A DNA stretch of 62,934 bases from a virus (taxonomy: Duplodnaviria; Caudoviricetes). A program made the translations under genes and the position numbers. The stretch lies in IMG/VR virus record IMGVR_UViG_3300029309_000024, positions 1-62,934 of that record; one strand, given 5' to 3'. This document shows positions 1-62,934 of this stretch, piece after piece; within the stretch, counting starts at the first letter, position 1; every line of letters starts with the position of its first letter. The notes below the pieces were generated by a model, which was given only the letters and a program-made list of their open reading frames with translations, did no database searches and had not been told where the DNA came from.

Positions 1-154
1 ATATTTCGTTTAGGTCTTTTTTAGTTATATAGTCTTCTACTTGTTCCATAAGTTCAATTGACTCATTTTTACTATTGGTCATATCCATTAATCTGGACAT
101 GATTACACTCATAGGATTATAATCATATAACCTATAAAAGTATTCTAATTCTCC
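1..154. repeat. Terminal overlap, left copy (circular assembly)
   Basis: Matches 62781-62934. Positions 78-154 are identical (77 nt) and the first 77 nt carry a few substitutions. Confidence 0.95.
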
Positions 155-175
155 TTTTGTTAATTTTCTAGTCAT
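1..175 (-). CDS. Small early hypothetical protein (~58 aa), stop codon spans the contig join
   Basis: Translated by hand: MTRKLTKGELEYFYRLYDYNPMSVIMSRL...; AATAACTATG start context. Confidence 0.6.
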   Translation of the reverse strand, partial: MTRKLTKGELEYFYRLYDYNPMSVIMSRLMDMTNSKNESIELMEQVEDYITKKDLNEI

Positions 176-186
176 AGTTATTTATT

Positions 187-351
187 TTATTCTAAGTTTA
201 ACATTTCATCTAAAGTTCTTACTATTTGGTTTCTTAAATAGTTTCTTTGGTTATGGTTTAAACATTTGAATGTATCAACATCCAAGTTTGAAGTTGTTAT
301 TGATTCAACAACTTGTTGTAATTTATCTATTTGGTTAAAGTTTATATACAT
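187..351 (-). CDS. Small early hypothetical protein (54 aa)
   Basis: MYINFNQIDKLQQVVES...; AATAACTATG start, just downstream of promoter motif 377-406. Confidence 0.6.
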   Translation of the reverse strand: MYINFNQIDKLQQVVESITTSNLDVDTFKCLNHNQRNYLRNQIVRTLDEMLNLE

Positions 352-376
352 AGTTATTTATTTTTAGTTTCATTAT

Positions 377-406
377 TATTATCCAAGTTTAATCGTTTTT
401 GTTACG
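377..406 (-). promoter_or_regulatory. Early promoter-like motif copy 1 (TACGA box variant AACGA)
   Basis: Plus strand TATTATC-N9-TCGTT-N6-ACG, same spacing as the other 10 copies. Confidence 0.7.
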
Positions 407-628
407 TATGATTTTGAAATGAAATTCATCAAAGTAGTCTTTGAAATCTTCCCCAGTATTATAATATTCCTCATACCATTTTTTGAGTTGGTTGTAAGTC
501 CCTTCAAATTCGACAACATCAGTATTTGTCATTTCATAATAGTCTGTAATTTTCAAACCAAAATTGTTAAATGTTATTAATATAGTGGAAATATCCATTA
601 TATCAAAAGTTATTTTAAATGTATCCAT
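389..628 (-). CDS. Acidic early hypothetical protein
   Basis: 79-aa ORF co-oriented with its neighbours. Confidence 0.6.
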   Translation of the reverse strand: MDTFKITFDIMDISTILITFNNFGLKITDYYEMTNTDVVEFEGTYNQLKKWYEEYYNTGEDFKDYFDEFHFKIIRNKND

Positions 629-707
629 AAAAGTATGTTTTTTATTTGTTAGTTATTTTAATTGTACAGGTATAGACCAAGGTCTAAAAGTACCTTTTAT
701 AAAAAAG

Positions 708-753
708 ATGACATTAGGTTATATAATATATATAAGTAATAATCTATTGTCAT
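708..753. repeat. 46-bp imperfect palindrome (GACAnTAG...CTAnTGTC dyad), copy 1
   Basis: atgacattaggttatataatatatataagtaataatctattgtcat; related copy at 3202-3246. Confidence 0.7.
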
Positions 754-767
754 ACTTTTTACATTAA

Positions 768-797
768 TATTATCCTTGTTCAATCGTATTTTCTACG
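768..797 (-). promoter_or_regulatory. Early promoter-like motif copy 2
   Basis: Plus strand TATTATC-N9-TCGTA-N6-ACG. Confidence 0.75.
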
Positions 798-835
798 TAT
801 CTTTTTATTCCGAGCGAAGCGAGGGGGCCTAACTA

Positions 836-865
836 TATTATCAGTAGTGATTCGTATTTCCTACG
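836..865 (-). promoter_or_regulatory. Early promoter-like motif copy 3
   Basis: Plus strand TATTATC-N9-TCGTA-N6-ACG. Confidence 0.75.
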
Positions 866-990
866 TTTTGCTATACATGCTATACATATATACTATACAC
901 GAAAGCCCATTCCCCCGTGACTACATCCCGCAATGCAGGACTGTTTCTGGGGTACTACGGGTTATCTTCCGCGAACTTAAAAACTAACTA

Positions 991-1545
991 TTATCCTTTA
1001 ATAGCTTCAACATATTTAGCTTTGGACCACCTGTATTTCTCAGGGACATTTATTCCACATGCCTCAAGGTATTCCCAGTTAAGCACGAAGCCATCAGTTT
1101 TTGTATTTGTTTCTTCAGTGAATATCTTTACATATTCATTTTTATAACCTACGTTTTTCGCAAGCATATCTGATATACTAGATTTGTAACCTATTATATC
1201 GTAGTTGGATTTATTAAATCCTATTAATACACCCTTCTTAATATCTTTAGCAAAGTTAGTTTTAGATTTAACTTCCTCTAAAGCAAGGGTCATATTGGTA
1301 TGCCAGTCCCAATCTGGGTCCCACGTAGATTCTTTATCTATTGTATTCCATATATTTTCAATACTTTTCCCGTCATAGTTTATGACTTGTAGTTCACCTC
1401 CGTAGGAGTCATCCCAACAGTTACATATCTTTTTGTTATCAAAGTATACATCCCATTCTTGAGAAGGTCCATCGTGTCCACGCATTGTTTTAATGTTTTT
1501 TGCAGTAGCGCGGTTGTAAAATTCATTTAATGTTATTTTATTCAT
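991..1545 (-). CDS. Early hypothetical protein (184 aa)
   Basis: Long ORF, AATAACTATG start, downstream of motif 1584-1613. Confidence 0.8.
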   Translation of the reverse strand: MNKITLNEFYNRATAKNIKTMRGHDGPSQEWDVYFDNKKICNCWDDSYGGELQVINYDGKSIENIWNTIDKESTWDPDWDWHTNMTLALEEVKSKTNFAKDIKKGVLIGFNKSNYDIIGYKSSISDMLAKNVGYKNEYVKIFTEETNTKTDGFVLNWEYLEACGINVPEKYRWSKAKYVEAIKG

Positions 1546-1583
1546 AGTTATTGTTTTTAGTTATTATTATTATTATTCGTATA

Positions 1584-1619
1584 TATTATCCGAGTACCCT
1601 CGTAGTTTTGACGTATAGC
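1584..1619 (-). promoter_or_regulatory. Early promoter-like motif copy 4 with GCTATA extension
   Basis: TATTATC-N9-TCGTA-N6-ACG-TATAGC. Confidence 0.8.
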
Positions 1620-1626
1620 AAAAATG

Positions 1627-1773
1627 TTATTTGTTCATTGCCGCTGTCAAAAGTAATTCAAAGTTGTGGTCAAGTATTTCATCAACCGCTTGTCTGAAGT
1701 CATCAGAGCTGATCGAGCCATCTCTGTACGCGTCTGCGTGGAATTGTATTTCATTTAATATTTCAGTTCTCAT
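1627..1773 (-). CDS. Small early hypothetical protein (48 aa)
   Basis: MRTEILNEIQFHADAYRDGSISSDDF...; AATAACTATG start. Confidence 0.6.
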   Translation of the reverse strand: MRTEILNEIQFHADAYRDGSISSDDFRQAVDEILDHNFELLLTAAMNK

Positions 1774-1775
1774 AG

Positions 1776-1901
1776 TTATTTAGTTTTAAGTTCACAATTA
1801 TAAATTTTATCTTCGAGTTCCATTATATATTCCACACCCCATTGTGTGTCTTGATATATAATTTCATATAATTCATCATATCTTTTTTTATTATATTCCA
1901 T
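1776..1901 (-). CDS. Small early hypothetical protein (41 aa)
   Basis: MEYNKKRYDELYEIIYQDTQWG...; AATAACTATG start. Confidence 0.5.
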   Translation of the reverse strand: MEYNKKRYDELYEIIYQDTQWGVEYIMELEDKIYNCELKTK

Positions 1902-1925
1902 AGTTATTTATTTTAAGTTCATATA

Positions 1926-1961
1926 TATTATCAATTTAAGTTCGTAGTTATGGCGTATAGC
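1926..1961 (-). promoter_or_regulatory. Early promoter-like motif copy 5 with GCTATA extension
   Basis: TATTATC-N9-TCGTA-N6-GCG-TATAGC. Confidence 0.8.
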
Positions 1962-1966
1962 AAATT

Positions 1967-2143
1967 TTATTTAAAGTCAATTAGCGTTGGGCATTCGTCT
2001 TGAACCATACCCATTTCCCATACTACTTCCAGATGTTTTCTGTCTAAGTCGTACTTGCTTAGTATTTCATTTATACAATCGTCTTTTGATACACCCTGTG
2101 CCTGGCACTGGTCCATGTATTCTAAAAAGTATTCTATTATCAT
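1967..2143 (-). CDS. Small early hypothetical protein (58 aa)
   Basis: MIIEYFLEYMDQCQAQGVSKDDCINEIL...; AATAACTATG start. Confidence 0.6.
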   Translation of the reverse strand: MIIEYFLEYMDQCQAQGVSKDDCINEILSKYDLDRKHLEVVWEMGMVQDECPTLIDFK

Positions 2144-2149
2144 AGTTAT

Positions 2150-2353
2150 TTATTTATTTGTTACTTTATCGATCCACCATTGTGGTCTTGGTTTGTATGT
2201 TTGTTCATGTAGTTTTTGTAAATCTACGAGGTTGTTAGCTTCGTGCATGAGGTCTTTCTTGTAAAGTTCATGTAACGCCATGACAGACTTGCCAGGGTTT
2301 TCTTTCATTATTTTATAGAATCTGTTAAATTCTTTTTTAGATATTATTTTCAT
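2150..2353 (-). CDS. Early hypothetical protein (67 aa)
   Basis: ORF track; AATAACTATG start downstream of motif 2375-2404. Confidence 0.65.
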   Translation of the reverse strand: MKIISKKEFNRFYKIMKENPGKSVMALHELYKKDLMHEANNLVDLQKLHEQTYKPRPQWWIDKVTNK

Positions 2354-2374
2354 AGTTATTAAGTTTTACATTTA

Positions 2375-2410
2375 TATTATCATTAAGTCATCGTAGTAGT
2401 GACGTATAGC
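2375..2410 (-). promoter_or_regulatory. Early promoter-like motif copy 6 with GCTATA extension
   Basis: TATTATC-N9-TCGTA-N6-ACG-TATAGC. Confidence 0.8.
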
Positions 2411-2412
2411 AT

Positions 2413-2607
2413 TTACGCTTGTCTGAGTCCTTCCCACTTACAGTGCGAGTAATACTCCTTGTTACCGTGATACGTCCACAGCGCGTTTCGGCTGTAACTC
2501 GGTTTCGTACTGGATTTAATCTTATCCGTAGTTCCGAACGTGATACGTTTGTTAGTCCACGTGTTTTGTGTTTTTACTTTCTTTCGTAGTTTTTCTAGTT
2601 TAGTCAT
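2413..2607 (-). CDS. Basic early hypothetical protein (likely start MTKLEK, 64 aa)
   Basis: The track start at 2685 runs through the tRNA-like element; the ATG at 2607 has an A-rich context. Confidence 0.6.
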   Translation of the reverse strand: MTKLEKLRKKVKTQNTWTNKRITFGTTDKIKSSTKPSYSRNALWTYHGNKEYYSHCKWEGLRQA

Positions 2608-2628
2608 AATAATTGTTTTTAAGATTAG

Positions 2629-2675
2629 AACGCGTGGCGGGAGTCGAACCCGCACCTTAGTACCGTAGCACGCGC
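2629..2675 (-). ncRNA. tRNA-like mini-element (acceptor stem plus T-arm, no D or anticodon arm)
   Basis: GCGCGTG-(15 nt)-GCGGG TTCGACT CCCGC-CACGCGT-T-CTA; GC-rich island in AT-rich DNA. Confidence 0.65.
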
Positions 2676-2699
2676 TGTTGTTCATGAACCGAACTTTAA

Positions 2700-2924
2700 T
2701 TAATCAACATAGTCAAAGTCAAATTCTTGTAAATAGTAGTCATTGTTTATTTTGACATAGTTAGGCAAGAATGATGTTGTTTGCCATTTGTTATTTAGTT
2801 TAAGTAAGCTTTGAGTTTTGTTACAAAGTTTAGTTAAGATTTCAAGGTTGATTATCTTTTTGTTATTAGATAAAGTTGAAATTATGTATTGATTTTTTGA
2901 TTTATTATATTTAATTTTTTGCAT
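2700..2924 (-). CDS. Early hypothetical protein (first gene of the early arm)
   Basis: 74-aa ORF downstream of motif 2950-2979. Confidence 0.6.
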   Translation of the reverse strand: MQKIKYNKSKNQYIISTLSNNKKIINLEILTKLCNKTQSLLKLNNKWQTTSFLPNYVKINNDYYLQEFDFDYVD

Positions 2925-2949
2925 AATTATTAATTTTAAAGTTCATATA

Positions 2950-2985
2950 TATTATCTAAATGAAGTCGTATTAAAGACGTATAGC
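2950..2985 (-). promoter_or_regulatory. Early promoter-like motif copy 7 with GCTATA extension
   Basis: TATTATC-N9-TCGTA-N6-ACG-TATAGC. Confidence 0.8.
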
Positions 2986-3170
2986 ATCCGGGATCCGGGA
3001 CCGGGATCACGCAACACGCAAACGCGAAACGAGCACACACCCCCAGGTAGTAGTCACACCGCACAGCTGTACACAGCAAAAGGCAAAAACTCCGGGCAAA
3101 AACACGCAAAACAGGGCCCCGTGGGGCTAAAAAAAAGCATTCCGGTATGCAGCGGTGTCACGTAAAATAT
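2986..3170. other. GC-rich, strand-skewed non-coding segment at the early/late divergence point (candidate packaging/terminus region)
   Basis: CCGGGA x3 tandem, CACGCAA repeats, T-poor plus strand, no ORF. Confidence 0.4.
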
Positions 3171-3201
3171 GTATATAACATTTCAGTTCTATATATCTAA
3201 T

Positions 3202-3246
3202 ACGACATTAGCTTATATAATATATTAAATAGAGTTCTACTGTCAT
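3202..3246. repeat. GACAnTAG...CTAnTGTC dyad, copy 2
   Basis: acgacattagcttatataatatattaaatagagttctactgtcat; shares GACATTAG.TTATATAATATAT and TGTCAT with 708-753. Confidence 0.65.
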
Positions 3247-3266
3247 ATTAAAAAAAAATTTTACGG

Positions 3267-3281
3267 CGTAATTAATATATT
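3267..3281 (+). promoter_or_regulatory. Candidate middle/late promoter (CGTAAT plus AT tract)
   Basis: Similar YGTAATW motifs in intergenic gaps at 18467, 36944 and 56329 (minus strand). Confidence 0.4.
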
Positions 3282-3512
3282 ATGAAACAGAAACTTAGTA
3301 AGAAAGCCTTGCTCGCAAAACGTAAGAGGGATTTAGAGTATGCTCTAACACCTAGAAGACGTAAGATGAAAGCGGAGAACCAAAGAAAAAGAAGAGCCGC
3401 TATAAAAGCAGGAAAGAATATTAAAGGTAAAGATTACGATCACAATACCAGACGTTTCATATCTGTTAAAAGAAACAGATCAAAGACGAAGACTACTAAT
3501 AATACCAAGTAG
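3282..3512 (+). CDS. Small highly basic protein (possible degenerate HNH-like, DYDH...NR motif)
   Basis: K/R-rich 76-aa ORF, first gene of the late arm. Confidence 0.65.
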   Translation: MKQKLSKKALLAKRKRDLEYALTPRRRKMKAENQRKRRAAIKAGKNIKGKDYDHNTRRFISVKRNRSKTKTTNNTK

Positions 3513-3544
3513 ACTTTAATATTAACCATGTAAACATAAATACC

Positions 3545-3856
3545 ATGACATATTTTTATTACAAAACCTCAACTACCAACGACTCCCAGATAGCAGAGGC
3601 TAACAAAAAGCAATGGGAGCACTTCGCTGATAAAAAGAACTGGCGAATAACTCAATTACCAAATGGATATTACCAAGCGGAATGTGCTGATCCTTGCGAT
3701 TGTGCAGAGGGAAAACCTCTTTGCGATTGCAAGTTTAACGGTATAACAAGAAGAGAAACAATCAAATCGTGTGAAGCTGCAATTGATGCATCTATCGAAC
3801 ACTACAAAAAAAGATTAGACTTCTTAAAAGGACCTAAGGTAGTAAAAACATTTTAG
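3545..3856 (+). CDS. Hypothetical protein with Cys-rich insert
   Basis: 103-aa ORF, WRITQLPNGYYQAE motif, CADPCDC...CDC. Confidence 0.75.
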   Translation: MTYFYYKTSTTNDSQIAEANKKQWEHFADKKNWRITQLPNGYYQAECADPCDCAEGKPLCDCKFNGITRRETIKSCEAAIDASIEHYKKRLDFLKGPKVVKTF

Positions 3857-3881
3857 TAACCACTTATAAAAATTAAATTAA

Positions 3882-5444
3882 ATGGAATTCAATAACCCAA
3901 GTGAGATAGTAAAAAACCTTGCATTCGGATCGTCTGCAAGAAACAAAATAATGAAAGGTGTCCAAAAGTTAACGGATGCCGTAGAATCAACTCTAGGTGC
4001 ATCGGGTAAATGTGTTATATACGAAGACGCGTTAGGTAAACCTGTAATCACCAAAGATGGTGTAACTGTAGCAAATTCTGTTGTACTTCTAGATCCCGTA
4101 GAAAATATCGGGGCTACCCTTATAAAAGAAGCAGCTCAGAAAACAGTAAAAGAAGCTGGCGATGGAACCACTACCTCGACCGTCCTAGCTTCATCCATCT
4201 TAAACGAGTGTAATAAGCATAATAAGGTTGATCTAAGATATATCAAAAGCGGTATAGAAAAATCTAAGAATAAAGTATTAGAGTACTTAGACAAGATTAA
4301 AATAGAGGTAACAGATGAAATGTTAACAAGTGTTGCGGCTATATCTGCGAACAATGACGAAGAGCTCGGAGATATAATTGCTGATGCTTACAAAAAAGTC
4401 GGTAAAGATGGTGTTGTATTAATGGAGGAATCTGACGACGAGACCACGTACGTTGAAATCGTAGATGGAGTACAATTCGATTCAGGACTCAAATCACAGC
4501 ACCTCATAACCGACAAAGAAAAGAATAAGGTAGAGCTTGATAATCCTTACGTACTTATAGTTGCTTCAGAAGTGCCTAGCGTAAGAAAGATACAAGCAAT
4601 ACTTGAACACGTTATAAAAGAAAAGAGAAGTTTGTTAATTGTAGCACAGTTAGCTCAGCAACCTTTATCTGCTCTTATAATGAATAAAGTAAAAGGCAAC
4701 ATAAAAGTTAATGTTGTTGATGTGCCCGGGTTTGGCGCGACCAAGCAAGATACGATAGAAGATTTAGCGACAATAACCGGAGCAAAAATTATTTCGGAGG
4801 ATTTAGGAGACGATTTAGATCTTATCCAACCTGATTGCTTAGGTGAAGCAATAAAATCCGTTACAGATGATAATAACACTGTTATTACTATAAAAAAAAT
4901 GCCGCAAGCGGCATTAGATAGAATAGGTGCAGTTAAAAATAAAATCGCGGAAGAAAAGAACGGGTTTATTAAAAAGAAGCTAGAACAACGTCTTGCAATG
5001 CTTTCGGGCGCTGTAGGCGTTTTAAAAGTTGGGGCTAATAGTAAAGTTGAGCTCAAAGAAAAGAAAGATAGAGTTGAAGATGCGATATATGCAACAAAAG
5101 CTGCATTAAGAGACGGTATAGTTCCCGGAGCGGGAATAGCTTTACATAATGCTGCTGATAGTGTTGATACAAAAGTTGTAACAGAAAAAATATTATTAGA
5201 AGCTATAAAGATGCCTTATAAAACTATACTTGCTAATGCTCATATAAACTACGGGCCTAATATGCAAGAAGGGCACGGTGTGAATGTTATAACTGGAAAA
5301 ACTTGTGATTTAGTTAAAGAAGGTATAATTGATCCCGTGTTAGTTACTAAAACAGCATTAATAAATGCAATAAGCGTAGCTACTACAATATTATCAGCTG
5401 ATTGTGTAATTTCAAATGTAAGAATAAATGAAAGCAGTAAATAA
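3882..5444 (+). CDS. groEL: Chaperonin GroEL (phage-encoded)
   Basis: ITKDGVTVA, AGDGTTT, KKDRVEDA, GIVPGAG and GIIDP motifs. Confidence 0.97.
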   Translation: MEFNNPSEIVKNLAFGSSARNKIMKGVQKLTDAVESTLGASGKCVIYEDALGKPVITKDGVTVANSVVLLDPVENIGATLIKEAAQKTVKEAGDGTTTSTVLASSILNECNKHNKVDLRYIKSGIEKSKNKVLEYLDKIKIEVTDEMLTSVAAISANNDEELGDIIADAYKKVGKDGVVLMEESDDETTYVEIVDGVQFDSGLKSQHLITDKEKNKVELDNPYVLIVASEVPSVRKIQAILEHVIKEKRSLLIVAQLAQQPLSALIMNKVKGNIKVNVVDVPGFGATKQDTIEDLATITGAKIISEDLGDDLDLIQPDCLGEAIKSVTDDNNTVITIKKMPQAALDRIGAVKNKIAEEKNGFIKKKLEQRLAMLSGAVGVLKVGANSKVELKEKKDRVEDAIYATKAALRDGIVPGAGIALHNAADSVDTKVVTEKILLEAIKMPYKTILANAHINYGPNMQEGHGVNVITGKTCDLVKEGIIDPVLVTKTALINAISVATTILSADCVISNVRINESSK

Positions 5445-5682
5445 TTACATAATCATAAAAGGTATAAAAGAAGAAAAGAAAACTGATTCTGGGTTTATTA
5501 TGCAAGATGATAAATCAGAATTTAGATATTTGAAAGGGGAGGTTGTAAGTATTGGTGAAAAAACAGAAGCAATAGAATGTGGTAATATTATATATTATGA
5601 CAGACATGCTGGTCACGAAATAATATTTGACAACCAAACATACATCGTAATAAAACAAAACGATGTTGTTATAGTGGAATGA
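5428..5682 (+). CDS. groES: Co-chaperonin GroES
   Basis: 84 aa, KKTDSGFIM mobile loop, GEVVSIG; overlaps the end of groEL. Confidence 0.9.
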   Translation: MKAVNNYIIIKGIKEEKKTDSGFIMQDDKSEFRYLKGEVVSIGEKTEAIECGNIIYYDRHAGHEIIFDNQTYIVIKQNDVVIVE

Positions 5683-6119
5683 GAATAGAAGCAGCAGACC
5701 TACGCGAATTGCAACTTTTTAAATATTATAGGCTGGTTCGTAAATGGGCTTGTAAATCAAATGGTTTAACCGATGCGGACTTAGAATTATTGATATATTT
5801 TGATTGCATTGGAAGATTTACACGTAATGATTACATTAACGGTACTTACATCATGAGTTGGGATAAAGCGCGTTGGGAAAAACTACGAAAAAACGGCTGG
5901 ATAGATGTATGGAGACACCGTAATCGCACTACAATTAAATATTCTATATTCCAAACTTCATTCAAATCAAAAAGACTTATAACAAGAATATATAACATTC
6001 TGCTGGGTAAAGAAGATATACCTGTGTCAGGACAAAATGTATTTTATAAGAACAAAACATATACAGATAAAGTTTTCAATAAAGCTATAGATGATATGTT
6101 AAAAGACCCCGATAGATAA
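5679..6119 (+). CDS. Conserved phage hypothetical protein (possible winged-helix)
   Basis: 146-aa ORF, translationally coupled. Confidence 0.75.
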   Translation: MRIEAADLRELQLFKYYRLVRKWACKSNGLTDADLELLIYFDCIGRFTRNDYINGTYIMSWDKARWEKLRKNGWIDVWRHRNRTTIKYSIFQTSFKSKRLITRIYNILLGKEDIPVSGQNVFYKNKTYTDKVFNKAIDDMLKDPDR

Positions 6120-6141
6120 TAACAAATAAAAATTAGAAATT

Positions 6142-6240
6142 ATGCCAGGAAAAATGAAAAAAGGAGGAGGATTAAAAGTTAAGACTTCTTACAAGAAAAA
6201 AACTAAAGCCAAAAAGAAAGGCAAAAGAATGACTTACTAA
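6142..6240 (+). CDS. Tiny lysine-rich peptide (32 aa)
   Basis: MPGKMKKGGGLKVKTSYKKKTKAKKKGKRMTY; stop overlaps the next ATG. Confidence 0.6.
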   Translation: MPGKMKKGGGLKVKTSYKKKTKAKKKGKRMTY

Positions 6241-6524
6241 TGGCTAGAAAAAACGCCCCATCCAGAAGAAAATCACTTGGATATTATAACAAAGCTAACA
6301 AAACAGGTACCGGTGCCAAAGCAGGTGGAGGTATGTCTAAAAAAGGTGTAGCTAAATATAGACGTGATAATCCTGGAAGTAAATTAAAAACAGCGGTAAC
6401 TACGCCACCGTCTAAATTAAAAAAAGGAAGTAAAGCTTATAAAAGAAGAAAAGCTTTTTGTGCAAGATCAAGAAGCTGGACTTCTGAAAGAGGTAGGGCT
6501 GCAAGGCGTAGATGGAATTGTTAA
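6240..6524 (+). CDS. Small basic protein (DUF6321-like)
   Basis: GGMSKKGVAKYRRDNPGSKL...RRKAFCAR...RRRWNC. Confidence 0.75.
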   Translation: MARKNAPSRRKSLGYYNKANKTGTGAKAGGGMSKKGVAKYRRDNPGSKLKTAVTTPPSKLKKGSKAYKRRKAFCARSRSWTSERGRAARRRWNC

Positions 6525-6525
6525 T

Positions 6526-6642
6526 ATGAAAAAAAAATTATCACCAAAACAAATGAGAATTGCCGCAATGGCAAAACCATTTAACAAAATTACAGGAGCT
6601 GATTTTGTTAAGCTTAGAAACAAGAAAAAAAATAAAAAATAA
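6526..6642 (+). CDS. Tiny basic protein (likely start MKKKLSPKQ)
   Basis: LSPKQMRIAAMAKPFNKITGADF; coupled to the next gene. Confidence 0.6.
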   Translation: MKKKLSPKQMRIAAMAKPFNKITGADFVKLRNKKKNKK

Positions 6643-6932
6643 TGAGCGAATTAGATATAGAAAAAATTAAAAAATCTAAATTTAACGTTAGCGTAGAAAC
6701 ACTTATAACAATTGGGGCTGTTGTAGTAACGGTCGTTGGTATGTGGTATTCTTTGCAGGCAGACATACAACTCGCTAAGGAGTTGCCCGAGCCGCCGGTT
6801 TCAAGAACAGAATATGACCTAAAAGATCAATTAATTCGTGAAACGATAATTAATACACAAGAAAAGGTTGAAGAAAACGGTAAAAAACTCGAGGACATTG
6901 ACAATAAGTTATATGAAATAATTAGAAATTAA
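6642..6932 (+). CDS. Single-TM, coiled-coil membrane protein (lysis-associated candidate)
   Basis: Hydrophobic LITIGAVVVTVVGMWY followed by a coiled coil. Confidence 0.7.
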   Translation: MSELDIEKIKKSKFNVSVETLITIGAVVVTVVGMWYSLQADIQLAKELPEPPVSRTEYDLKDQLIRETIINTQEKVEENGKKLEDIDNKLYEIIRN

Positions 6933-6933
6933 C

Positions 6934-7251
6934 ATGAAAAAATTTATTACCACTCTACTTTTATTACTAACTTTTTCTATATATTCACAAGACGTTTCAG
7001 TCATACACTTTAATTATAAGTGGAATCAAAAAAATGATTATAACAAATTGCAATCTATAAGGAGAGCTAATGTTTCTAAAGCATTTGTTGAAGAACAAAC
7101 AGCTGAATTGCAAGCAAGCATAAAATCTGTCCCAGTTATAATTATATTTAGAAAAGGAAAACCTGTTGCTAGATTAGAAGCAGGGTTAAGTATGAAAATA
7201 GAAACAAGAATTGAAGAAATACAAGAGCTTGTTGATAGATACCAAGATTAA
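6934..7251 (+). CDS. Secreted thioredoxin-fold protein lacking CxxC
   Basis: Signal peptide; VIHFNYKWN in place of VDFWAxWC; IKSVPVIIIFRKGK. Confidence 0.7.
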   Translation: MKKFITTLLLLLTFSIYSQDVSVIHFNYKWNQKNDYNKLQSIRRANVSKAFVEEQTAELQASIKSVPVIIIFRKGKPVARLEAGLSMKIETRIEEIQELVDRYQD

Positions 7252-7252
7252 T

Positions 7253-7417
7253 ATGAAATCAAAAGGATTAGGTGATTCAATAGAAAAAATCACAACAGTA
7301 ACGGGAATAAAAACTATGGTAGATATAGTTTCAAAAGGGCTTAATGTCCCTTGTGGCTGTGAAGGCAGAAGAGACGCTTTAAATATAATGTTCCCATATA
7401 AAAAGAAGAAAAAATGA
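7253..7417 (+). CDS. Small conserved phage protein (GLGD...CGC motif)
   Basis: MKSKGLGDSIEKIT...PCGCEGRRDALN. Confidence 0.7.
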   Translation: MKSKGLGDSIEKITTVTGIKTMVDIVSKGLNVPCGCEGRRDALNIMFPYKKKKK

Positions 7418-7698
7418 CAATATTATTTATAATTGCAATAATTGAAGCAATAGCTATAGTATATTTAGTTATGCTTCATTCAGGAAAAATTAAAGATGCA
7501 GATGGCGATTTTATCGCTGATTCAGTTGAAGCAAAAGTTGAAGAAGTTCAAGTTAATGCTGTAAATAAATTAAATAGATTAAAAGCTGAATTAAAGGACG
7601 TAGCAGCATCAATTAAAGAAGTTGGTAATCAATTAGAAGATTTACCAAAATCTTTAAAAGGCAAAAGAGCTGGAAGAAAAGCTAATGTCAAAAAATAG
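7414..7698 (+). CDS. Membrane-anchored coiled-coil protein
   Basis: N-terminal TM segment, DADGDFIAD motif. Confidence 0.7.
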   Translation: MTILFIIAIIEAIAIVYLVMLHSGKIKDADGDFIADSVEAKVEEVQVNAVNKLNRLKAELKDVAASIKEVGNQLEDLPKSLKGKRAGRKANVKK

Positions 7699-8140
7699 AA
7701 AAAAATTAAAAGATACAGCGGTTGGTAAATTTTTAGCCGGTGCTGGATCAAATATAATAGGTAGCTTAGGCGACGTCCTGCCAGATAAGGGTGTAATGGG
7801 ATTAGTGAAAAATCTTATTAAAAAAGACCCAGAGTTACCAGCTGAAGATAAAGAAAAAGCTTTAGCGTTATTACATCAAGATACTGTAGAAATGCAGGAA
7901 GTATCTAAAAGATGGCAAGCGGATATGCAATCTGATTCGTGGCTATCGAAAAACACAAGGCCTTTGACACTGATTTTTTTAACAGTTGCAATGGTCTTAT
8001 TGATATTTATAGACTCAACAGGATTAGACTTTAGTGTTGATGGTGGTTGGGTAGATTTATTAAAATCTCTTCTTATTACTGTTTACGTAGCCTATTTCGG
8101 TTCGCGTGGAGCGGAAAAATTCAAAACAATAAGTAAATAA
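7685..8140 (+). CDS. Holin (3TM / GTA-holin-like)
   Basis: RWQADMQSDSWLSKNTRP...YFGSRGAEK with TM helices. Confidence 0.75.
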   Translation: MSKNRKKLKDTAVGKFLAGAGSNIIGSLGDVLPDKGVMGLVKNLIKKDPELPAEDKEKALALLHQDTVEMQEVSKRWQADMQSDSWLSKNTRPLTLIFLTVAMVLLIFIDSTGLDFSVDGGWVDLLKSLLITVYVAYFGSRGAEKFKTISK

Positions 8141-8141
8141 C

Positions 8142-8843
8142 ATGGCAAAACTAAATACCTACTTAACAGATACTTCCATACAGGATGGTGATAAGTGGAT
8201 TGGAACAGATTCGCTAACAGGTAAAACAAGGAATTTTACCCCTCAAGGATTAGCAGATAATTTCAATGACACAGGTAAGATAGGTATAGGTGGTCAAATA
8301 CCTTATGTATTTAGTATACAAGGATCCCCAAATAGAAATGTTGGTACTATTACTTTCCCCACAGGTGGTGGTAATGGTACAGCTTTTTCAGCTATAAACG
8401 CTTTAGTATTAAGTAAAACAACTAACGGCGGAATTGCTGTATCAGAATATTTACAATATTTAGAAGACAATGTTATATTTATTTATCAATTAGACAATGT
8501 AAACAATTTTGGTAAATTCTCTTTAACATCATTAGCAGATAGATCTGGAGAAACTACATTTTTTGATGCTACATTAATATTTTCAGAAGGAAACGGAAGT
8601 TTAATAACTGGAAAAACATATGGAATTGTTCAGGGGCCTAGCGATGTAGATAAAAACTTTGTATTTACACAAGGATCAGCCGCTAGCACTTGGACAGTAA
8701 ATCATAATTTAGAAAAATTTCCATCAGTAATGGTGGTTGACTCTGGCAACAATGTTGTTATCGGAGATATAACATATACAAATACTAATTCATTAACAGT
8801 AAGTTTTTCTTCAGCATTCTCAGGAAAAGCATATATAAACTAA
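8142..8843 (+). CDS. Virion structural protein
   Basis: Beta-rich, C-terminal WTVNHNLEKFPSV module. Confidence 0.7.
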   Translation: MAKLNTYLTDTSIQDGDKWIGTDSLTGKTRNFTPQGLADNFNDTGKIGIGGQIPYVFSIQGSPNRNVGTITFPTGGGNGTAFSAINALVLSKTTNGGIAVSEYLQYLEDNVIFIYQLDNVNNFGKFSLTSLADRSGETTFFDATLIFSEGNGSLITGKTYGIVQGPSDVDKNFVFTQGSAASTWTVNHNLEKFPSVMVVDSGNNVVIGDITYTNTNSLTVSFSSAFSGKAYIN

Positions 8844-8849
8844 ACAAAA

Positions 8850-9905
8850 ATGGCTTTAAAATATTTAACACATATAGATTTAAATAAAAATCAATTACAG
8901 AATGCGGTAATTCACCCTTTGGGCACTGCACCTTCTGGAGCGGTTGAAGGTCAAATATATTACGATTCCACAGTTGGAGATAAAAAAGTATATATTTATA
9001 ATGGATCCGCTTGGGTTAATATATCAGGTGACATATCAGAAGTTATAGCTGGAAATGCTTTAACTGGCGGTGGTGCTGATGGTTCTGTAACATTAAACGT
9101 AGCGGTAGATGATACTACAATAGCAATTGCTTCTGATGCTTTAAAAGTAAAAGATGGCGGAATAGGATCAACACAACTTGCGGCTACATCAGTAACAGCT
9201 GGTTCTTATGGTTCTTCTTCAGCAATACCTACATTTACAGTAGATGCTGATGGTCGTTTAACAGCAGCAGGAACAGCTTCAATAACTACAACATTAGATA
9301 TTGCAGCGGATTCAGGAACAGATAATGGTGTTGTTTTAGGAACAGACACATTAACAATATCAGGAACAAGCAATGAAATTGAAACATCTGTATCAGGTGA
9401 TACTATAACAGTTGGTTTACCAAATAATGTTACGATAGGTAATAATTTAATTGTAACAGGTAATTTAACAGTTTCAGGTACACAAACAATTGTTAATACA
9501 GAAACTATAGAGCTTGCTGATAATATCATTAAGCTAAATAGCAATGCAACAGGAACACCATCAGAAAATGCAGGCATTGAAGTTGAAAGAGGTGATTCAA
9601 CAAACGTTGCACTTAGATGGAATGAATCAGATGACGATTGGGAAGTAACAACAGATGGTTCAAATTATCATAATATATCAACAGCTGCGGATTCATTCAA
9701 AGGATCAATCGGTGATGGTTCTGCTACATCTTATACTGTGACACATAACTTAGGAACAAGAGATGTATTAGTTGAGCTTTATGACGCATCAAGTTATGAA
9801 ACAGTTATAGCGGACGTAACAAGAACATCAACAAGTGTTGTAACAGTAGCATTCACAGTTGCTCCTGCGTCAAACGACATTAGAGTTCTTATCAGAAAAA
9901 TTTAA
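8850..9905 (+). CDS. Virion structural / fibre protein
   Basis: G/S/T-rich, NAGIEVERG and VTHNLGTRDV modules. Confidence 0.75.
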   Translation: MALKYLTHIDLNKNQLQNAVIHPLGTAPSGAVEGQIYYDSTVGDKKVYIYNGSAWVNISGDISEVIAGNALTGGGADGSVTLNVAVDDTTIAIASDALKVKDGGIGSTQLAATSVTAGSYGSSSAIPTFTVDADGRLTAAGTASITTTLDIAADSGTDNGVVLGTDTLTISGTSNEIETSVSGDTITVGLPNNVTIGNNLIVTGNLTVSGTQTIVNTETIELADNIIKLNSNATGTPSENAGIEVERGDSTNVALRWNESDDDWEVTTDGSNYHNISTAADSFKGSIGDGSATSYTVTHNLGTRDVLVELYDASSYETVIADVTRTSTSVVTVAFTVAPASNDIRVLIRKI

Positions 9906-9915
9906 AATATAATTC

Positions 9916-11490
9916 ATGGGTGTAAAATTTAAGTCACCGTTAGAGCTTTCAGGGCATAGATCTATATTACATACAGATGCTGTGCAAACTCTGGTTGTTA
10001 AAGTTATTACAAAAACTGCAGCGCATCCAGAACATGGGAATGGAAGTTCTAATGGATATACAATAGACGGTGTTGAAGGGGCTTATTTAGAGTTTACACC
10101 AGGTAATACATATAAATTTGATCAATCTGATAGTTCAAATAATGGTCATCCATTAAGATTTTATGAGGACTCTGGCAAAACTACAGCTTATACAACAGGG
10201 GTAACATCAAGCGGAACACCTGGTAATTCAGGGGCATATACTCAAATTATACCAACTATTTCTACACCTCCATTATTATTTTATCAATGTACTAATCATG
10301 GATTAATGGGTAGCCATGTTAGATTTGGTACAGTTACTTCAGCTAGCGCAAATACAACATATACAATAAATAGTGTTACAAGTGGAAGTAATGCAATAAT
10401 AAGATTAACAGGTAGTGATTCGTCAACAGATGATGTCACAATAGCAGCAGGAAGTAATATAAGTATATCAGAAACAGGAGATACTATAACTATTGCATCA
10501 ACTGCGGGTGGTAGTGTAACTGAAGCTTTTAAAACAATATCAGTAGCAGGGCAGTCTGACGTAGTTGCGGATAGTGCAACTGATACATTAACTTTAGTTG
10601 CTGGTAATAATGTTACTTTATCTACTAACGCAAGTAATGATTCTATAACAATTAATGCTTCAACAACCGTTTCTCCTTCTGGAATGAGTAAAGACACATT
10701 TACAGGTAATGGTAGCGCAACAGCTTTTACATTAGGAGGCACTGTAACTGATGAAAATAATACATGGGTATTTTTAAATGGTGTATATCAAGATAAAAGT
10801 ACTTACAGCATTTCAGGAACTACTCTTACTTTTTCTACAGCACCTCAAAATGGATTTGGTGTTGAAGTAATGAGATTAGGTACTGTTGCAATAAATTCAA
10901 ACTCTTTAGCAACAGATACTTTTACAGGGAATGGTTCAACAACAGCTTTTACTTTATCAGTATCACCAGTTAATTTAAATGCAGTAAATGCTTATATATC
11001 TGGTTTAAGACAAAATGATAGCACATTAAGTTTATCTGGAACTACTTTAACGTTTAGCACAGCGCCACCAACAGGAACATCAATTGAAGTAACAAGTATA
11101 GGTGCTATAAGTGCAACTTCAGTAGTAGCACCTTCAAGTGTAACAGCGGGAACAGGTATAAGTGTTGCAAATCCATCAGAGGGTAATTTTGTTATTACAA
11201 ATACACTTTCTACTGATTATAGTGTATCAGTAATAAATTCAGCAACAACAGCTGTTAAAAACACTTTATACGTATTTACAGGGAGTGCGGCTTTAACATT
11301 ACCAGCAGGTGTAGTTGGTAATTCAATTAAAATTAGCAATAGGTCAGGTACAACAACTTGTACAATAGTACCTAATGGAACAAACAAAATAATGGGTAGT
11401 AATACTACTATGACGCTTGATACAGCATCAGCAAGTTTTGAATTAATATATTCAGGAACAGCCCAAGGATGGGTAATAATAGGACAATAA
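9916..11490 (+). CDS. Virion fibre protein with cupredoxin-like domain and TFTGNGS repeats
   Basis: GHPLRF...YQCTNHGLMG; two TFTGNGSxTAFTL repeats. Confidence 0.75.
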   Translation: MGVKFKSPLELSGHRSILHTDAVQTLVVKVITKTAAHPEHGNGSSNGYTIDGVEGAYLEFTPGNTYKFDQSDSSNNGHPLRFYEDSGKTTAYTTGVTSSGTPGNSGAYTQIIPTISTPPLLFYQCTNHGLMGSHVRFGTVTSASANTTYTINSVTSGSNAIIRLTGSDSSTDDVTIAAGSNISISETGDTITIASTAGGSVTEAFKTISVAGQSDVVADSATDTLTLVAGNNVTLSTNASNDSITINASTTVSPSGMSKDTFTGNGSATAFTLGGTVTDENNTWVFLNGVYQDKSTYSISGTTLTFSTAPQNGFGVEVMRLGTVAINSNSLATDTFTGNGSTTAFTLSVSPVNLNAVNAYISGLRQNDSTLSLSGTTLTFSTAPPTGTSIEVTSIGAISATSVVAPSSVTAGTGISVANPSEGNFVITNTLSTDYSVSVINSATTAVKNTLYVFTGSAALTLPAGVVGNSIKISNRSGTTTCTIVPNGTNKIMGSNTTMTLDTASASFELIYSGTAQGWVIIGQ

Positions 11491-11491
11491 T

Positions 11492-12226
11492 ATGAGTAAC
11501 TTTACAGATTTTTTCGCAGCAGGAGGCGCAGGAGGTGGACTAGGCCAAACTATAACAGTAGGTGATATTTCTTATCCTAATGCCAGGCTTATATCGGAAA
11601 TGAGTTTATATCAAATATATAACAGTGCTGATGGTAGCTATAATAGTTGGAGTTTTGGAATGTTTGATGTAAATGAACCAGATTGGTACTATAATACCGG
11701 TAGTGGTGGTAATAGTGATTTTGTTACAGTGGCTAATATAACTTCTTCTTCTAACGGAGGAGCGCTATATGGAGCTTTTTGCTATTTTGACCATAGCAGC
11801 CATGACCATAGTGCTAGAGTGGTTAGTATGAGAATTACAATAGATGGGACAGCAACTACTAAAACAAGTAATTCTAGGGATAGTTTTAACTGGAATATGG
11901 TTTATTTAGGACCCATTGGTGCGGTTAATATTACCCACGTTGGGGATACAGGAGACGGAAGATATACAACTGATGGATTTTTACAAGCCCCTGTAGGAGA
12001 TAAGGGACAGCCTGAAGTGTTTTGGTATCATAATTCTACAGGAACTTATAATGCAAATGGAGATAATGGAGATACCAGACAAAAAGTGTTTGCAAAAACG
12101 CAATCTCCACAATTTGGACCATACCCATTACCGTATATATATTTTGCAAATACATGTAAAGTAGAAATGAAAGTAAATAGAGATAACTCCCAAGATAGAA
12201 TGTGGGCAGGAATAAGATTATTTTAA
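11492..12226 (+). CDS. Putative receptor-binding / fibre-tip protein
   Basis: MSNFTDFF-GGG N-terminus, aromatic-rich beta domain, located among fibre genes. Confidence 0.6.
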   Translation: MSNFTDFFAAGGAGGGLGQTITVGDISYPNARLISEMSLYQIYNSADGSYNSWSFGMFDVNEPDWYYNTGSGGNSDFVTVANITSSSNGGALYGAFCYFDHSSHDHSARVVSMRITIDGTATTKTSNSRDSFNWNMVYLGPIGAVNITHVGDTGDGRYTTDGFLQAPVGDKGQPEVFWYHNSTGTYNANGDNGDTRQKVFAKTQSPQFGPYPLPYIYFANTCKVEMKVNRDNSQDRMWAGIRLF

Positions 12227-12228
12227 TT

Positions 12229-12402
12229 ATGAATTTTGAAAAAGCAGAACTTTTAGAAAACTTAACAGCTCCAGAAAGAAATACTAAAGAGCTAGTTCAA
12301 TCAGGAGATAAAATAAAAATAACACTTGATGGTGCTGTAATAATATGTAATCATTTTAAAGATTATGTATCAGAACCATACTACTCTCAACCCGAAGAAT
12401 AA
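12229..12402 (+). CDS. Small hypothetical protein (possible fibre chaperone)
   Basis: Likely start MNFEKAEL; coupled to the next gene. Confidence 0.5.
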   Translation: MNFEKAELLENLTAPERNTKELVQSGDKIKITLDGAVIICNHFKDYVSEPYYSQPEE

Positions 12403-15113
12403 TGGCATTAACTAAATTAGACAAAAACCTTTTAGGATTCAGTGACGATACTGATTTTGTAAAATTACCTTCAGGTACAACAGCTCAAAGACCAAGTTCT
12501 GCAGCTGCTGGACAATTAAGGTTTAATACAACCATAAGTGATGCTGAAATATATGATGGAAATCAGTGGGTAAGAATGGGGACAACACCTCCTACCTTTT
12601 CAGCAATTGATTATCCAGGGACCGCTACAGCCGCTAATCCGGCTGGAGGCGAAAGTATTATAATAACAGGTACTGAATTCAAAGCGGGAATTACGTTAAC
12701 TGTTGGTGGCACAACACCCTCGAGTATAACTAGAAATAGCACAACTCAAATAACATTTACAGCGCCTGCTAAATCAGCAGGAAGCTATGCCATAGTAATA
12801 ACTAATAGTGATGGAGGAACAGCTACAGCCTCAAGCGCTATTAATTATAATGGTATACCAGCTTTTACAAATGCCGCGGGCTCATTAGGTTCACTTGAAG
12901 AAGGTGGAACATTTAACTTTTCTGTAGCGGCAACGGAACCAGACGGAGGAGCTGTTACATATGCTACAACAGCAGGAAGTTTACCTGGGGGAGCATCATT
13001 AAACGCGTCGACAGGAGCAATTACAGGAACCGCTTCAGGCGTTAGTGCTTCAACTACGTCTACATTCACTATAACAGCTACTGATAATGAAAATCAATCA
13101 TCAACTAGACAATACAGCATAACTGTTACTAATTTTGACCCTTCAACAGTACATGCCACAGTTTTATACACAGGAAATGGTGGTTCTCAAAATGTAACAG
13201 GTTTATCTTTTAAACCAGATATAGTTTGGATTTATAATAGAGTCACTTCAGGTGAGTCTCCTAAAATTTATGACAGTTCAAGAGGAGTGCATAAATATTT
13301 TTATACAAATCAAGGGCAAACAGCACAAGAATATAGCACAGGTTTGCAGTCATTTAATAGTAATGGGTTTACTTTAGGGTCTGAAAGCAATAGTAATGCT
13401 AGCGGGGCTGCACATGCCGCGTGGTGTTGGAAAGTAAATGGGGGCACAACAAGCACAAATTCAGATGGTAGTCATAATAGCACAGTGCAAGTAAATCAAG
13501 CACAAGGTATATCTATTTTAGAATATACCACAGTGGGTAGTAATACAGCTACTGTCGGGCATGGGTTAGGAGTTGAACCAGATGTTGTTATATATAAAAA
13601 CTTAGATAGCACAGGAGGCGTAAATCTTTATACTAAAGTTGTTGATAATTCAATGGACTATTGGAGTTTGAGTGCTAATAATGGAGCATGGTATGATAGT
13701 TCAACGCAAGCATTTACTTCGAGTACTGTAACAATGGAATCAGGTGGTAGTGGTCAGGATTTTATAGCTTACGCATTTGCAGAAAAAGCAGGTTATTCAA
13801 AATTTGGTACATATTCAGGTACTGGTGTATTAGATGCACCTAACCCAGTTGTTACGGGATTTGAACCAGCGTGGGTGCTAATAAAAGTTACAAATGATAG
13901 TTCATCAGGTGCTTATTGGGGTATATTTGATAATAAAAGAGAAACTTTAAACCCTAGGCATAAAATGGCAAGGGCTGGAGCAGGTGGAGATGAATGGGAA
14001 GGAGACACTAACTCTGTAACTTTTCATTCAAATGGATTTAGTGTAAATGGCGATTATACAGCAACAAATGCTAGTGGTAAAAATTATTTTTATATGGCTT
14101 TTGCCGGCCCAACTTCAGCGGCAACGCCTGTACTTTCTAATAGTTTTGATATACAAGCTTATACTGGTGAAAGTAATTACAGTCCTAAAACTGTTACATA
14201 TACATTTGAGCCAGGATTAATAATTAACAAAGCTAGGAATGGGGGGCATAGTTGGGGATTAGTAGATAGTTTAACTTGGGAAAAAGGGCATTATAAAAAT
14301 ACAGACAACAATAATCAAGTTTTTGATGGAAGCGGGAGTGGCTGGGATGCTGTAAGATCAATAACATCTACAGGAGCAGTAATGCACGCACCTTGTACTT
14401 GGAATTGTACAAATACGTATATATCGTACGCATGGAAAACAGGGTATAGAAATGGAACTATAAATACAGATGGAAGTATAAAAGCAACAGTTGTGGCTAA
14501 TCCAGCAGCAGGAATTTCTGTAATAAACTATAAAGGGGCAGGTGCTGATGCTACTGTTGGGCATGGATTAAGTTCAGCCCCAGAGGTCGTCCTTGCAAAA
14601 GCAAATACAGGTGGATCAGGTAATAACTGGGTAATGTGGCATAAAGATATAGGAGGTAATAATTACGGATTATTTTTAGATAATAATTCAGCACGTTATA
14701 CATCTGGAGATTTTTGGAATAATACAGCTCCAACTTCATCAGTTGTTAGTTTAGGTGATGGAGCGGAATCAGGATCAACTAATAACTCAGGTAGAGGATA
14801 TTCTATGTATTGTTTTCACTCAGTTACTGGTTATAGTAAATTTGGAACGTATAATGGAACCGGAAGCGCAGGCAATGCCCAAACATTAGGTTTTGCACCA
14901 GGAATGATTATACTTAGAAGAATAGATTCACTTTCAGATTGGTATGTGTTTGACTCAGTAAGAGGACAAAGTAATATAGTAAGATTAAATCATTCTAATA
15001 CAGAATATAGTAACAGTAATTTTAATTTTGAATCAAATGGGTTCAGTTTTGATGCGGGCGACTTTAACGAATCAGGCGCAACGTGGGTTTACCTTGCGTG
15101 GGCAATAAATTAA
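12402..15113 (+). CDS. Tail fibre-like protein (IPT/TIG + Ig-like + two repeated YTGNG beta-modules)
   Basis: PSGTTAQRP anchor, PAGGESIIITG IPT motif, LPGGASLNASTGAITGT Ig repeat. Confidence 0.8.
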   Translation: MALTKLDKNLLGFSDDTDFVKLPSGTTAQRPSSAAAGQLRFNTTISDAEIYDGNQWVRMGTTPPTFSAIDYPGTATAANPAGGESIIITGTEFKAGITLTVGGTTPSSITRNSTTQITFTAPAKSAGSYAIVITNSDGGTATASSAINYNGIPAFTNAAGSLGSLEEGGTFNFSVAATEPDGGAVTYATTAGSLPGGASLNASTGAITGTASGVSASTTSTFTITATDNENQSSTRQYSITVTNFDPSTVHATVLYTGNGGSQNVTGLSFKPDIVWIYNRVTSGESPKIYDSSRGVHKYFYTNQGQTAQEYSTGLQSFNSNGFTLGSESNSNASGAAHAAWCWKVNGGTTSTNSDGSHNSTVQVNQAQGISILEYTTVGSNTATVGHGLGVEPDVVIYKNLDSTGGVNLYTKVVDNSMDYWSLSANNGAWYDSSTQAFTSSTVTMESGGSGQDFIAYAFAEKAGYSKFGTYSGTGVLDAPNPVVTGFEPAWVLIKVTNDSSSGAYWGIFDNKRETLNPRHKMARAGAGGDEWEGDTNSVTFHSNGFSVNGDYTATNASGKNYFYMAFAGPTSAATPVLSNSFDIQAYTGESNYSPKTVTYTFEPGLIINKARNGGHSWGLVDSLTWEKGHYKNTDNNNQVFDGSGSGWDAVRSITSTGAVMHAPCTWNCTNTYISYAWKTGYRNGTINTDGSIKATVVANPAAGISVINYKGAGADATVGHGLSSAPEVVLAKANTGGSGNNWVMWHKDIGGNNYGLFLDNNSARYTSGDFWNNTAPTSSVVSLGDGAESGSTNNSGRGYSMYCFHSVTGYSKFGTYNGTGSAGNAQTLGFAPGMIILRRIDSLSDWYVFDSVRGQSNIVRLNHSNTEYSNSNFNFESNGFSFDAGDFNESGATWVYLAWAIN

Positions 15114-15126
15114 TAAATAAACAAAA

Positions 15127-18100
15127 ATGGCACAAACAAGATTAAAATCAGGTAACCTTCATATGATAGGAGGAGAAACTGGAACCTCAGGTGATGTGTT
15201 GAAATCCAAAGGTGATGGTACTTTTGAATGGGGTGCAGGAACAACTCCACCGTCATTTTCATCTGTAGATTATCCTGGGGATGACACAGCATTGGATCCA
15301 GCTGGAGGACAAAATCTAGTTATAAACGGTAGTGGTTTTCTTACCGGTATTAATGTTAAAGTTGGAGGAACAAACGCATCTTCTGTAACTGTAAATAGCA
15401 CAAGCCAAATAACTATTGTAGCTCCTGCAAAATCTGCTGGAACATATGCTTTAGAATTTACTAATACTGATGGTGGTAATGCTACTGCAAATAGTGCTGT
15501 TTCTTATAATGGTATACCTGCTTTTACTCATAACGCAGGAAGCTTAGGTGCTTTTAAACAAGGAGCGTCAGTAAGTGTATCTGTGGTCGCTACTGAGCCT
15601 GATGGGGGTGCAATAACTCACACTGTTACATCAGGGTCGTTACCATCTGGATTAAGCTTAAACGCAACAACAGGGGCTATAACTGGTACAGCTCCAGATG
15701 TAAGTGCTTCAACAACTAGTAGTTTTACAATTACAGCAACAGATAACGAAAACCAATCTACAAGTAGAGCTTATTCTATACAGGTTGATCCGGTTTTACC
15801 ATCTGATGATTTTAATGTACTTACGTATACAGGTAATGGTGGAACTCAAAGCATAACTGGCCTTTCATTTCAACCTGATTTTGTTTGGTTAAAAAAGAGA
15901 AATGGGGATGCAGAGCAACATTTAATTCACCCTAATGTTGGTACAGGAGAATATTATAGACCTTCGTATAATTCAGCAGGTAGATTAACTTCTTCAGATA
16001 AAATTACAGCGTTAAATAATAATGGATTTAGTTTAGGTAGTGATAGTCAAGTAAATAATAATAATGATACATTCGTAGCATATTGCTGGAAAGTAAACGG
16101 AGGAACAACAGTTTCAAATACAGACGGTACAACTACTAGTACTGTACAGGTAAATGCAGAAAAAGGAATTTCAATGATTACTTATAGTGGTGCTGGAGCA
16201 GCTCGTACAGTAGGTCATGGGCTTGGAAGGGTTCCAGATTTCTTTATGATGATGGATAGATACAATGGAGGAGGATGGCGTATATGGCATAAAGACTTTG
16301 ATAATGCTGATAGATATTTAGAAATGGGCACAGGAGGTCAAGTTAGCAACGGAACTATTTGGTCCGGTAATAGGCCTACTTCAACAGTATTTAGTTTAGG
16401 AAATATAGCTCCACCAAATGGTAGTGGTAGGGCGCATGTTTGTTGGGCGTTCGCTAGTATAGATAAACATTCTAAATTTAGTTCTTACATAGGAAATAAT
16501 AGTTCAGCAGGCCCTATTGTGAATTTAGGATTTAAACCTGCACTTTTAATAATTAGAAGAATTGATAGCGGGGATCATTTCTATATGTTTGATAATAAAA
16601 GAGAAACTGCAAACCCTAGAAACGTAGCATTATTTATGAACTCTAGTGCAGCGGAATCAACAGGTAATTTAGGTACTGGAGTAGATTTTTTATCTAATGG
16701 TTTTCAGGTTACATCAACTGATAGCGGAATAAATGCAAATAATGGTAAATATATATACATGGCATGGGCAGCAGACCCCGATGTAACAGCACCAACACTT
16801 GCTGATAGTTTTAATGCAAAAGCCTATGCAGGTAATTCAGGTACAAATACCATTACAGGTGTTGGATTTAAACCTGATTTGGTTTGGCTTAAAGAAAGGT
16901 CAGGAACAGACAGGCATGTTTTAGTTGATATTTTAAGAGGAGAAGACAGTCAGCTTTCTTCAAATAGTACTGCTGCTGAAACAACTTATGGAAGTAATTT
17001 TGATGGGTTTAACGCAGATGGTTTTACTTTAGGTAGCGCAACTGAAACAAATGGTAATGGTGAAACTTATATTTCTTGGAACTGGAAAGCAAATGATGAT
17101 GAACCTACAATAGAACAAGCTACAGAAACGGCAGCTGCAGTATCAGTATATAAATTTGAAGATAATGCAAATGATGTAACCGGTAATAATAATGGAACAG
17201 CCTCAAATGTGTCTTATGTAACAGGTTATTTTAATAAAGCTGCTGATTTTAACGGTAGTACAAGTGTCATAACAACTGGTTTAAATACTGGTAATAATAA
17301 TATGACTTTTAGTGCTTGGGTTAATTTAGATGCTGCTTCAAGCGGAATATATGGAATGGTTTGTTCAGGTATATCTAATTATTATACTTATTTATCTGTA
17401 GGGCAAAATGGTAAAGTTTGGATTTCAAATGATCAACAAATAAGCGGAGATGCTGATAATGGATATGCAACAGAAGGTACAACAGTTTTACAAAATGGTC
17501 AATGGTATCATATTGCAGGATCATTATCTTCAACAAAGGGAGCAAAAATATATGTTAATGGTGTTTTAGAAAAAACACAACCATCAAGAACAACCAATGC
17601 ACCAGCAATTAGCCCTCCAGCATATAGTGCAATAGGTGCTTGGAAAGCAAGTAACGGTAATCTTTCAGGGCAATTTAATGGCCAAATAGATCAGGTAAGA
17701 TTTTATAATAAAGTCTTAGATGATGCAAGTGTTTTTAAATTATATCAAGAAACTACCGCTCAAAATGGTACAGCAGATATAGGAACTAAAGGAGTGTTGT
17801 CTAATAAATCAATAGTTACTGCAAATACAAACGCTGGATTTAGTATTGTTAAATATATAGGAGATGGAATTTCTACATCAAAAATTCCTCATGGGTTAGG
17901 AGGAACACCTGAAATGATTATTCATAAAAGAGTGGATGGTGTATCAGGATGGGTTGTAAACCATCATAATTTAAGTACTGGATATGAAATATATTTACAA
18001 TCAGATAATCCCCAAACAAATAGTATGGGTAATGATGGTGGTATGACAAACGGTACACAAAATGCTACAACACTAGGATTCACAGCGGGAGCAAGTACCA

Positions 18101-18462
18101 CTAATAATGTAAATACAAATGGAGCAAAATATATTGCTTATTGTTTTAGAGGTATATCAGGGTTTAGTAAGTTTGGAACATATACTGGAGCAACAGCAGG
18201 AGTAACTATAACAACAGGTTTTCAACCAGACTTTGTTATGATTAAATCATCAAGTCATACTGAGCATTGGGCTATACTTGATGCTACAAGAGGTTCACAA
18301 AAAGCTTTATTTCCTAATAGAACTAATGCAGAAAGTAATACCGCATTACACACTATTACTTTTTCATCCACAGGTTTTTCATTCCCTCATCAAGATACTG
18401 CTGATGCAATGTTAAATGAAAATGGATATACATATATATACGCAGCATTCAAAATAAACTAA
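15127..18462 (+). CDS. Tail fibre-like protein, paralog of the upstream gene, with inserted LamG/concanavalin domain
   Basis: Same architecture plus TFSAWV...WYHIA...IYVNG...FNGQIDQVRFYN. Confidence 0.8.
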   Translation: MAQTRLKSGNLHMIGGETGTSGDVLKSKGDGTFEWGAGTTPPSFSSVDYPGDDTALDPAGGQNLVINGSGFLTGINVKVGGTNASSVTVNSTSQITIVAPAKSAGTYALEFTNTDGGNATANSAVSYNGIPAFTHNAGSLGAFKQGASVSVSVVATEPDGGAITHTVTSGSLPSGLSLNATTGAITGTAPDVSASTTSSFTITATDNENQSTSRAYSIQVDPVLPSDDFNVLTYTGNGGTQSITGLSFQPDFVWLKKRNGDAEQHLIHPNVGTGEYYRPSYNSAGRLTSSDKITALNNNGFSLGSDSQVNNNNDTFVAYCWKVNGGTTVSNTDGTTTSTVQVNAEKGISMITYSGAGAARTVGHGLGRVPDFFMMMDRYNGGGWRIWHKDFDNADRYLEMGTGGQVSNGTIWSGNRPTSTVFSLGNIAPPNGSGRAHVCWAFASIDKHSKFSSYIGNNSSAGPIVNLGFKPALLIIRRIDSGDHFYMFDNKRETANPRNVALFMNSSAAESTGNLGTGVDFLSNGFQVTSTDSGINANNGKYIYMAWAADPDVTAPTLADSFNAKAYAGNSGTNTITGVGFKPDLVWLKERSGTDRHVLVDILRGEDSQLSSNSTAAETTYGSNFDGFNADGFTLGSATETNGNGETYISWNWKANDDEPTIEQATETAAAVSVYKFEDNANDVTGNNNGTASNVSYVTGYFNKAADFNGSTSVITTGLNTGNNNMTFSAWVNLDAASSGIYGMVCSGISNYYTYLSVGQNGKVWISNDQQISGDADNGYATEGTTVLQNGQWYHIAGSLSSTKGAKIYVNGVLEKTQPSRTTNAPAISPPAYSAIGAWKASNGNLSGQFNGQIDQVRFYNKVLDDASVFKLYQETTAQNGTADIGTKGVLSNKSIVTANTNAGFSIVKYIGDGISTSKIPHGLGGTPEMIIHKRVDGVSGWVVNHHNLSTGYEIYLQSDNPQTNSMGNDGGMTNGTQNATTLGFTAGASTTNNVNTNGAKYIAYCFRGISGFSKFGTYTGATAGVTITTGFQPDFVMIKSSSHTEHWAILDATRGSQKALFPNRTNAESNTALHTITFSSTGFSFPHQDTADAMLNENGYTYIYAAFKIN

Positions 18463-18466
18463 AACG

Positions 18467-18480
18467 CGTAATATATAAAA
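18467..18480 (+). promoter_or_regulatory. Candidate late promoter (CGTAAT plus AT tract)
   Basis: In the short gap before the packaging/capsid block. Confidence 0.4.
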
Positions 18481-18508
18481 AATACAATTAAATCAAATTC
18501 AATAACTT

Positions 18509-18754
18509 ATGAAATTAAAGAAAAAAGAGCTTAGTGATTTAAAAGCTTTAGTAGAAAAAATGTCTACAAAACAAAACGAAATTGGGTTAAATACTATTAA
18601 TGGTCATAAATTAGCTCATGCGTTTTCACAATTAGAAATAGAATTAAATACTATGAAAACTGGTTTAGAAGAAATATATGGTAAATGCAATATAAATGTT
18701 GAAACCGGTGAGATAGATAAAATTGAATCAAATGAAACTAATAAGAAAGATTAG
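18509..18754 (+). CDS. Hypothetical coiled-coil protein
   Basis: 81 aa, YGKCNINVETGEI C-terminus. Confidence 0.7.
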   Translation: MKLKKKELSDLKALVEKMSTKQNEIGLNTINGHKLAHAFSQLEIELNTMKTGLEEIYGKCNINVETGEIDKIESNETNKKD

Positions 18755-18953
18755 TATAGGAAGAGATTATAAAGATAATGCAATGCACTATCAAATTGGT
18801 CAAGAAGTTTATGGTAACCATGTAATCACAAATATATTAGAAAAAGATACAAATTACGAAATATATATTAAAAAGAATAAAGAAGTATTACTTTGGAAAT
18901 CTTTTAATAAAAACATGGGAATAAGTGTAGAGTATAATTTAGATTATGAATAA
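18732..18953 (+). CDS. Conserved phage hypothetical protein
   Basis: MKLIRKISIGRDYKDNAMHY...WKSFNKNMGISVEY. Confidence 0.7.
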   Translation: MKLIRKISIGRDYKDNAMHYQIGQEVYGNHVITNILEKDTNYEIYIKKNKEVLLWKSFNKNMGISVEYNLDYE

Positions 18954-19530
18954 CCCATACGCTTTAATAATACAACCAAAAGAAAACCGCTATAAAAACA
19001 CCAAAAAAGTATCCAATAAAAACTTAATCCTAAACACGTCAATTAGTGACCATAGGTATGTAAGTAAAGAGGCTATAGTAAAAGCTCTACCAGGAGCGTT
19101 TAAAACGCCTCTACGCGAGTCTGATGAAGTATTAGTACATCACAATATATTTAGAAGGTACTATGATGTAAGAGGAAATGAAAAAAATAGTGGTAATTAT
19201 TTCAAAGAAGATATGTATTTTTGTTACTTAGATCAAGTATACATGTATAAAAGAAATGATAATTGGATAGCAATGCCAGGATATTGTTTTGTAAATCCTA
19301 TACAATCAGAAGATAAATGGGAAAACAAAGAGGAACCATTAAAAGGTGTTGTAGTTTACACGGACGGTACAAAGTTTGTAAAAGAAGGTGAACTAATAGG
19401 TTTTACACCATACTCAGAGTTTGAGTTTATAGTTGATAATAAAAGGCTATATAGAATAAAATTAAATGATATTTCAATAAAGTATGAACACAAAGGAACA
19501 GAAAAACTCTATAATACTAGCTGGCTATAA
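18946..19530 (+). CDS. GroES-like protein (second, enlarged co-chaperonin-like)
   Basis: AIVKALP...DEVLVHH and GVVVY...VKEGELIGF resemble two GroES-type beta-barrels. Confidence 0.5.
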   Translation: MNNPYALIIQPKENRYKNTKKVSNKNLILNTSISDHRYVSKEAIVKALPGAFKTPLRESDEVLVHHNIFRRYYDVRGNEKNSGNYFKEDMYFCYLDQVYMYKRNDNWIAMPGYCFVNPIQSEDKWENKEEPLKGVVVYTDGTKFVKEGELIGFTPYSEFEFIVDNKRLYRIKLNDISIKYEHKGTEKLYNTSWL

Positions 19531-19759
19531 AGCTGTAAAAGAGTTAATCAAAGTCGCTGAAGAAGAAATAATAGTTGAAGACGCAGCAGATGAGCTTGCA
19601 GCAGATAGATTAAAAAATGCAGCGGCTACAAAAAAATTAGCTATCTTTGATGCTTTTGAAATATTAAATAGAATTGAATCTGAAAAAGCAATGCTTGATA
19701 ATAAACCTTTACAAGAAGAAAAAGCTTTTAGCGGATTTGCGGAAAAAAGGTCTAAATAA
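19484..19759 (+). CDS. Hypothetical protein, candidate terminase small subunit
   Basis: Helical 91-aa ORF coupled immediately upstream of terL. Confidence 0.5.
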   Translation: MNTKEQKNSIILAGYKAVKELIKVAEEEIIVEDAADELAADRLKNAAATKKLAIFDAFEILNRIESEKAMLDNKPLQEEKAFSGFAEKRSK

Positions 19760-21972
19760 TGTCATATAAACAAACATTATATAAAATAATTGAACCTATA
19801 AAGCGTACAAAAATATATAGAGTTAATAAAAAAAGAGGCTGGGAATATGGATATAACAAAGAGCATGATGTAGTTGTTATAAGTAAAACAGGTAAGATAG
19901 GTGATATATATGAAATACAAAATCTTAAAATAGCTTTACCTGTTGCAGAAAATGTGTATAGCAAACATAATAAATGGACGCCTGCTGATTATCCTAAAGA
20001 GTTAAATAATATAAAAACAATATTTGATTGGGAAACATATCCAAAAGAATTTAAAAACAGATGGCATGATTACATTGATACGGAGTTTACTAGAAGAGAA
20101 GAAGGTTATTGGTTCCGCAACAAAAATGTTGATACCTATATTACTGGCTCTCATTACAATTACTTGCAGTGGTCCAAGATTGATGTTGGGAAGCCAGACT
20201 TTCGAGAAGCAAACAGACTATTCTTCATATTCTGGGAGGCATGCAAGGCAGATCAAAGATGCTATGGAATTTGCTACCTTAAAAATAGGCGTTCCGGATT
20301 TTCATTCATGTCAAGTGCTGAAACGGTTAATCAAGCCACAATTTCGTCCGACTCTAGATTCGGAATCTTATCGAAGACTGGTGGAGATGCAAAGAAGATG
20401 TTTACCGACAAAGTGGTACCAATATCAACCCACTACCCATTTTTCTTCAAACCAATACAAGATGGAATGGACCGCCCCAAGACAGAGTTGGCCTACCGTG
20501 TCCCCGCATCCAAACTCACAAGAAAGTCCATCACCAGTACAACCAAGTCCTCCGAGGCGCTCGAAGGGCTCGATACAACAATAGACTGGAAGAATACGGG
20601 TGATAACTCTTATGATGGTGAAAAGTTAAGATTACTTGTTCACGATGAATCTGGTAAATGGGAAAGACCAGATAACATATTAAATAACTGGCGTGTAACT
20701 AAAACAACGCTGAGACTAGGAAGTAGGATTATAGGAAAATGTATGATGGGATCTACTTCAAATGCCTTAGATAAAGGTGGAGATAACTTTAAAAAATTAT
20801 ACAATGACTCAGACGTTACAAAAAGAAACCGCAATGGACAGACTAGCAGTGGATTATATAGTTTGTTCATACCTATGGAATGGAACTACGAAGGATTCAT
20901 TGATTCTTATGGATTACCTGTATTCGAAACACCCAGTGCTCCTGTCGAAGGACCCCACGGTGATAAAATCGATGTTGGTATAATAGAACATTGGGAAAAC
21001 GAAGCTGATGGTTTACGTGAAGATCAAGATGGATTAAATGAATTTTATAGACAATTTCCGAGAACAGAAGAACACGCATTCAGAGATGAAACAAAAAACA
21101 GTATATTTAATTTACAAAAAATATACGAACAAATAGATTACAATGACGGAACAATGACATCCGGTGCTGTAACAAAAGGAAACTTCCAATGGGAAAATGG
21201 TATTAAAGATACGCGAGTAATATTTACACCTGATCTTAAAGGAAGATTTAATATATCTTGGGTTCCTAGTATAAATTTACAAAATCACGTAATACTAAAA
21301 AATAATAGGAAACATCCCGGTAATGAACATATAGGAGCATTTGGATGTGACTCTTATGATATATCTGGAACAACAGACGGCAGAGGTTCTAAAGGAGCCT
21401 TACACGGGTTAACTAAATTTAGTATGGAAGATGCACCTGCTAATTCATTCTTTTTAGAATATATAGCTAGACCGCAAACAGCAGAAATGTTTTTTGAAGA
21501 TGTATTGATGGCATTAGTATTTTATGGAATGCCAATACTTGCGGAAAACAATAAACCAAGATTGTTGTATTATTTAAAAAGAAGAGGCTATAGAGGTTAC
21601 TCTATGAATAGACCAGATAAAACAATTAATAAATTATCAACGGCTGAAAAAGAAATAGGTGGTATACCTAACTCATCTGAAGATATGAAACAAATCCACG
21701 CTGCAGCTATAGAATCATATATAGATAAACATGTAGGATTACAAGAAGATGGTGATTATGGTAGTATGTATTTTAATGCAACGTTAAACGATTGGTCTAA
21801 ATTTAATATAAATAATAGAACAAAACATGATGCCGCAATAAGTTCTGGTCTTGCAATAATGGCATGTAACAGACATTTGTATCAGCCAAAACAATTAAAA
21901 CAAACAAAAGTTTTAGATTTTGGTTTTAAAAAATATAATAATAAAGGAAGTATTTCAAAAATAATAAAATAA
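19759..21972 (+). CDS. terL: Terminase large subunit
   Basis: Walker A-like KNRRSGFS, Walker B LLVHDESGK, nuclease FGCDSYD and HDAAIS. Confidence 0.9.
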   Translation: MSYKQTLYKIIEPIKRTKIYRVNKKRGWEYGYNKEHDVVVISKTGKIGDIYEIQNLKIALPVAENVYSKHNKWTPADYPKELNNIKTIFDWETYPKEFKNRWHDYIDTEFTRREEGYWFRNKNVDTYITGSHYNYLQWSKIDVGKPDFREANRLFFIFWEACKADQRCYGICYLKNRRSGFSFMSSAETVNQATISSDSRFGILSKTGGDAKKMFTDKVVPISTHYPFFFKPIQDGMDRPKTELAYRVPASKLTRKSITSTTKSSEALEGLDTTIDWKNTGDNSYDGEKLRLLVHDESGKWERPDNILNNWRVTKTTLRLGSRIIGKCMMGSTSNALDKGGDNFKKLYNDSDVTKRNRNGQTSSGLYSLFIPMEWNYEGFIDSYGLPVFETPSAPVEGPHGDKIDVGIIEHWENEADGLREDQDGLNEFYRQFPRTEEHAFRDETKNSIFNLQKIYEQIDYNDGTMTSGAVTKGNFQWENGIKDTRVIFTPDLKGRFNISWVPSINLQNHVILKNNRKHPGNEHIGAFGCDSYDISGTTDGRGSKGALHGLTKFSMEDAPANSFFLEYIARPQTAEMFFEDVLMALVFYGMPILAENNKPRLLYYLKRRGYRGYSMNRPDKTINKLSTAEKEIGGIPNSSEDMKQIHAAAIESYIDKHVGLQEDGDYGSMYFNATLNDWSKFNINNRTKHDAAISSGLAIMACNRHLYQPKQLKQTKVLDFGFKKYNNKGSISKIIK

Positions 21973-24390
21973 ATGAATATATTACCAAGGGGCGTATTCC
22001 CAAGCCAAGCAGTATCAAGTGCTGAAAAAGCAAGTGAAAAATATGGTTTAGAGATTGCAAGAGCGGTTGAATCAGAATGGTTTAAAAGAGATTCTGGTAC
22101 AGCCAGGTACTACGCTAATAGAGACAACTTTCACCGTTTAAGATTGTATGCTAGAGGTGAACAATCAATACAAAAATATAAAGATGAATTATCTGTTAAT
22201 GGTGATTTATCATATTTAAATTTAGATTGGAAGCCAGTACCTATAATACCAAAGTTTGTTGATATTGTAGTTAATGGTATTGCTGAAAGAACATATGATA
22301 TAAAAGCATATTCACAAGACCCCTCTTCTGTGCAAAAAAGAACTGATTATGTTAATAATCTTATTGAAGATATGATTGCTAGAGATTATAAAGACTCAGT
22401 TAAAAATAATACTGGTATAAATTTATTTAAAACAAATAGAGATACTTTACCTGAAACACAAGAAGATTTACAATTGCATATGCAATTAGATTATAAAGAT
22501 TCAATTGAAATTGCAGAAGAAGAAGCTATAAACAATGTATTTGATCATAATAAATATGAATTAATAAAAAAGAGATTAGATTATGATATAGCTGTTGTGG
22601 GTATGGGCGCGGTTAAAAATGAATATACAACTTCAGAAGGCATAAATATTAAATATGTTGATCCAGCTGATTTAGTTTATTCTTATACTGAATCCCCTCA
22701 TTTTGATGATATATATTATGTAGGTGAAATAAGAAGAGTTTCAGTTGTTGATCTTAAAAAACAATATCCGCATTTAACAGATGATGATGTAAGAAGAGAT
22801 GTTGAAGGTCAAGGAACTAATGCTAAATTGTATAATAAATCATATGCGGGTGGGGATGCCGAAGATGATGCTTACGCACATGTATTATATTTTGAATACA
22901 AAACGTATAGAGATGAAGTCCATAAAATAAAACAAACTTCAACTGGAGCTGCTAAAGCAATTAAAAAAGATGATACTTTTAATCCTCCTAAAGACTCTAG
23001 ATCAAGATTTGAAAAAAGTGCTAGGACTATAGAAGTTATATATGAGGGTGCAAAAATAATAGGTACTAATAAATTATTAAAATGGCAATTAGCTGAAAAC
23101 ATGACAAGGCCAAAGTCAAATACAGTAAAAGCGCAGTTTAGTTATAATATAGTAGCACCTAGAATGTATAAAGGAAGAGTTGAATCACTTGTAAGTAGAA
23201 TGACAACATTTGCTGATATGATTCAATTAACACATTTAAAACTACAGCAAGTATTATCAAGAATGGTTCCAGATGGTGTTTATTTAGATGCTGATGGTAT
23301 TGCTGAAATAGATTTAGGTAATGGAACAAACTATAATGCGCAAGAAGCATTAAATATGTATTTCCAAACCGGTTCTGTTATTGGAAGATCAATGACACAA
23401 GATGGAGAGTTTAATAACGGTAGAGTTCCTGTGCAAGAATTACAATCATCTGCGTCTAATGCTAAAATATCAAGCTTAATAACATCTTATAATTATTATT
23501 TACAAAACATGAGAGATGTAACAGGTTTAAATGAGGCAAGAGATGGATCTACACCAGATAAGAATGCTTTAGTAGGTTTACAAAAAATTGCTGCTGCAAA
23601 TTCAAATACAGCAACAAGACATATATTACAAGGTGGATTATATCTTACATTAAAAACAGCAGAAGCAATATCTCTTAGAATATCAGATGTATTAGAATAT
23701 AGTCCAACTAAAGAATCTTTTATACAAGCAATAGGTAAAGCAAATGTATCTGCTTTAAAAGAAATGGATAAATTACAACTTCATGATTTTGGTATATTTT
23801 TAGAATTAGCACCTGATGAAGAAGAAAAACAATTACTTGAAAATAATATACAAGTATCTCTTCAAAAAGAACAAATTAATTTAGAAGATGCAATTGATAT
23901 AAGAGATATTAAAAATTTAAAACTTGCTAATCAATTATTAAAACTAAGAAGAAGAAAAAAATTCGAACAAGATAGAGCCTTGCAGCAAGAAAATATTCAA
24001 TTACAAAGTCAATCTAATGCACAAGCTGCACAGGTAGCCGCACAAGCAGATGCTCAAAAGCAACAAGCTATAACTGCAAGTAAATCACAATTAGCGCAAG
24101 TACAAGCACAGCTTGATACACAAAAATTAGAAAAAGAAGCTGAAATAAAAATGATGTTAATGCAAAAAGAATTTGAAATGAATATGCAGCTTAAAGACGC
24201 TGATTTAAATGTAATTAAAGATAAAGAGAAGTTTAAAGAAGATAGAAAAGATAAAAGAACTAAAATACAGGCTTCTCAACAATCTGAATTAATAGATCAA
24301 AGAAAAAATAATAAACCACCAAAAAACTTTGAATCCGCTGGATTTGATAGTTTAGGAGGATTTGGCTTAGAGCAGTTTGAGCCTAGATAA
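21973..24390 (+). CDS. Portal protein
   Basis: 805 aa directly after terL; PVPIIPKFVDIVV, DVTGLNEARDG, Q-rich coiled C-terminus. Confidence 0.85.
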   Translation: MNILPRGVFPSQAVSSAEKASEKYGLEIARAVESEWFKRDSGTARYYANRDNFHRLRLYARGEQSIQKYKDELSVNGDLSYLNLDWKPVPIIPKFVDIVVNGIAERTYDIKAYSQDPSSVQKRTDYVNNLIEDMIARDYKDSVKNNTGINLFKTNRDTLPETQEDLQLHMQLDYKDSIEIAEEEAINNVFDHNKYELIKKRLDYDIAVVGMGAVKNEYTTSEGINIKYVDPADLVYSYTESPHFDDIYYVGEIRRVSVVDLKKQYPHLTDDDVRRDVEGQGTNAKLYNKSYAGGDAEDDAYAHVLYFEYKTYRDEVHKIKQTSTGAAKAIKKDDTFNPPKDSRSRFEKSARTIEVIYEGAKIIGTNKLLKWQLAENMTRPKSNTVKAQFSYNIVAPRMYKGRVESLVSRMTTFADMIQLTHLKLQQVLSRMVPDGVYLDADGIAEIDLGNGTNYNAQEALNMYFQTGSVIGRSMTQDGEFNNGRVPVQELQSSASNAKISSLITSYNYYLQNMRDVTGLNEARDGSTPDKNALVGLQKIAAANSNTATRHILQGGLYLTLKTAEAISLRISDVLEYSPTKESFIQAIGKANVSALKEMDKLQLHDFGIFLELAPDEEEKQLLENNIQVSLQKEQINLEDAIDIRDIKNLKLANQLLKLRRRKKFEQDRALQQENIQLQSQSNAQAAQVAAQADAQKQQAITASKSQLAQVQAQLDTQKLEKEAEIKMMLMQKEFEMNMQLKDADLNVIKDKEKFKEDRKDKRTKIQASQQSELIDQRKNNKPPKNFESAGFDSLGGFGLEQFEPR

Positions 24391-24422
24391 ATAACTGCAA
24401 AACATTTTTATAATATTTTATC

Positions 24423-25658
24423 ATGGAAGAAAATAAAGACGTCATAGTTGACGAAACACCAACTGCTGCAGAAAAGGAAGAAAAAGTACTTGAAGCAGCG
24501 GGAAAAAACACGGGTAAATCCGAAGATGGGGTTTACAAAGTGGATTTAAGTAAACCACCTAAAACAGAAACAGATGCCGTTCAAGAGCAAAGCACAGATG
24601 AGATTCCTGTACGCGACGGATCCGAAACTAGCGAAGAGGTTCAAGAAAAAAACCAAGAGGAGCCTAAAGAGCCTGCCGGAAAAGGCGAAAAGGAAGAAGA
24701 AAAAGAAGAGGTAATATTAGAAGAAATTACTGAAGATTCTTCATCTGATGAAAAAAATACAACTGTACAAGAAGAGGCACAAGAGCTACAAGAAAAAGTA
24801 GAAGAAGCTGTGCAAACTTCGCAAGATACAGGAATACAATTACCAGAAAACATTCAAAAAGTAGTAGACTTTATTAATGAAACTGGTGGAACGTTAGAAG
24901 ATTATGTAAAAGTTAATCAAGATTATTCTAACATAGATGATTCAACTCTTTTATATCAATACTATAATCAAACAAAATCGCATCTTACAAAAGATGAAAT
25001 TGATTTTTTAATTGAAGATAATTTTAATTTTGATGAAGAAGTTGATGAGCCAAGAGATATTAAGCGTAAAAAACTCGCTTATAAAGAAGAAATTGCAAAA
25101 GCTAAAAGCTATTTGGAAGGATTAAAGGACAAATATTACGAAGAAGTCAAGTTGGGTTCTAAGTTAACTGACGATCAACAAAAAGCAATTGAGTTTTTCA
25201 ATACTTACAACTCTGAACAATCAGAACAGCAAAAGCTGCAAGAGAAGCAGACTGAGCATTTTAATAATGAATCTAAAAAAATATTTACCGAAGAATTTAA
25301 AGGTTTTGAATTCAAAGTAGGTGATAAAAAGTACAGATACAATGTTAAAGATGTTAAGGAAGTTCAAGATAGACAAGCAAACATATTAAACGTATTAGAT
25401 AAATATATTAGTAAAGATAATATGTTACAAGATGCTAAAGGTTATCATAAAGCTCTTTTCGTTGCAGATAATGCAGACGCAATTGCAAATCATTTTTACG
25501 AGCAAGGTAAAGCTGATGCTATAAAACAGTTAGATGCTGAATCCAAAAATATAAATATGGATCCACGTAAAACTGGCACAGTTGAAGCCGGAGGAATAAA
25601 AATAAGAGCAATTTCTGGTGATGATAGTTCAAAGTTAAAAATTAAACTTAGACAATAA
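24423..25658 (+). CDS. Capsid scaffolding-like protein
   Basis: Very acidic N-terminus, HFYEQGKADA motif, lies between portal and capsid genes. Confidence 0.7.
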   Translation: MEENKDVIVDETPTAAEKEEKVLEAAGKNTGKSEDGVYKVDLSKPPKTETDAVQEQSTDEIPVRDGSETSEEVQEKNQEEPKEPAGKGEKEEEKEEVILEEITEDSSSDEKNTTVQEEAQELQEKVEEAVQTSQDTGIQLPENIQKVVDFINETGGTLEDYVKVNQDYSNIDDSTLLYQYYNQTKSHLTKDEIDFLIEDNFNFDEEVDEPRDIKRKKLAYKEEIAKAKSYLEGLKDKYYEEVKLGSKLTDDQQKAIEFFNTYNSEQSEQQKLQEKQTEHFNNESKKIFTEEFKGFEFKVGDKKYRYNVKDVKEVQDRQANILNVLDKYISKDNMLQDAKGYHKALFVADNADAIANHFYEQGKADAIKQLDAESKNINMDPRKTGTVEAGGIKIRAISGDDSSKLKIKLRQ

Positions 25659-25678
25659 CTTTAAAAAAATAAATAAAA

Positions 25679-27094
25679 ATGGCAGTAATAACTCCAAGTC
25701 CGGGGAATAACTTGAACGCAGTTCCAGCTCCGGTCAAACAAACATTAGCGACAAATTACTTATCTTTTACAGGTGGTAATAACGATTGGTCGCAGCAATA
25801 CTTACCAGATTTATACGAAGCAGAAGTTGAAAGATATGGAGACAGATCTATCGCTAGCTTCTTAAGAATGGTAGGTGCAGAAATGCCTATGACTTCTGAT
25901 CAAATTATTTGGTCTGAGCAAGGTAGATTACACCTGAAATATACAGGTAAACTTACTATCGCAACAGGTGCAGTTGCAGAAATTGATGGTAACGCTAATA
26001 ATACTCACGCGATAAGAGTAGGTCAAACAGTAAAAATAAAAGGTAGAACATCTGGTAAGATTGACAACGCTTACGTATCAGCAGTTGCTGCAGATAATAA
26101 ATCCTTAACACTTAAAAGATATGGTGCGGCAGCATTTGACACATCAGGTAATACTTTTACAAACAATGAAATATGTGATATATTTGTTATCGGTTCTGAG
26201 TTTGCAAAAGCTACTACAGGTATGGTTGGTGCAGTAACCCCATCTTTCAAGTCGTTTACAAACAAGCCAATCATCTTAAAAGATAAGTATGAGATTTCAG
26301 GATCTGATGCTTCACAAGTAGGTTGGGTTGAAATTACAGGTGAAGATGGACAATCAGGTTACTTATGGTACTTAAAGGCAGCAGGTGATACAAGAACTAG
26401 ATTCGAAGATTACTTAGAAATGTCAATGGTAGAAGGTGAATTAGCAGTTGCAAACTCAGGCGCAGCTAGTATAACTGGAATAGGTGGTACTGAAGGTTTA
26501 TTTGCAGCTATAGAAGATAGAGGTCACGTAACTGCAGGTGTTGATGGTAACTCAGCAGCTGAAGATTTAGATGACTTTGATGAAATTCTTAAGAAACTAG
26601 ATACTCAAGGAGCAATTGAAGAAAATATGTTATTTGTAAACAGAACGCTTGCATTAAACATTGACGACATGCTAGCAGCTCAAAACTCTCATGGTTCGGG
26701 TGGTACATCATTTGGTGTATTCTCAAACAGCGAGGACATGGCGCTTAACTTAGGTTTCTCTGGTTTTAGAAGAGGTTCTTATGACTTCTATAAGACTGAC
26801 TGGAAATACTTAAACGATATTACAACAGGTGGTTCATTCACTAACATTAGAGGTGTATTAGTACCTGCTGGAACATCAACAGTCTACGATCAAACATTAG
26901 GTAAGAACATCAAAAGACCATTCCTTCACGTCAGATATAGAGCTTCAGAAGCTGATGACAGAAGAATGAAATCTTGGACTACAGGTTCTGTAGGTGGTGC
27001 GACTACATCTGATTTAGACGCAATGGAGGTACACTATTTATCTGAAAGATGTTTAGTAGTACAAGGTGCTAATAACTTTATGTTATTAAACTAA
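25679..27094 (+). CDS. Major capsid protein
   Basis: 471 aa, WSEQGRLH and GTEGLFAAI motifs, strong codon bias, followed by a terminator. Confidence 0.85.
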   Translation: MAVITPSPGNNLNAVPAPVKQTLATNYLSFTGGNNDWSQQYLPDLYEAEVERYGDRSIASFLRMVGAEMPMTSDQIIWSEQGRLHLKYTGKLTIATGAVAEIDGNANNTHAIRVGQTVKIKGRTSGKIDNAYVSAVAADNKSLTLKRYGAAAFDTSGNTFTNNEICDIFVIGSEFAKATTGMVGAVTPSFKSFTNKPIILKDKYEISGSDASQVGWVEITGEDGQSGYLWYLKAAGDTRTRFEDYLEMSMVEGELAVANSGAASITGIGGTEGLFAAIEDRGHVTAGVDGNSAAEDLDDFDEILKKLDTQGAIEENMLFVNRTLALNIDDMLAAQNSHGSGGTSFGVFSNSEDMALNLGFSGFRRGSYDFYKTDWKYLNDITTGGSFTNIRGVLVPAGTSTVYDQTLGKNIKRPFLHVRYRASEADDRRMKSWTTGSVGGATTSDLDAMEVHYLSERCLVVQGANNFMLLN

Positions 27095-27109
27095 TCCTTA
27101 TTTAATATG

Positions 27110-27149
27110 AGAATTACCCCGGTTTAGGCCGGGGATTCTTGTATTTTTA
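27110..27149 (+). terminator. Rho-independent terminator after the capsid gene
   Basis: CCCCGG-TTTAGG-CCGGGG stem followed by a T-rich tail. Confidence 0.8.
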
Positions 27150-27169
27150 TTATTTAATCTTATTATATT

Positions 27170-27916
27170 ATGGCAACAAAAACAAAAACAGCCCCTAAAT
27201 GGGAGATAAGAGATAGACAATATTATCTCATAAACGGTAAATCACCGCTTACATATACAATTAAAAGTAAAAATATATTTTGGTTCGACAAAGAAAAAGG
27301 ATTTGAAAGAGAATTAAAATATACAATAAACCAAAAAACTTGTTTCGTTGATGAATTTAAAGGCGACGCAAGACTTGGTCATATAGTTTTTGAAGACGGT
27401 GTATTAATTGTACCGAAAGAAAAACAAAATCTGCAAAAATTAATGACACTATATCACCCAGATAATGGGAAAATATTTGCTGAATTTGATGCAGAACAAG
27501 AAGCAGAAGATGATTTAGATATATTAGAATTAGAAATTGAGGCTTTAACAGTTGCAAAATCAATGGATATTGATCAAGCAGAGGCTGTTATAAGGTCTGA
27601 AGCTGGATCTGAGGTATCTAAGATGACTTCTAAGGAGATTAAAAGAGATTTATTATTATTCGCTAGGAATAATCCTAAACTGTTCTTAGAATTAGCTAAT
27701 GACGATGATATAAATATTAGGAATATGGCTATTAAAGCATCAGAACTTGGAATATTAAGATTATCTGATGATCAAAGAACATTTAAATGGGTAAAAACAG
27801 ATAAAAAAATTATGACTGTTCCATTTGACGAGCATCCTTACTCCGCTTTTACAGCTTTCTTAAAAACAGATGAAGGCTTAGAAGTTTACAAATCAATTGA
27901 AAAAAGACTAAAATAA
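27170..27916 (+). CDS. Conserved structural-module protein
   Basis: 248-aa ORF between capsid and tail genes. Confidence 0.75.
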   Translation: MATKTKTAPKWEIRDRQYYLINGKSPLTYTIKSKNIFWFDKEKGFERELKYTINQKTCFVDEFKGDARLGHIVFEDGVLIVPKEKQNLQKLMTLYHPDNGKIFAEFDAEQEAEDDLDILELEIEALTVAKSMDIDQAEAVIRSEAGSEVSKMTSKEIKRDLLLFARNNPKLFLELANDDDINIRNMAIKASELGILRLSDDQRTFKWVKTDKKIMTVPFDEHPYSAFTAFLKTDEGLEVYKSIEKRLK

Positions 27917-27922
27917 AGTCTC

Positions 27923-27963
27923 ATTATAGTGATAGCCACTGTAATGGTGGCTTTCATTATAAT
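27923..27963 (+). terminator. Long intergenic hairpin (terminator or RNA processing site)
   Basis: ATTATAGTGATAGCCACT-GTAAT-GGTGGCTTTCATTATAAT. Confidence 0.55.
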
Positions 27964-27975
27964 AAATAAAAAAAT

Positions 27976-28680
27976 ATGGCAGTTAGCATAGATACAGTAT
28001 ATCAAAGAGTATTAGCTATTCTTAATAAAGAAAATCGTGGTTATGTAACACCGCAAGAATTTAACCTGTTTGCAAACCAAGCACAGCTTGAAATATTTGA
28101 GCAGTATTTCTTTGATCTAAACCAATATGGTAGATTACCAAAGAACGACACTGAATACGCTGATTTACCAAAAATAACAAATGAAAAACTAAGTAAATTC
28201 AAAAAGTCTGCAAGTATGACATATATGAATGATCATTTTCATTTGCCTACAGATTTTCATAAACTAGGTACGGTAATTTATAATAATACCACGCCTGTTG
28301 AGGAAATTGATCAAAAAAATTTATTAGAGTACGAATTATCTAAACTTACAGCGCCTACAACTACTAATCCGGTTTACATACAAAGTAGGGCTAATGCTCA
28401 AAGTCATTGGGCAATACGAGTATATCCAACAACTATAACATCAAACATATCTATAACATATGTTAGAAAACCTAATTCAGTTACGTGGAGTTCACAAATT
28501 GTTGCAGGTAACGCTTTATATAATGCAAGCACATCTACTGATTTTGAGTTACATGCTTCAGAAGAAACAAACCTTGTATTAAAAGTATTATTATATGCAG
28601 GTGTAAGTATTAAAGACCCTAATATAGCACAGTTAGCAGATGCAAAAGAAACTAAAAAAATAACACAAGAAAAATCATAA
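27976..28680 (+). CDS. Head-tail connector / tail ring protein
   Basis: NKENRGYVTPQEFNLFANQAQ...ITYVRKP; position in the tail module. Confidence 0.7.
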   Translation: MAVSIDTVYQRVLAILNKENRGYVTPQEFNLFANQAQLEIFEQYFFDLNQYGRLPKNDTEYADLPKITNEKLSKFKKSASMTYMNDHFHLPTDFHKLGTVIYNNTTPVEEIDQKNLLEYELSKLTAPTTTNPVYIQSRANAQSHWAIRVYPTTITSNISITYVRKPNSVTWSSQIVAGNALYNASTSTDFELHASEETNLVLKVLLYAGVSIKDPNIAQLADAKETKKITQEKS

Positions 28681-28683
28681 TAA

Positions 28684-29769
28684 ATGGGACTAATAACACA
28701 GACAGCTAAAGAATACTACACAGTAGCTAATAATTTTACTGGTAACGGTTCTATAACAGAATTTACTGTTACGTTTGACCCATTGCCATCTACAGAAAAT
28801 GAATTTATAGTATTTCAATCAGGTAATGAAATTGATGATGACCAATATACTTATAGTGCTAGCACGGGTAAAATTACATTTACAACAGCACCAGCTAATG
28901 GAACAGCAATACAGGTTAAGTTAAAAAATATAAAGCATGGTAGCTACAGATATATATCGTTAGATGATATTATAAATAACTTTATGGTTTCATATGTGGG
29001 TGATGGGAAAATAATTGATAAAGCAAGAAAGCTAGATGTTTTATTTCATGTTAAAAGAGGAATACAAGAATTTAGTTATGATATATCAAGAATAGAAAAA
29101 ATACAAGAAGTTGAAGTTGGCGCATCACTTACAATACCTATGCCCCAAGATTACGTTAATTATACACAATTATCATGGATTGATGGTGATGGATTAGAAA
29201 GAGTGATATACCCATCTAAAATAACTTCAAGACCATCTGAAGCAATATTGCAAGATGATACAGCAGAGTATATATATGATAATAACGAATCATTACTTAC
29301 TTCAACATCTATAACTTCAGAAAGATTTAAAAATGTACCAACAACAGAATTAAATGATGATTACTTTTATTCAGATAATGACAGAAATGCAATGCTTGGT
29401 GAAGGTAAAAGATTTGGTATAGATCCAGAAACTACACAAATAAATGGTGTATTTATAATAGATGAAGCTAATGGCCAATTTGGTTTTAGTAGTAATTTAT
29501 CAGGTAAGATCATAACATTAAGATATATATCTGATGGACTTGGTACTGACAATGAAATGCAAATACACAAACTTGCGGAAGAAGCAATATATAAATACAC
29601 AGCTCATGCAATATTATCCGCAAAAGCAAATATTCCAGAATTTATAGTAAACAGATTTAGAAGAGAAAGAAGAGCAGCAATGCGTAATGCTAAGTTAAGA
29701 TTATCTAACCTTAAATTAAAAGAGCTTACTCAGGTAATGAGAGGCAAGTCTAAGCAGATTAAACACTAA
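28684..29769 (+). CDS. Tail ring / structural protein with N-terminal FTGNGS module
   Basis: PQDYVNY, LRYISDGL, RNAKLRLSN motifs. Confidence 0.7.
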   Translation: MGLITQTAKEYYTVANNFTGNGSITEFTVTFDPLPSTENEFIVFQSGNEIDDDQYTYSASTGKITFTTAPANGTAIQVKLKNIKHGSYRYISLDDIINNFMVSYVGDGKIIDKARKLDVLFHVKRGIQEFSYDISRIEKIQEVEVGASLTIPMPQDYVNYTQLSWIDGDGLERVIYPSKITSRPSEAILQDDTAEYIYDNNESLLTSTSITSERFKNVPTTELNDDYFYSDNDRNAMLGEGKRFGIDPETTQINGVFIIDEANGQFGFSSNLSGKIITLRYISDGLGTDNEMQIHKLAEEAIYKYTAHAILSAKANIPEFIVNRFRRERRAAMRNAKLRLSNLKLKELTQVMRGKSKQIKH

Positions 29770-29773
29770 TTAA

Positions 29774-32700
29774 ATGCCAGAAATAAAAAAGGTTTTCCTT
29801 CGTGGAAAGATGAACAAGGACCTCGATGAGAGACTAATCCCTGATGGCGAGTATAGAGACGCTTCTAATATTCAGATAGCCAGTACTGAAGGAGACGACG
29901 CGGGGACAGCTCAGAATATAGTTGGTAATAAAATAGTAGCTGATACTATTCAAGGAGGAGAATGTGTAGGTATTATTGAAAATACAGAAACTGATAAAAT
30001 ATATGTTTTTATAAAAGGTTCATCTGTGCATGGTATAATAGAATATGATCCCACAACTGAAACACACAAACCTTTAATATTAGATGAAAGAGGTTTAAAT
30101 GATAAAGTATTAAATTTTACAGATATTACTAAAATCACAGGAATAACTATATTAGATAATTTTTTAATATTTACAGATAACAAATCTGAACCTAAAATTA
30201 TTGATATATCACCTGATTCTTTACTTTTTAATTCTTTAAATAGCACAAGCTTATATAATTATACTAGTAAAATAAACGGCACTAATTTTACTGAAGAAGA
30301 TATTGTGCTAATAACTAAAAAACCTGATCAAGCTCCAGGTGTTAGAATACTAGTTAAATCTGGTAATAAAACAAATTCTCCAATATTTGAAGATAAATTT
30401 GTAAGATTTGCATATAGGTTTGTTTTTAAAAATGGTCAAAGATCTCCAATATCACCTTTTACACAGCCGGTATTTTTGCCTAGCGCTGTTAATTCATACG
30501 ATATAGACGAAGGGTTTAATAATCAAATGGAAAATAATATTGAAGAAGCACAGTTATTTGAGTTTGATACATCACACAATTCATTAGATAGCATTGAAAT
30601 TATTTATAAAGAATCAAATAATACTAATATATATCTTTATGATTCAATAGATAAAGCTACAGCAGAAGCAGCTAATACAGCTATAGGAAATAATCCAACA
30701 GATACTAACCGTTATCTTATAAACAAAACAGTTAAAAAAAGTGTTATACCTGAAGATCAATTATTAAGGGCGTATGATAATGTGCCTTTTAAAGCTAAAG
30801 CTGTAGATGTTGTTGGTAATAGAATAGTATTTGGTAATTACCAAGACGGTTTAAATATACAAAATTATAGCCCTACATTTTCAAATATTGAAACATTTCC
30901 AAGAAGTACTATAGACGATCTTGCTTCTCCAAGCGCAATAACTGTAAATGGTGAAACAAAATCTGGGGTTATAGGTGGAAGTGGTACTGGAATAAATGAT
31001 ACTAGAACAATAAAAACAGGTAGGGATTATGAAGTAGGAGTTGTTTTTGAGGATAAATATGGTAGACAAACACCTGTTATAACAGCAGATGGTGGTGCGG
31101 GTTCAGGTACATTAAAAGTTCCGTTTGATACAAGACCTAACAATGCTACAGGTACTAATTTAAAAATTATAATGGGTGGTAATTTTCCAAACGACCCAAG
31201 ATTAACAAAATTTAAATACTATATTAAACCTAGCTCTAATAATTTTAATAATTTAATAGTTGAAACTGTTAAAAATGACAAAGAAGATTCTGGCACATGC
31301 TGGTTAGTTGTTCCCTCTTATGAAATAAATAAAGTAAAAGATGAAACCGCTAAGTCTCAATATATGATGCTTAAAAAAGCATTAAACTCAAATACTAAAT
31401 TATCTTATGGTAATAATCCTGATGATTTTAAATTTAAAATATTAGATATATCAAATAATAAACCTGAAAATATAGATGCAGTAGAATCTTTTGACGGTAA
31501 GTTTTTTATTAAAATAAAAAAGACTACACAGATAATTGATAATCTTTTTACAAATCAAGGATTAGCGGGAGCAAACGGTGAAATATTAGAAATTGATTTT
31601 AAACAAGGTAATTCTTCTAGTATAAATAACGCTTTATTTTTAGGGCAGGTTACTGCACCTGATTCTCAAGATAGAATAGAAGTAACTAAGTTTTATTTTA
31701 AAAATGGTAACATATTTGAAGTTGTTTCAAGCGCACCTATAGGTAGTACCTTAACAGAGCATTTTCAATCAAGCGTTGTGGGTAGTTCAGCTGGAGGCGC
31801 ATATGCAGATTTAGCAGGACACGTTGTTGGTTATGACGATAGTTTACCTTTTGCTGATGGAGATAATTCTGTAACTAAGGTTGAAGTTAAATATAATAGT
31901 AGTAAATTTCCTACATCTTTTCAAATAACATATGCAAGTCAAAACTCAAATATTGATATTGCATCTGCAGGTAATTCACCAGCTGTATTTGAAACAATAC
32001 CAGAAGATGAAGTATTAGATATATATTACGAAACAAGTGAATGTTTTGGTAAAGATGAATGGGGACAACCTCAACATTTAGATTGGTTTAATGCTTATGT
32101 AATGGGTAATGGTGTTGAATCTAGTACTATTAACGATGATCTCTTTGTTGACACTATACTGCCGGGGGTTAAAGTTTCAACAACAATAGAGGGTGATTAT
32201 AAAGAGCGTAATAAAAAAAGTTCTTTAATATACTCAGGTATATATAATTCATTAGGTGGTATAAATAAATTGAATGAATTTAATACTGGTTTAAAAATAA
32301 CCAAAGAGTTAAATCCTGAATATGGTAGTATACAAAAACTACATACAAGAAATACAAATATATTAGCTTTTTGTGAAGATAAAGTATTAAAAGTTTTAGC
32401 TAATAAAGACGCTTTATTTAATGCTGATGGTAATGTTAATTTAACAGCAACTGAAAACGTATTGGGTCAAGCTGTAGCTTTTGCAGGAAATTATGGTATA
32501 TCAAAAAATCCTGAATCTTTTGCAGTTCATGGATATAGAATATATTTTACAGATAAAGCAAGAGGAGCAGTAATAAGAATAACAGGGGATGGAATTACAG
32601 TTATATCAGAAGCCGGTATGTCAAGCTATTTTAGAGATAATCTTTTAGCTGAAACAGGGCAAATTATAGGTAGTTATGATTTGCATTCTGATCAATATAT

Positions 32701-35700
32701 ATTAACTTTACCTATAACGAATACGTCTATTAGCTACAGCGAAGATACAAAAGGTTGGACTTCAAGATTAGATTTTATGCCAGAAGCAGGTGTATCTATT
32801 AATGGGAATTATTATACATGTTATTTAGGTAAATTATATTTACATCACGCAGATGGAGAAAACACAGGTGTGTTTTATGGTCAAAACTTTCCAGCGGGTA
32901 TTAAATTAATATTTAATCAAGAAGCATCTGCTATAAAAAACTTTAAAAATATATCTTATGAAGGAACAACAGGCTGGACAACTGTTGATGCCGGCATACA
33001 AACAGATCAGCAACAAGGTAAAATATTAGAATTTAAAGAAAAAGAGGGTAAATATTTTGGATTAATATCAGGTATAGATGATAAATTAGAAGATATTAAC
33101 GAAAACGAAAGAAATTCTAGATTAAAAGATTTTTCTATACAAGGGTTAGGTAATATAGTTAACGTACAGGGTTCTACGGAATTTACTTGTGCTACGGCTA
33201 ATTTTATAATTAACAATAGTAATACGACAGATGTAAATGGAAATGCTATAACTTCTATATCTAAAAGTTCAGCAACAGGAACAATAGTTTCAGTTACACC
33301 AAATACTATTCAATCTGGCTCGCAAACATATACAGCTGATATACAAGTTCCAAATGGATTTTCAAATTCTGGTGCAATTATATCTTGTACTGATACTGCT
33401 ACGGGAACAGTTATAAATCAAGTTTTTGATTGTAATACAGCTAATTTTCAAGTAGCAAATGGAACGGTAGGTAATATAGTAACCGGTACAGTTGATAATG
33501 GTACAATAGCTAGTATATCGCCGTCAACATATCAATCAGGGTCAACAGATTATATAGCAACAATAAATATACCAGGAAGTGGTTATACTAATTCTGGAAC
33601 AATACCTTGTACTGATACATTTACAGCATCAGGAGCTAGTTGTGCTTTTAGTTTAGCAGTAACTACTTACAATTCTTCTGCTGGCACCACTCAATTATCA
33701 GGTACTTTTACAGGTACTGATATTGGAACTAACCCAACTATAAATTTATCAGTAGCTTCAGGAACTATATCGCCTACATCCACAACCAAATCAGCATTAA
33801 CTGCATCAGGGGGTTTAGCTGTAACTGCATCAGAAGGTGTAGAAATAACCGCAACTATATCAAGTGGTTTATGTAATGGTGAAACTGCTAAAGTAAATAT
33901 GCCGCAAGCATCTACAGTAGTTATAACGGGTCTTGGTACAGCTATGGTTGGTGATAACGTTTTGCTATCAACTAATACTACTGGTGTAGTAACATCTTAT
34001 CAATGGCATAAAAGTAGTTCATCAGGATTTACACCAAGTAGTAGTACAGCTATTTCGGGAGCTAATTCATCATCGTTAACTGTTTCAGAAAGTTCAGCAG
34101 CAACACAATATTATAAAGTGGTAATAAGTGGCCCTGCAACATCACCTCAGCATGCTATTACATGGACAGCTTGGACTTCACACTCTAATTTAAAATATTT
34201 AAGTGGTACATCTGCTAATTTAGGTGCTTGTACATCTACAACTTTAAGAAATTTATTTGGTAATGGTACTTTTACAGGAGCAACACAATTTGCTGTAAAT
34301 AATCAAGGTAGCGTAAGTTATTTTCAACAAGGTACTTATTCTGATGGAACAAATTATAGATTTATAAATTCAGGAGGTGTTCCAAGTGCACATTCTCCTT
34401 GTACAGGAGGTAATCAAGGTATAAGAGCTACAAAATGTAGAGACGCTAGTAGTAGCAAAGATATTTTAGTTACAGTACCTACAGGTAGCAATGCGCTTGC
34501 GGTAGGGAATATAATAAGCTTTACCGAAACATATGATAATAATACGCATTGGGTGGTAACTGAAATTGGTTTAAACTTAAATACAAATCAATATGATGCT
34601 TTAAGAACTTTATCAGCAACACATACTAGCTGTTTAGCGGCAGATCCACCTACAGTAAGTTTATCAGCCCCTAGCGAGGTTTTTGTAGGAGAAACAATTT
34701 CACTAACTGCATCACCGTCTTTTACTCCACAAGGAGCAACATTTACTTATATATTTAGAAAAAGTACAGATGGTAGCACACCAACAGCAGTATTATCTGA
34801 AACAACTAATGCAACAGTTACAGATACTGCTCAAACAAGTATTTTAGGCTCAGCGGTTACAAATAAATATACAGTTGAAATAAAAAATACTAATCCGCTA
34901 ATAGAGTCTACTCCGGTAACAGAAGTTGATGTAAAAATATACAATACCGTATTTTTCGGAGCTATATTAAGTGGGACGAGCGCAAACGCATCAGCTTGTA
35001 CACAAAATCCAGGCAGCGAAACTAGATTTGCTAATACAACTACAACAACTTCTATAAGTAAATTATATAAAACATCACAAGGAGGAGCATTTAGTTTAAG
35101 TGAAAGGGGAACATATGCGAGGGACGGATTATATGCTTTTTTTGATGAAAATGGAAACAGAGTAGGAGCTTGGAATAATTGTCCTGCACCAAGCGAATCT
35201 GTAACAATATTTTTTGGTGGAAGTTCAACTAATAAATTAAATAGAAATCCATACGAGTCGTTAGGTCTAACAACTAACACAAGTAATTTTACAGCTGGTT
35301 CAACATTATCTTATGCTTGGACTCAAACTCAGGGACCAGGATCTGGAAGCACTGTGTTAACCACAGAAGATAATTTTACAGCTGAATTATCAATTGCAAC
35401 AGCAGATGCTTTAGCTTCAGGAAGCACTATATCTAAAACTTTTAGGTGTACTGTTACAGGAAGTATTGGGAGTGAAACTGCAAATGATGAAATTACAATT
35501 TCTTGGCAAGGAAAATCTCAACAATTAGAAATTTTTCATTGTACTAGTAATGATACTGAATATGTAAAAGTAATAAACAGTGATGGCTATAATAATAATG
35601 ATGTTATAAATATAGTAGACAGCACAGGTGCTATTACTAATGGTTGTTATAAAATCTTAACAGCTGGGCATACCTCTCATGCTGGGTATGATGACGTTAA

Positions 35701-36922
35701 AATTTTTAGCTTGAATCAAAGATACCCTTTTAATGCAACATCTACTTGTTGTGAGTGTTCTTCGTGTAGTGCTAGTATAACAACTAATTCAACTGGAACA
35801 GCAGGACAAGGCCAGCAGATGGCGGCTAGTAATAGTGGATTTACAGTAAATACTTCAGGTAATAAATATAATTGGTTTGTAACAACAGTAGAGGACGATA
35901 GATTAAATCCTAATGCTAATTCATGGGGAGAAATAACAAGTTTAGAAGATCAACAATCTTTTCTAATAAGTAATAGCCAAGCACAAACTTTATATTATAT
36001 GGTTAAGGTTCAAGGGTTCAATGCTACAACAACAGATGTAGTTGAGCATGGATTTGCAACTATAGAATGGGGACCAGCCTCTACAACACCTGTTGCTAGA
36101 AGTTATTTATTACAAACTTACGAAGAGTTTAATTGTCCAAACGTAGCTGATGTAAGTAATGTTTATGGTAATTATACTAGCCCGTCAGCTTTAGCTACAG
36201 GCACAACCGTTACTCTTAGTAATAATAGCTCAACATGTTATAGAGTTGTAGGATATTTATCAAGTGGTTATGTTTCAACATATCCTTCAATAGATAACGA
36301 TTATCCTGATGGATGTCAATCATGTTACAACGATATAAATCAAGATTGTAGTTTTCTTTTAACAGCTGGTACTACATATTTTAGTAATAACTCTGCTAAG
36401 TTTTTTGGTACATTTGGTAGCAGCGCTTCAAATACTGATACTGTTACATTATCCGTATCATCAGGAACAGTTTCAACATCATCAACATCGACTGTTACAA
36501 CAACTACTGTAGGAGCACTAAAAGCAAGCAACGGGTTAACTGTTTATTTAAATCAAGGAGTTACGTTAACAGCAACTATAAGCACTGGAACTTGTACTAA
36601 TACATCTGATTCTGTAACAGCACCTAGTTTACTTTGTTATCCTTTATTAGTTTATTATCATACTCAAAACCCGGCTAGTAATGCTTCTGCAAAAACAGCT
36701 TTATGTGGTAGCGGTAGTACAAGACAAATTAGGGCTAATGCTCCTACTTTAAATACAGCTACACAAATATACAGCGGTAATACTTGTGCAACTTTAGAAT
36801 CAGGAACTAAATATTATTCATCAGATAATATAAGCTATTTTATATGGAATGGAAGTTCCTTATCAAATGCAATACCTCTTAATTGTTCCGGCGGAGGCGG
36901 CGGAGGCGGCGATATACAGTAA
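29774..36922 (+). CDS. Tail stabilisation (nozzle) protein fused to a long Cys-containing beta-repeat extension
   Basis: N-terminal GKMNKDLDERLIPDGEYRDA and YGISKNPESFA; ~1250-aa S/T/G-rich repetitive C-terminal half. Confidence 0.75.
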   Translation: MPEIKKVFLRGKMNKDLDERLIPDGEYRDASNIQIASTEGDDAGTAQNIVGNKIVADTIQGGECVGIIENTETDKIYVFIKGSSVHGIIEYDPTTETHKPLILDERGLNDKVLNFTDITKITGITILDNFLIFTDNKSEPKIIDISPDSLLFNSLNSTSLYNYTSKINGTNFTEEDIVLITKKPDQAPGVRILVKSGNKTNSPIFEDKFVRFAYRFVFKNGQRSPISPFTQPVFLPSAVNSYDIDEGFNNQMENNIEEAQLFEFDTSHNSLDSIEIIYKESNNTNIYLYDSIDKATAEAANTAIGNNPTDTNRYLINKTVKKSVIPEDQLLRAYDNVPFKAKAVDVVGNRIVFGNYQDGLNIQNYSPTFSNIETFPRSTIDDLASPSAITVNGETKSGVIGGSGTGINDTRTIKTGRDYEVGVVFEDKYGRQTPVITADGGAGSGTLKVPFDTRPNNATGTNLKIIMGGNFPNDPRLTKFKYYIKPSSNNFNNLIVETVKNDKEDSGTCWLVVPSYEINKVKDETAKSQYMMLKKALNSNTKLSYGNNPDDFKFKILDISNNKPENIDAVESFDGKFFIKIKKTTQIIDNLFTNQGLAGANGEILEIDFKQGNSSSINNALFLGQVTAPDSQDRIEVTKFYFKNGNIFEVVSSAPIGSTLTEHFQSSVVGSSAGGAYADLAGHVVGYDDSLPFADGDNSVTKVEVKYNSSKFPTSFQITYASQNSNIDIASAGNSPAVFETIPEDEVLDIYYETSECFGKDEWGQPQHLDWFNAYVMGNGVESSTINDDLFVDTILPGVKVSTTIEGDYKERNKKSSLIYSGIYNSLGGINKLNEFNTGLKITKELNPEYGSIQKLHTRNTNILAFCEDKVLKVLANKDALFNADGNVNLTATENVLGQAVAFAGNYGISKNPESFAVHGYRIYFTDKARGAVIRITGDGITVISEAGMSSYFRDNLLAETGQIIGSYDLHSDQYILTLPITNTSISYSEDTKGWTSRLDFMPEAGVSINGNYYTCYLGKLYLHHADGENTGVFYGQNFPAGIKLIFNQEASAIKNFKNISYEGTTGWTTVDAGIQTDQQQGKILEFKEKEGKYFGLISGIDDKLEDINENERNSRLKDFSIQGLGNIVNVQGSTEFTCATANFIINNSNTTDVNGNAITSISKSSATGTIVSVTPNTIQSGSQTYTADIQVPNGFSNSGAIISCTDTATGTVINQVFDCNTANFQVANGTVGNIVTGTVDNGTIASISPSTYQSGSTDYIATINIPGSGYTNSGTIPCTDTFTASGASCAFSLAVTTYNSSAGTTQLSGTFTGTDIGTNPTINLSVASGTISPTSTTKSALTASGGLAVTASEGVEITATISSGLCNGETAKVNMPQASTVVITGLGTAMVGDNVLLSTNTTGVVTSYQWHKSSSSGFTPSSSTAISGANSSSLTVSESSAATQYYKVVISGPATSPQHAITWTAWTSHSNLKYLSGTSANLGACTSTTLRNLFGNGTFTGATQFAVNNQGSVSYFQQGTYSDGTNYRFINSGGVPSAHSPCTGGNQGIRATKCRDASSSKDILVTVPTGSNALAVGNIISFTETYDNNTHWVVTEIGLNLNTNQYDALRTLSATHTSCLAADPPTVSLSAPSEVFVGETISLTASPSFTPQGATFTYIFRKSTDGSTPTAVLSETTNATVTDTAQTSILGSAVTNKYTVEIKNTNPLIESTPVTEVDVKIYNTVFFGAILSGTSANASACTQNPGSETRFANTTTTTSISKLYKTSQGGAFSLSERGTYARDGLYAFFDENGNRVGAWNNCPAPSESVTIFFGGSSTNKLNRNPYESLGLTTNTSNFTAGSTLSYAWTQTQGPGSGSTVLTTEDNFTAELSIATADALASGSTISKTFRCTVTGSIGSETANDEITISWQGKSQQLEIFHCTSNDTEYVKVINSDGYNNNDVINIVDSTGAITNGCYKILTAGHTSHAGYDDVKIFSLNQRYPFNATSTCCECSSCSASITTNSTGTAGQGQQMAASNSGFTVNTSGNKYNWFVTTVEDDRLNPNANSWGEITSLEDQQSFLISNSQAQTLYYMVKVQGFNATTTDVVEHGFATIEWGPASTTPVARSYLLQTYEEFNCPNVADVSNVYGNYTSPSALATGTTVTLSNNSSTCYRVVGYLSSGYVSTYPSIDNDYPDGCQSCYNDINQDCSFLLTAGTTYFSNNSAKFFGTFGSSASNTDTVTLSVSSGTVSTSSTSTVTTTTVGALKASNGLTVYLNQGVTLTATISTGTCTNTSDSVTAPSLLCYPLLVYYHTQNPASNASAKTALCGSGSTRQIRANAPTLNTATQIYSGNTCATLESGTKYYSSDNISYFIWNGSSLSNAIPLNCSGGGGGGGDIQ

Positions 36923-36958
36923 GCTTAACTATATTACAAAAAATGTAATAATAACAAT

Positions 36959-37279
36959 ATGAGCAATATAACTTTAGAACATACTTTTACAAAAAATACA
37001 TCATTACAGATAGGAGATCAAATATATTATTTAACAGATAATGATACTGTTGAAAGAATTGGCCCTGTGGTAAGTATTCTTGATAATCATATAGTATGTA
37101 CAGCTGAAGGTAATTTATCTGGTTTAAAAAACACAAGTTATATATTTTTTGGAAAAGATAATAGTAAAAATACATCTGGTATAATAGGGTATTTTGCAGA
37201 AGTAAATTTAAAAAACGAATCAAAAGAACACGCGGAGTTATTCGCGGTAAACTCAGAAATATTTATAAGTAGCAATTAA
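36959..37279 (+). CDS. Tail-associated hypothetical protein
   Basis: NTSLQIGD...SGIIGYFAEV...ELFAVNSE. Confidence 0.7.
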   Translation: MSNITLEHTFTKNTSLQIGDQIYYLTDNDTVERIGPVVSILDNHIVCTAEGNLSGLKNTSYIFFGKDNSKNTSGIIGYFAEVNLKNESKEHAELFAVNSEIFISSN

Positions 37280-37280
37280 A

Positions 37281-37961
37281 ATGGAATATACAACAATAAT
37301 AATAGAAGCGGCAGATACACTACAGTATGGTTTTTTAGCTGGGCTAGGAGCAAAGCTATTACCTTCTTTAATAGGTGGTATTGGTAGTATGTTTGGTGGT
37401 AGAAAAAGAAGAAATGAATTTAACCGAGCTAAAGGTGATTTTGATGCGGCTAAAGCTTCGTTTAAAAACTTTGAATTTGAAAATTTATATTCAAATTTAG
37501 AAAATCCTTTTGAAGATTTAAGAGTGTCTACAGAAGCAGCAGAATTTCAATCCCAACAATTACAACAACAATCTGCACAAACACTAGCGGCTTTAAGAGG
37601 AGCTGGAGGTGGATCAGGCGCGGCGGCTATTGCAACAAGTTTAGCACAGTCTCAAGCTAGAAATCAACAAAGAATAGCTGCAGATTTAGCAAAACAAGAA
37701 GTTGCAAACGAAAGACTAGCAGCGCAAGGGTTATTTTCTTTACAACAAGCAGAAGCTAAAGCTGGTATGGATATTCAAAAACAAGAATTTGGTAGAGAAA
37801 GCACTATATTTGGTATGGAACAACAAAACTATGCGGCAGCGTTAGAAGCAAGGGCACAACAGCAACAAGCTAGATCATCTGGATTAGGCGCGCTTGGCAC
37901 TATTGCTGGAATAGGAATATTTGGTGGGAAAGACGCGTTAACAAAAGCATTCACAGGTTAA
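37281..37961 (+). CDS. Internal virion / ejection protein candidate
   Basis: A/G/Q-rich helical protein with hydrophobic Gly-rich ends. Confidence 0.65.
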   Translation: MEYTTIIIEAADTLQYGFLAGLGAKLLPSLIGGIGSMFGGRKRRNEFNRAKGDFDAAKASFKNFEFENLYSNLENPFEDLRVSTEAAEFQSQQLQQQSAQTLAALRGAGGGSGAAAIATSLAQSQARNQQRIAADLAKQEVANERLAAQGLFSLQQAEAKAGMDIQKQEFGRESTIFGMEQQNYAAALEARAQQQQARSSGLGALGTIAGIGIFGGKDALTKAFTG

Positions 37962-37971
37962 ATAAAAAATT

Positions 37972-39216
37972 ATGGCAGCAGATAGAGCATTAATAGCGGG
38001 CGCGGCAAAAGTCGCAGGTGCAAAAGCAAAATTAGATAACGCAACATTAAACGCATTTACGGATTTAGGAAAGATTGTGGGCGAAAACGCACAAAGCATT
38101 TTAAAAGATATGCAGGAAAAAGAAAATGCTAGAAATGAAGCAATTGCTGAAGGATTATCTACAATAAATTCACAAAGTATAAAACCGCCTAACGAACATG
38201 TAGGAACTATATACGATACGTCTTCAACTCAAGAAATTTATAACAAGCCAGTAGGCACGCTTACCGGTGTGTTAAATATACAAGGTACCAATTTTAATTA
38301 TGATGCACAAACAACACAAAATAAAGATGTAATGGACCAACAGAACGCCGCCCAAACAATGTCAAACGTGGTTACATCAGAAATGGAAAAACGAAATGGA
38401 TATTTAGCGCAAGTGCAAACCGCGGGATTTAATTATAGTCCATTTCATGATATTAAAAGTGATGAAGGTATAGCTACACAAGCTTATCTTGATGGTACAG
38501 CAAAATGGGAGCCTAAAGAGCCGGGAGGAGACCCGAATTCATATGGGTATAGGGTAGGAGATAAATTTTACACAACAGCTCAAATGCAAAAAATAGTAGG
38601 TAATGCTACAGCCCCAGATAATTCAAAAGAAGTTTTTGATTTTTTAGATAATTCATCAAAACGTAGTTTTAGCACAGCCACTAATAATCAAGAAGCTGAT
38701 GTTATTGGCGCAAGAATTAAAAGCGAAATATTAGCAGACGAGAATACATTGAATAATTTTTTAGTTCATAGAGGAGGGGGGACGTCTTTACAAACCTTAA
38801 AAAGCCAAAAAGGTTTTGACGCAGGAAATGAAATTGATAGATTTATAAATGAGCAAAGAGCAATGCACTATGATGCTCCTAGCACAGAACCTACAATAAC
38901 ACCTAATAAAGCATTTGATATAGCGCAAGATAAAAAAGAAGAAGATGAATTTAATACGTTTGTAGACGGATTATCAATGCCTAGCTATAATATATTTAGC
39001 TTAACCAACGGTGTTCCTAGATTACAAAGAGCACTAGATAGCAATACTTTCCAAAAAGATCTAGCAGCAGGAGGTGTCCAGGTAAGTAAAAAAGTATCAC
39101 AATACGTTGGGGTTCCAGATGAATATACAGTTACTTATAAAAATAAAACATCTAAGCCGCTTAACTTAACACAAGATATAGATTATTTACAAGATATAAT
39201 AAAATCTTTATATTAA
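37972..39216 (+). CDS. Internal virion / ejection protein candidate
   Basis: 414 aa, second of three ejection-like genes. Confidence 0.6.
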   Translation: MAADRALIAGAAKVAGAKAKLDNATLNAFTDLGKIVGENAQSILKDMQEKENARNEAIAEGLSTINSQSIKPPNEHVGTIYDTSSTQEIYNKPVGTLTGVLNIQGTNFNYDAQTTQNKDVMDQQNAAQTMSNVVTSEMEKRNGYLAQVQTAGFNYSPFHDIKSDEGIATQAYLDGTAKWEPKEPGGDPNSYGYRVGDKFYTTAQMQKIVGNATAPDNSKEVFDFLDNSSKRSFSTATNNQEADVIGARIKSEILADENTLNNFLVHRGGGTSLQTLKSQKGFDAGNEIDRFINEQRAMHYDAPSTEPTITPNKAFDIAQDKKEEDEFNTFVDGLSMPSYNIFSLTNGVPRLQRALDSNTFQKDLAAGGVQVSKKVSQYVGVPDEYTVTYKNKTSKPLNLTQDIDYLQDIIKSLY

Positions 39217-39222
39217 TAAAAT

Positions 39223-42200
39223 ATGAGAGAATTAAATTTAGCTGTTGATTCTTTAGACCCTATAGAAGATTCGGAAGAAAATAAAAAAAGGCCTAAAGAT
39301 AATAAAACAGCATCTGAAATTACTTCTTCGGGACAATCATTATTTCACCCAGATATAGAATCAGCTACTGTGCCTCTTGATGAGGTTATAGTAAAAGAAA
39401 AGTTAACACCTTTTGCAAAAGAAAATATAGAATGGAATAATTTTTATAATACAGAAGAAAGAATAAATGATTTAATTCAACAAAATGGTGAAGGTTTTAT
39501 ACCTGAAGCTACACCTAGTTTTGTTAATATATCTATAAGAGATAAGATTTTAAAATATGAAGATGAAATAAAAAATGTTAATATTGATCAAGGAATCGGA
39601 ATTAGTGATGAAGCGTATCAAGATATTTTTAATTCTGTTTTAAATAATCATACTGCATTAAAAAAAGTTAGAGATGGTATATTAGGAACAGCTCAAAAAG
39701 ATTTTAACAATGCCGTTAATTTAAGATTTAATGAAGAAATAAAATCTTGGAATCAATCAGAGCAAGGGCAAAGATTAACTGATTTACAAAAAACATATGG
39801 TCCTGGTCTTGAAAATTTAACTAGGGGAGATGAAAATAGACAAGAAATTATAAATGAATATAATAGTTTGATTAAAGGGTTTAATGATACTATTGTGCCT
39901 AAGCATGAACAAATTCAAAAAGATGTTAATGAAGAAATGAATTTAGATAGCTATTATAATAATCATGTTGCTTTAAATAAAGAATTTGCTAACATTAAAA
40001 ATTTAATAGGGGAAGCTTTAACTGGGTACAATAGAAATCTTAACAGAGAAGCATTGGATATAGATGGAGGTTTAGGTGATTTTTTTGAAAAAGGTAAATT
40101 AACAATTAAATCGGGTAAAACTAAAAATGCTTTTATATTTGCTAATGAAGATTACAAAAAAGCTTTAAATGAATTACAAAATTTAGAAAATAAAGAAAAT
40201 AACGATTTAGTTGAAATAAATTCAATATCTAATGTGTCTTCAAATGATTTTAAATTTGAAACAATAACTGTGCCACAGGGCTCTCCTATAATAAAAGCTA
40301 CCGTGCCAGTAGAACAGGCAAGAAAATATTTTAATAAAGTTGCAAAAGAAAAACAAAAAGAATCATTATCTTTAGTTGCGGACGCAAGTGAGCTAGATAG
40401 AGTAATATCTTTTTATGATAAAGTTGAAATAAATAGTTTGCAAGATTTTTTTCAAAACTCATTAAAAGCTGGCGCAGAACAACTACCGCAAATGTGGTCT
40501 ATGGTAACCTCTTTGGGCACATCTGTATATTTACAAGAATCTGGTAATAATTATTATGAGCAACTTGAAGATTTTGTTGTAGAAAATGAAAAAGAAGTTT
40601 TACAACAATTAAGAGAAACTGGTAAACAAGATACAAAAAATAATAGATTATTAGCGGCATCTGAACTAGGAGCGGGTAATGCTGCACTTTCTCAAGCGGT
40701 TGGAATAGTTAATACAGGTGTTGAGGCTTTAGAATATGGGGCTTTAATTGCTGGTTTAGGTGGTAAATTTAGCGCAATGTTTCTTAAAGAGCTTTACGAA
40801 GGCTCTATGAAAAAATTAATTGATGCTGGGTTAACAATTTCAGCAACATCATTAGTTAGTGGTTCACAAGAAATTATTCAGTCAGGTGTTTCTACTAAAG
40901 CAAGACAAATAGCTTCAGATTCAAATAGATCGTTTTTTGAGTACACAAAGCCAAAAGAATTTAAACAAGAGTTTTTAATAGGTGCTTCGGCAATATTACC
41001 TATATCTATAGGAACTATATCCGTAAAAGAAGTATATAGCCAAATACAAAAAGAAATATCTAAAAAGCCTAACTTAAAAACCAGAGATTTTATTGTTAAT
41101 TTACAATCCAGTCTTGAACAAAGTTTCGCTAATCAAGAAATTACAGAAGAAGAATATTTAGATGGTAGAGAAAAAATTGCACAACTTCAAGAGTTAGATA
41201 GAAAAATTCCAAACACTATAAAAGGTGAGGATAAAATAAAAGCAGCAGAATTATTAAATGAAAAAAGTAAGCTTGTAAAAGAAAAAGAACAAATAGAGCA
41301 AGGATTAAGCCAAGAAATAGATTTGGAGTTACAAGACATTGATAACAAAATATCTGAAATAGGAGAAAAACAAGTTACAGATAAAAAAGCTATTAGTGAA
41401 AAAAATATTAAAATTGCTGAAACTAATAAAGAGTTAATGGCAATTATAAAAGATCCTAATTCTAGTGAAACTGCTATAAAAAAAGCTAAAAATGATATAG
41501 CTAAAAACAATGAAGGGTTAATTAATAATATAGTAAACAGAAAATTTGATCCTACTAAAGACACAGGATTAACAAGAGAAGATTTACTTTCAGGTGTTAA
41601 TGAAATATTTTCAGAAGCTGTAAAAACTTTTAATCCAGAAAAAGGAGAGTTTGGGGCATATGCGAATCAATTAATTAATTTAAGATTACCCCGTATATTT
41701 GATGAGTTTGTTGAAACTAAAGTAAATGAAAAAACAGGTAAAAAAGAAATTATTGGTAGAAAAGATATATCAGATATTCAAGTTGAAGGTGAAACAACTC
41801 AACCTTCCTTTGCTTTAAAACCAGAAACAAAAACAAGTTTAAAAAATAAATTATTTACAGCAAAATTAGGTTTTGATAAAAAGCTTATACCGGGTAATAC
41901 AAATAAAACTTTTGCAGATCTTTTTATTGATGCGGTTGGTAAAACATTACAAACTAAATTACCAGATATAACAAATGAAAAACAATTTAAAAAAGATTTT
42001 ACAAAAAAGAATCAAGCTGAAGTAATTCCTATTTTACAGGAATTAACTAAAAAAGATAAAGATACAGGGGTTGATAATTTTAAAATATTTCTTGATCAAA
42101 ATTTTGATGCTATAATAAAACAATTACCTCAGAGTGTTATAAATAAAAAATATCCTATGTTAAGAGAAGCCGTTCTTGACGAAGATGGTAGGCAAAAAAG

Positions 42201-45200
42201 AGAAGGAACAAAAGAAGGTAAAGGTATTTTCAAAAGAGTTGAGCAAGAAAAATCTGATTTTATAGATTACTTTACAGCAGCCGAAGACAAGGTAACGGGT
42301 AAAAAAATTGGCTCAAGCACAAGAAGTGATAGAAAACAATCATTATTAAGAACAATAGCCGATGAACTTTCAGCGGATGCTGCATTAGATGTTATAAAGG
42401 ATAAAAACATTACAGATAAATTTAAAGAAATACAAGAGTTACAAGGCGCAAAAGTACCAGAAGATTTTTTAGATAGGCTTGTTAATTTAATTGATAGAGG
42501 AATAGACTATCTTGATAGAATGCAAAATAACAGTTCTTTAAGAGTAGGTTTTGTTTTACCTGAATTAGCAATGGCTTTTCTTAAAAATGTTTTAAAGTTT
42601 TTAAAAGTAGGTATAAAAGCTGGGCAAGAGTTTGCTAGTTCTTTAGATTCAGCTGTTGAAGAAGCTGCAAAAGAACCAGATTCTCAATTAAGAAATAATG
42701 AAGAAATTGACGCAGTTAAAAAAGTTGCTGCTAAAAATTTTAAAAGCGAAAAAGATTTAACTGACGCTAAAATAAATAAAACTACTAAAGAAGTAGGTGG
42801 TGCAATTTTTCAAGACAGATTAATACGTGGCTTAGAAAATACTATTTTTCCATATATAGGTGCTAAGCTAAGTGGTATTAAAAATCCAGAACTAAGAAGA
42901 ATTAAAGCTACTAATTTACTTAGTAATTTAACAAGAGGTATTTCTTGGTCAGCTGATTATCTTAAAAAGAGTAAAACTCCTAAAGGTAAAAAATTAACTA
43001 AATTAGCTTTTAATAAAAACATTTTAACTGAATTAAAAAAAGTGTTGCCTAAAGACTATTTTGGAAAAGATGCAATAAATATTAAGGGTAATAAATTTTA
43101 TTATGGTTCTGAAAAAATTCAAAATATTCAATTCACAGAAGCAGGTAATATTATAAGAAGAGGTAAAAAAGCTTTTGATGATGCTGTTGAAAGAAGTTAT
43201 CAAGCTAAACAACAAGGATTAGAATTTTTAATTAATTTAAGGGCAGATGTTGAAGCTGGTATTATTGACGAAAACACAGCTGAAGATTTAATAGATATTG
43301 CTAAAAATAATCAAAAGGGTATTATTAGAAGAATGGCTTTACCTAATATATTATTTGATTATAAAGAAGGAACTAAATATATAGCGGAACATGATTCTCC
43401 TATGAATGATTTAATTGAAAATTTCATAAAACCTTATATTAAAGGAAAAGTTAATTTAGATAAATTAAAAAATGAAATTGATAATCAAAGAGTAAACTAT
43501 GTTTCTGTAGCATTTAATGATGCAATTCCTACTGAGTTTAAAGATAAAAAATCAGATAAAAGATATAATAACCCTTTAAGAGAGTTTAAAGGACAATATA
43601 CTGAATTTAATCCAATTAATTTAAAAGAAAAAGAATTAAGAGAAAGAATAACTATTTTAACTGAAAATTTAATAAAAGGTGATTTAAAAAATCTTACAGA
43701 GGGCCAGGCTATATCATTAGGCAAGAAAGCTAATAGATTTAAAATTATTTTACCTTATGGCGCTGAAGATTTATTGGGTCTCATTTATCCTTTATTAAGA
43801 AAAGGAAAATTAGGCGATGAAGATTTAAAGTTTTTTAAAGAAAATTTATTTGATCCTTTAAAAGATGCTTTTAATAGATATGATTCAGCTAAATTAGATG
43901 GAATGGTTCAATTAAGAGCTATTAAAGAAGAATTAAAAGAAATAGGGTTAAATTTGCAAGAAGTTGCTTTTGATAATATTTCACAAGATAACGCAATTAG
44001 AATTCATTTATGGTCAACAAGAGGGTATAAAATACCAGATGGCCCTAATGATGTTTTATCAGAATCGCAAATAGAAAAAGCAAATCAATGGGTTAGGCAA
44101 AATTTAGAAGCATTAAATATAAAAGAAATAATTGAGGGCGCTTATGAGGGGCGTATGTATCCTGAACCGGGAAATAATTGGAGAGGAGAAACATTAACAA
44201 CAGATTTACTTAAAAGTTATAATGTTACAATTAGAAGAGAATATTTTGCAGACTTTTTTAAAATAGTTGAAGCAATGTTTGGTGAAAGAAAAAATAATCA
44301 AATAACAGGTGAGATTGCTAATAATTTAACAGCTAAATTAGGGACAAACTGGGCGGACGCATTTAATAACATGTTAACTAGGATAGAAACAGGTAGACAT
44401 AGAAATATGCCCACGGATAAATATTCTAATGCTTTTACTAATTGGATTAACTCTGCTGTTTCTACTATTATGTTTGTGAATACTAGATCTGTATTATTAC
44501 AAACAATATCTAATTTAAATTTTATAAACGGAACTGATAACAATGTTTTTTCTGTTGCTGCTGCTTATGGTAATGTAAAACAATTTGTAGCTGATTTCCA
44601 TAAAATATTTTATTCAGACTTTTTAAAATCAAGAAGATCTGGTTTAAAAATTGATGTTAATTTAGATGAATTAAGTCAAGCGGCTGAAGGTAATAATGCT
44701 AATAGAGCAGAAGCTATGTTAGCAGCTTTACTTAAAAAAGGTTTTTATCCTACTCAAATGGCAGATAGTTTTGCTATTGCTTTTGGAGGAGCGCCGTTTT
44801 TAAGGAACAGAACAAAAACTTATCAAAAAGAAGGTTTTAGTTTAGAAGAAGCAGAACAAAAAGCTTTTGGTGATATGAGAGAATTAGCTGAAGAATCTCA
44901 ACAATCCTCAAGACAAGACAAAATTTCTATGCAGCAAGCTAGCGGTATAGGTAAACTTATATTAGCTTTTCAAAATTACCCTATGCAAGCAACAAGAATA
45001 CAAAAAAGAGCTGTTCAAGATTTATTAGCTAATAGAGGTAATCCTGTAAAAAACGTAAGAAGAATATTATATTACGGAGCTTTACAAAATGTTTTATTCC
45101 ACTTTTTACAATCTGCAGCATTTTATGTATTTATAAATAAAGACGAATTAAAAGACGAAGAAGAAGAAAAAAGATTATATGGAATATTAAACAGAATGGC

Positions 45201-45699
45201 TGACACTATATTAGCGGGAAGTGGATTTAATGGTGTTATTGCCGCTTCTATAAAAAATGTAGTATTAGAATTAGCAGATGAATTTTCTGAAGATGGTCAA
45301 AAAAATACTAGAGAAGCTTTAATAAGATCAACAGCATTTTCTCCACCTATAAATAGTAAATTAAGAAAAGTTAATTCCGCATTTCAAAGATTTGAAAGAA
45401 AACAAGAAAGAGAAAAAATGGGTGATTTAAGTTTTGAAAATCCTTTTCTTAAATCATCAACGGAACTTATAGAAGCTGCTACTAATTTACCAGCTAATAG
45501 GGTGTTAAGAAAAGTTGAAAATGTTAAGTTAGCTTTAGACAAAGAAACTGATTTTTGGAGATCATTATTTTTAACAATGGGATATAATAAATATGATCTA
45601 TTTATGTATGATTTTCAAAAAGATGGAGAAGACACAACATTTAGAAAAAGAAAACCATTAAAAGAAAGAAAAGAAAGAAAACCATTAAAAACAAATTAA
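39223..45699 (+). CDS. Large internal virion (ejection-like) protein with embedded sigma70 region-2-like segment
   Basis: 2158 aa at the end of the tail module; residues ~750-830 read NNEGLINNIVNRKF...LTREDLLSGVNEIFSEAVKTFNPEKGEFGAYANQLINLRL. Confidence 0.75.
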   Translation: MRELNLAVDSLDPIEDSEENKKRPKDNKTASEITSSGQSLFHPDIESATVPLDEVIVKEKLTPFAKENIEWNNFYNTEERINDLIQQNGEGFIPEATPSFVNISIRDKILKYEDEIKNVNIDQGIGISDEAYQDIFNSVLNNHTALKKVRDGILGTAQKDFNNAVNLRFNEEIKSWNQSEQGQRLTDLQKTYGPGLENLTRGDENRQEIINEYNSLIKGFNDTIVPKHEQIQKDVNEEMNLDSYYNNHVALNKEFANIKNLIGEALTGYNRNLNREALDIDGGLGDFFEKGKLTIKSGKTKNAFIFANEDYKKALNELQNLENKENNDLVEINSISNVSSNDFKFETITVPQGSPIIKATVPVEQARKYFNKVAKEKQKESLSLVADASELDRVISFYDKVEINSLQDFFQNSLKAGAEQLPQMWSMVTSLGTSVYLQESGNNYYEQLEDFVVENEKEVLQQLRETGKQDTKNNRLLAASELGAGNAALSQAVGIVNTGVEALEYGALIAGLGGKFSAMFLKELYEGSMKKLIDAGLTISATSLVSGSQEIIQSGVSTKARQIASDSNRSFFEYTKPKEFKQEFLIGASAILPISIGTISVKEVYSQIQKEISKKPNLKTRDFIVNLQSSLEQSFANQEITEEEYLDGREKIAQLQELDRKIPNTIKGEDKIKAAELLNEKSKLVKEKEQIEQGLSQEIDLELQDIDNKISEIGEKQVTDKKAISEKNIKIAETNKELMAIIKDPNSSETAIKKAKNDIAKNNEGLINNIVNRKFDPTKDTGLTREDLLSGVNEIFSEAVKTFNPEKGEFGAYANQLINLRLPRIFDEFVETKVNEKTGKKEIIGRKDISDIQVEGETTQPSFALKPETKTSLKNKLFTAKLGFDKKLIPGNTNKTFADLFIDAVGKTLQTKLPDITNEKQFKKDFTKKNQAEVIPILQELTKKDKDTGVDNFKIFLDQNFDAIIKQLPQSVINKKYPMLREAVLDEDGRQKREGTKEGKGIFKRVEQEKSDFIDYFTAAEDKVTGKKIGSSTRSDRKQSLLRTIADELSADAALDVIKDKNITDKFKEIQELQGAKVPEDFLDRLVNLIDRGIDYLDRMQNNSSLRVGFVLPELAMAFLKNVLKFLKVGIKAGQEFASSLDSAVEEAAKEPDSQLRNNEEIDAVKKVAAKNFKSEKDLTDAKINKTTKEVGGAIFQDRLIRGLENTIFPYIGAKLSGIKNPELRRIKATNLLSNLTRGISWSADYLKKSKTPKGKKLTKLAFNKNILTELKKVLPKDYFGKDAINIKGNKFYYGSEKIQNIQFTEAGNIIRRGKKAFDDAVERSYQAKQQGLEFLINLRADVEAGIIDENTAEDLIDIAKNNQKGIIRRMALPNILFDYKEGTKYIAEHDSPMNDLIENFIKPYIKGKVNLDKLKNEIDNQRVNYVSVAFNDAIPTEFKDKKSDKRYNNPLREFKGQYTEFNPINLKEKELRERITILTENLIKGDLKNLTEGQAISLGKKANRFKIILPYGAEDLLGLIYPLLRKGKLGDEDLKFFKENLFDPLKDAFNRYDSAKLDGMVQLRAIKEELKEIGLNLQEVAFDNISQDNAIRIHLWSTRGYKIPDGPNDVLSESQIEKANQWVRQNLEALNIKEIIEGAYEGRMYPEPGNNWRGETLTTDLLKSYNVTIRREYFADFFKIVEAMFGERKNNQITGEIANNLTAKLGTNWADAFNNMLTRIETGRHRNMPTDKYSNAFTNWINSAVSTIMFVNTRSVLLQTISNLNFINGTDNNVFSVAAAYGNVKQFVADFHKIFYSDFLKSRRSGLKIDVNLDELSQAAEGNNANRAEAMLAALLKKGFYPTQMADSFAIAFGGAPFLRNRTKTYQKEGFSLEEAEQKAFGDMRELAEESQQSSRQDKISMQQASGIGKLILAFQNYPMQATRIQKRAVQDLLANRGNPVKNVRRILYYGALQNVLFHFLQSAAFYVFINKDELKDEEEEKRLYGILNRMADTILAGSGFNGVIAASIKNVVLELADEFSEDGQKNTREALIRSTAFSPPINSKLRKVNSAFQRFERKQEREKMGDLSFENPFLKSSTELIEAATNLPANRVLRKVENVKLALDKETDFWRSLFLTMGYNKYDLFMYDFQKDGEDTTFRKRKPLKERKERKPLKTN

Positions 45700-45701
45700 T
45701 T

Positions 45702-45839
45702 ATGCCAAAAGATGCGTGTTATCACAAAGTAAAAGCTCGTTATAGAGTATTCCCATCTGCATATGCAAGTGGAGCAATAGCAAAATGCCGTAAAGTCGGT
45801 GCTGCTAATTATGGAAACAAATCAAAAAAGAAAAAATAA
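45702..45839 (+). CDS. Tiny basic protein (45 aa)
   Basis: MPKDACYHKVKARYRVFPSAYASGAIAKCRK... Confidence 0.7.
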   Translation: MPKDACYHKVKARYRVFPSAYASGAIAKCRKVGAANYGNKSKKKK

Positions 45840-46015
45840 TGAAAATTAAAGGAATAGATGTTACTTGTTTATCTAAACAACAACAAAAAACAATGAAGGC
45901 TCATTCAAAACATCATACAGGAAAACATATTAAAAATATGGTAAATAAAATGTGTGGTAAAGATAAAATGAGTTTTACTAAATCTCATAAATCTGCAATG
46001 AAAATTGGGAAATAA
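45839..46015 (+). CDS. Tiny basic His-rich protein (58 aa)
   Basis: MKIKGIDVTCLSKQQQKTMKAHSKHHTGKHI...; coupled on both sides. Confidence 0.65.
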   Translation: MKIKGIDVTCLSKQQQKTMKAHSKHHTGKHIKNMVNKMCGKDKMSFTKSHKSAMKIGK

Positions 46016-46290
46016 TGGCTGTTAGAAAAACTAAAGAAGGGGCACAACTTAAACGATGGTTTAAAGAAAAATGGATAGATGTGCGAACTGGCAAGCCTTG
46101 CGGTAGACGTAAAGGTGAAAAGAGGGGCACACCTTACTGTAGACCTAGTAAAAGAATATCTAGTAAAACAGTAAAGACTGCTTCTGAAATGAGTTCATCT
46201 GAAAAAGCTAAAAAGATTAGAGAAAAGAAAAGACTAGGGCAGCCAGCAGGTAAACCTAGAAGAGTTTCAAACACTAAAAGAAGAAAGTAG
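46015..46290 (+). CDS. Small basic protein (DUF5872-like)
   Basis: LKRWFKEKWIDV...CGR...PYCRP. Confidence 0.7.
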   Translation: MAVRKTKEGAQLKRWFKEKWIDVRTGKPCGRRKGEKRGTPYCRPSKRISSKTVKTASEMSSSEKAKKIREKKRLGQPAGKPRRVSNTKRRK

Positions 46291-46291
46291 T

Positions 46292-46753
46292 ATGGAAAAT
46301 ATAAGTAAGCATGTTTCTTATAAAGAAGGCACTCGATCTGTTACAGCTATAAGAAAGGGAATAGAAAATACGCCTACTGATTATCAACTTTCAAACATGG
46401 AAGCAATAGCTCATAATATATTTGAGCCATTACGTGAATGGGTTGGCGGTCCGATAAAAATAAATTCATTTTTTAGATCACCTGAATTGAATAAAGCTAT
46501 TGGGGGGAGTGGTAAATCACAGCATTGTCAAGGCAGAGCAATTGATATAGATGATACATACGGGCATAAAACAAATGCTGAAATGTATGAATACATAAAA
46601 AATAATTTAAATTTTGATCAAATGATATGGGAGTTTGGAACTGATGATAACCCAGATTGGGTGCATATAAGTTATGTAGGTGAAGATGAAAATAGAAATA
46701 GGTGTTTGAAAGCAGAAAGAAAAGATGGAAAAACAGTGTATAGCATTATATAA
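46292..46753 (+). CDS. Peptidase M15A-family endolysin
   Basis: NSFFRSPELNKAIGG...SQHCQGRAID...WVHISY zinc-peptidase motifs. Confidence 0.9.
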   Translation: MENISKHVSYKEGTRSVTAIRKGIENTPTDYQLSNMEAIAHNIFEPLREWVGGPIKINSFFRSPELNKAIGGSGKSQHCQGRAIDIDDTYGHKTNAEMYEYIKNNLNFDQMIWEFGTDDNPDWVHISYVGEDENRNRCLKAERKDGKTVYSII

Positions 46754-46970
46754 AGCGCTTTTATTAGCTTTACTTGTTTTAACATTTACATCTTGTTACA
46801 CTATAAAATCTACAGTTGTAAATACGTTAGATAATACTTGGCCCTGGAATACTATAAAATACAAAGGGAACCAACAATTAGATTCCCTTCATATCTATAA
46901 ACAAAACAAAACTAACCATCACAGCTTAAGCAATCTGGATTCATTGCCTCAGCCGCAATATCGCCTCTGA
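46725..46970 (+). CDS. Putative lipoprotein (spanin-like candidate); 3' end overlaps nrdA
   Basis: Lipobox-like LLALLVLTFTSC immediately after the endolysin. Confidence 0.4.
   Translation: MEKQCIALYKALLLALLVLTFTSCYTIKSTVVNTLDNTWPWNTIKYKGNQQLDSLHIYKQNKTNHHSLSNLDSLPQPQYRL
46855..46890 (-). terminator. Terminator at the convergence of late and replication modules
   Basis: Minus strand GAAGGGAATC-TAATTGTT-GGTTCCCTTT-GTATTTT. Confidence 0.65.
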
Positions 46971-48654
46971 GAACACTTTCAGTTCTCATATAATATAAAG
47001 TTTTAATTCCTTTCTTCCAAGCATCCATATGAACTCTATTAATCCATCTAGGTTCAGCTTGTGAAGGAAACGCAAGATTTAAACTAACAGACTGATCTAT
47101 ATATGTTTGTCTTATTCCCGCTTGATTAACTAATTCTAGTTGATTTATTTCCTTAAACGTTTTAAAAACATTCTTAACAGGTTCTCCTTCATTTTCATTT
47201 AGTCTACCTGCTCCGTCAAAATACCAACCATCTAATTCTTTTATACCCTGTACAGAACCTTTATCTTTTAAAACTTTATCCCAAGTTTTTTGGTTATCTA
47301 TACTTAGCTTTCTAAATAACTTTTTTAATTCGTTATTCTTTCTTATAAATGTACCTTTAGCAGATTGTTCTGTAAATACATTAGCAGCCCAAGGTTCAAC
47401 GCCAGGTGATACATTACCCGATAATTTACTATTTGATACTGTTGGTGCGACTGCTCTTAAATGTGTGTTTCTCATTCCTGTACCTACACACCATAATGGT
47501 TCACCATAAACTTCAGCTAAATCTCTACTAGCTCTTTCAGTTTCTAATTTTAATTGTGAAAATATTTCTCTTGTTTTAAATTGTGCAAGCAATCCTTCAA
47601 AAGCAATTCCTTTTTGCTGTAAGTGTGTATGCCAACCTAATACTCCTAATCCTAGCGCTCTACCTTTTTCAGCAGATCTAACAGCATTATCAAAACCTTT
47701 CATATTTTTAGCACGTTGTATAAATTCAGATAACACTCCATCTAAAAACCACGTAGCATCATATATAAGATCACTATTTTTCCATTCATCATATTTAGCT
47801 AAGTTAACAGAAGATAAACAACATACAAAAGAATGTGACTCATCTGTATGCAATGTAATCTCAGAACATATATTAGTCATATGTACTTTTAAACTATTAT
47901 ACTTATATGCTTTTGGATTAGCTTTATTTGTGTTACCCTTAAACATTATATAAGGTTCACCTGTTGCTTTTCTTTTCTGTAACAACTTAGCCCATTTCTT
48001 TCTAGCCTCTGGTTGCCCTTCTTCAAGTCTTCTCATAAACTTATCACCAACAATAGCACATTGATGTAAATTTAAAGATTGTCTATTAACATCACCTTTA
48101 GGTTCTCTTATTTCTAACCAATCTAAAAAATCAGAGTGATCAATGTTTATATTAACTGATGCAGCGCCTCTTCTTACTGAACCTTGATTTGTAGCAAGTA
48201 TAGTAGAATCATATATTTTACAGAACGGTACAACACCATCTGAAGTTCCGTTACCCGCTATAGTAGCTCCAGCTGGTCTAATCATATTAACACCGATACC
48301 AACACCACCACCGTGTTTCGCAAGTAACATCATTTCAAGATTCTTATTACCTATATCCATAATACTATCAGCAACATCGATACCAAAACAACTTATAGGT
48401 AAACCTCTATCTGTTCCTGTGTTAGATAATACAGGTGAAGCTAAACACAACCATCCTTTCCATATATAATCAAAAAACTTATCTGCAAGTTCAGGTTTAT
48501 ATAATCTTCTAGCAACAGCTTTAGAAACTCTCATATAAGCTTCTTTTGGTGTTTCACCTTGTAATAGATAACCACCTGAAATAGTCTTCTTATATACGTC
48601 CGTATCGCCCCACGTGGGGTAATCTACACCTTTCTTCCAATCGTTATTCCACAT
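46912..48654 (-). CDS. nrdA: Class I ribonucleotide reductase alpha subunit (short, no ATP cone)
   Basis: ISCF, TNICSEI, VAPTVSNS, KTLYY and C-terminal CLSC. Confidence 0.95.
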   Translation of the reverse strand: MWNNDWKKGVDYPTWGDTDVYKKTISGGYLLQGETPKEAYMRVSKAVARRLYKPELADKFFDYIWKGWLCLASPVLSNTGTDRGLPISCFGIDVADSIMDIGNKNLEMMLLAKHGGGVGIGVNMIRPAGATIAGNGTSDGVVPFCKIYDSTILATNQGSVRRGAASVNINIDHSDFLDWLEIREPKGDVNRQSLNLHQCAIVGDKFMRRLEEGQPEARKKWAKLLQKRKATGEPYIMFKGNTNKANPKAYKYNSLKVHMTNICSEITLHTDESHSFVCCLSSVNLAKYDEWKNSDLIYDATWFLDGVLSEFIQRAKNMKGFDNAVRSAEKGRALGLGVLGWHTHLQQKGIAFEGLLAQFKTREIFSQLKLETERASRDLAEVYGEPLWCVGTGMRNTHLRAVAPTVSNSKLSGNVSPGVEPWAANVFTEQSAKGTFIRKNNELKKLFRKLSIDNQKTWDKVLKDKGSVQGIKELDGWYFDGAGRLNENEGEPVKNVFKTFKEINQLELVNQAGIRQTYIDQSVSLNLAFPSQAEPRWINRVHMDAWKKGIKTLYYMRTESVLRGDIAAEAMNPDCLSCDG

Positions 48655-48844
48655 CTTTTTCTTTTTCTTTCATTTGTTCCTCTAATTTCTTAATAGCCTC
48701 TTCATAATCTGGCATATTCTTAATAGTTTGTAAAGTGCCAACCGATAAATCTCTAAGATTAGTTAGCTCTTGTAGAACACCCTGCATTAAAGCACCTAGC
48801 TGTTCTATTTTTTTTCTCATTATAATTAATTCTGATTCTTTCAT
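48644..48844 (-). CDS. Small coiled-coil hypothetical protein between nrdB and nrdA
   Basis: 66-aa ORF, overlaps the nrdA start. Confidence 0.65.
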   Translation of the reverse strand: MKESELIIMRKKIEQLGALMQGVLQELTNLRDLSVGTLQTIKNMPDYEEAIKKLEEQMKEKEKDVE

Positions 48845-48850
48845 AATTAT

Positions 48851-49819
48851 TTACCAAATATCTTCAAAATCTTCTCCTTCATTTGCCTTAGAATAGTCAG
48901 TAGGCCTGATAGCAAAAAAATCGGTGTGAGTAACACCCCCAGTAAGATGATAAAACCAATCCAAAGTATTAGCGCTGGTTGCATCAAATCCGAAATGATT
49001 TGCTTCGTCGTTATACCCGAGTTCGACGATTTTTTCATTTGCTCTTTTCTTTATAAAGTTTTTTAAATCTTCTTTCTTTAAATTCTCAATATCGCCTTGT
49101 TCAAACATTTTATCGATATATTTTAATTCAAGGTCAACCATAATATCAGCAGCTTCTAATACATGATCTTTACATTCTTTTTTAAGTCCTGGAGTTTCTT
49201 CACACATATGTCTAAATAATTGACAACCCATTTTTGAGTGTAGTGATTCATCTCTTACAGACCATTTCATCTGTTGGCCAATACCTTTAAGTAAGTTTCT
49301 AAGCTGAAAGCTATATAAAACAGCAAAAGCAGAATATAACGAAACACCTTCAGCGAAAGCGCTAAAGACTGCCAAACTTTTGGCAATACCAACTTTATCT
49401 TTTCCTTCATAACTAACTAAATTTTCAAACCTATCAGCTGTAGCTGGCTCATGTAAGAAAGCTTCGAAGTCTTCAAGACCTAAAGTTTCATTTAAATAAG
49501 AGTAAGCTACTGCGTGAATAGTTTCTTGTGAACCGAACATCATCGCCATTTGTTGTATTTCATGTTTAGGAAACCAACCTACAACTTTTTGTGTCCAATA
49601 ATCTGATACTGCACATTCTGTTTGTGCAAATCCTAATAATATATTACCTACTAAATGTTTTTCAGCAGGTGTAAGCTTTTCATTCCAGTCTTTTACATCA
49701 GCCGTCATCGGTATTTCTGTGTGTAACCAAAATGCTTGTGCTTGTGGTAACCAACCTTCTGTATAATACTCAGGGTATTCAAAAGGTTTATATGCTATTC
49801 TTTCATCAAATAATCCCAT
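48851..49819 (-). CDS. nrdB: Class I ribonucleotide reductase beta subunit
   Basis: AFW, ETIHAVAY, EGVSLYSAF, RDESLH, TDFFA motifs. Confidence 0.95.
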   Translation of the reverse strand: MGLFDERIAYKPFEYPEYYTEGWLPQAQAFWLHTEIPMTADVKDWNEKLTPAEKHLVGNILLGFAQTECAVSDYWTQKVVGWFPKHEIQQMAMMFGSQETIHAVAYSYLNETLGLEDFEAFLHEPATADRFENLVSYEGKDKVGIAKSLAVFSAFAEGVSLYSAFAVLYSFQLRNLLKGIGQQMKWSVRDESLHSKMGCQLFRHMCEETPGLKKECKDHVLEAADIMVDLELKYIDKMFEQGDIENLKKEDLKNFIKKRANEKIVELGYNDEANHFGFDATSANTLDWFYHLTGGVTHTDFFAIRPTDYSKANEGEDFEDIW

Positions 49820-49821
49820 AA

Positions 49822-49962
49822 TTAATTTTCTTTTATATATTCAAATGCAATATCTACAAATGGTAAATACAATACGTGTAGCACCACATCTTCTTGTTCG
49901 TATGATCTAACTCCTATAAGTATTCCTGGATATAAACCTATAGATATTCTCCATGTTTTCAT
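49822..49962 (-). CDS. Small hypothetical protein (46 aa)
   Basis: MKTWRISIGLYPGILIGVRSY...LYLPFVDI. Confidence 0.6.
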   Translation of the reverse strand: MKTWRISIGLYPGILIGVRSYEQEDVVLHVLYLPFVDIAFEYIKEN

Positions 49963-50105
49963 TATCTTTTTTTTCCTTGTCCTCTATATTTCTTTTTATA
50001 ATACTTGGACGATTTAAGTCCAGATGTTTTTGTTTTAGCGTGCACACCCGGTCTTCTTACTTTTTTCTTTTCTAATACCGTGTACGTTATTCCTCTTCTA
50101 GCCAT
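49962..50105 (-). CDS. Tiny basic protein (47 aa)
   Basis: ...RRPGVHAKTKTSGLKSSKYYKKKYRGQG. Confidence 0.65.
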   Translation of the reverse strand: MARRGITYTVLEKKKVRRPGVHAKTKTSGLKSSKYYKKKYRGQGKKR

Positions 50106-50222
50106 ATACTTTTACATTATATTTTTCATGTATTTCAATAAGTTCATTCCATCTAAGAAATCCTCTATTAACAGCCCACTTCATATGCTTTTCTATTTGT
50201 CTTTCTTTATATTTTAATCTAG

Positions 50223-50678
50223 CTACTTTCTTTTGTTTTTCAATATCTCTATTACTCTGTCGCATTCCTTCTGGTTTTGTGGTTTAAAAAGAGTATAACT
50301 AGGAAACTGTTCAGTAACTAATTTTTTAAATAACTTCCATCTAATAGGAAATGATTCATTAGGTCTACCTTTAGTTTCTATAATAAAATTTTCACCAATA
50401 AAATCTGGTGTATACTTTATAGGTAATATTCTTTTTTCACCTCTGTTCATAAAATCACCTTTTGAATTTGCTTGTCTTTCATAAACTTCATTTTCAAAAT
50501 GAAATCCATTAAGTAAAACAAAAGTTTCGCCCTCGTACTTAGCTTTAATTTTTGCTTTCTTTAAAGCCATGTACATATACTTCTCCAATCCTGAAGCAAA
50601 GTTATGACCATCATAACTAATCTTCTTTGATTGTACCGGACCTTTCTTTCTTCTTACAGGTCTTCTTCTTTTATACAT
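50223..50678 (-). CDS. PD-(D/E)XK endonuclease (T7 endonuclease I-like resolvase)
   Basis: FASGLE...YTPDF...IIETKG. Confidence 0.85.
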   Translation of the reverse strand: MYKRRRPVRRKKGPVQSKKISYDGHNFASGLEKYMYMALKKAKIKAKYEGETFVLLNGFHFENEVYERQANSKGDFMNRGEKRILPIKYTPDFIGENFIIETKGRPNESFPIRWKLFKKLVTEQFPSYTLFKPQNQKECDRVIEILKNKRK

Positions 50679-50914
50679 TATTCTTTTGCTTTAAGATCTC
50701 TTAAATAACATTCTTCAATCTCATCTCTTAATACTCTTCTTGTCTTCTCTATATAGTTGACAGCATCCATTAATTCTTCTTGTATGTGTTGAAGCCATGT
50801 ATCTAAAGGTTGGTCATCTTTATGTAAAGTAATACCATACTTTTTATAACCTACATCAGATCTGTTAATAAACTTTTCTACTACTGATTTAATTACCTCG
50901 TCTCTTATTTTCAT
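50678..50914 (-). CDS. Small all-alpha NTP pyrophosphatase-like protein
   Basis: GYKKYG...WLQHIQEELMDAVNY (EExxD metal motif). Confidence 0.6.
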   Translation of the reverse strand: MKIRDEVIKSVVEKFINRSDVGYKKYGITLHKDDQPLDTWLQHIQEELMDAVNYIEKTRRVLRDEIEECYLRDLKAKE

Positions 50915-51672
50915 TATTCGTCTTTTACAAATGTTCCGTTTACCATTCTCCCAGTTCTACTAGAAATCTCATCATAAGCAGACTGTATGCAAGTTTCAAT
51001 TGAAACGCCGTTAAGTTCGGCGAGATTAGTAAGAACAACAACGCTATCACCAATAGCATCGATAATACCATCTTTATCGTTCTTAAGAAGGGATTGTGAT
51101 AATTCTCCTGTTTCTTCATATAATTTTATTAATTGTGTTTTAGAATCTCCTTTTGTTATTAGATCCCTTTCGTTTGCCCACTCTCTTATTAATTCAAATA
51201 AGGATATTTTTTCGTATGTAGAGTCGGCTAAAAATGCCTCGTAATAAGCTTTATTGTATATGTAGCTTCTGTCTTTATCATACATTGAAACATATGAATT
51301 AGCTTTAATCCATTCAATTGTTTCTTCTGATACTTCAAAACTACCTAAAGCTGTTTCCCATTTAAATCCTAAATTCTTTTTTAACTCTTTAGCTAATTGT
51401 TTTTTAGGGTATGGAAATGTTGAGGTTTGCTCTGTTGCGTTTATCTTCATTTTATTTACTAAATTTTTATATAATGTTCTATCTACTTTGTACCCATAAA
51501 ATTTTTGAAGCTCTATTTCTCGTGTTGATATATAATTAATATCAGACGAAGAATCTAGAACTTCATATTCTTTAGGCTTATAACCCTGCACAAGCGTAAC
51601 CCTGTTATTTAAATCACGTGTTACACCTATTTTTTTACCAGGAATATGATAAATATAATATACTTCTTCCAT
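50914..51672 (-). CDS. MazG-like NTP pyrophosphohydrolase with N-terminal extra domain
   Basis: C-terminal WANERDL...KLYEETGEL...DAIGD...AYDEI..RTG; N-terminal YYIYHIPGKKIGVT. Confidence 0.85.
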   Translation of the reverse strand: MEEVYYIYHIPGKKIGVTRDLNNRVTLVQGYKPKEYEVLDSSSDINYISTREIELQKFYGYKVDRTLYKNLVNKMKINATEQTSTFPYPKKQLAKELKKNLGFKWETALGSFEVSEETIEWIKANSYVSMYDKDRSYIYNKAYYEAFLADSTYEKISLFELIREWANERDLITKGDSKTQLIKLYEETGELSQSLLKNDKDGIIDAIGDSVVVLTNLAELNGVSIETCIQSAYDEISSRTGRMVNGTFVKDE

Positions 51673-51679
51673 GTTATTT

Positions 51680-52513
51680 TTATTTTCCCACAGATAATTC
51701 TGCTTTAATAGCAGGACTGTGATTGTATCCTTCTAATGTTATAGTATCTTTATTAGGAATAAATACAAAATCATTTGCACCTTCTCTTAATTTAATACCA
51801 CCCCAACTCATTTTAAGTTTAGGTAAATCGTATTGCTTTGCTGCAATATACTCTTCAGCTTGTTCTAAATGATTATTATATAAATGACAATCACCTAAGC
51901 TAGCTATAAGAGTTCCTGGTTTATAACCTGCACCGTCTGCTATCATTTCTAATAGCAAACCGTACATAGTTATATCATATGGTAATCCAAGAAATACATC
52001 AGCACTTCTTTGTTGCCACATTAAGTCCAGTTTATCATCGTTACAAAATAACTGGAAGTTATAATGACAAGGAGGGAGTACCATATCGTGAAGATCGTGA
52101 ACGTTCCAAGCTGATACCATGAGTCGTCTACTGGTGGGATTTTCCCTAAGCTCCTGTAAAACCATTTGTAATTGATCGATGCCATTAGCATGGCGCCACT
52201 GGTGGCCGTAAACGGGACCAAGTGTTCTATCAGTCCGATTAGATCTTTGATAATCAGGAATCCAATACTTGACACCGTTGTCAATAAGATAGTCCAAGTC
52301 GCTTCTGCCTTCGACAATCCAAAATAATTCTGTTTTTGCATGATTAAATATAATTTTCTTTTTTGTTAGTATAGGAAAGCCAAGTTTCATATCATGATAT
52401 AACATTCTACCAAATACTGCTCTTGTACCTGTACCTGTTCTATCTGCTTTTTCTTTACCTCCGTGCAATATGCCGGACATTAATCCTGTGTATTCAGTTT
52501 CTATATTTCTCAT
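51680..52513 (-). CDS. thyA: Thymidylate synthase homolog with Asn-to-Asp specificity switch (putative dCMP methylase)
   Basis: DRTGTGT, LGPVYGHQWR, LPPCH, QRSADVFLGLPYDI, GDCHLYNNH; likely start MRNIE at 52513. Confidence 0.85.
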   Translation of the reverse strand: MRNIETEYTGLMSGILHGGKEKADRTGTGTRAVFGRMLYHDMKLGFPILTKKKIIFNHAKTELFWIVEGRSDLDYLIDNGVKYWIPDYQRSNRTDRTLGPVYGHQWRHANGIDQLQMVLQELRENPTSRRLMVSAWNVHDLHDMVLPPCHYNFQLFCNDDKLDLMWQQRSADVFLGLPYDITMYGLLLEMIADGAGYKPGTLIASLGDCHLYNNHLEQAEEYIAAKQYDLPKLKMSWGGIKLREGANDFVFIPNKDTITLEGYNHSPAIKAELSVGK

Positions 52514-52796
52514 AATAATATTCACATGTTTTATACATTTGTTCGTGACACTCTCCTGCTTTATAGCAATCAGGTGAAACATTTACTTTCTCTCCTTTTT
52601 TATATGGGCCTATAGCAATTGTAATATGCCAGCATTTAGGACTTGAACCTGGAGTTTCAGGTTTGTACGATATTCTTATATTATTTTTAACGCACCAAGT
52701 CCAAGCTTCTAGTTGTTGTATAGTCGGAAAGTATGTGCCCATTACACCTTTCTTTCTTTTTCTTCCAACATCTAAAGGCCTTACTGATCCTGCCAT
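52494..52796 (-). CDS. Hypothetical protein
   Basis: 100-aa ORF between the primase-helicase and the thyA-like gene. Confidence 0.65.
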   Translation of the reverse strand: MAGSVRPLDVGRKRKKGVMGTYFPTIQQLEAWTWCVKNNIRISYKPETPGSSPKCWHITIAIGPYKKGEKVNVSPDCYKAGECHEQMYKTCEYYYEKYRN

Positions 52797-52797
52797 A

Positions 52798-54519
52798 TTA
52801 TTCCCAAGGCATTATTGTATTTTCCGGTATAGCTTCAGTATAAGGAACGTAACAACCAGATTTTGGTTCCCACGTAAAGAATGATTCACCGCCATTCTCT
52901 CCTAAGTTTTGAAACTTTACTTTTAATACTTTTACCTTTGTTGTTTTATTTTCATAATCTCTATGAACTAATAAACCGTGGTAACTAGCGTCATACCATT
53001 CACCACCACCTTTAATGTTATACATCGTAGGTTCCTCTATTTTACCATTAGCGTCTTTATACATTTTAGTTGGGTGAGCAACTATTATAACTAATACATC
53101 ATATTTTTTAGCAAACATTTCAATCTTAGTTAAGTATTCTAATGTGTATACATTGACATCTCCATTGTTAGAATCTAAATCTCTAACTTTATTAAATGGA
53201 TCAATTACAAGGCATTTGATACCTTTACGTTTTACAAGCTCAGCACCTTTTTTTAATACTGAATCTAATGTATAACGTTCCATATCGATAAAATAAAAGT
53301 TATCGTTTATATATTCTGCTGTTTGGCTCCATTTATCATTACCAATATCCTTTCTAGATGGCATACCTTGCCAAGCTTTTCTCATTAACTTATGAGCGTG
53401 TAAATATGTAGGAGCATTTTCTGGTGATGCGAAAGCTGTTTTCCAACTATATTGTTGGTTATAACCTATAACCATTTGATCAACAAAGTCAGACTTTCCA
53501 GAAGATGGAATACCTGTAACAGTTATAAACTGTCCGGTGTATGTAGAAAATATTTCATCAAAATTACGTAAACCTATTTGGAACCCCGGTTTAAAACCGT
53601 TTTCAACAAAGTCAGTAACTTCGTTTTCAATATCTTTAAAAGTTGTGACATTTTCAAGAGGTACTGGCCTCGCGTCGTTGATAGTTTTTGATAATCTTTC
53701 AGATCCATATTTTAATAAATATTCGTTTGCGTCTTTACAATCTTCAAATGAAACTGTATAACAAACTTCGGCGCCTAGCCTTCTTATTAGTTCTTGTTTT
53801 AATGCTTGTCCTGGCTCATCATTATCAACAGCTATAATTATCTTTTCAATGCCTGTAAAGTAATCTATACAGTTATCTAAGTAATCTAAATTATTTGTAC
53901 CTAATGTTGCGCCGTTTGGAACTGATATAGCGTTAGATATACCTGCTTCGTGTAAAGCTAATACATCTATTTCACCTTCAGTTATAACACAAAAAGAATG
54001 GCCGACAATAGCGTCAATATTATAAAAGATTTTTTCAGCACCTTTATAAAGCTTGAAGTTCTTGCGACCATCTCTGTATTTTATATTAATGAGTTCACCA
54101 CCCATCATATAATTAAACTTAATTGTGTTCTCTTCTTTAGAGGTTTGTGGCATAAACTCAGGACCCTCGGAAACATTTAAGTCTTCAAGAGTCTGCTGAG
54201 ATATACCTCTACTGTTAAACCACTCTACAATCTTTGAACCTACTGGTTTGTGGGTCTTAGTAGAAAAGTCTGGACGTACATAAACTTTGTCAGCCATTCC
54301 TTTTCTTTTAAAGGTATGTAGTTGAAATGTTTTATTGCAGTTATGACAAGTACCTAATCCTCTCTCCCAATCTAACGAAGCACACTTCTTTTTCTTATTC
54401 TCAGGTTTGCGTGTATGTGAACACGTAGGACATACGCTTTCAGCAGCGCCAACCTTTAAATCATATTGGTTAAACTGGTCGATCTCGAAACCATTAATTT
54501 CGGAATTGTTTACTTGCAT
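52798..54519 (-). CDS. Primase-helicase (T7 gp4 / Twinkle-like)
   Basis: Zn finger CPTC...CHNC, TOPRIM ITEGEID/DND, Walker A GIPSSGKS, LVIDP, IVAHP. Confidence 0.93.
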   Translation of the reverse strand: MQVNNSEINGFEIDQFNQYDLKVGAAESVCPTCSHTRKPENKKKKCASLDWERGLGTCHNCNKTFQLHTFKRKGMADKVYVRPDFSTKTHKPVGSKIVEWFNSRGISQQTLEDLNVSEGPEFMPQTSKEENTIKFNYMMGGELINIKYRDGRKNFKLYKGAEKIFYNIDAIVGHSFCVITEGEIDVLALHEAGISNAISVPNGATLGTNNLDYLDNCIDYFTGIEKIIIAVDNDEPGQALKQELIRRLGAEVCYTVSFEDCKDANEYLLKYGSERLSKTINDARPVPLENVTTFKDIENEVTDFVENGFKPGFQIGLRNFDEIFSTYTGQFITVTGIPSSGKSDFVDQMVIGYNQQYSWKTAFASPENAPTYLHAHKLMRKAWQGMPSRKDIGNDKWSQTAEYINDNFYFIDMERYTLDSVLKKGAELVKRKGIKCLVIDPFNKVRDLDSNNGDVNVYTLEYLTKIEMFAKKYDVLVIIVAHPTKMYKDANGKIEEPTMYNIKGGGEWYDASYHGLLVHRDYENKTTKVKVLKVKFQNLGENGGESFFTWEPKSGCYVPYTEAIPENTIMPWE

Positions 54520-54548
54520 TTAATTAAATTTATTTCTAGTTGTGGTTA

Positions 54549-54857
54549 TTAAAATGGTAAATCATCTTGTGCAACTTGCGGTTGAGCTGGAGCTGCTTGT
54601 TGTTGATCTCTTTTTACCGGTTGAGGAAACTCCCCGTCCGTCCATACTACAGAAGCATTACCTAAAAAAGTTCTAGGTTCCTTAGCTTCTCTCTCTTCTT
54701 TACTTTGAGCGATAGCTACGGGTCCGTGATTACCATAAGCGTCTACGTCATTGTTAACAGTAATAGTAATTGGTAAATACTTACCTTTCTTTCCTGTAAT
54801 AACTTTAGACTTATCTATAGCAGTCAGGTTTATACTTGTTTTAATTATTCCTGCCAT
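54549..54857 (-). CDS. Putative single-stranded DNA-binding protein
   Basis: Acidic DDLPF C-terminus; lies between recombination and primase genes. Confidence 0.7.
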   Translation of the reverse strand: MAGIIKTSINLTAIDKSKVITGKKGKYLPITITVNNDVDAYGNHGPVAIAQSKEEREAKEPRTFLGNASVVWTDGEFPQPVKRDQQQAAPAQPQVAQDDLPF

Positions 54858-54859
54858 TA

Positions 54860-55027
54860 TTAATATGTTTGTAATTGTGAAAACATTCTTTGTAACTGTG
54901 CTTTATTAGCACCTGTTGTTCTTCTTAAGTTATCAACTGCTTTTACATGTGATTGATTACCGTAGAAGTTTCTTTCGCTTGTAGTCATACCTGTTACGCT
55001 ACAAGTTCTTTTTTTTGTTCTAGCCAT
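54860..55027 (-). CDS. Small hypothetical protein (55 aa)
   Basis: MARTKKRTCSVTGMTTSERNFYGNQSHVKAVDNLRR... Confidence 0.6.
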   Translation of the reverse strand: MARTKKRTCSVTGMTTSERNFYGNQSHVKAVDNLRRTTGANKAQLQRMFSQLQTY

Positions 55028-55036
55028 AATATTAAA

Positions 55037-55780
55037 TTAAAGTGTTTTAGTTAAAAAAAATTGTGATGGATCAAAGCCATCTGTTTTAAAGAATAGTTCA
55101 TATGCTTCGGTAGCTCTAACAACTTTATCTCTACCTGATTCATAGAATTCATCCGAACAATCAAATATTCCTATCTGATGTGTTGTTTTATCCATTACGA
55201 TAAATAACATGTCATAACCGAACATCTCTTTATATATCCAAGCTTGACTGTCATAGTTGTATTTATATGCTGAATATTTAAATTTACTTATATCAGCACT
55301 TGTTTTGAGGTCTACTATAAGTTGCTCGTCCTCATTTATTATATCGGCTTTGCCTTTCCACATATTACCAAACAACCTTACTATCCCGGGTTGTTCGTAT
55401 TTGACACGTGCGCCTTTTCTTGAACCTTGTATATAATCCTTACATACATTATTCTTTAGCAACTTATCTCGCATTAAATTAATCTTATCAGCCTCGTGCT
55501 GTAATAAGCATAATTCACCATCGGAAATTTCCTTATACTTTTTTGTATTCCTTGTGCTAGATTCGATGATTTTATATTTATCAATCTTATCTGGTTCAAG
55601 TATACTTGTATGGAAATAACCACCAACTAAAAAGGCAGACGTCATTTGAGACGGTGCCTTAAAGCTTAATGGATCTTTTAATAATGCGGAAATATCTGAG
55701 TTACTTAAATACTGTTTACCAAATTTACCGTAGTAATGGTTATCGTCTTTAAGCTTCTCTAATACCTCTTCTTTTATCAT
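55037..55780 (-). CDS. PD-(D/E)XK exonuclease (RecE/ExoVIII, DUF3799-like)
   Basis: LSNSD, FHTSILEP, KGKAD, VDLKT, YDSQAWIY. Confidence 0.85.
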   Translation of the reverse strand: MIKEEVLEKLKDDNHYYGKFGKQYLSNSDISALLKDPLSFKAPSQMTSAFLVGGYFHTSILEPDKIDKYKIIESSTRNTKKYKEISDGELCLLQHEADKINLMRDKLLKNNVCKDYIQGSRKGARVKYEQPGIVRLFGNMWKGKADIINEDEQLIVDLKTSADISKFKYSAYKYNYDSQAWIYKEMFGYDMLFIVMDKTTHQIGIFDCSDEFYESGRDKVVRATEAYELFFKTDGFDPSQFFLTKTL

Positions 55781-56314
55781 TTATAGTGTTGTTAATTGTT
55801 TTTCTTGCTCAGGTGTCATTGCATACTTCTTTTTAATTGAAGCAACTTTACCTCCTGATTTAACATATTCTTGTGCTTGCTTAAGCTGTGCTGCAGTCAT
55901 AGTTTGGCTACCATGTGTATTAGTAGCGTCTGAGTCTGCTGTATCATCTATAAGTAATAAATTACCTAAAGCATACTTTTTACCATAAGATGAAGCTGAA
56001 CCAAATTGTTGAGGTGTTTGCATACCTTTTTGATTCAAATCAATTCCAACCACAGCTGTAGCTGAAACAAATGAATTCAGGTCTTCACAGTCATGAATTC
56101 GTGCTTTTGATTGAATAATAGGAACATTGGCCCCCATACCCATTTGTAATTCCTCATGTATTACGAAATAAACTTTATATTTATCGCAAAATGGTTTAAG
56201 TGCTTCAAGAATATCTTCGGCTGATCTGAAGTTATATTTGCCGAATGAATTATAACGCGATTTTTTCGCTTTGAATTGTTGTTGAATTAAACTTAATTTT
56301 TCGTGTATTGTCAT
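55781..56314 (-). CDS. erf: ERF-family ssDNA annealing protein
   Basis: YNFRSAEDILEALKP...QQFGSASSYGKKYAL...DDTADSD. Confidence 0.9.
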   Translation of the reverse strand: MTIHEKLSLIQQQFKAKKSRYNSFGKYNFRSAEDILEALKPFCDKYKVYFVIHEELQMGMGANVPIIQSKARIHDCEDLNSFVSATAVVGIDLNQKGMQTPQQFGSASSYGKKYALGNLLLIDDTADSDATNTHGSQTMTAAQLKQAQEYVKSGGKVASIKKKYAMTPEQEKQLTTL

Positions 56315-56319
56315 TGTGT

Positions 56320-56334
56320 ATATATATTATTACG
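56320..56334 (-). promoter_or_regulatory. Candidate middle/late promoter (CGTAAT plus AT tract)
   Basis: CACGTAATAATATATATAC just upstream of erf. Confidence 0.4.
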
Positions 56335-56349
56335 TGTTATTTTAACTAT

Positions 56350-56673
56350 TTAATTACCAAGTCTATAGAATAACCAAACTTGTTGTGATCTTGGTTTTGT
56401 TATTACTAAAGTGGTATTCCCGATGTAGAATAAAAGATTATACTCATCTTCTACATCATCTCTAATTACTCTTAGCTCCCCGTCAACTAATTCTAGTTTG
56501 CCAGACGCTAATATGCCTTTTGTATTTCTCCTAGTGAATGTTTCGTTAGGTTGAATTATTAAAAGTTCTTGATCTAAGTTATACCAATTGCCGTATAATT
56601 CTTGCGGTATTGGTTCAGACTTTTGCGTATAGCAAAAGCTTGTCATTAATAAAAATAAAATTAATATTCTCAT
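56350..56673 (-). CDS. Secreted lipocalin-like beta protein
   Basis: Signal peptide, LYGNW motif. Confidence 0.6.
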   Translation of the reverse strand: MRILILFLLMTSFCYTQKSEPIPQELYGNWYNLDQELLIIQPNETFTRRNTKGILASGKLELVDGELRVIRDDVEDEYNLLFYIGNTTLVITKPRSQQVWLFYRLGN

Positions 56674-57425
56674 AAAAAATCTAATACTTGTGATTTATCT
56701 ACTGTTTGTATTAAAGTATCAATTGCGTCTCTTTTAATTTGCGAAACGCGAACGTAGTTGGCAGTGCCTTCTATGTTAAGTTTCTGTGCAATTTCTTTTG
56801 CACTCATTTTATCACAGTCAAGTCCGTAGCTCATACGTAGTACATCATATTCTCTATCTGATAGATTTGTTTTCATAAGCCCTAATAGATACGCGTTTAT
56901 TATATCTATATTATACTTTTCCGATTTATCTGGAATTTGCATAAGAGCATTGTCCTCTTCATTTTCATACTCAACATCTATACTAGAAAATATACTGTTA
57001 AAAAACATTTGTACTATCTTCTTGTCGCCACCATCTGATTTTCTAATTTCATTAAGCTTGTATTCAGGTATTCTCATATTACCTCGATTAATATCAATCT
57101 CTCTTCTTATTGCACCTCGAATACGTTTCGACAAAAATGATTTAAGTGTTTTTTCTGGGTGCTCAGATTCGTTTATAACATTCCAATCAATACGATCGAC
57201 TGCTAAGATTAAACCTTCCGCGCCAGACTGTAATAAATCATTAATACTTAGAACGCCGGAAGCTTGGTCTGAAGTAGAAAAAGAACGTGCTACGGACTCA
57301 ACTAGTGGTAAATTTTCAATTATTATTGTATCTCTCTCTGAGTATTTACCCTCAGAGGCTAAATTTAAACTGTCTTCTAAATCAAGTTTATACCTGATAT
57401 AGTTTTGGACGTTATATCTTTTCAT
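56670..57425 (-). CDS. Phage sigma70-family RNA polymerase sigma factor
   Basis: Region 2 (NLPLVESVAR...DLLQSGAEGLILAVD...RIRGAI) and region 4 (LSDREYDVLRMSYGL...SAKEIA...RVSQIK). Confidence 0.9.
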   Translation of the reverse strand: MKRYNVQNYIRYKLDLEDSLNLASEGKYSERDTIIIENLPLVESVARSFSTSDQASGVLSINDLLQSGAEGLILAVDRIDWNVINESEHPEKTLKSFLSKRIRGAIRREIDINRGNMRIPEYKLNEIRKSDGGDKKIVQMFFNSIFSSIDVEYENEEDNALMQIPDKSEKYNIDIINAYLLGLMKTNLSDREYDVLRMSYGLDCDKMSAKEIAQKLNIEGTANYVRVSQIKRDAIDTLIQTVDKSQVLDFL

Positions 57426-58035
57426 TTAAAAGTTTTTTTTCTCTAACTAATCCATTACTTATATTCCTATAAATAGTTCTTGTAGAGACGTTTAAAATAG
57501 TTGCTATCTTTTTTATTGTAATTTTTTCTTTGTTATCGTTAATTGTTAACATAGCTTCGTATATATCTTCAGGTGTAGCTTTTTTCTGTTTACCAATTAA
57601 CTTACCTATTATTTGTTGTTTTTGTTTTGTACTTAATCCTGAATTATCTCTAAAAATAACTTTTCTTGGTTTATTCTTAGGTCTATCACTATCGAAATCG
57701 ATTAAGTTTATTTCCTCAATCATTTTATCAATAATATTTTTAGGACAATTGAAAGTTATATAACCCATTTTTTTGTTTGCTATAAACCTTGCAAGCGTAT
57801 CAAATTGTAAGTGTGTCATTTCTTGATTTAAATACCACAATACAATTAAGTGCCATTTCAAAGATTTATATGTAGTTATCTTAGCTTTACTGCGAAATAA
57901 AGCATAACATTCATGAGTTCCGTGTTCATAATACCATCCCCAATCGTACTGTTTTGTAGGTATATCATCAACAGGGTCACGTCTATATAGTATTCTATTG
58001 TCAATTAAATATTTCAAATTTCTTTCAAATATCAT
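57412..58035 (-). CDS. DNA-binding protein with C-terminal HTH
   Basis: ITIKKIATILNVSTRTIYR. Confidence 0.8.
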   Translation of the reverse strand: MIFERNLKYLIDNRILYRRDPVDDIPTKQYDWGWYYEHGTHECYALFRSKAKITTYKSLKWHLIVLWYLNQEMTHLQFDTLARFIANKKMGYITFNCPKNIIDKMIEEINLIDFDSDRPKNKPRKVIFRDNSGLSTKQKQQIIGKLIGKQKKATPEDIYEAMLTINDNKEKITIKKIATILNVSTRTIYRNISNGLVREKKLLNEKI

Positions 58036-58277
58036 TTTTGCATAAAAGTAATTAGCTTTAAATATCTTTTGTATCTGTCTATATTAGATGATAATAAAAC
58101 TAATCTGTTTACTTTGTTATCTAATTTTACTCCTTTAAGTTTGTGTAATTCCATAGATTCATTTGTTATCTCGGAATGTAAATCATATAATCTTTGACCA
58201 ACAAAATTTAAATGTTTTTGTTTTCTTGAATAAAGATTATATTTTTTTCTTGTGTTATTTATTAATTCAAAAACCAT
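58032..58277 (-). CDS. Hypothetical protein (likely start MVFELI)
   Basis: Coiled-coil ORF coupled to the HTH gene. Confidence 0.55.
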   Translation of the reverse strand: MVFELINNTRKKYNLYSRKQKHLNFVGQRLYDLHSEITNESMELHKLKGVKLDNKVNRLVLLSSNIDRYKRYLKLITFMQK

Positions 58278-58431
58278 AAATCTTTTATTATAATACAGAG
58301 AGTAATAAACGATACAGCTATAATCCAAAGAGGTACCCCAATATAAATTAAAACTTTATTTAACTCTTTTTTTTGCATATCGTTTATTACTTTTCTGTGC
58401 TTGTTTTATTTTATCTCTAATTCCAAATACA

Positions 58432-58926
58432 TTAGATGAAACTAGGTGCTTGTAAATACGGTAACTCATTGCTTAATACTATTCTTTTTTTATCGTTAAT
58501 ATAATAATTCCAGTATGCTTTTGATGAATGGCCTTTAACTTTATATTCATCAGGCATACATTGTGGTGGTTGTGTGAAAGGTGTATTGTCAATATATAAA
58601 GGTGGCGTGTATAGCACGTCTCTACACTTTTCAATTGTTAGATGTGTTTTACCATATCTATTAGTATACTCATCACCCAACGCCATCATGTACTGATATG
58701 TCCAATTGTAATTATCTAGACCTGAACGCACCCATATAGTTGATGGGTGGTTTACATGCGCCTTCTTGTATGGAACATAACTAGTATCATAATCTCTTTC
58801 CTCTCCAATTACATGATGTGCGGTACAAAGCATTTGCGCAGCTTCTAAAGGCATTTTAACTACATGCCTATTGTAATGATACTGCGCAGCTTTAACTGGA
58901 TCTGGGTGTAAGTAAAATATATTCAT
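58432..58926 (-). CDS. Pyrimidine-dimer DNA glycosylase / endonuclease V-like protein
   Basis: MNIFYL...HVVKMPLEAAQML...HVNHPSTIW...RYGKTH...PQCMPDEYK. Confidence 0.75.
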   Translation of the reverse strand: MNIFYLHPDPVKAAQYHYNRHVVKMPLEAAQMLCTAHHVIGEERDYDTSYVPYKKAHVNHPSTIWVRSGLDNYNWTYQYMMALGDEYTNRYGKTHLTIEKCRDVLYTPPLYIDNTPFTQPPQCMPDEYKVKGHSSKAYWNYYINDKKRIVLSNELPYLQAPSFI

Positions 58927-59075
58927 TAGTGGTTAATTATTTTAAACTCTTTATTAGTTGATAACATCCATGTTTTTTCTGAATGTTTATCAACATGATT
59001 CATAACTTCTTGTTGGCTTGATACATTATGTATATGTATGTGACCAGTTGTAAAATTTAATATTGTTAATTTCAT
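58926..59075 (-). CDS. Small early protein, paralog-like of 61822-62016
   Basis: MKLTILNFTTGHIHI...WM versus MILTILNFEDSNVY...WM. Confidence 0.55.
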   Translation of the reverse strand: MKLTILNFTTGHIHIHNVSSQQEVMNHVDKHSEKTWMLSTNKEFKIINH

Positions 59076-59080
59076 ATTGT

Positions 59081-59110
59081 AATTATCTATATTAATTCGT
59101 GTTTGCTACG
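59081..59110 (-). promoter_or_regulatory. Early promoter-like motif copy 8 (two deviations)
   Basis: AATTATC-N9-TCGTG-N6-ACG. Confidence 0.65.
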
Positions 59111-59207
59111 TGTTATTCAAAAAATATTTTAATATATAATAAAATAAGTGTTATTAACATAGCGTAAGCAAAATAATCCATAAATTCCCAATCTTCAAAC
59201 ATAATAA

Positions 59208-59438
59208 TTAATCTGCTACTGTTAATCTACAATCACATTCATTCATTTGAGAATATAGTGCATTGCATTCATCTTCAAGCATTTGGATATGTTCCTCCAT
59301 TGCTTTGATTCTTTCTTGTTGAAATGTTACGAGTGATTCCATACTGTAATTATTAGTGCTATTAGTATTATCATCATAATTATATGTATTAATAATAAGA
59401 TCGCCATTAGTTGTAATTTTAAATTTCGGGGTAATCAA
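59208..59438 (-). CDS. Early hypothetical coiled-coil protein
   Basis: ORF track; start uncertain. Confidence 0.55.
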   Translation of the reverse strand: MITPKFKITTNGDLIINTYNYDDNTNSTNNYSMESLVTFQQERIKAMEEHIQMLEDECNALYSQMNECDCRLTVAD

Positions 59439-59604
59439 TTGTTTGTATTTTTAGTTTACCTTTATTATTCTTTTCGCTATAGTATATAGCTGTAATAAGA
59501 TTTCCATACTGTTTAAGTAATTCAATCTGTTTATCTGTAAAGTCAAAGTCAACATTAAAGTTGCCAGTACCTTCTCTTCCGTTTGTATTTAAAAACATCA
59601 TCAT
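59419..59604 (-). CDS. Early hypothetical protein
   Basis: Likely start at MMMFLNT. Confidence 0.55.
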   Translation of the reverse strand: MMMFLNTNGREGTGNFNVDFDFTDKQIELLKQYGNLITAIYYSEKNNKGKLKIQTIDYPEI

Positions 59605-59605
59605 A

Positions 59606-59731
59606 TTATTCTGGTTTAAAGTATTTATGCCATTTATCAATTATAGGCTCATCAGTACTATAATCAATATAAAAAATGTAATCGTCTATTTCAACGTACA
59701 TTACATGTTCACATTTAACATCTATTTTCAT
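59606..59731 (-). CDS. Small early hypothetical protein (41 aa)
   Basis: MKIDVKCEHVMYVEIDDYIFYIDYSTDEPII... Confidence 0.55.
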   Translation of the reverse strand: MKIDVKCEHVMYVEIDDYIFYIDYSTDEPIIDKWHKYFKPE

Positions 59732-59745
59732 AATTTATAATTTAG

Positions 59746-59819
59746 TTGCGACGGTCAGATTCGAACTGACGACCTCTAGGTTATGAGCCTAGCGAGATTC
59801 CTAACTTCTCCACGTCGCT
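59746..59819 (-). tRNA. tRNA-Met (CAT), initiator-type
   Basis: AGCGACG TG GAGA-AGTTAGGAA-TCTC G CTAGG CTCATAA CCTAG AGGTC GTCAG TTCGAAT CTGAC CGTCGCA A; 1:72 mismatch; CCA not encoded. Confidence 0.92.
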
Positions 59820-59821
59820 AT

Positions 59822-60019
59822 AGGTTTAAGGAACAGAACCCCATCAGTATCTGAATTACGTTGGTCAGTACAATTGACTGTTATCCTTGGGAGCCAACAA
59901 CCTAAGGACTGCCTATTGGTCTTACGCCCTAATATTATAGAGCAGGATGAGGGTGATTCTGGCATTACCTTTTTATTGCACCGTTTTGTAATCAAACCGC
60001 CAGACAAAATCCTGCTCAT
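59822..60019 (-). ncRNA. Candidate structured ncRNA upstream of the tRNA
   Basis: GC-enriched; nested stems GAGCAGGAT/ATCCTGCTC, TCTGGC/GCCAGA, TCCTT(A)GG/CCAAGGA; possible GTTGG/CCAAC pseudoknot. Confidence 0.5.
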
Positions 60020-60034
60020 AACTAAAATAAATAA

Positions 60035-60253
60035 CTAACCTAATTGAAAGTTATTCTTTATATGCTTGTTAAAGAATTTACCGATCGAATAACTGTTTCT
60101 CATTTTTTGAAACAATCTTACAGGTACATTCTGATATAAATAGTTATCATCGTTTTGAAACTTAACTACTAAGCTTCTTTGTTTTCTAAAGTATCTCATA
60201 GACTGTATTGCTGTTGAGTCTACAGATAAGGTTTCATAATTTACTTTTCTCAT
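60035..60253 (-). CDS. KTSC-domain protein
   Basis: VDSTAIQSMRY...LVVKF...YLYQNVP...SIGKFFNKHIK. Confidence 0.9.
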   Translation of the reverse strand: MRKVNYETLSVDSTAIQSMRYFRKQRSLVVKFQNDDNYLYQNVPVRLFQKMRNSYSIGKFFNKHIKNNFQLG

Positions 60254-60275
60254 ATTTATTTATTTTAATTTATTA

Positions 60276-60305
60276 TATTATCGTTCTAGCGTCGTATTTG
60301 TTACG
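60276..60305 (-). promoter_or_regulatory. Early promoter-like motif copy 9
   Basis: TATTATC-N9-TCGTA-N6-ACG. Confidence 0.8.
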
Positions 60306-60561
60306 TACCACTTGTCGCGTCTTTTCTAAAATCATCATTCAATCTCATGTATTCACCGATTTCTTGACGCTTTTGTAAAATCCAATCTTCTTGGTTTTTA
60401 AACTTTCTAATTATTTCCATAGCTTCAATTAATGAGTCTACAGTTTTAGATTCACTTCCGAATATAGTTATATGTCTTACAACAAATAAACCAGCTTCTT
60501 TAGGGTGACGTTTAACATACCAGTTATCGCCATTCATTTCTGTGCCTTCTATTTTTTCCAT
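60301..60561 (-). CDS. Early hypothetical protein
   Basis: 86-aa ORF. Confidence 0.65.
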   Translation of the reverse strand: MEKIEGTEMNGDNWYVKRHPKEAGLFVVRHITIFGSESKTVDSLIEAMEIIRKFKNQEDWILQKRQEIGEYMRLNDDFRKDATSGT

Positions 60562-60941
60562 AGCTTTTGTAATTTTTCGTTCGTTATTTTATATATAGAT
60601 TCAATATTTTGATCGGTGTGTATAGCAAGCTCAAGTGCCCATTCACACGCTTGAAACCAATCTTTAGGTTTCTCCTCATAGTATTCATGCTCCTCAAATA
60701 TATCAAAGTTTAAATTATCTACAACTTCTTTTGCAGTATCTAAAAATATACTTTGGTCAGTTATCCATTGTTCAATTAATTGTGAAACAAAATCTTCCTC
60801 CACAATAAATTCATCAACGACTTCCCCCGCTACACCTTCCTCATATTCAAGAACAAGTGTATCAGTAACTGATTCAATCATTAAATCAGAATACTCAGCT
60901 TGCCAATATCTGTATTTAGCATTATCCATCATAATTATCAA
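60549..60941 (-). CDS. Highly acidic early protein
   Basis: 130 aa, D/E-rich; start uncertain (MDNAKY likely). Confidence 0.65.
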   Translation of the reverse strand: MIIMMDNAKYRYWQAEYSDLMIESVTDTLVLEYEEGVAGEVVDEFIVEEDFVSQLIEQWITDQSIFLDTAKEVVDNLNFDIFEEHEYYEEKPKDWFQACEWALELAIHTDQNIESIYKITNEKLQKLWKK

Positions 60942-61203
60942 ATCTATTATAATCTATTAAGTCTTTTAATATTTGCACATTAGATTTTTCTTTACTAGAT
61001 ACGACTTCGGTATCTTCAGTTTCGATCGAATGCAAATAAGCTTGTTCATACTTATCTGGATTATCAACGAACAAAGATATAATATCTAATGTATCTTCCT
61101 CATCAAGAGTACTAAAACCAAATTCAGATTTTAGTTCGTTTGCCATATGGTCTAATATACCTTCAAGCAATTTATTATCGTATTGTTGTGAATATTTAGT
61201 CAT
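60922..61203 (-). CDS. Acidic early protein
   Basis: 93 aa; AATAACTATG start. Confidence 0.65.
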   Translation of the reverse strand: MTKYSQQYDNKLLEGILDHMANELKSEFGFSTLDEEDTLDIISLFVDNPDKYEQAYLHSIETEDTEVVSSKEKSNVQILKDLIDYNRFDNYDG

Positions 61204-61214
61204 AGTTATTTATT

Positions 61215-61403
61215 TTAAAATGTTCTTAATTCTTTTAATTGGTCAAGTATTAAATGGTATACTTTATTAACATAATCGTCATATAATTCATCAGTTAGTT
61301 GAATGTTTTGCGATTCAATATGGAAATCTATAATATCTAATATAGATACATCTACAGATTCTAATACTGTATTAACAGATTCTTGTAATTGTTCTTTTGT
61401 CAT
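61215..61403 (-). CDS. Acidic early protein
   Basis: 62-aa ORF. Confidence 0.6.
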   Translation of the reverse strand: MTKEQLQESVNTVLESVDVSILDIIDFHIESQNIQLTDELYDDYVNKVYHLILDQLKELRTF

Positions 61404-61596
61404 AATTATTTATTTTAGTTATTAATTTAATTTAGTCCAACAATTTAGTTTTCTATATTGTTTTACTTCTGATTTTAATGTTTGAATAAAGAAGATTAAA
61501 TCTTTTTTGTCATAATCTTTTAAATCTACTTTATTAGGTATTTTGATTTCATTGTTATATACTAATTGCATAAGTTATTTATTTAAGTTACGCAAT

Positions 61597-61626
61597 TATT
61601 ATCAATCAATCGTCGTATTTCCGACG
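61597..61626 (-). promoter_or_regulatory. Early promoter-like motif copy 10
   Basis: TATTATC-N9-TCGTA-N6-ACG. Confidence 0.8.
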
Positions 61627-61628
61627 TA

Positions 61629-61829
61629 CTAATCTTTATAATATCCTAATTGGTATTTACATAAAATCTCATCACCGATTCTTTGAATGTGTTTTTCAAT
61701 AGCAGAGTCGATTAAGGTATGTATAGCATTTTGTACCGGACCTGAATAGTCTCTGTATTCATCAACGGTATATTCAGTTAAGTATGTACCAATTGTTTCA
61801 ATTTCCATTAATAGCATTTCTTTATCCAT
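61629..61829 (-). CDS. Early hypothetical protein
   Basis: 66-aa ORF. Confidence 0.6.
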   Translation of the reverse strand: MDKEMLLMEIETIGTYLTEYTVDEYRDYSGPVQNAIHTLIDSAIEKHIQRIGDEILCKYQLGYYKD

Positions 61830-62016
61830 TGTATTTCATATTTAATATTTCTGTATCTTTACCAACCATCCATTCAACGTTAGATGGTTTAAATTCATTA
61901 TCGTATAGAAAATCCTCATAATCTTCTGAGTTCCATAGTTCGTCCCATATAGGTACAGTCTTCATATCTATTTGGTATACGTTACTGTCTTCAAAGTTTA
62001 AAATTGTTAGTATCAT
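61822..62016 (-). CDS. Acidic early hypothetical protein
   Basis: 64-aa ORF, overlapping both neighbours. Confidence 0.6.
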   Translation of the reverse strand: MILTILNFEDSNVYQIDMKTVPIWDELWNSEDYEDFLYDNEFKPSNVEWMVGKDTEILNMKYNG

Positions 62017-62594
62017 AGTATTTTATTATTTAATTTAGTCATTGTTCTATTATTTAATTGATGATGACCATAAGTTATAAAATGTTCCTCATCAAAATCA
62101 TATTTATCACCATTAAAATTAGGGTGATATATCAAATCTTGTTTACCAATAGGGTACATTGTATTTGGTCCCCACTCTTTAATGTTGTAAGCAATACATT
62201 CTTGTTCGAGTTCCATACATAGTATAGTTAACTTATCTTGAAGTATAGCTCTGGCTTCATGATTCATATAAGGTTCGTCCCACATTGGTTCTTTTGTTTC
62301 AGTTTCAATAACTCTATAATCAATACCACCATAGAATGTAAAAGATATATAAAATGATTTTTCTTTCATACCTTCATACATACCATTATATTCAAACATA
62401 GATTTAATTATGTCTCCACTTCCACCATCAAACCTTTTTACAATTGTTTGTCTAACAGTGTTGAGGTCATGAGTGTTGTAATATCCGTGACCTTTTCTGG
62501 TCGTGGATTTATTCCATTTACCCATGTTTCTTTTTGAACCGATATTTAATTCAACGGTCCAATGTTTGTGTGTTTCTTTTTTTTGTTTTGTCAT
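62013..62594 (-). CDS. Early hypothetical protein (193 aa)
   Basis: AATAACTATG start downstream of motif 62611-62640. Confidence 0.75.
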   Translation of the reverse strand: MTKQKKETHKHWTVELNIGSKRNMGKWNKSTTRKGHGYYNTHDLNTVRQTIVKRFDGGSGDIIKSMFEYNGMYEGMKEKSFYISFTFYGGIDYRVIETETKEPMWDEPYMNHEARAILQDKLTILCMELEQECIAYNIKEWGPNTMYPIGKQDLIYHPNFNGDKYDFDEEHFITYGHHQLNNRTMTKLNNKIL

Positions 62595-62610
62595 AGTTAT
62601 TCATTTTAGT

Positions 62611-62640
62611 TATTATCAATCTATTGTCGTATTTAATACG
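62611..62640 (-). promoter_or_regulatory. Early promoter-like motif copy 11
   Basis: TATTATC-N9-TCGTA-N6-ACG. Confidence 0.8.
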
Positions 62641-62779
62641 TTTCCCACATAAATTCATTTAGTTCAAGTACCGTTAAATCATGAGGGTGTTTGTTTCCGG
62701 ATAGTAATAAATCATCCATTACTAACCATTGATTTACTCCATGACGTGAACACACGTCGATAAATTCCATTTTTGTCAT
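62633..62779 (-). CDS. Small early hypothetical protein (48 aa)
   Basis: MTKMEFIDVCSRHGVNQWLVMDD... Confidence 0.55.
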   Translation of the reverse strand: MTKMEFIDVCSRHGVNQWLVMDDLLLSGNKHPHDLTVLELNEFMWETY

Positions 62780-62780
62780 T

Positions 62781-62934
62781 ATATTTCGTTTAAGTCTTTT
62801 TTAGTTATATAGTCTTCTACTTGTTCCATAAGGTCTATAGCCTCATTTTTACTATTAGTCATATCCATTAATCTGGACATGATTACACTCATAGGATTAT
62901 AATCATATAACCTATAAAAGTATTCTAATTCTCC
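62781..62934. repeat. Terminal overlap, right copy
   Basis: Near-identical to 1-154. Confidence 0.95.

What the first reader, a model, noticed from the sequence alone, without database searches (positions are those of the whole stretch)
41470..41715. Sigma70 region-2-like domain inside the giant ejection-like virion protein: possible virion-delivered sigma factor
Seen: residues ~750-830 of the 2158-aa ORF read KAKNDIAKNNEGLINNIVNRKF..TGLTREDLLSGVNEIFSEAVKTFNPEKGEFGAYANQLINLRL. This follows the sigma70 region 2 pattern (N.gLV..ia.ry...l..eDLiq.g..gL..Av..FDp.kg.F.tYA...I), which covers the core-binding and -10 melting elements. Established: the last large genes of podovirus tail modules are typically ejected into the cell with the DNA, and N4 and crAss-like phages inject whole RNA polymerases. 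Inference: this phage may instead inject a sigma domain that redirects host core RNAP to its own early promoters before any phage gene is expressed. That would explain why 11 early promoter-like motifs do not match the Bacteroidota host consensus even though the stand-alone phage sigma gene sits at the downstream end of the early arm. No region 4 was recognised nearby.
Basis: partly seen in the sequence, partly recalled or inferred. Interest (0 to 1): 0.9.

Follow-up and report, generated by a model that had tools for sequence, protein, structure and literature searches.

The report
Sigma-factor domain inside giant phage protein
A 2,158-residue protein encoded among the particle genes of an uncultured marine flavobacterial phage really does contain a copy of the sigma-factor domain that grips RNA polymerase, so the phage may bring a transcription-hijacking module in with its DNA, but packaging, binding and activity are all untested.

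Summary
Observation confirmed. Residues 727-831 of the 2158-aa ORF (window 41401-41715) are a true sigma-70-family domain 2 (regions 1.2-2.4). An AlphaFold model superposes on E. coli sigma70 at Z 12.7, rmsd 2.0 A over 97 residues. In an unbiased fold search the top 31 rows are all sigma proteins; the best other fold scores Z 6.3. A 55-member family profile hits sigma factors in 46 of 49 PDB matches (best E 0.0016). Pfam Sigma70_r2 stays below its cut-off (12-18 bits against 24).

No sigma3 or sigma4 follows. The conserved 225-residue module after the domain folds confidently but matches no known fold.

The domain marks a large, uncultured family of giant phage proteins (507 representative clusters). 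Their gene sits in a fixed place after the muzzle-like tail gene, where crassviruses encode packaged cargo.

A well conserved stand-alone sigma occurs in 11 of 11, so co-occurrence cannot show which one reads the motif. The embedded domain diverges far faster than that sigma.

My reading is an ejected module that docks on RNA polymerase. A true injected sigma remains possible, at about 20%. This scan has noted the same kind of domain before on other phage DNA.

The parts
39223..45699 (+). Giant ORF of 2158 aa (P0002), last large gene of the late/structural module. Probably a packaged cargo or ejection protein.
   Evidence: ORF listing and translation. Gene order TerL-portal-MCP-like-adaptor-muzzle-small ORFs-giant-lysin is kept in three near-complete relatives. 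No Pfam domain reaches its cut-off and there is no PHROG hit.
41401..41715 (+). Sigma-70-family domain 2 (regions 1.2, 2.1-2.4), aa 727-831.
   Evidence: VIA Z 12.7, rmsd 2.0 A, 97 aligned to E. coli sigma70. Wide search: ranks 1-31 are sigma-family chains. Family profile against PDB: 46 of 49 hits are sigma factors, best E 0.0016. Pfam Sigma70_r2 is sub-threshold.
41854..42528 (+). Conserved module downstream of the sigma2-like domain (aa 878-1102), joined to it by a low-confidence linker. Fold is unassigned.
   Evidence: 53-sequence alignment A4. AF2 pLDDT 86, pTM 0.81. No PDB fold match: Foldseek best E 0.37 and VIA wide best Z 4.7, with 0 of 48,161 chains at Z>=5. Profile against PDB finds nothing. 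This module is present in all 62 related viral loci.
43660..45696 (+). C-terminal domain (aa 1480-2158), the best conserved part of the giant protein.
   Evidence: Most invariant columns of the 28-sequence alignment A1 lie here. It is 39-40% identical in G004-G006 by tblastn, while the N-terminal and middle parts are not detected. The Atlas gives viral hypothetical clusters at 0.98; the nearest named clusters carry LPD39 (28% of members) and LPD38 (63%), which is a lead only.
40969..41031 (+). The only markedly hydrophobic segment of the giant protein (aa ~583-603).
   Evidence: Kyte-Doolittle 19-residue window above 1.4.
29774..36922 (+). 2382-aa muzzle-like tail protein upstream of the giant gene.
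   Evidence: Pfam crAss_MUZ_C, 32.4 bits against a cut-off of 27. PHROG 14478 virion structural protein, E 2.9e-120.
56670..57425 (-). Stand-alone phage sigma factor (251 aa, regions 2 and 4). It is the rival candidate reader of the motif.
   Evidence: Pfam Sigma70_r4 24.7 bits (cut-off 24.1) and Sigma70_r2 20.7 bits. 55-86% identical in relatives and present in 11 of 11 near-complete records.
377..2980 (-). Seven copies of the promoter-like motif ACGT-N6-TACGA-N9-GATAATA (first part of the early arm).
   Evidence: Pattern search with shuffled controls. Position relative to start codons.
59081..62641 (-). Four more motif copies upstream of the HTH and sigma genes. A twelfth copy with one mismatch lies at 55379-55409, inside the PDDEXK-like gene.

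Best explanation
The giant protein carries a genuine sigma-70-family domain 2 without sigma3 or sigma4. It is fused to a conserved module of unknown fold and to a conserved C-terminal domain.

I read the protein as a cargo or ejection protein that leaves the capsid with the DNA. I read the sigma2 domain as an RNA-polymerase docking module: like every sigma2, it would seat on the clamp helices of the host beta' subunit, so host core polymerase is captured at the entering genome at time zero.

Shown: the fold and its homology, the size of the family, the conserved gene position, and the lineage-wide early motif.
Inferred: packaging, binding to polymerase, and what happens after binding.

Within this reading I put about 40% on true initiation at the ACGA-N9-GATAAT promoters, in the manner of the sigma2-only factor gp55 of T4. 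I put about 60% on docking without promoter choice of its own, for example competition with host sigma or tethering of polymerase to the incoming DNA.
For: Fold and homology:
- Z 12.7, rmsd 2.0 A, 97 aligned, 22% identity to E. coli sigma70; all 50 rows shown are sigma factors.
- In the unbiased search, ranks 1-31 are sigma-family chains and the best unrelated row has Z 6.3 over 42 residues.
- The profile score against solved sigma factors rose from 12-13 bits with 14 close homologues (5 of 7 hits sigma) to 21.6 bits, E 0.0016, with 55 diverse members (46 of 49 hits sigma).
- Residues that match sigma70 in the printed alignment include the equivalents of N383, D403, L404, N409, A415, V416, F419, G424, F427 and Y430 (E. 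coli numbering is worked out by me).
- Internal control: the neighbouring helical module, folded at higher confidence, finds nothing above Z 4.7.

Family: 507 representative proteins at E<=0.001 and 310 at E<=1e-10. Of the 150 listed, most are 2000-3366 aa.

Position:
- The gene lies after a muzzle-like gene, and the order is kept in G004-G006.
- In PhicrAss001 the genes after the muzzle encode cargo proteins and RNA-polymerase-associated proteins found in virions by mass spectrometry (PMC10172136, passages).
- The syntenic giant gene of Flavobacterium phage elemoF is annotated as a structural protein.

Need for a time-zero factor:
- The window has 12 motif copies on one strand that do not resemble the flavobacterial sigmaA box.
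- The stand-alone sigma gene lies downstream of the motif array here and in the relatives listed.

Precedent: a chain of the T4 gp45-dependent activation complex, which I recall to be gp55, matches at Z 10.2, rmsd 2.6 A, 95 aligned.
Against: - No direct evidence of packaging. The protein has no PHROG or Pfam virion family. It has no detectable similarity to the syntenic giant proteins of cultured relatives. No cultured phage in the collection carries the module.
- Pfam Sigma70_r2 is below its gathering score. Only 6 of 14 close members and 5 of 55 diverse members reach E<=1 individually.
- A whole-protein profile ranks SigK only fifth of 7 hits, at E 0.62.
- hhalign against the phage's own sigma gives 5.7% probability over 19 columns.
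- The domain evolves fast. It is 13-20% identical to the window in most relatives, and 15% in G003, whose stand-alone sigma is 86% identical.
- The tryptophan pair of region 2.3 and the region 2.4 positions Q437 and T440 are not kept (alignment; roles recalled).
- A domain buried in a 245-kDa chain may not be free to bind polymerase unless the chain is flexible or is cut.
Confidence: 0.45

Rival explanations
1. The embedded sigma2 is a virion-delivered initiation factor. It makes host core polymerase start at the ACGT-N6-TACGA-N9-GATAATA early promoters before any phage gene is expressed; the stand-alone sigma then takes over. This is a special case of the best explanation.
For: - The motif is real, strand-specific and placed 20-30 nt upstream of early start codons.
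- GATAAT keeps A at -11 and T at -7, the bases that sigma2 domains flip out (recalled knowledge).
- The core motif occurs in 10 of 11 near-complete genomes that carry the giant protein. It is absent or at chance level in three relatives without it: 0, 1 and 0 copies.
- The stand-alone sigma gene always lies 2-5 kb downstream of the motif array on the same strand, which creates a bootstrap problem.
- T4 gp55 shows that a sigma2-only factor can read a -10-type promoter (fold match; its biology is recalled).
- The equivalents of Y430, F419 and F427 are kept.
Against: - Co-occurrence is confounded. The stand-alone sigma is present in 11 of 11 of the same genomes and absent from the same three outgroups.
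- An invariant motif fits a conserved reader. The stand-alone sigma is 55-86% identical, while the embedded domain is 13-20% identical and is barely alignable by tblastn in G004 and G006.
- G003 has the identical motif but a 15%-identical embedded domain.
- G005 has the domain but no motif.
- No element is identified that could read the two upstream boxes.
- The tryptophan pair is missing.
Confidence: 0.2
2. The sigma2 fold is kept but has been put to another use and does not touch RNA polymerase. It could be a helical spacer of the ejection apparatus, or a binder of single-stranded or end DNA of the incoming genome.
For: - Very fast sequence divergence within a lineage whose other core genes are 57-76% identical.
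- Individual members rarely reach even E<=1 against Sigma70_r2 (5 of 55).
- Many determinants of -10 recognition are lost.
- The flanking parts are coiled-coil-like and of unknown fold.
Against: - The domain has been retained across 507 representative clusters.
- The sigma-typical region 2.2 pattern (acidic residue, then G-x-x-G) and the Y/F-x-P-x-x-G ... Y pattern persist in the family consensus.
- No other function is known for isolated sigma2 domains (recalled).
Confidence: 0.25
3. The protein is not packaged. It is made late and acts inside the infected cell, for instance by sequestering or redirecting RNA polymerase late in infection.
For: Packaging rests on gene position only. There is no virion family hit, and only one modest hydrophobic segment, so there is little sign of a membrane-channel role.
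Against: - Fixed position between the muzzle-like gene and the lysin gene in four genomes.
- Giant genes in this position are annotated as structural in cultured relatives.
- In crassviruses such genes encode packaged cargo.
- Proteins of more than 2000 residues in podovirus late modules are typically internal virion proteins (recalled).
Confidence: 0.15
4. The resemblance is a chance helical look-alike, or an AlphaFold bias toward a well-known fold.
For: All sequence scores are weak: Pfam is below its cut-off and the best PDB E-value is 0.0016. Helical bundles can reach Z of about 13 by chance, according to the tool's own note. hhalign against the phage's own sigma fails.
Against: - Four kinds of search point to the same family in the same register.
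- The score rises when family diversity is added.
- There is a clear gap to unrelated folds: Z 11.8 over 90 or more residues, against Z 6.3 over 42 residues.
- Identity to sigma factors is 20-24%.
- The neighbouring helical module gives no such match.
Confidence: 0.07

Closest known systems
Sigma-70 family domain sigma2 (Pfam PF04542; for example E. coli sigma70 6ca0_F, S. aureus SigB 8x6g_H, M. tuberculosis SigA domain 2 4x8k_A)
   Same: Same fold over the whole domain: Z 11.3-12.7, rmsd 1.9-2.0 A, 90-97 residues, 14-24% identity. Same sequence register, including the N of region 2.1, the D-L...N of region 2.2 and the F...G.F..Y of region 2.3.
   Different: It is embedded in the middle of a 2158-aa protein. 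No sigma3 or sigma4 is recognisable. It scores below the Pfam gathering cut-off. The tryptophan pair of region 2.3 is absent.
T4 gp55, the sigma2-only late sigma factor (7d7d chain F; chain identity recalled, not given by the tool)
   Same: A sigma2 domain with no region 4. The fold match is Z 10.2, rmsd 2.6 A, 95 aligned. It would read a -10-type element only, and the phage motif ends in GATAATA.
   Different: gp55 is a small free protein, made after infection, for late genes, and it needs gp33 and the sliding clamp (recalled). Here the domain is part of a giant, probably packaged, protein. Identity is 10%.
Virion-packaged RNA polymerases: crassvirus cargo gp47, gp49 and gp50, and N4 gp50
   Same: [quoted passage not shown] In PhicrAss001 such proteins are cargo in virions by mass spectrometry (PMC10172136, passages). 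Arrays of a repeated early promoter motif occur at the genome end.
   Different: There is no polymerase signature: no D-x-D-x-D motif, no Pfam hit, and no tblastn match to any phage record. The phage would bring the specificity or docking part and borrow the host enzyme.
Polyvalent proteins of phages and conjugative elements (Iyer et al. 2017, PMC5512222)
   Same: Very large multidomain proteins thought to enter the host with the DNA. The Atlas neighbours of the C-terminal domain include clusters that carry LPD38 and LPD39 (lead only).
   Different: No LPD or other polyvalent domain is detected by Pfam. The word sigma occurs 0 times in the main text of that paper; its supplementary domain lists were not seen.
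Mycobacteriophage D29 gp53, a sigma-displacing mimic (bioRxiv 10.64898/2026.10.05.756390; abstract seen)
   Same: [quoted passage not shown] This is a model for docking without promoter reading.
   Different: gp53 is a small protein expressed after infection and is not reported as a virion component. No similarity to it was tested here.
Free-standing phage sigma factors (this phage's own 251-aa sigma; phiEco32 gp36 and SU10 gp32)
   Same: Phage-encoded sigma-70 family members that redirect host core polymerase.
   Different: They are complete, with regions 2 and 4, small and separately encoded. SU10 gp32 was seen as a single peptide alongside non-structural proteins in a phage preparation (PMC4281155, passages). 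The embedded domain is not a recent copy of this phage's own sigma.

Membership tests
Sigma-70 family, domain sigma2 (Pfam PF04542 Sigma70_r2) | HMM score at or above the Pfam gathering cut-off (24 bits) | tested here: not met
   12.1 bits for the whole protein, 15.5-18.4 bits for fragments, 17.5 bits in the six-frame scan. For comparison, the phage's undoubted sigma also reaches only 20.3-20.7 bits.
Sigma-70 family, domain sigma2 (Pfam PF04542 Sigma70_r2) | Sigma2 helical fold covering regions 1.2-2.4 | tested here: met
   Z 12.7, rmsd 2.0 A, 97 aligned. Ranks 1-31 of 48,161 chains are sigma-family. This rests on a predicted model with pLDDT 66-87 over the domain.
Sigma-70 family, domain sigma2 (Pfam PF04542 Sigma70_r2) | Profile-level sequence similarity to bona fide sigma factors | tested here: met
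   The 55-member profile gives 46 of 49 PDB hits as sigma factors, with best E-values of 0.0016, 0.0032 and 0.012. These are weak in absolute terms. hhalign against the phage's own sigma gives only 5.7%.
Sigma-70 family, domain sigma2 (Pfam PF04542 Sigma70_r2) | Region 2.2 residues that bind the beta' clamp helices | tested here: inconclusive
   The equivalents of D403, L404 and N409 are kept in the window. Q406, E407 and M413 are S, G and S here, but E407 is kept in many relatives. The roles of these residues are recalled.
Sigma-70 family, domain sigma2 (Pfam PF04542 Sigma70_r2) | Region 2.3/2.4 residues for -10 melting and recognition (Y430, W433, W434, Q437, T440) | tested here: inconclusive
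   The equivalents of Y430, F419 and F427 are kept. W433, W434, Q437 and T440 are Q, L, L and P. ECF sigma factors and gp55 also lack the tryptophan pair (recalled).
Sigma-70 family, domain sigma2 (Pfam PF04542 Sigma70_r2) | Physical binding to core RNA polymerase | not testable with these tools
   This needs biochemistry.
Complete sigma factor (sigma2 plus sigma4) | A region 4 helix-turn-helix that binds the beta flap and the -35 box | tested here: inconclusive
   The 246 residues after the domain fold confidently (pLDDT 86) but give no match to sigma3, sigma4 or any fold. There is no Sigma70_r4 hit in the whole protein. The rest of the protein was not folded.
Crassvirus-type or N4-type virion RNA polymerase / packaged cargo | Gene position after the muzzle or tail genes | tested here: met
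Crassvirus-type or N4-type virion RNA polymerase / packaged cargo | Polymerase catalytic signature | tested here: not met
   No D-x-D-x-D or [DN]-x-D-[GA]-D motif anywhere in the protein. No Pfam, PDB-sequence or phage-record match.
Crassvirus-type or N4-type virion RNA polymerase / packaged cargo | Presence in purified virions | not testable with these tools
   No cultured member was found.
Polyvalent proteins (Iyer et al. 2017) | Recognised polyvalent domains (LPD1-40, MuF, peptidase and others) in the same chain | tested here: inconclusive
   None by Pfam in P0002 or in three of the longest relatives. There are only Atlas neighbours with LPD39 (28% of members) and LPD38 (63%).

The most novel reading that the evidence does not exclude
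A whole lineage of marine flavobacterial podoviruses packages a minimal, gp55-like sigma (sigma2 only) inside a giant cargo protein. On entry it turns host core RNA polymerase onto the lineage-wide ACGA-N9-GATAAT early promoters, before any phage protein is made. This would be a third solution to the time-zero transcription problem, beside host-holoenzyme promoters and injected whole polymerases.
Probability: 0.2. Interest if true: 0.9.

Novelty: new variant of a known kind. Interest (0 to 1): 0.7.

Why it matters
Phages are known to start transcription in two ways. They either use promoters that the host holoenzyme reads, or they inject a whole RNA polymerase, as N4, crassviruses and phiKZ-like phages do. 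A packaged sigma-type module that borrows the host core enzyme would be an intermediate strategy. I found no description of one (searches; 0 mentions of sigma in the main text of the polyvalent-protein survey).

The family is large, with 507 representative clusters, and it belongs to abundant marine phages of Flavobacteriia. It comes with a sharply defined, lineage-wide promoter motif and a second, free sigma. The question is therefore directly testable with three purified components and one template.

Even the modest reading, a docking or sigma-competing domain in an ejected protein, would add a new kind of host-takeover cargo.

Tried and rejected
Co-folding. The sigma2-like domain (alignment A3) was co-folded with residues 150-400 of Flavobacterium johnsoniae beta' (Swiss-Prot RPOC_FLAJ1). 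The tool's verdict was 'no answer': median score 0.31 against a mark of 0.32, with controls at 0.00-0.01. I do not use this for or against binding.

Whole-protein searches that gave nothing useful:
- PHROGs.
- NCBIfam on the whole chain.
- Profile of 28 full-length homologues against PDB sequences: coiled-coil noise on top, SigK fifth at E 0.62.
- tblastn against 50,697 phage records: no match. The same held for a distant family member.

Is it a copy of the phage's own sigma? BLASTP found nothing. hhalign gave 5.7% probability over 19 columns. Rejected as a recent duplication.

Sigma3 or sigma4 after the domain:
- The separately folded module matched nothing in PDB.
- In BFVD it matched only one uncharacterised protein of an uncultured virus (E 0.0094).
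- No listed sigma3 or sigma4 match is not proof of absence.

Syntenic giant proteins of cultured or named relatives (MW202828.1, Maribacter phage Panino, Flavobacterium phage elemoF):
- No sigma2-like or downstream module.
- No BLASTP similarity to elemoF gp18.
- They therefore cannot lend proteomic support.

Host from prophages: a scan of genome contigs with A4 gave one 2-kb MAG contig only.

Other domains in three of the longest family members: none by Pfam.

It does not discriminate, because the motif, the giant protein and the free sigma travel together.
- Left out: L019, L022, L037, L039, L043, L044, L046, L049, L054, L060, L061 and L062, mostly duplicates of listed sequences or short records.

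De novo motif search in G005 upstream of its sigma gene: nothing was repeated 4 or more times.

The domain tables of Iyer et al. 2017 and the proteomics tables of the crassvirus and SU10 papers were not seen and may bear on the novelty claim.


Full report
WHAT IS THERE

The window is a 62,934-base IMG/VR virus record, estimated 98% complete. It is a podovirus-type phage.

- On the plus strand it encodes GroEL, tail fibres, large terminase, portal, capsid-like and adaptor-like proteins, a 2382-aa protein with a crassvirus muzzle C-terminal domain, three small or medium ORFs, the 2158-aa ORF 39223-45699, and an M15 lysin.
- On the minus strand it encodes ribonucleotide reductase, thymidylate synthase, primase-helicase, ERF, a 251-aa sigma factor and an HTH protein.
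- Portal relatives are all phages of Flavobacteriaceae: Flavobacterium 68, Cellulophaga 15, Tenacibaculum 2 and Maribacter 1 of 87 records, plus one uncultured record.

THE OBSERVATION

Independent sequence libraries put the same family on top, in the same register, but always weakly:
- Pfam Sigma70_r2: 12.1 bits for the whole protein and 18.4 bits for the 82-aa piece, against a cut-off of 24.
- NCBIfam: SigI, sigma70-ECF and SigE.
- PDB sequences: a SigE N-terminal domain at E 0.1.
- A six-frame scan of the whole genome with Sigma70_r2 rings only twice, at the free sigma gene (20.3 bits) and here (17.5 bits). So the embedded stretch scores nearly as well as the phage's undoubted sigma.

Thirty homologues, all unnamed metagenomic proteins of 1564-2642 aa, conserve the stretch. 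Of 14 close segments, 6 hit Sigma70_r2 at E<=1, and no other family is hit by more than one.

The structure settles the question.
- An AF2 model of aa 722-1100 (14 sequences, pLDDT 71) gives sigma factors in nearly all top Foldseek rows, with weak E-values.
- In the VIA second look, all 50 rows shown are sigma factors. The best is E. coli sigma70 at Z 12.7, rmsd 2.0 A, 97 aligned, 22% identity. Of 977 chains, 173 reach Z>=8. The aligned span is model residues 6-110, which is aa 727-831.
- The search that does not depend on Foldseek, over 48,161 representative chains, puts sigma-family chains at ranks 1-31 (Z 11.8 to 6.3). The first unrelated row has Z 6.3 over 42 residues.
- A family profile of 55 diverse members raised the score against solved sigma factors from 12-13 bits to 21.6 bits, E 0.0016, with 46 of 49 hits being sigma factors. 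A true relationship should behave this way.

Results against:
- Only 5 of those 55 members individually reach E<=1 against Sigma70_r2.
- The whole-protein profile is dominated by coiled-coil noise.
- hhalign against the phage's own sigma gives 5.7%.

I conclude that aa 727-831 are a diverged but genuine sigma2 domain, including a region-1.2-like helix.

WHAT SURROUNDS IT

The next 246 residues are more conserved than the sigma2 part. They fold at pLDDT 86 and pTM 0.81. They match nothing: the profile against PDB is empty, Foldseek's best is E 0.37, and VIA wide's best is Z 4.7, with 0 of 48,161 chains at Z>=5. In BFVD there is only one uncharacterised protein of an uncultured virus.

This also serves as a control: a helical model does not automatically find sigma factors.

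The C-terminal 680 residues are the best conserved part of the protein. Their Atlas neighbours are viral hypothetical proteins, and the nearest named clusters carry LPD39 and LPD38 of polyvalent proteins, which is a lead only. There is no polymerase-type acidic motif and only one hydrophobic segment.

THE FAMILY

- A scan of IMG/VR found 62 loci, all in giant ORFs.
- The exhaustive profile search found 507 representative proteins at E<=0.001 and 310 at E<=1e-10. Of the 150 listed, most are 2000-3366 aa or contig-cut fragments.
- No cultured phage carries the module. Bacterial genomes gave only one 2-kb MAG contig.
- In three near-complete relatives the gene order is kept: terminase, portal, capsid-like, adaptor, muzzle-like, small ORFs, giant protein. 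Identities are 74-76% for terminase, 58-65% for portal, 39-40% for the giant C-terminus and 28-35% for the sigma2-plus-downstream region.
- The sigma2 part itself is only 13-20% identical to the window in most of the 54 other members.
- Cultured relatives have unrelated giant proteins in the same slot. In elemoF that gene is annotated as a structural protein.
- In PhicrAss001 the genes after the muzzle gene encode cargo and polymerase-associated proteins that were found in virions by mass spectrometry (PMC10172136, passages read).

Packaging of this protein is therefore an inference from position.

THE PROMOTER ARGUMENT

The motif is real.
- It has 12 matches at up to 3 mismatches, against 0.67 expected, all on the minus strand. 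Eleven are in the early arm that runs across the record ends, and one is at 55379.
- Each lies 20-30 nt upstream of an AATAACT-ATG start.
- It does not resemble the flavobacterial sigmaA -7 box TAnnTTTG (PMC9723704, passages).

Its core, ACGA-N9-GATAAT, is lineage-wide.
- It occurs in 23 of the 50 family records searched, and in 10 of the 11 that are at least 90% complete. There are 4-10 copies, always on one strand, against 0-1 for the reversed control.
- The upstream box varies: ACGT here, ACAA in G006 and G007, TACA in G004.
- The three outgroup phages without the module have 0, 1 and 0 copies.

The free sigma travels with it. It is in 11 of the 11 near-complete records, with very high scores, and in none of the three outgroups. 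Presence and absence therefore cannot tell which sigma element reads the motif.

Two facts pull in opposite directions. The free sigma gene always lies downstream of the motif array on the same strand, so it cannot easily start its own expression, which favours a factor present at time zero. On the other hand, a nearly invariant motif is better matched by the well conserved free sigma (55-86% identical) than by the fast-diverging embedded domain. G003 shows this sharply: the same motif, a free sigma 86% identical, and an embedded domain 15% identical. G005 has both sigma elements and no motif that I could find.

MECHANISM

The best supported statement is that a genuine sigma2 domain has been built into a giant late-module protein and kept across a large phage lineage. 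The only known activity of sigma2 domains is to seat on the beta' clamp helices and, in many cases, to bind the unwound -10 element.

I therefore read it as a docking module for host RNA polymerase, delivered with the DNA. Confidence is 0.45 for the whole chain of inference, about 0.9 for the domain itself, about 0.65 for packaging, and about 0.55 for polymerase binding.

- T4 gp55, which matches at Z 10.2 (chain identity recalled), shows that a sigma2-only factor can direct initiation.
- D29 gp53 (abstract read) shows that a phage protein can simply displace sigma.

COMPARISON AND NOVELTY

The domain meets the fold and profile criteria of the sigma2 family but not Pfam's score cut-off. It is not a complete sigma factor, not a polymerase, and not a demonstrable member of the described polyvalent-protein domains.

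I found no paper that describes a sigma domain inside a virion or cargo protein (searches; the polyvalent-protein survey has no mention of sigma in its main text; supplements not seen). The nearest hint in print is a single peptide of the free ECF sigma of phage SU10, seen in a preparation that also held DNA polymerase and other non-structural proteins (PMC4281155, passages).

This scan has flagged the same kind of domain in giant proteins of other uncultured marine phages. Those notes agree with what I found but are not independent evidence. A later check of one related note priced the bold reading at 10 in 100.

I class the finding as a new variant of a known kind and score interest at 0.7.

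Noticed in passing
window 41854-42528 (+): The module after the sigma2-like domain is more conserved than the domain itself. It folds at pLDDT 86 and pTM 0.81 and has no match among 48,161 PDB representatives (best Z 4.7). It is a candidate new fold that always accompanies the sigma2 domain.
   Followed up: partly
L005 (record G003), locus 2569-2922: A close relative has a free sigma 86% identical, a downstream module 55% identical and identical motif copies, yet its sigma2-like domain is only 15% identical to the window's. The domain seems to be swapped or to evolve very fast within the lineage.
   Followed up: partly
record G005 (loci L070-L073): A 99%-complete relative with both the giant protein and the free sigma (62% identical) has no ACGA-N9-GATAAT copy. 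No other repeated gapped motif was found upstream of its sigma gene.
   Followed up: partly
window 55379-55409 (-): A twelfth motif copy with one mismatch lies inside the PDDEXK-like gene (55037-55780), downstream of the sigma gene. The same sequence context recurs in G002 and G003. It could be an internal promoter for the replication genes.
   Followed up: no
G004 13994-17133 (+); G006 43298-55220 (+): The upstream box of the tripartite motif differs between sublineages: ACGT here, ACAA in G006 and G007, TACA in G004. The ACGA and GGATAAT boxes are constant. The start of the free sigma's region 4.2 recognition helix also varies (TAN, TAS, DSS), with too few cases to test co-variation.
   Followed up: partly
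L001 36941-42418; L064 35462-40951; L065 34297-42394: Cultured or named relatives have giant genes of 1829 to about 3860 aa in the same slot that share no detectable similarity with this one. They carry odd automatic names such as 'reticulocyte binding/rhoptry protein' and 'tRNA methyltransferase'. The slot is a mosaic hot spot.
   Followed up: partly
window 3882-5444 (+): A phage-encoded GroEL-type chaperonin (Cpn60_TCP1, E 3.6e-55), shared with the Flavobacterium, Maribacter and uncultured relatives.
   Followed up: no
window 41187-41564 (-): A 125-aa GTG-started antisense ORF overlaps the sigma2-like region. It lies wholly inside the conserved giant ORF and is probably not a gene.
   Followed up: no
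window 12402-18462 (+): Two adjacent large fibre or spike proteins share DUF7483 plus Ig-like domains. The second also has a laminin-G/sialidase-like lectin domain.
   Followed up: no

What the first reader, a model, noticed from the sequence alone, without database searches (positions are those of the whole stretch)
50678..52513. ThyA with dCMP-type Asn-to-Asp switch plus two NTP pyrophosphatases: candidate 5-methylcytosine genome-substitution pathway
Seen: the motif is QRSADVFLGLPYDI (GAT codon at 51974-51976, checked in the DNA) where canonical ThyA has QRSxDxxLGxPFNI. Established: this Asn (E. coli N177, L. casei N229) selects dUMP, the N-to-D mutant methylates dCMP, and T4 dCMP hydroxymethylase has Asp there. 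The rest of the protein looks like classical ThyA (DRTGTGT, YGxQWR, PPCH, HLYxNH), which favours reductive methylation over hydroxymethylation. Directly downstream are a MazG-like pyrophosphatase fusion and a small EExxD all-alpha protein, suited to remove dCTP and supply dCMP. Inference: virion DNA carries 5mC or 5hmC by precursor substitution as an anti-restriction measure. Unusually, no phage DNA polymerase or dNMP kinase is recognisable, so host enzymes would have to be used.
Basis: partly seen in the sequence, partly recalled or inferred. Interest (0 to 1): 0.85.

Follow-up and report, generated by a model that had tools for sequence, protein, structure and literature searches.

The report
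Phage dCMP-methylating thymidylate synthase homolog
A marine phage carries a thymidylate-synthase-like enzyme whose key residue is switched so that it should methylate dCMP instead of dUMP, a known way for phages to build 5-methylcytosine into their DNA, here found in a large uncultured lineage.

Summary
The ThyA-family gene (51680-52513, minus strand) reads QRSADVFLGLPYDI, with GAT (Asp) at 51974-51976 where E. coli ThyA has Asn177. The Asp is not a one-off. It is kept in 119 of 120 closest proteins, 80 of 80 IMG/VR loci and 10 of 10 close MAG loci. All 70 cellular ThyA loci fetched in the same scan have Asn.

By published residue rules (Asp177 = dCMP; non-acidic 143 = methyl, not hydroxymethyl; Asp169 = not 5-hydroxy), the enzyme is predicted to be a 5-methyl-dCMP synthase. 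It would work like that of Xanthomonas phage Xp12, though it shares only 28% identity and is an independent branch.

The gene sits in a fixed operon with a T5orf172-like/MazG pyrophosphohydrolase fusion. The second "pyrophosphatase" (78 aa) is not supported.

The 98%-complete genome and 30 relatives have no recognisable DNA polymerase A, deaminase or ThyX (PolB, DHFR, C5-methylase and kinases were searched in the window only).

Asp177 ThyA homologs, their 5mdC product and their link with PRA-PH/MazG genes are already published. This is therefore a new member of a known kind. Whether virion DNA carries 5mC is untested.

The parts
51680..52513 (-). ThyA-family enzyme with Asp at the Asn177 position (277 aa from Met24). 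Predicted dCMP C5-methyltransferase (5-methyl-dCMP synthase).
   Evidence: PF00303 at E 2.2e-81. Signature residues are tabulated. Asp is kept in 119/120, 80/80 and 10/10 relatives.
51974..51976 (-). GAT codon for the Asp that replaces Asn177.
   Evidence: Read directly in the DNA. Among 80 loci the codon is GAT in 78 and GAC in 2.
50914..51672 (-). 252-aa fusion. The N-terminal part is T5orf172/GIY-YIG-like. The C-terminal part is a MazG/PRA-PH-type all-alpha NTP pyrophosphohydrolase domain (residues about 155-252). The inferred role is as a dCTP-to-dCMP supplier.
   Evidence: PF03819 at 24.1 bits (cut-off 22) and PF01503 at 21.1 bits (cut-off 21.3). phrog_1992 at 2.2e-34. Profile against PDB 1vmg at 4.7e-7. 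For the N-terminal part, Atlas clusters carry T5orf172 in 11-48% of members, which is a lead only. The fusion is full length in 79 of 80 loci.
50678..50914 (-). Conserved 78-aa protein of unknown function. Its start overlaps the MazG-fusion stop by 1 nt. It is not shown to be a pyrophosphatase.
   Evidence: Present in 79 of 80 loci. Invariant residues include Q45, E46, E47, L48, D50, A51 and Y54. No Pfam, PDB or profile match.
50223..50678 (-). DUF1064 / resolvase-like protein. Its start overlaps the 78-aa gene's stop by 1 nt.
   Evidence: PF06356 at 2.2e-6. phrog_190, Holliday junction resolvase. Present in 79 of 80 loci.
52494..52796 (-). Conserved 100-aa protein of unknown function, between the primase-helicase and ThyA.
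   Evidence: tblastn hits in 78 of 80 loci. No Pfam or PHROG match.
52798..54519 (-). Primase-helicase (Toprim + DnaB_C), the upstream neighbour in the conserved module.
   Evidence: Pfam. Present in 78 of 80 loci in the same order.
46912..49819 (-). Ribonucleotide reductase beta (48851-49819) and alpha (46912-48654), the downstream end of the nucleotide-metabolism module.
   Evidence: PF00268 at 5.5e-58 and PF02867 at 1.9e-87. Same order in the loci.

Best explanation
The gene encodes a folate-dependent dCMP C5-methyltransferase (5-methyl-dCMP synthase).

Proposed chemistry. The enzyme uses the ThyA mechanism: Cys146 attacks C6, methylene is transferred from CH2-THF, and hydride transfer yields a methyl group and dihydrofolate. 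Asp177 in place of Asn selects cytosine over uracil.

Proposed pathway. The gene is co-transcribed with a MazG-type pyrophosphohydrolase, which is inferred to convert dCTP to dCMP. That step would both feed the methylase and deplete unmodified dCTP. The phage ribonucleotide reductase lies just downstream. Host CMP/NDP kinases would then make 5-methyl-dCTP, and the host replicase, recruited by the phage primase-helicase, would incorporate it. Phage DNA would thus carry 5mC in place of some or all C as protection against restriction.

Shown versus inferred.
- Shown here: the residue pattern, its conservation, the gene order, and the absence of recognisable deaminase, polymerase and kinase genes.
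- Inferred: the substrate, the product, the MazG substrate, the use of host kinases, and the modification of virion DNA.
For: Residue pattern.
- Asp at position 177 together with L143, D169, C146, H147, Y94, R21, R126/R127, R166, H207 and Y209 is kept in 120-121 of 121 clade sequences. A ThyA-type C-terminal tail (IKAELSVGK) is present.

Published rules and experiments (passages or sections read).
- N177D switches ThyA to dCMP and gives 5mdCMP. In viromes, Asp177 is enriched in contigs with modified cytosine (PMC8670742).
- A hydrophobic residue at 143 goes with methyl products and Asp/Glu with hydroxymethyl products. D169N marks 5-hydroxy-dCMP synthases (PMC13326640, sections 24 and 28).
- The hydroxymethylase signature is an acidic residue three positions before the catalytic Cys, a Ser two before the Tyr, and no C-terminal tail (PMC6400193). 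None of these is present here.
- 5 of 7 metagenomic Asp177 enzymes, plus the Xp12 enzyme, made 5mdC in vivo (bioRxiv 10.1101/2024.12.05.627091).

Comparison with Xp12.
- The Xp12 enzyme also reads PYD (RSSDLFVGLPYDV).
- Its upstream neighbour is a PRA-PH protein at 6.6e-15. That is the same enzyme pairing as here.

Selection and context.
- The Asp is held in 80/80 loci with synonymous codon variation.
- The clade is one branch with support 100 and a stem of 0.56, nested among Asn-type ThyA.
- The order primase-helicase > ThyA > MazG fusion > 78-aa > DUF1064 > RNR is kept in all 80 loci. Gaps are 7 nt or 1-nt overlaps.
- Each of 30 related genomes has exactly one ThyA-family gene. None of the 30, nor the window's own record (31 in all), has ThyX. 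The Asp-type enzyme is therefore not a spare copy.
Against: - There are no direct data on the DNA. All 20 public runs that hold the stretch are kept as contigs only.
- The Asp177 rule failed for 2 of 7 enzymes in the published in vivo test. Those tests also co-expressed T4 dNMP kinase. No kinase is recognisable here. However, the T4 gp1 query also finds nothing in Xp12.
- His147 is kept in 121 of 121 sequences, whereas position 147 was the second most differential site between modified and unmodified contigs. Xp12 has Pro there and T4 gp42 has Thr.
- The genome and its relatives still avoid some C-containing palindromes: GATATC 0 observed against 16 expected, ATGCAT 1 against 11.5, CATG at ratio 0.67. 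Blanket protection of cytosine might be expected to relax this avoidance.
- MazG-fusion homologs are common in Staphylococcus and Streptococcus phages, for which I know of no reported C modification (recalled; no search was run on this). The MazG substrate is therefore pure inference.
- No phage DHFR is present to recycle dihydrofolate, unlike Xp12.
Confidence: 0.6

Rival explanations
1. The enzyme makes 5-methyl-dCMP, or both dTMP and 5-methyl-dCMP, but mainly as a thymidylate supply. A host dCMP deaminase would convert 5m-dCMP to dTMP for this 68% A+T genome. MazG would serve to drain dCTP/dGTP pools. Virion DNA would be little or not at all methylated.
For: - There is no phage kinase to push 5m-dCMP to the triphosphate.
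- The genome is 27-38% G+C and has no other ThyA or ThyX.
- In Xp12-type phages, part of the methylated pool is indeed deaminated to thymidine nucleotides (bioRxiv discussion).
- Avoidance of C-containing palindromes persists.
- His147, a dUMP-contacting residue, is retained.
Against: - No deaminase is present in this genome or in 30 relatives, so the route would depend wholly on the host.
- An Asn177 enzyme would make dTMP directly. Yet Asp is held in 209 of 210 clade sequences, one transition away from Asn.
- The clade shows further fixed changes (I79Y, F176Y, a remodelled 80-93 loop and a longer C-terminus). These suggest adaptation to a new substrate.
Confidence: 0.2
2. The enzyme acts on dCMP but gives another C5 product, either 5-hydroxymethyl-dCMP or 5-hydroxy-dCMP, possibly as a base for further modification.
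For: - T4 gp42 also has Asp at this position.
- 2 of 7 Asp177 enzymes predicted to be methylases did not give 5mdC in the published assay.
- The 80-93 loop, including the Trp83 position, differs from canonical ThyA. Trp83 helps to exclude solvent.
Against: - The hydroxymethylase signature is absent. Leu, not Asp/Glu, lies three residues before Cys in 120 of 121 sequences. There is no Ser two before Tyr94. The C-terminal tail is present.
- The hydroxylase marker D169N is absent: Asp169 is kept in 121 of 121 sequences.
- No Pfam or PHROG family of any kind, glycosyltransferases and other group-transfer enzymes included, matched the roughly 60 ORFs scanned as proteins. Not every small ORF was scanned.
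Confidence: 0.1
3. It is an ordinary thymidylate synthase, and the Asp is functionally tolerated.
For: - It is 40-50% identical to true ThyA.
- It passes the cut-off of the NCBIfam equivalog TIGR03284 (247.2 against 108.35 bits).
- It sits next to ribonucleotide reductase, as phage ThyA genes often do (the last point is recalled).
Against: - Mutagenesis cited shows that this single change reverses pyrimidine preference.
- All 70 cellular ThyA loci in the same scan have Asn.
- The Asp defines a monophyletic, purely viral or MAG-contig clade.
- The score lies below the cut-offs of the six other NCBIfam ThyA equivalogs with a closely comparable profile, for example 278.6 against 327.
Confidence: 0.05

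Closest known systems
Xanthomonas phage Xp12 thymidylate-synthase homolog (5-methyl-dCMP synthase) with its PRA-PH neighbour
   Same: - Asp at position 177, with Tyr just before it (PYD).
- Catalytic Cys, Arg166, Ser167 and Asp169 are kept.
- An all-alpha NTP pyrophosphohydrolase gene lies directly beside it.
- The Xp12 enzyme gave 5mdC in vivo, and Xp12 DNA has C fully replaced by 5mC.
   Different: - Only 28% identical, and on a separate long branch.
- Xp12 has Asn143 and Pro147 where this clade keeps Leu143 and His147.
- Xp12 also encodes a dCMP-family deaminase, DHFR and DNA polymerase I. This lineage has no deaminase or polymerase A (also absent in 30 relatives), and the window has no DHFR.
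- The Xp12 pyrophosphohydrolase is not fused to a T5orf172-like domain.
Engineered E. coli N177D / L. casei N229D thymidylate synthase (dCMP methylase)
   Same: A canonical ThyA scaffold with a single Asn-to-Asp change that gives dCMP methylation (as cited). This clade is nested among canonical ThyA and keeps His147, Leu143 and the C-terminal tail.
   Different: This is a natural lineage under long-term selection. It carries further fixed changes: I79Y, F176Y, C168A, a remodelled loop after Trp80, and a C-terminus longer by 1-2 residues.
T4 gp42 dCMP hydroxymethylase with gp56 dCTPase
   Same: The pathway logic is the same. A ThyA homolog with Asp at the 177 position works together with an all-alpha NTP pyrophosphohydrolase superfamily enzyme that turns dCTP into dCMP.
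   Different: gp42 has Asp three residues before the Cys, lacks the C-terminal tail and makes hydroxymethyl. T4 has its own dNMP kinase, polymerase and glucosyltransferases.
RB69 gp48 / DLP3 gp80 5-hydroxy-dCMP synthases
   Same: ThyA homologs with Asp177 that act on dCMP.
   Different: They carry D169N and L143E and use a flavin and O2. In this clade Asp169 and Leu143 are conserved.
Canonical ThyA (dUMP to dTMP)
   Same: Same fold family, all catalytic residues and a folate-closing C-terminal tail. 40-50% identity.
   Different: Asn177 is replaced by Asp throughout the clade.

Membership tests
Thymidylat_synt (PF00303) superfamily | Significant match to the family profile over its full length | tested here: met
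   E 2.2e-81, 273.4 bits, profile positions 2-266 of 266.
Canonical dUMP-specific thymidylate synthase | Asn at E. coli position 177 | tested here: not met
   Asp, encoded by GAT at 51974-51976. Asp in 120 of 121 clade sequences.
Canonical dUMP-specific thymidylate synthase | Score above the curated equivalog cut-offs | tested here: inconclusive
   Above the cut-off for TIGR03284 (247.2 against 108.35). Below it for NF002497 (278.6 against 327) and for the six other models.
dCMP C5-methyltransferase (5-methyl-dCMP synthase, Xp12 type) | Asp at position 177 together with the catalytic Cys146 | tested here: met
dCMP C5-methyltransferase (5-methyl-dCMP synthase, Xp12 type) | Non-acidic residue at 143 and Asp kept at 169, which exclude hydroxymethyl and hydroxy products under the published rules | tested here: met
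   Leu143 in 120 of 121 and Asp169 in 121 of 121 sequences. The rules come from PMC13326640, sections 24 and 28.
dCMP C5-methyltransferase (5-methyl-dCMP synthase, Xp12 type) | Makes 5-methyl-dCMP and dihydrofolate from dCMP and CH2-THF | not testable with these tools
   Needs an enzyme assay or in vivo LC-MS.
dCMP hydroxymethylase (T4 gp42 type) | Asp/Glu three residues before the catalytic Cys, Ser two residues before the catalytic Tyr, and no C-terminal tail | tested here: not met
   The sequence reads VLPPCH (Leu) and GPVYG (Pro), and the tail IKAELSVGK is present. The signature comes from PMC6400193.
5-hydroxy-dCMP synthase (RB69 gp48 type) | Asn at position 169 | tested here: not met
   Asp169 in 121 of 121 sequences.
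MazG / PRA-PH all-alpha NTP pyrophosphohydrolase (gene 50914-51672) | Profile match and acidic metal-binding motifs | tested here: met
   PF03819 at 24.1 bits against a cut-off of 22. phrog_1992 at 2.2e-34. PDB 1vmg at 4.7e-7. E186, E187, E190, D205 and D209 are invariant in 30 sequences. The second motif reads DAIGD, as in Xp12's DALVD.
MazG / PRA-PH all-alpha NTP pyrophosphohydrolase (gene 50914-51672) | dCTP-specific hydrolysis to dCMP | not testable with these tools
   No substrate information can be drawn from the sequence. hhalign against T4 gp56 and the Xp12 PRA-PH protein is not significant.
NTP pyrophosphohydrolase (78-aa gene 50678-50914) | Any sequence or profile likeness to MazG, PRA-PH or dUTPase_2 | tested here: not met
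   - No Pfam family at E up to 0.01 for the protein itself.
- Only scattered chance-level hits for 30 members.
- No credible PDB match.
- hhalign probability below 1% against the MazG fusion and the Xp12 protein.
- The fold prediction never finished.

The most novel reading that the evidence does not exclude
An abundant, still uncultured lineage of about 60-kb marine podophages, probably of Flavobacteriaceae, replaces cytosine by 5-methylcytosine with only two dedicated phage genes. One is an independently evolved Asn177Asp ThyA. The other is a T5orf172-MazG fusion. Phosphorylation, folate recycling and DNA synthesis would be left to the host. This would be the most minimal pre-replicative base-substitution system known. 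It would also mean that a noticeable share of marine viral DNA is fully C5-methylated.
Probability: 0.4. Interest if true: 0.6.

Novelty: new member of a known kind. Interest (0 to 1): 0.4.

Why it matters
If the prediction holds, a widespread marine phage lineage has 5mC-substituted DNA. The stretch is held in 20 runs from 11 studies, hundreds of database clusters belong to the clade, and no cultured member was found.

Consequences would include:
- Effects on restriction and other nuclease defences in Flavobacteriia.
- Effects on methylation-aware sequencing of viromes (EM-seq, bisulfite, nanopore).
- Evidence that base substitution can run on host kinases and a host polymerase.

The clade is also a natural, independently derived counterpart of the classic N177D/N229D specificity-switch mutants. 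It would add a compact enzyme pair to the toolbox for making 5mC DNA in vivo. The principle itself is already established, however, so the gain is in breadth rather than in kind.

Tried and rejected
- Fold of the 78-aa protein.
- Fold of the MazG fusion.
- Megablast of 46000-58000 against GenBank phages found no match.
- Cultured relatives by large terminase were searched for ThyA. The protein query found none in Elemovirus NC_055853 or MW202828 (0 of 2). PF00303 found none in Cellulophaga phi19:3, phi38:1, Calle_3 or Tenacibaculum Gundel_1 (0 of 4), with Xp12 as a positive control. No culturable model was found.
- Public runs. All 20 holders are contigs, so they give no information on modification.
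- Laying four runs. Near-identical contigs of three runs cover the Asp codon, and none of the 40 difference rows shown falls on 51974-51976. A further 203 rows were not shown, so this is not a test.
- Protein Atlas for the 78-aa protein returned only unnamed viral clusters.
- P0022, the one Asn sequence among the 120. Its N-terminal part reads like the window protein and its C-terminal part like canonical ThyA. I set it aside as a chimera or recombinant, not as a counter-example.
- Palindrome statistics are suggestive only, because the hosts and their restriction enzymes are unknown.
- Literature searches (listings only) showed no paper on this marine clade. Supplementary files of the eLife and bioRxiv papers, which hold the tested enzyme sequences, were not open. 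A member of this clade may already have been assayed there.
Full report
**What is there**

The window is a virus record of 62,934 bases, rated 98% complete. On the minus strand, an ORF at 51680-52582 (300 aa) contains QRSADVFLGLPYDI. The DNA reads ...cca tat gat ata, with GAT at 51976-51974.

The protein matches Pfam Thymidylat_synt over the whole profile (E 2.2e-81). Its best solved relatives are true thymidylate synthases (E 4.5e-62 and below). In both printed alignments the target has PFNI where the query has PYDI. An alignment with E. coli ThyA, fetched, places the Asp at position 177.

**More than chance**

The Asp is a clade character, not a one-off:
- 119 of the 120 best database proteins have it.
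- All 80 IMG/VR loci, at 57-96% identity, have it.
- All 10 genome/MAG loci at 57% identity or more have it. All 70 loci at 44% or less, which are chromosomal ThyA genes mostly of Burkholderiales, have Asn.

Asn is one transition away from Asp. Even so, the codon is GAT in 78 and GAC in 2 of 80 loci, and the neighbouring Tyr codon varies freely (TAT 47, TAC 33).

The one exception, P0022, reads like the window protein up to about the motif and like canonical ThyA after it. I take it for a chimera or recombinant.

**Which reaction**

The published residue rules are as follows:
- Asp177 selects dCMP. The mutagenesis is cited, and an association with modified virome contigs is shown, in PMC8670742 (passages).
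- A bulky hydrophobic residue at 143 goes with methyl products, and Asp/Glu with hydroxymethyl products. Asn at 169 marks flavin-dependent 5-hydroxy-dCMP synthases (PMC13326640, sections 24 and 28).
- The T4 hydroxymethylase signature is an acidic residue three positions before the Cys, a Ser two positions before the Tyr, and no C-terminal tail (PMC6400193, passages).

This protein and 120 relatives keep Leu143 (120/121), Asp169, Cys146, His147, Tyr94, Arg21, Arg126/127, Arg166, Ser167, His207 and Tyr209 (all 121/121). They also keep a ThyA-type tail, IKAELSVGK, 1-2 residues longer than in E. coli.

The pattern therefore predicts 5-methyl-dCMP. The prediction has experimental backing in kind: the Xp12 enzyme and 5 of 7 metagenomic Asp177 enzymes gave 5mdC in E. 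coli when co-expressed with T4 dNMP kinase (bioRxiv 10.1101/2024.12.05.627091, passages). Two of the seven did not, so the rule is not infallible.

**Relation to the known enzymes**

The Xp12 enzyme (record fetched) is only 28% identical. It shares the PYD triplet but has Asn143 and Pro147.

Among the 150 best representatives of 50%-identity clusters, 128 have Asn, 18 Asp, 1 Ser and 3 lack the motif.

I built a FastTree tree of 101 rows. Sixty-three representatives were dropped for length over 335 aa or for lacking the motif, and deep support is weak. On this tree:
- The window's clade is 12 rows, all Asp, with support 100 and a stem of 0.56, nested among Asn-type ThyA.
- The Asp/Asn state needs at least 10 changes, of which at least 3 are forced by well-supported branches.
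- Xp12 and T4 gp42 sit elsewhere on long branches.

This is therefore an independent recruitment of the same switch. It comes with its own fixed changes: I79Y, F176Y, C168A, and a remodelled loop after Trp80 in which the Trp83 position is lost or becomes Tyr, depending on the alignment.

**Neighbours**

In all 80 loci the order is primase-helicase > ThyA > 252-aa protein > 78-aa protein > DUF1064 > 46-aa > RNR beta > (66-aa) > RNR alpha, as far as each contig reaches. A 100-aa ORF between the primase-helicase and ThyA is also conserved (78 of 80 loci). In the window the ThyA-to-DUF1064 genes are separated by 7 nt or overlap by 1 nt, so they form one operon.

The 252-aa protein:
- It has a C-terminal MazG/PRA-PH domain. 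Scores are PF03819 at 24.1 bits (cut-off 22), PF01503 at 21.1 bits (cut-off 21.3), phrog_1992 at 2.2e-34, and a profile match to PDB 1vmg at 4.7e-7.
- The acidic residues EExGE and DAxGD are invariant.
- The N-terminal 150 residues look T5orf172/GIY-YIG-like. This is a lead only.
- In Xp12 the gene beside the synthase is a PRA-PH protein (6.6e-15), followed by a dCMP-family deaminase and DHFR. T4 gp56 dCTPase is in the related dUTPase_2 family. The pairing of an Asp177 ThyA homolog with an all-alpha pyrophosphohydrolase is thus shared with known systems. Its co-occurrence in modified virome contigs is published.
- Its substrate here is inferred. Homologs of this fusion's residues 55-252 are common in Staphylococcus and Streptococcus phages.

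The 78-aa protein:
- It is strongly conserved, including LQEELMDAxxY.
- It shows no likeness to any pyrophosphatase.
- Homologs occur in Elemovirus phages that lack ThyA.
- Its fold could not be obtained.

**What the phage lacks**

Six-frame family searches of the window found none of the following:
- dCMP deaminase
- DNA polymerase A or B
- C5 DNA methyltransferase
- DHFR
- thymidylate-kinase family

A T4 gp1 query found nothing here. It also found nothing in Xp12, and it did find T4 itself. P-loop patterns hit only the helicase and chance sites.

In 30 related records, 14 of them at least 90% complete:
- deaminase is found in 0 of 30
- polymerase A in 0 of 30
- ThyX in 0 of 31 (the window included)
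- exactly one ThyA-family gene in 30 of 30

About 60 ORFs were scanned as proteins without finding glycosyltransferases or other modification enzymes. Some ORFs under 100 aa were not scanned as proteins.

**Host and spread**

The large terminase finds 87 phage records: 68 Flavobacterium, 15 Cellulophaga, 2 Tenacibaculum, 1 Maribacter and 1 uncultured. Six of the ten close MAG contigs are labelled Flavobacteriaceae, Flavobacteriales or Bacteroidetes. The six cultured or complete relatives tested have no ThyA. The stretch is held in 20 marine, seawater or aquatic runs from 11 studies.

**Most likely mechanism, and doubts**

The proposed pathway runs as follows:
1. Phage RNR and the host supply dCDP/dCTP.
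2. The MazG domain returns dCTP to dCMP (inferred).
3. The Asp177 enzyme makes 5m-dCMP and dihydrofolate (predicted from residues).
4. Host kinases and the host replicase put 5mC into phage DNA (inferred).

Points against this reading:
- There are no data on the DNA itself.
- No kinase is recognisable, although published assays added one.
- His147 is retained.
- There is no phage DHFR.
- C-containing palindromes are still avoided. In the window GATATC is 0 observed against 16 expected, ATGCAT 1 against 11.5 and GGTACC 4 against 12.5. In 66 more distant loci pooled, the ratios are GATATC 0.49, ATGCAT 0.43, GAATTC 0.44 and CATG 0.58.

I put 0.6 on the methylase-to-5mC-DNA reading, 0.2 on a mainly thymidylate-supplying role, 0.1 on another C5 product and 0.05 on an ordinary ThyA.

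**Novelty**

The principle, the diagnostic residue, the product and the pyrophosphohydrolase link are all in print. The new elements are the lineage (large, marine, uncultured, independently derived) and its stripped-down gene set. My four literature searches (listings only) showed no paper on it. The supplements that list the assayed enzymes were not visible.

Verdict: a new member of a known kind, of moderate interest.

Noticed in passing
protein P0022: This is the only Asn-type sequence among the 120 closest proteins, and it looks chimeric. Its first ~170 residues are near-identical to the window's protein, including the clade-specific YWIPDYQRSNRTDRTLG loop. From GVPFNIASYALL onward it reads like canonical ThyA and ends in IKAKMAI. 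It could be an assembly chimera or a natural recombinant.
   Followed up: partly
whole window; loci L001-L080: Some palindromes are strongly under-represented. In the window GATATC is 0 observed against 16 expected, ATGCAT 1 against 11.5, GGTACC 4 against 12.5, and CATG and GATC are at about 0.67. In 66 more distant relatives pooled, GATATC is at 0.49, ATGCAT 0.43, GAATTC 0.44 and CATG 0.58. This suggests continuing restriction pressure at C-containing sites.
   Followed up: partly
window 58432-58926 (-): A 164-aa protein matches Pyr_excise, the T4 endonuclease V-type pyrimidine-dimer DNA glycosylase (PF03013, 2.4e-6; phrog_624, 4.2e-51). Xp12 has an HhH-GPD glycosylase-family gene next to its nucleotide cluster. 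Any link to base modification is unexplored.
   Followed up: no
window 29774-36922 (+) and 39223-45699 (+): There are two giant proteins of 2382 and 2158 aa. The first has a crAss-type muzzle protein C-terminal domain (PF25729, 1.3e-7). The second has no Pfam match. The phage also encodes a GroEL-like chaperonin (3882-5444, phrog_5725 at 1.6e-131) and a sigma-70-type factor (56670-57425).
   Followed up: no
proteins P0121-P0270: Asp at position 177 is scattered through the ThyA family. It occurs in 18 of the 150 nearest 50%-identity cluster representatives (16 PFD, 1 PHD, 1 PAD), on several branches. The switch has evidently arisen repeatedly.
   Followed up: partly
loci L095, L096, L099: Three contigs of one Flavobacteriaceae MAG each carry a different member of the clade, at 57-62% identity. 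One contig is 117,301 bases, about twice the phage genome size. It could be a concatemer, a prophage or a binning artefact. Other clade contigs are binned with Thiothrix, Rickettsiales and Acidimicrobiaceae MAGs, which is probably mis-binning.
   Followed up: no
window 59745-59819 (-): There is a tRNA-Met (CAT) gene in the early region. An Elemovirus relative also carries a tRNA-Met near its 78-aa homolog.
   Followed up: no
window 52513-52582: The mechanical ORF extends 23 codons upstream of the conserved Met24 start and overlaps the end of the conserved 100-aa ORF (52494-52796). This upstream extension is probably not translated.
   Followed up: partly
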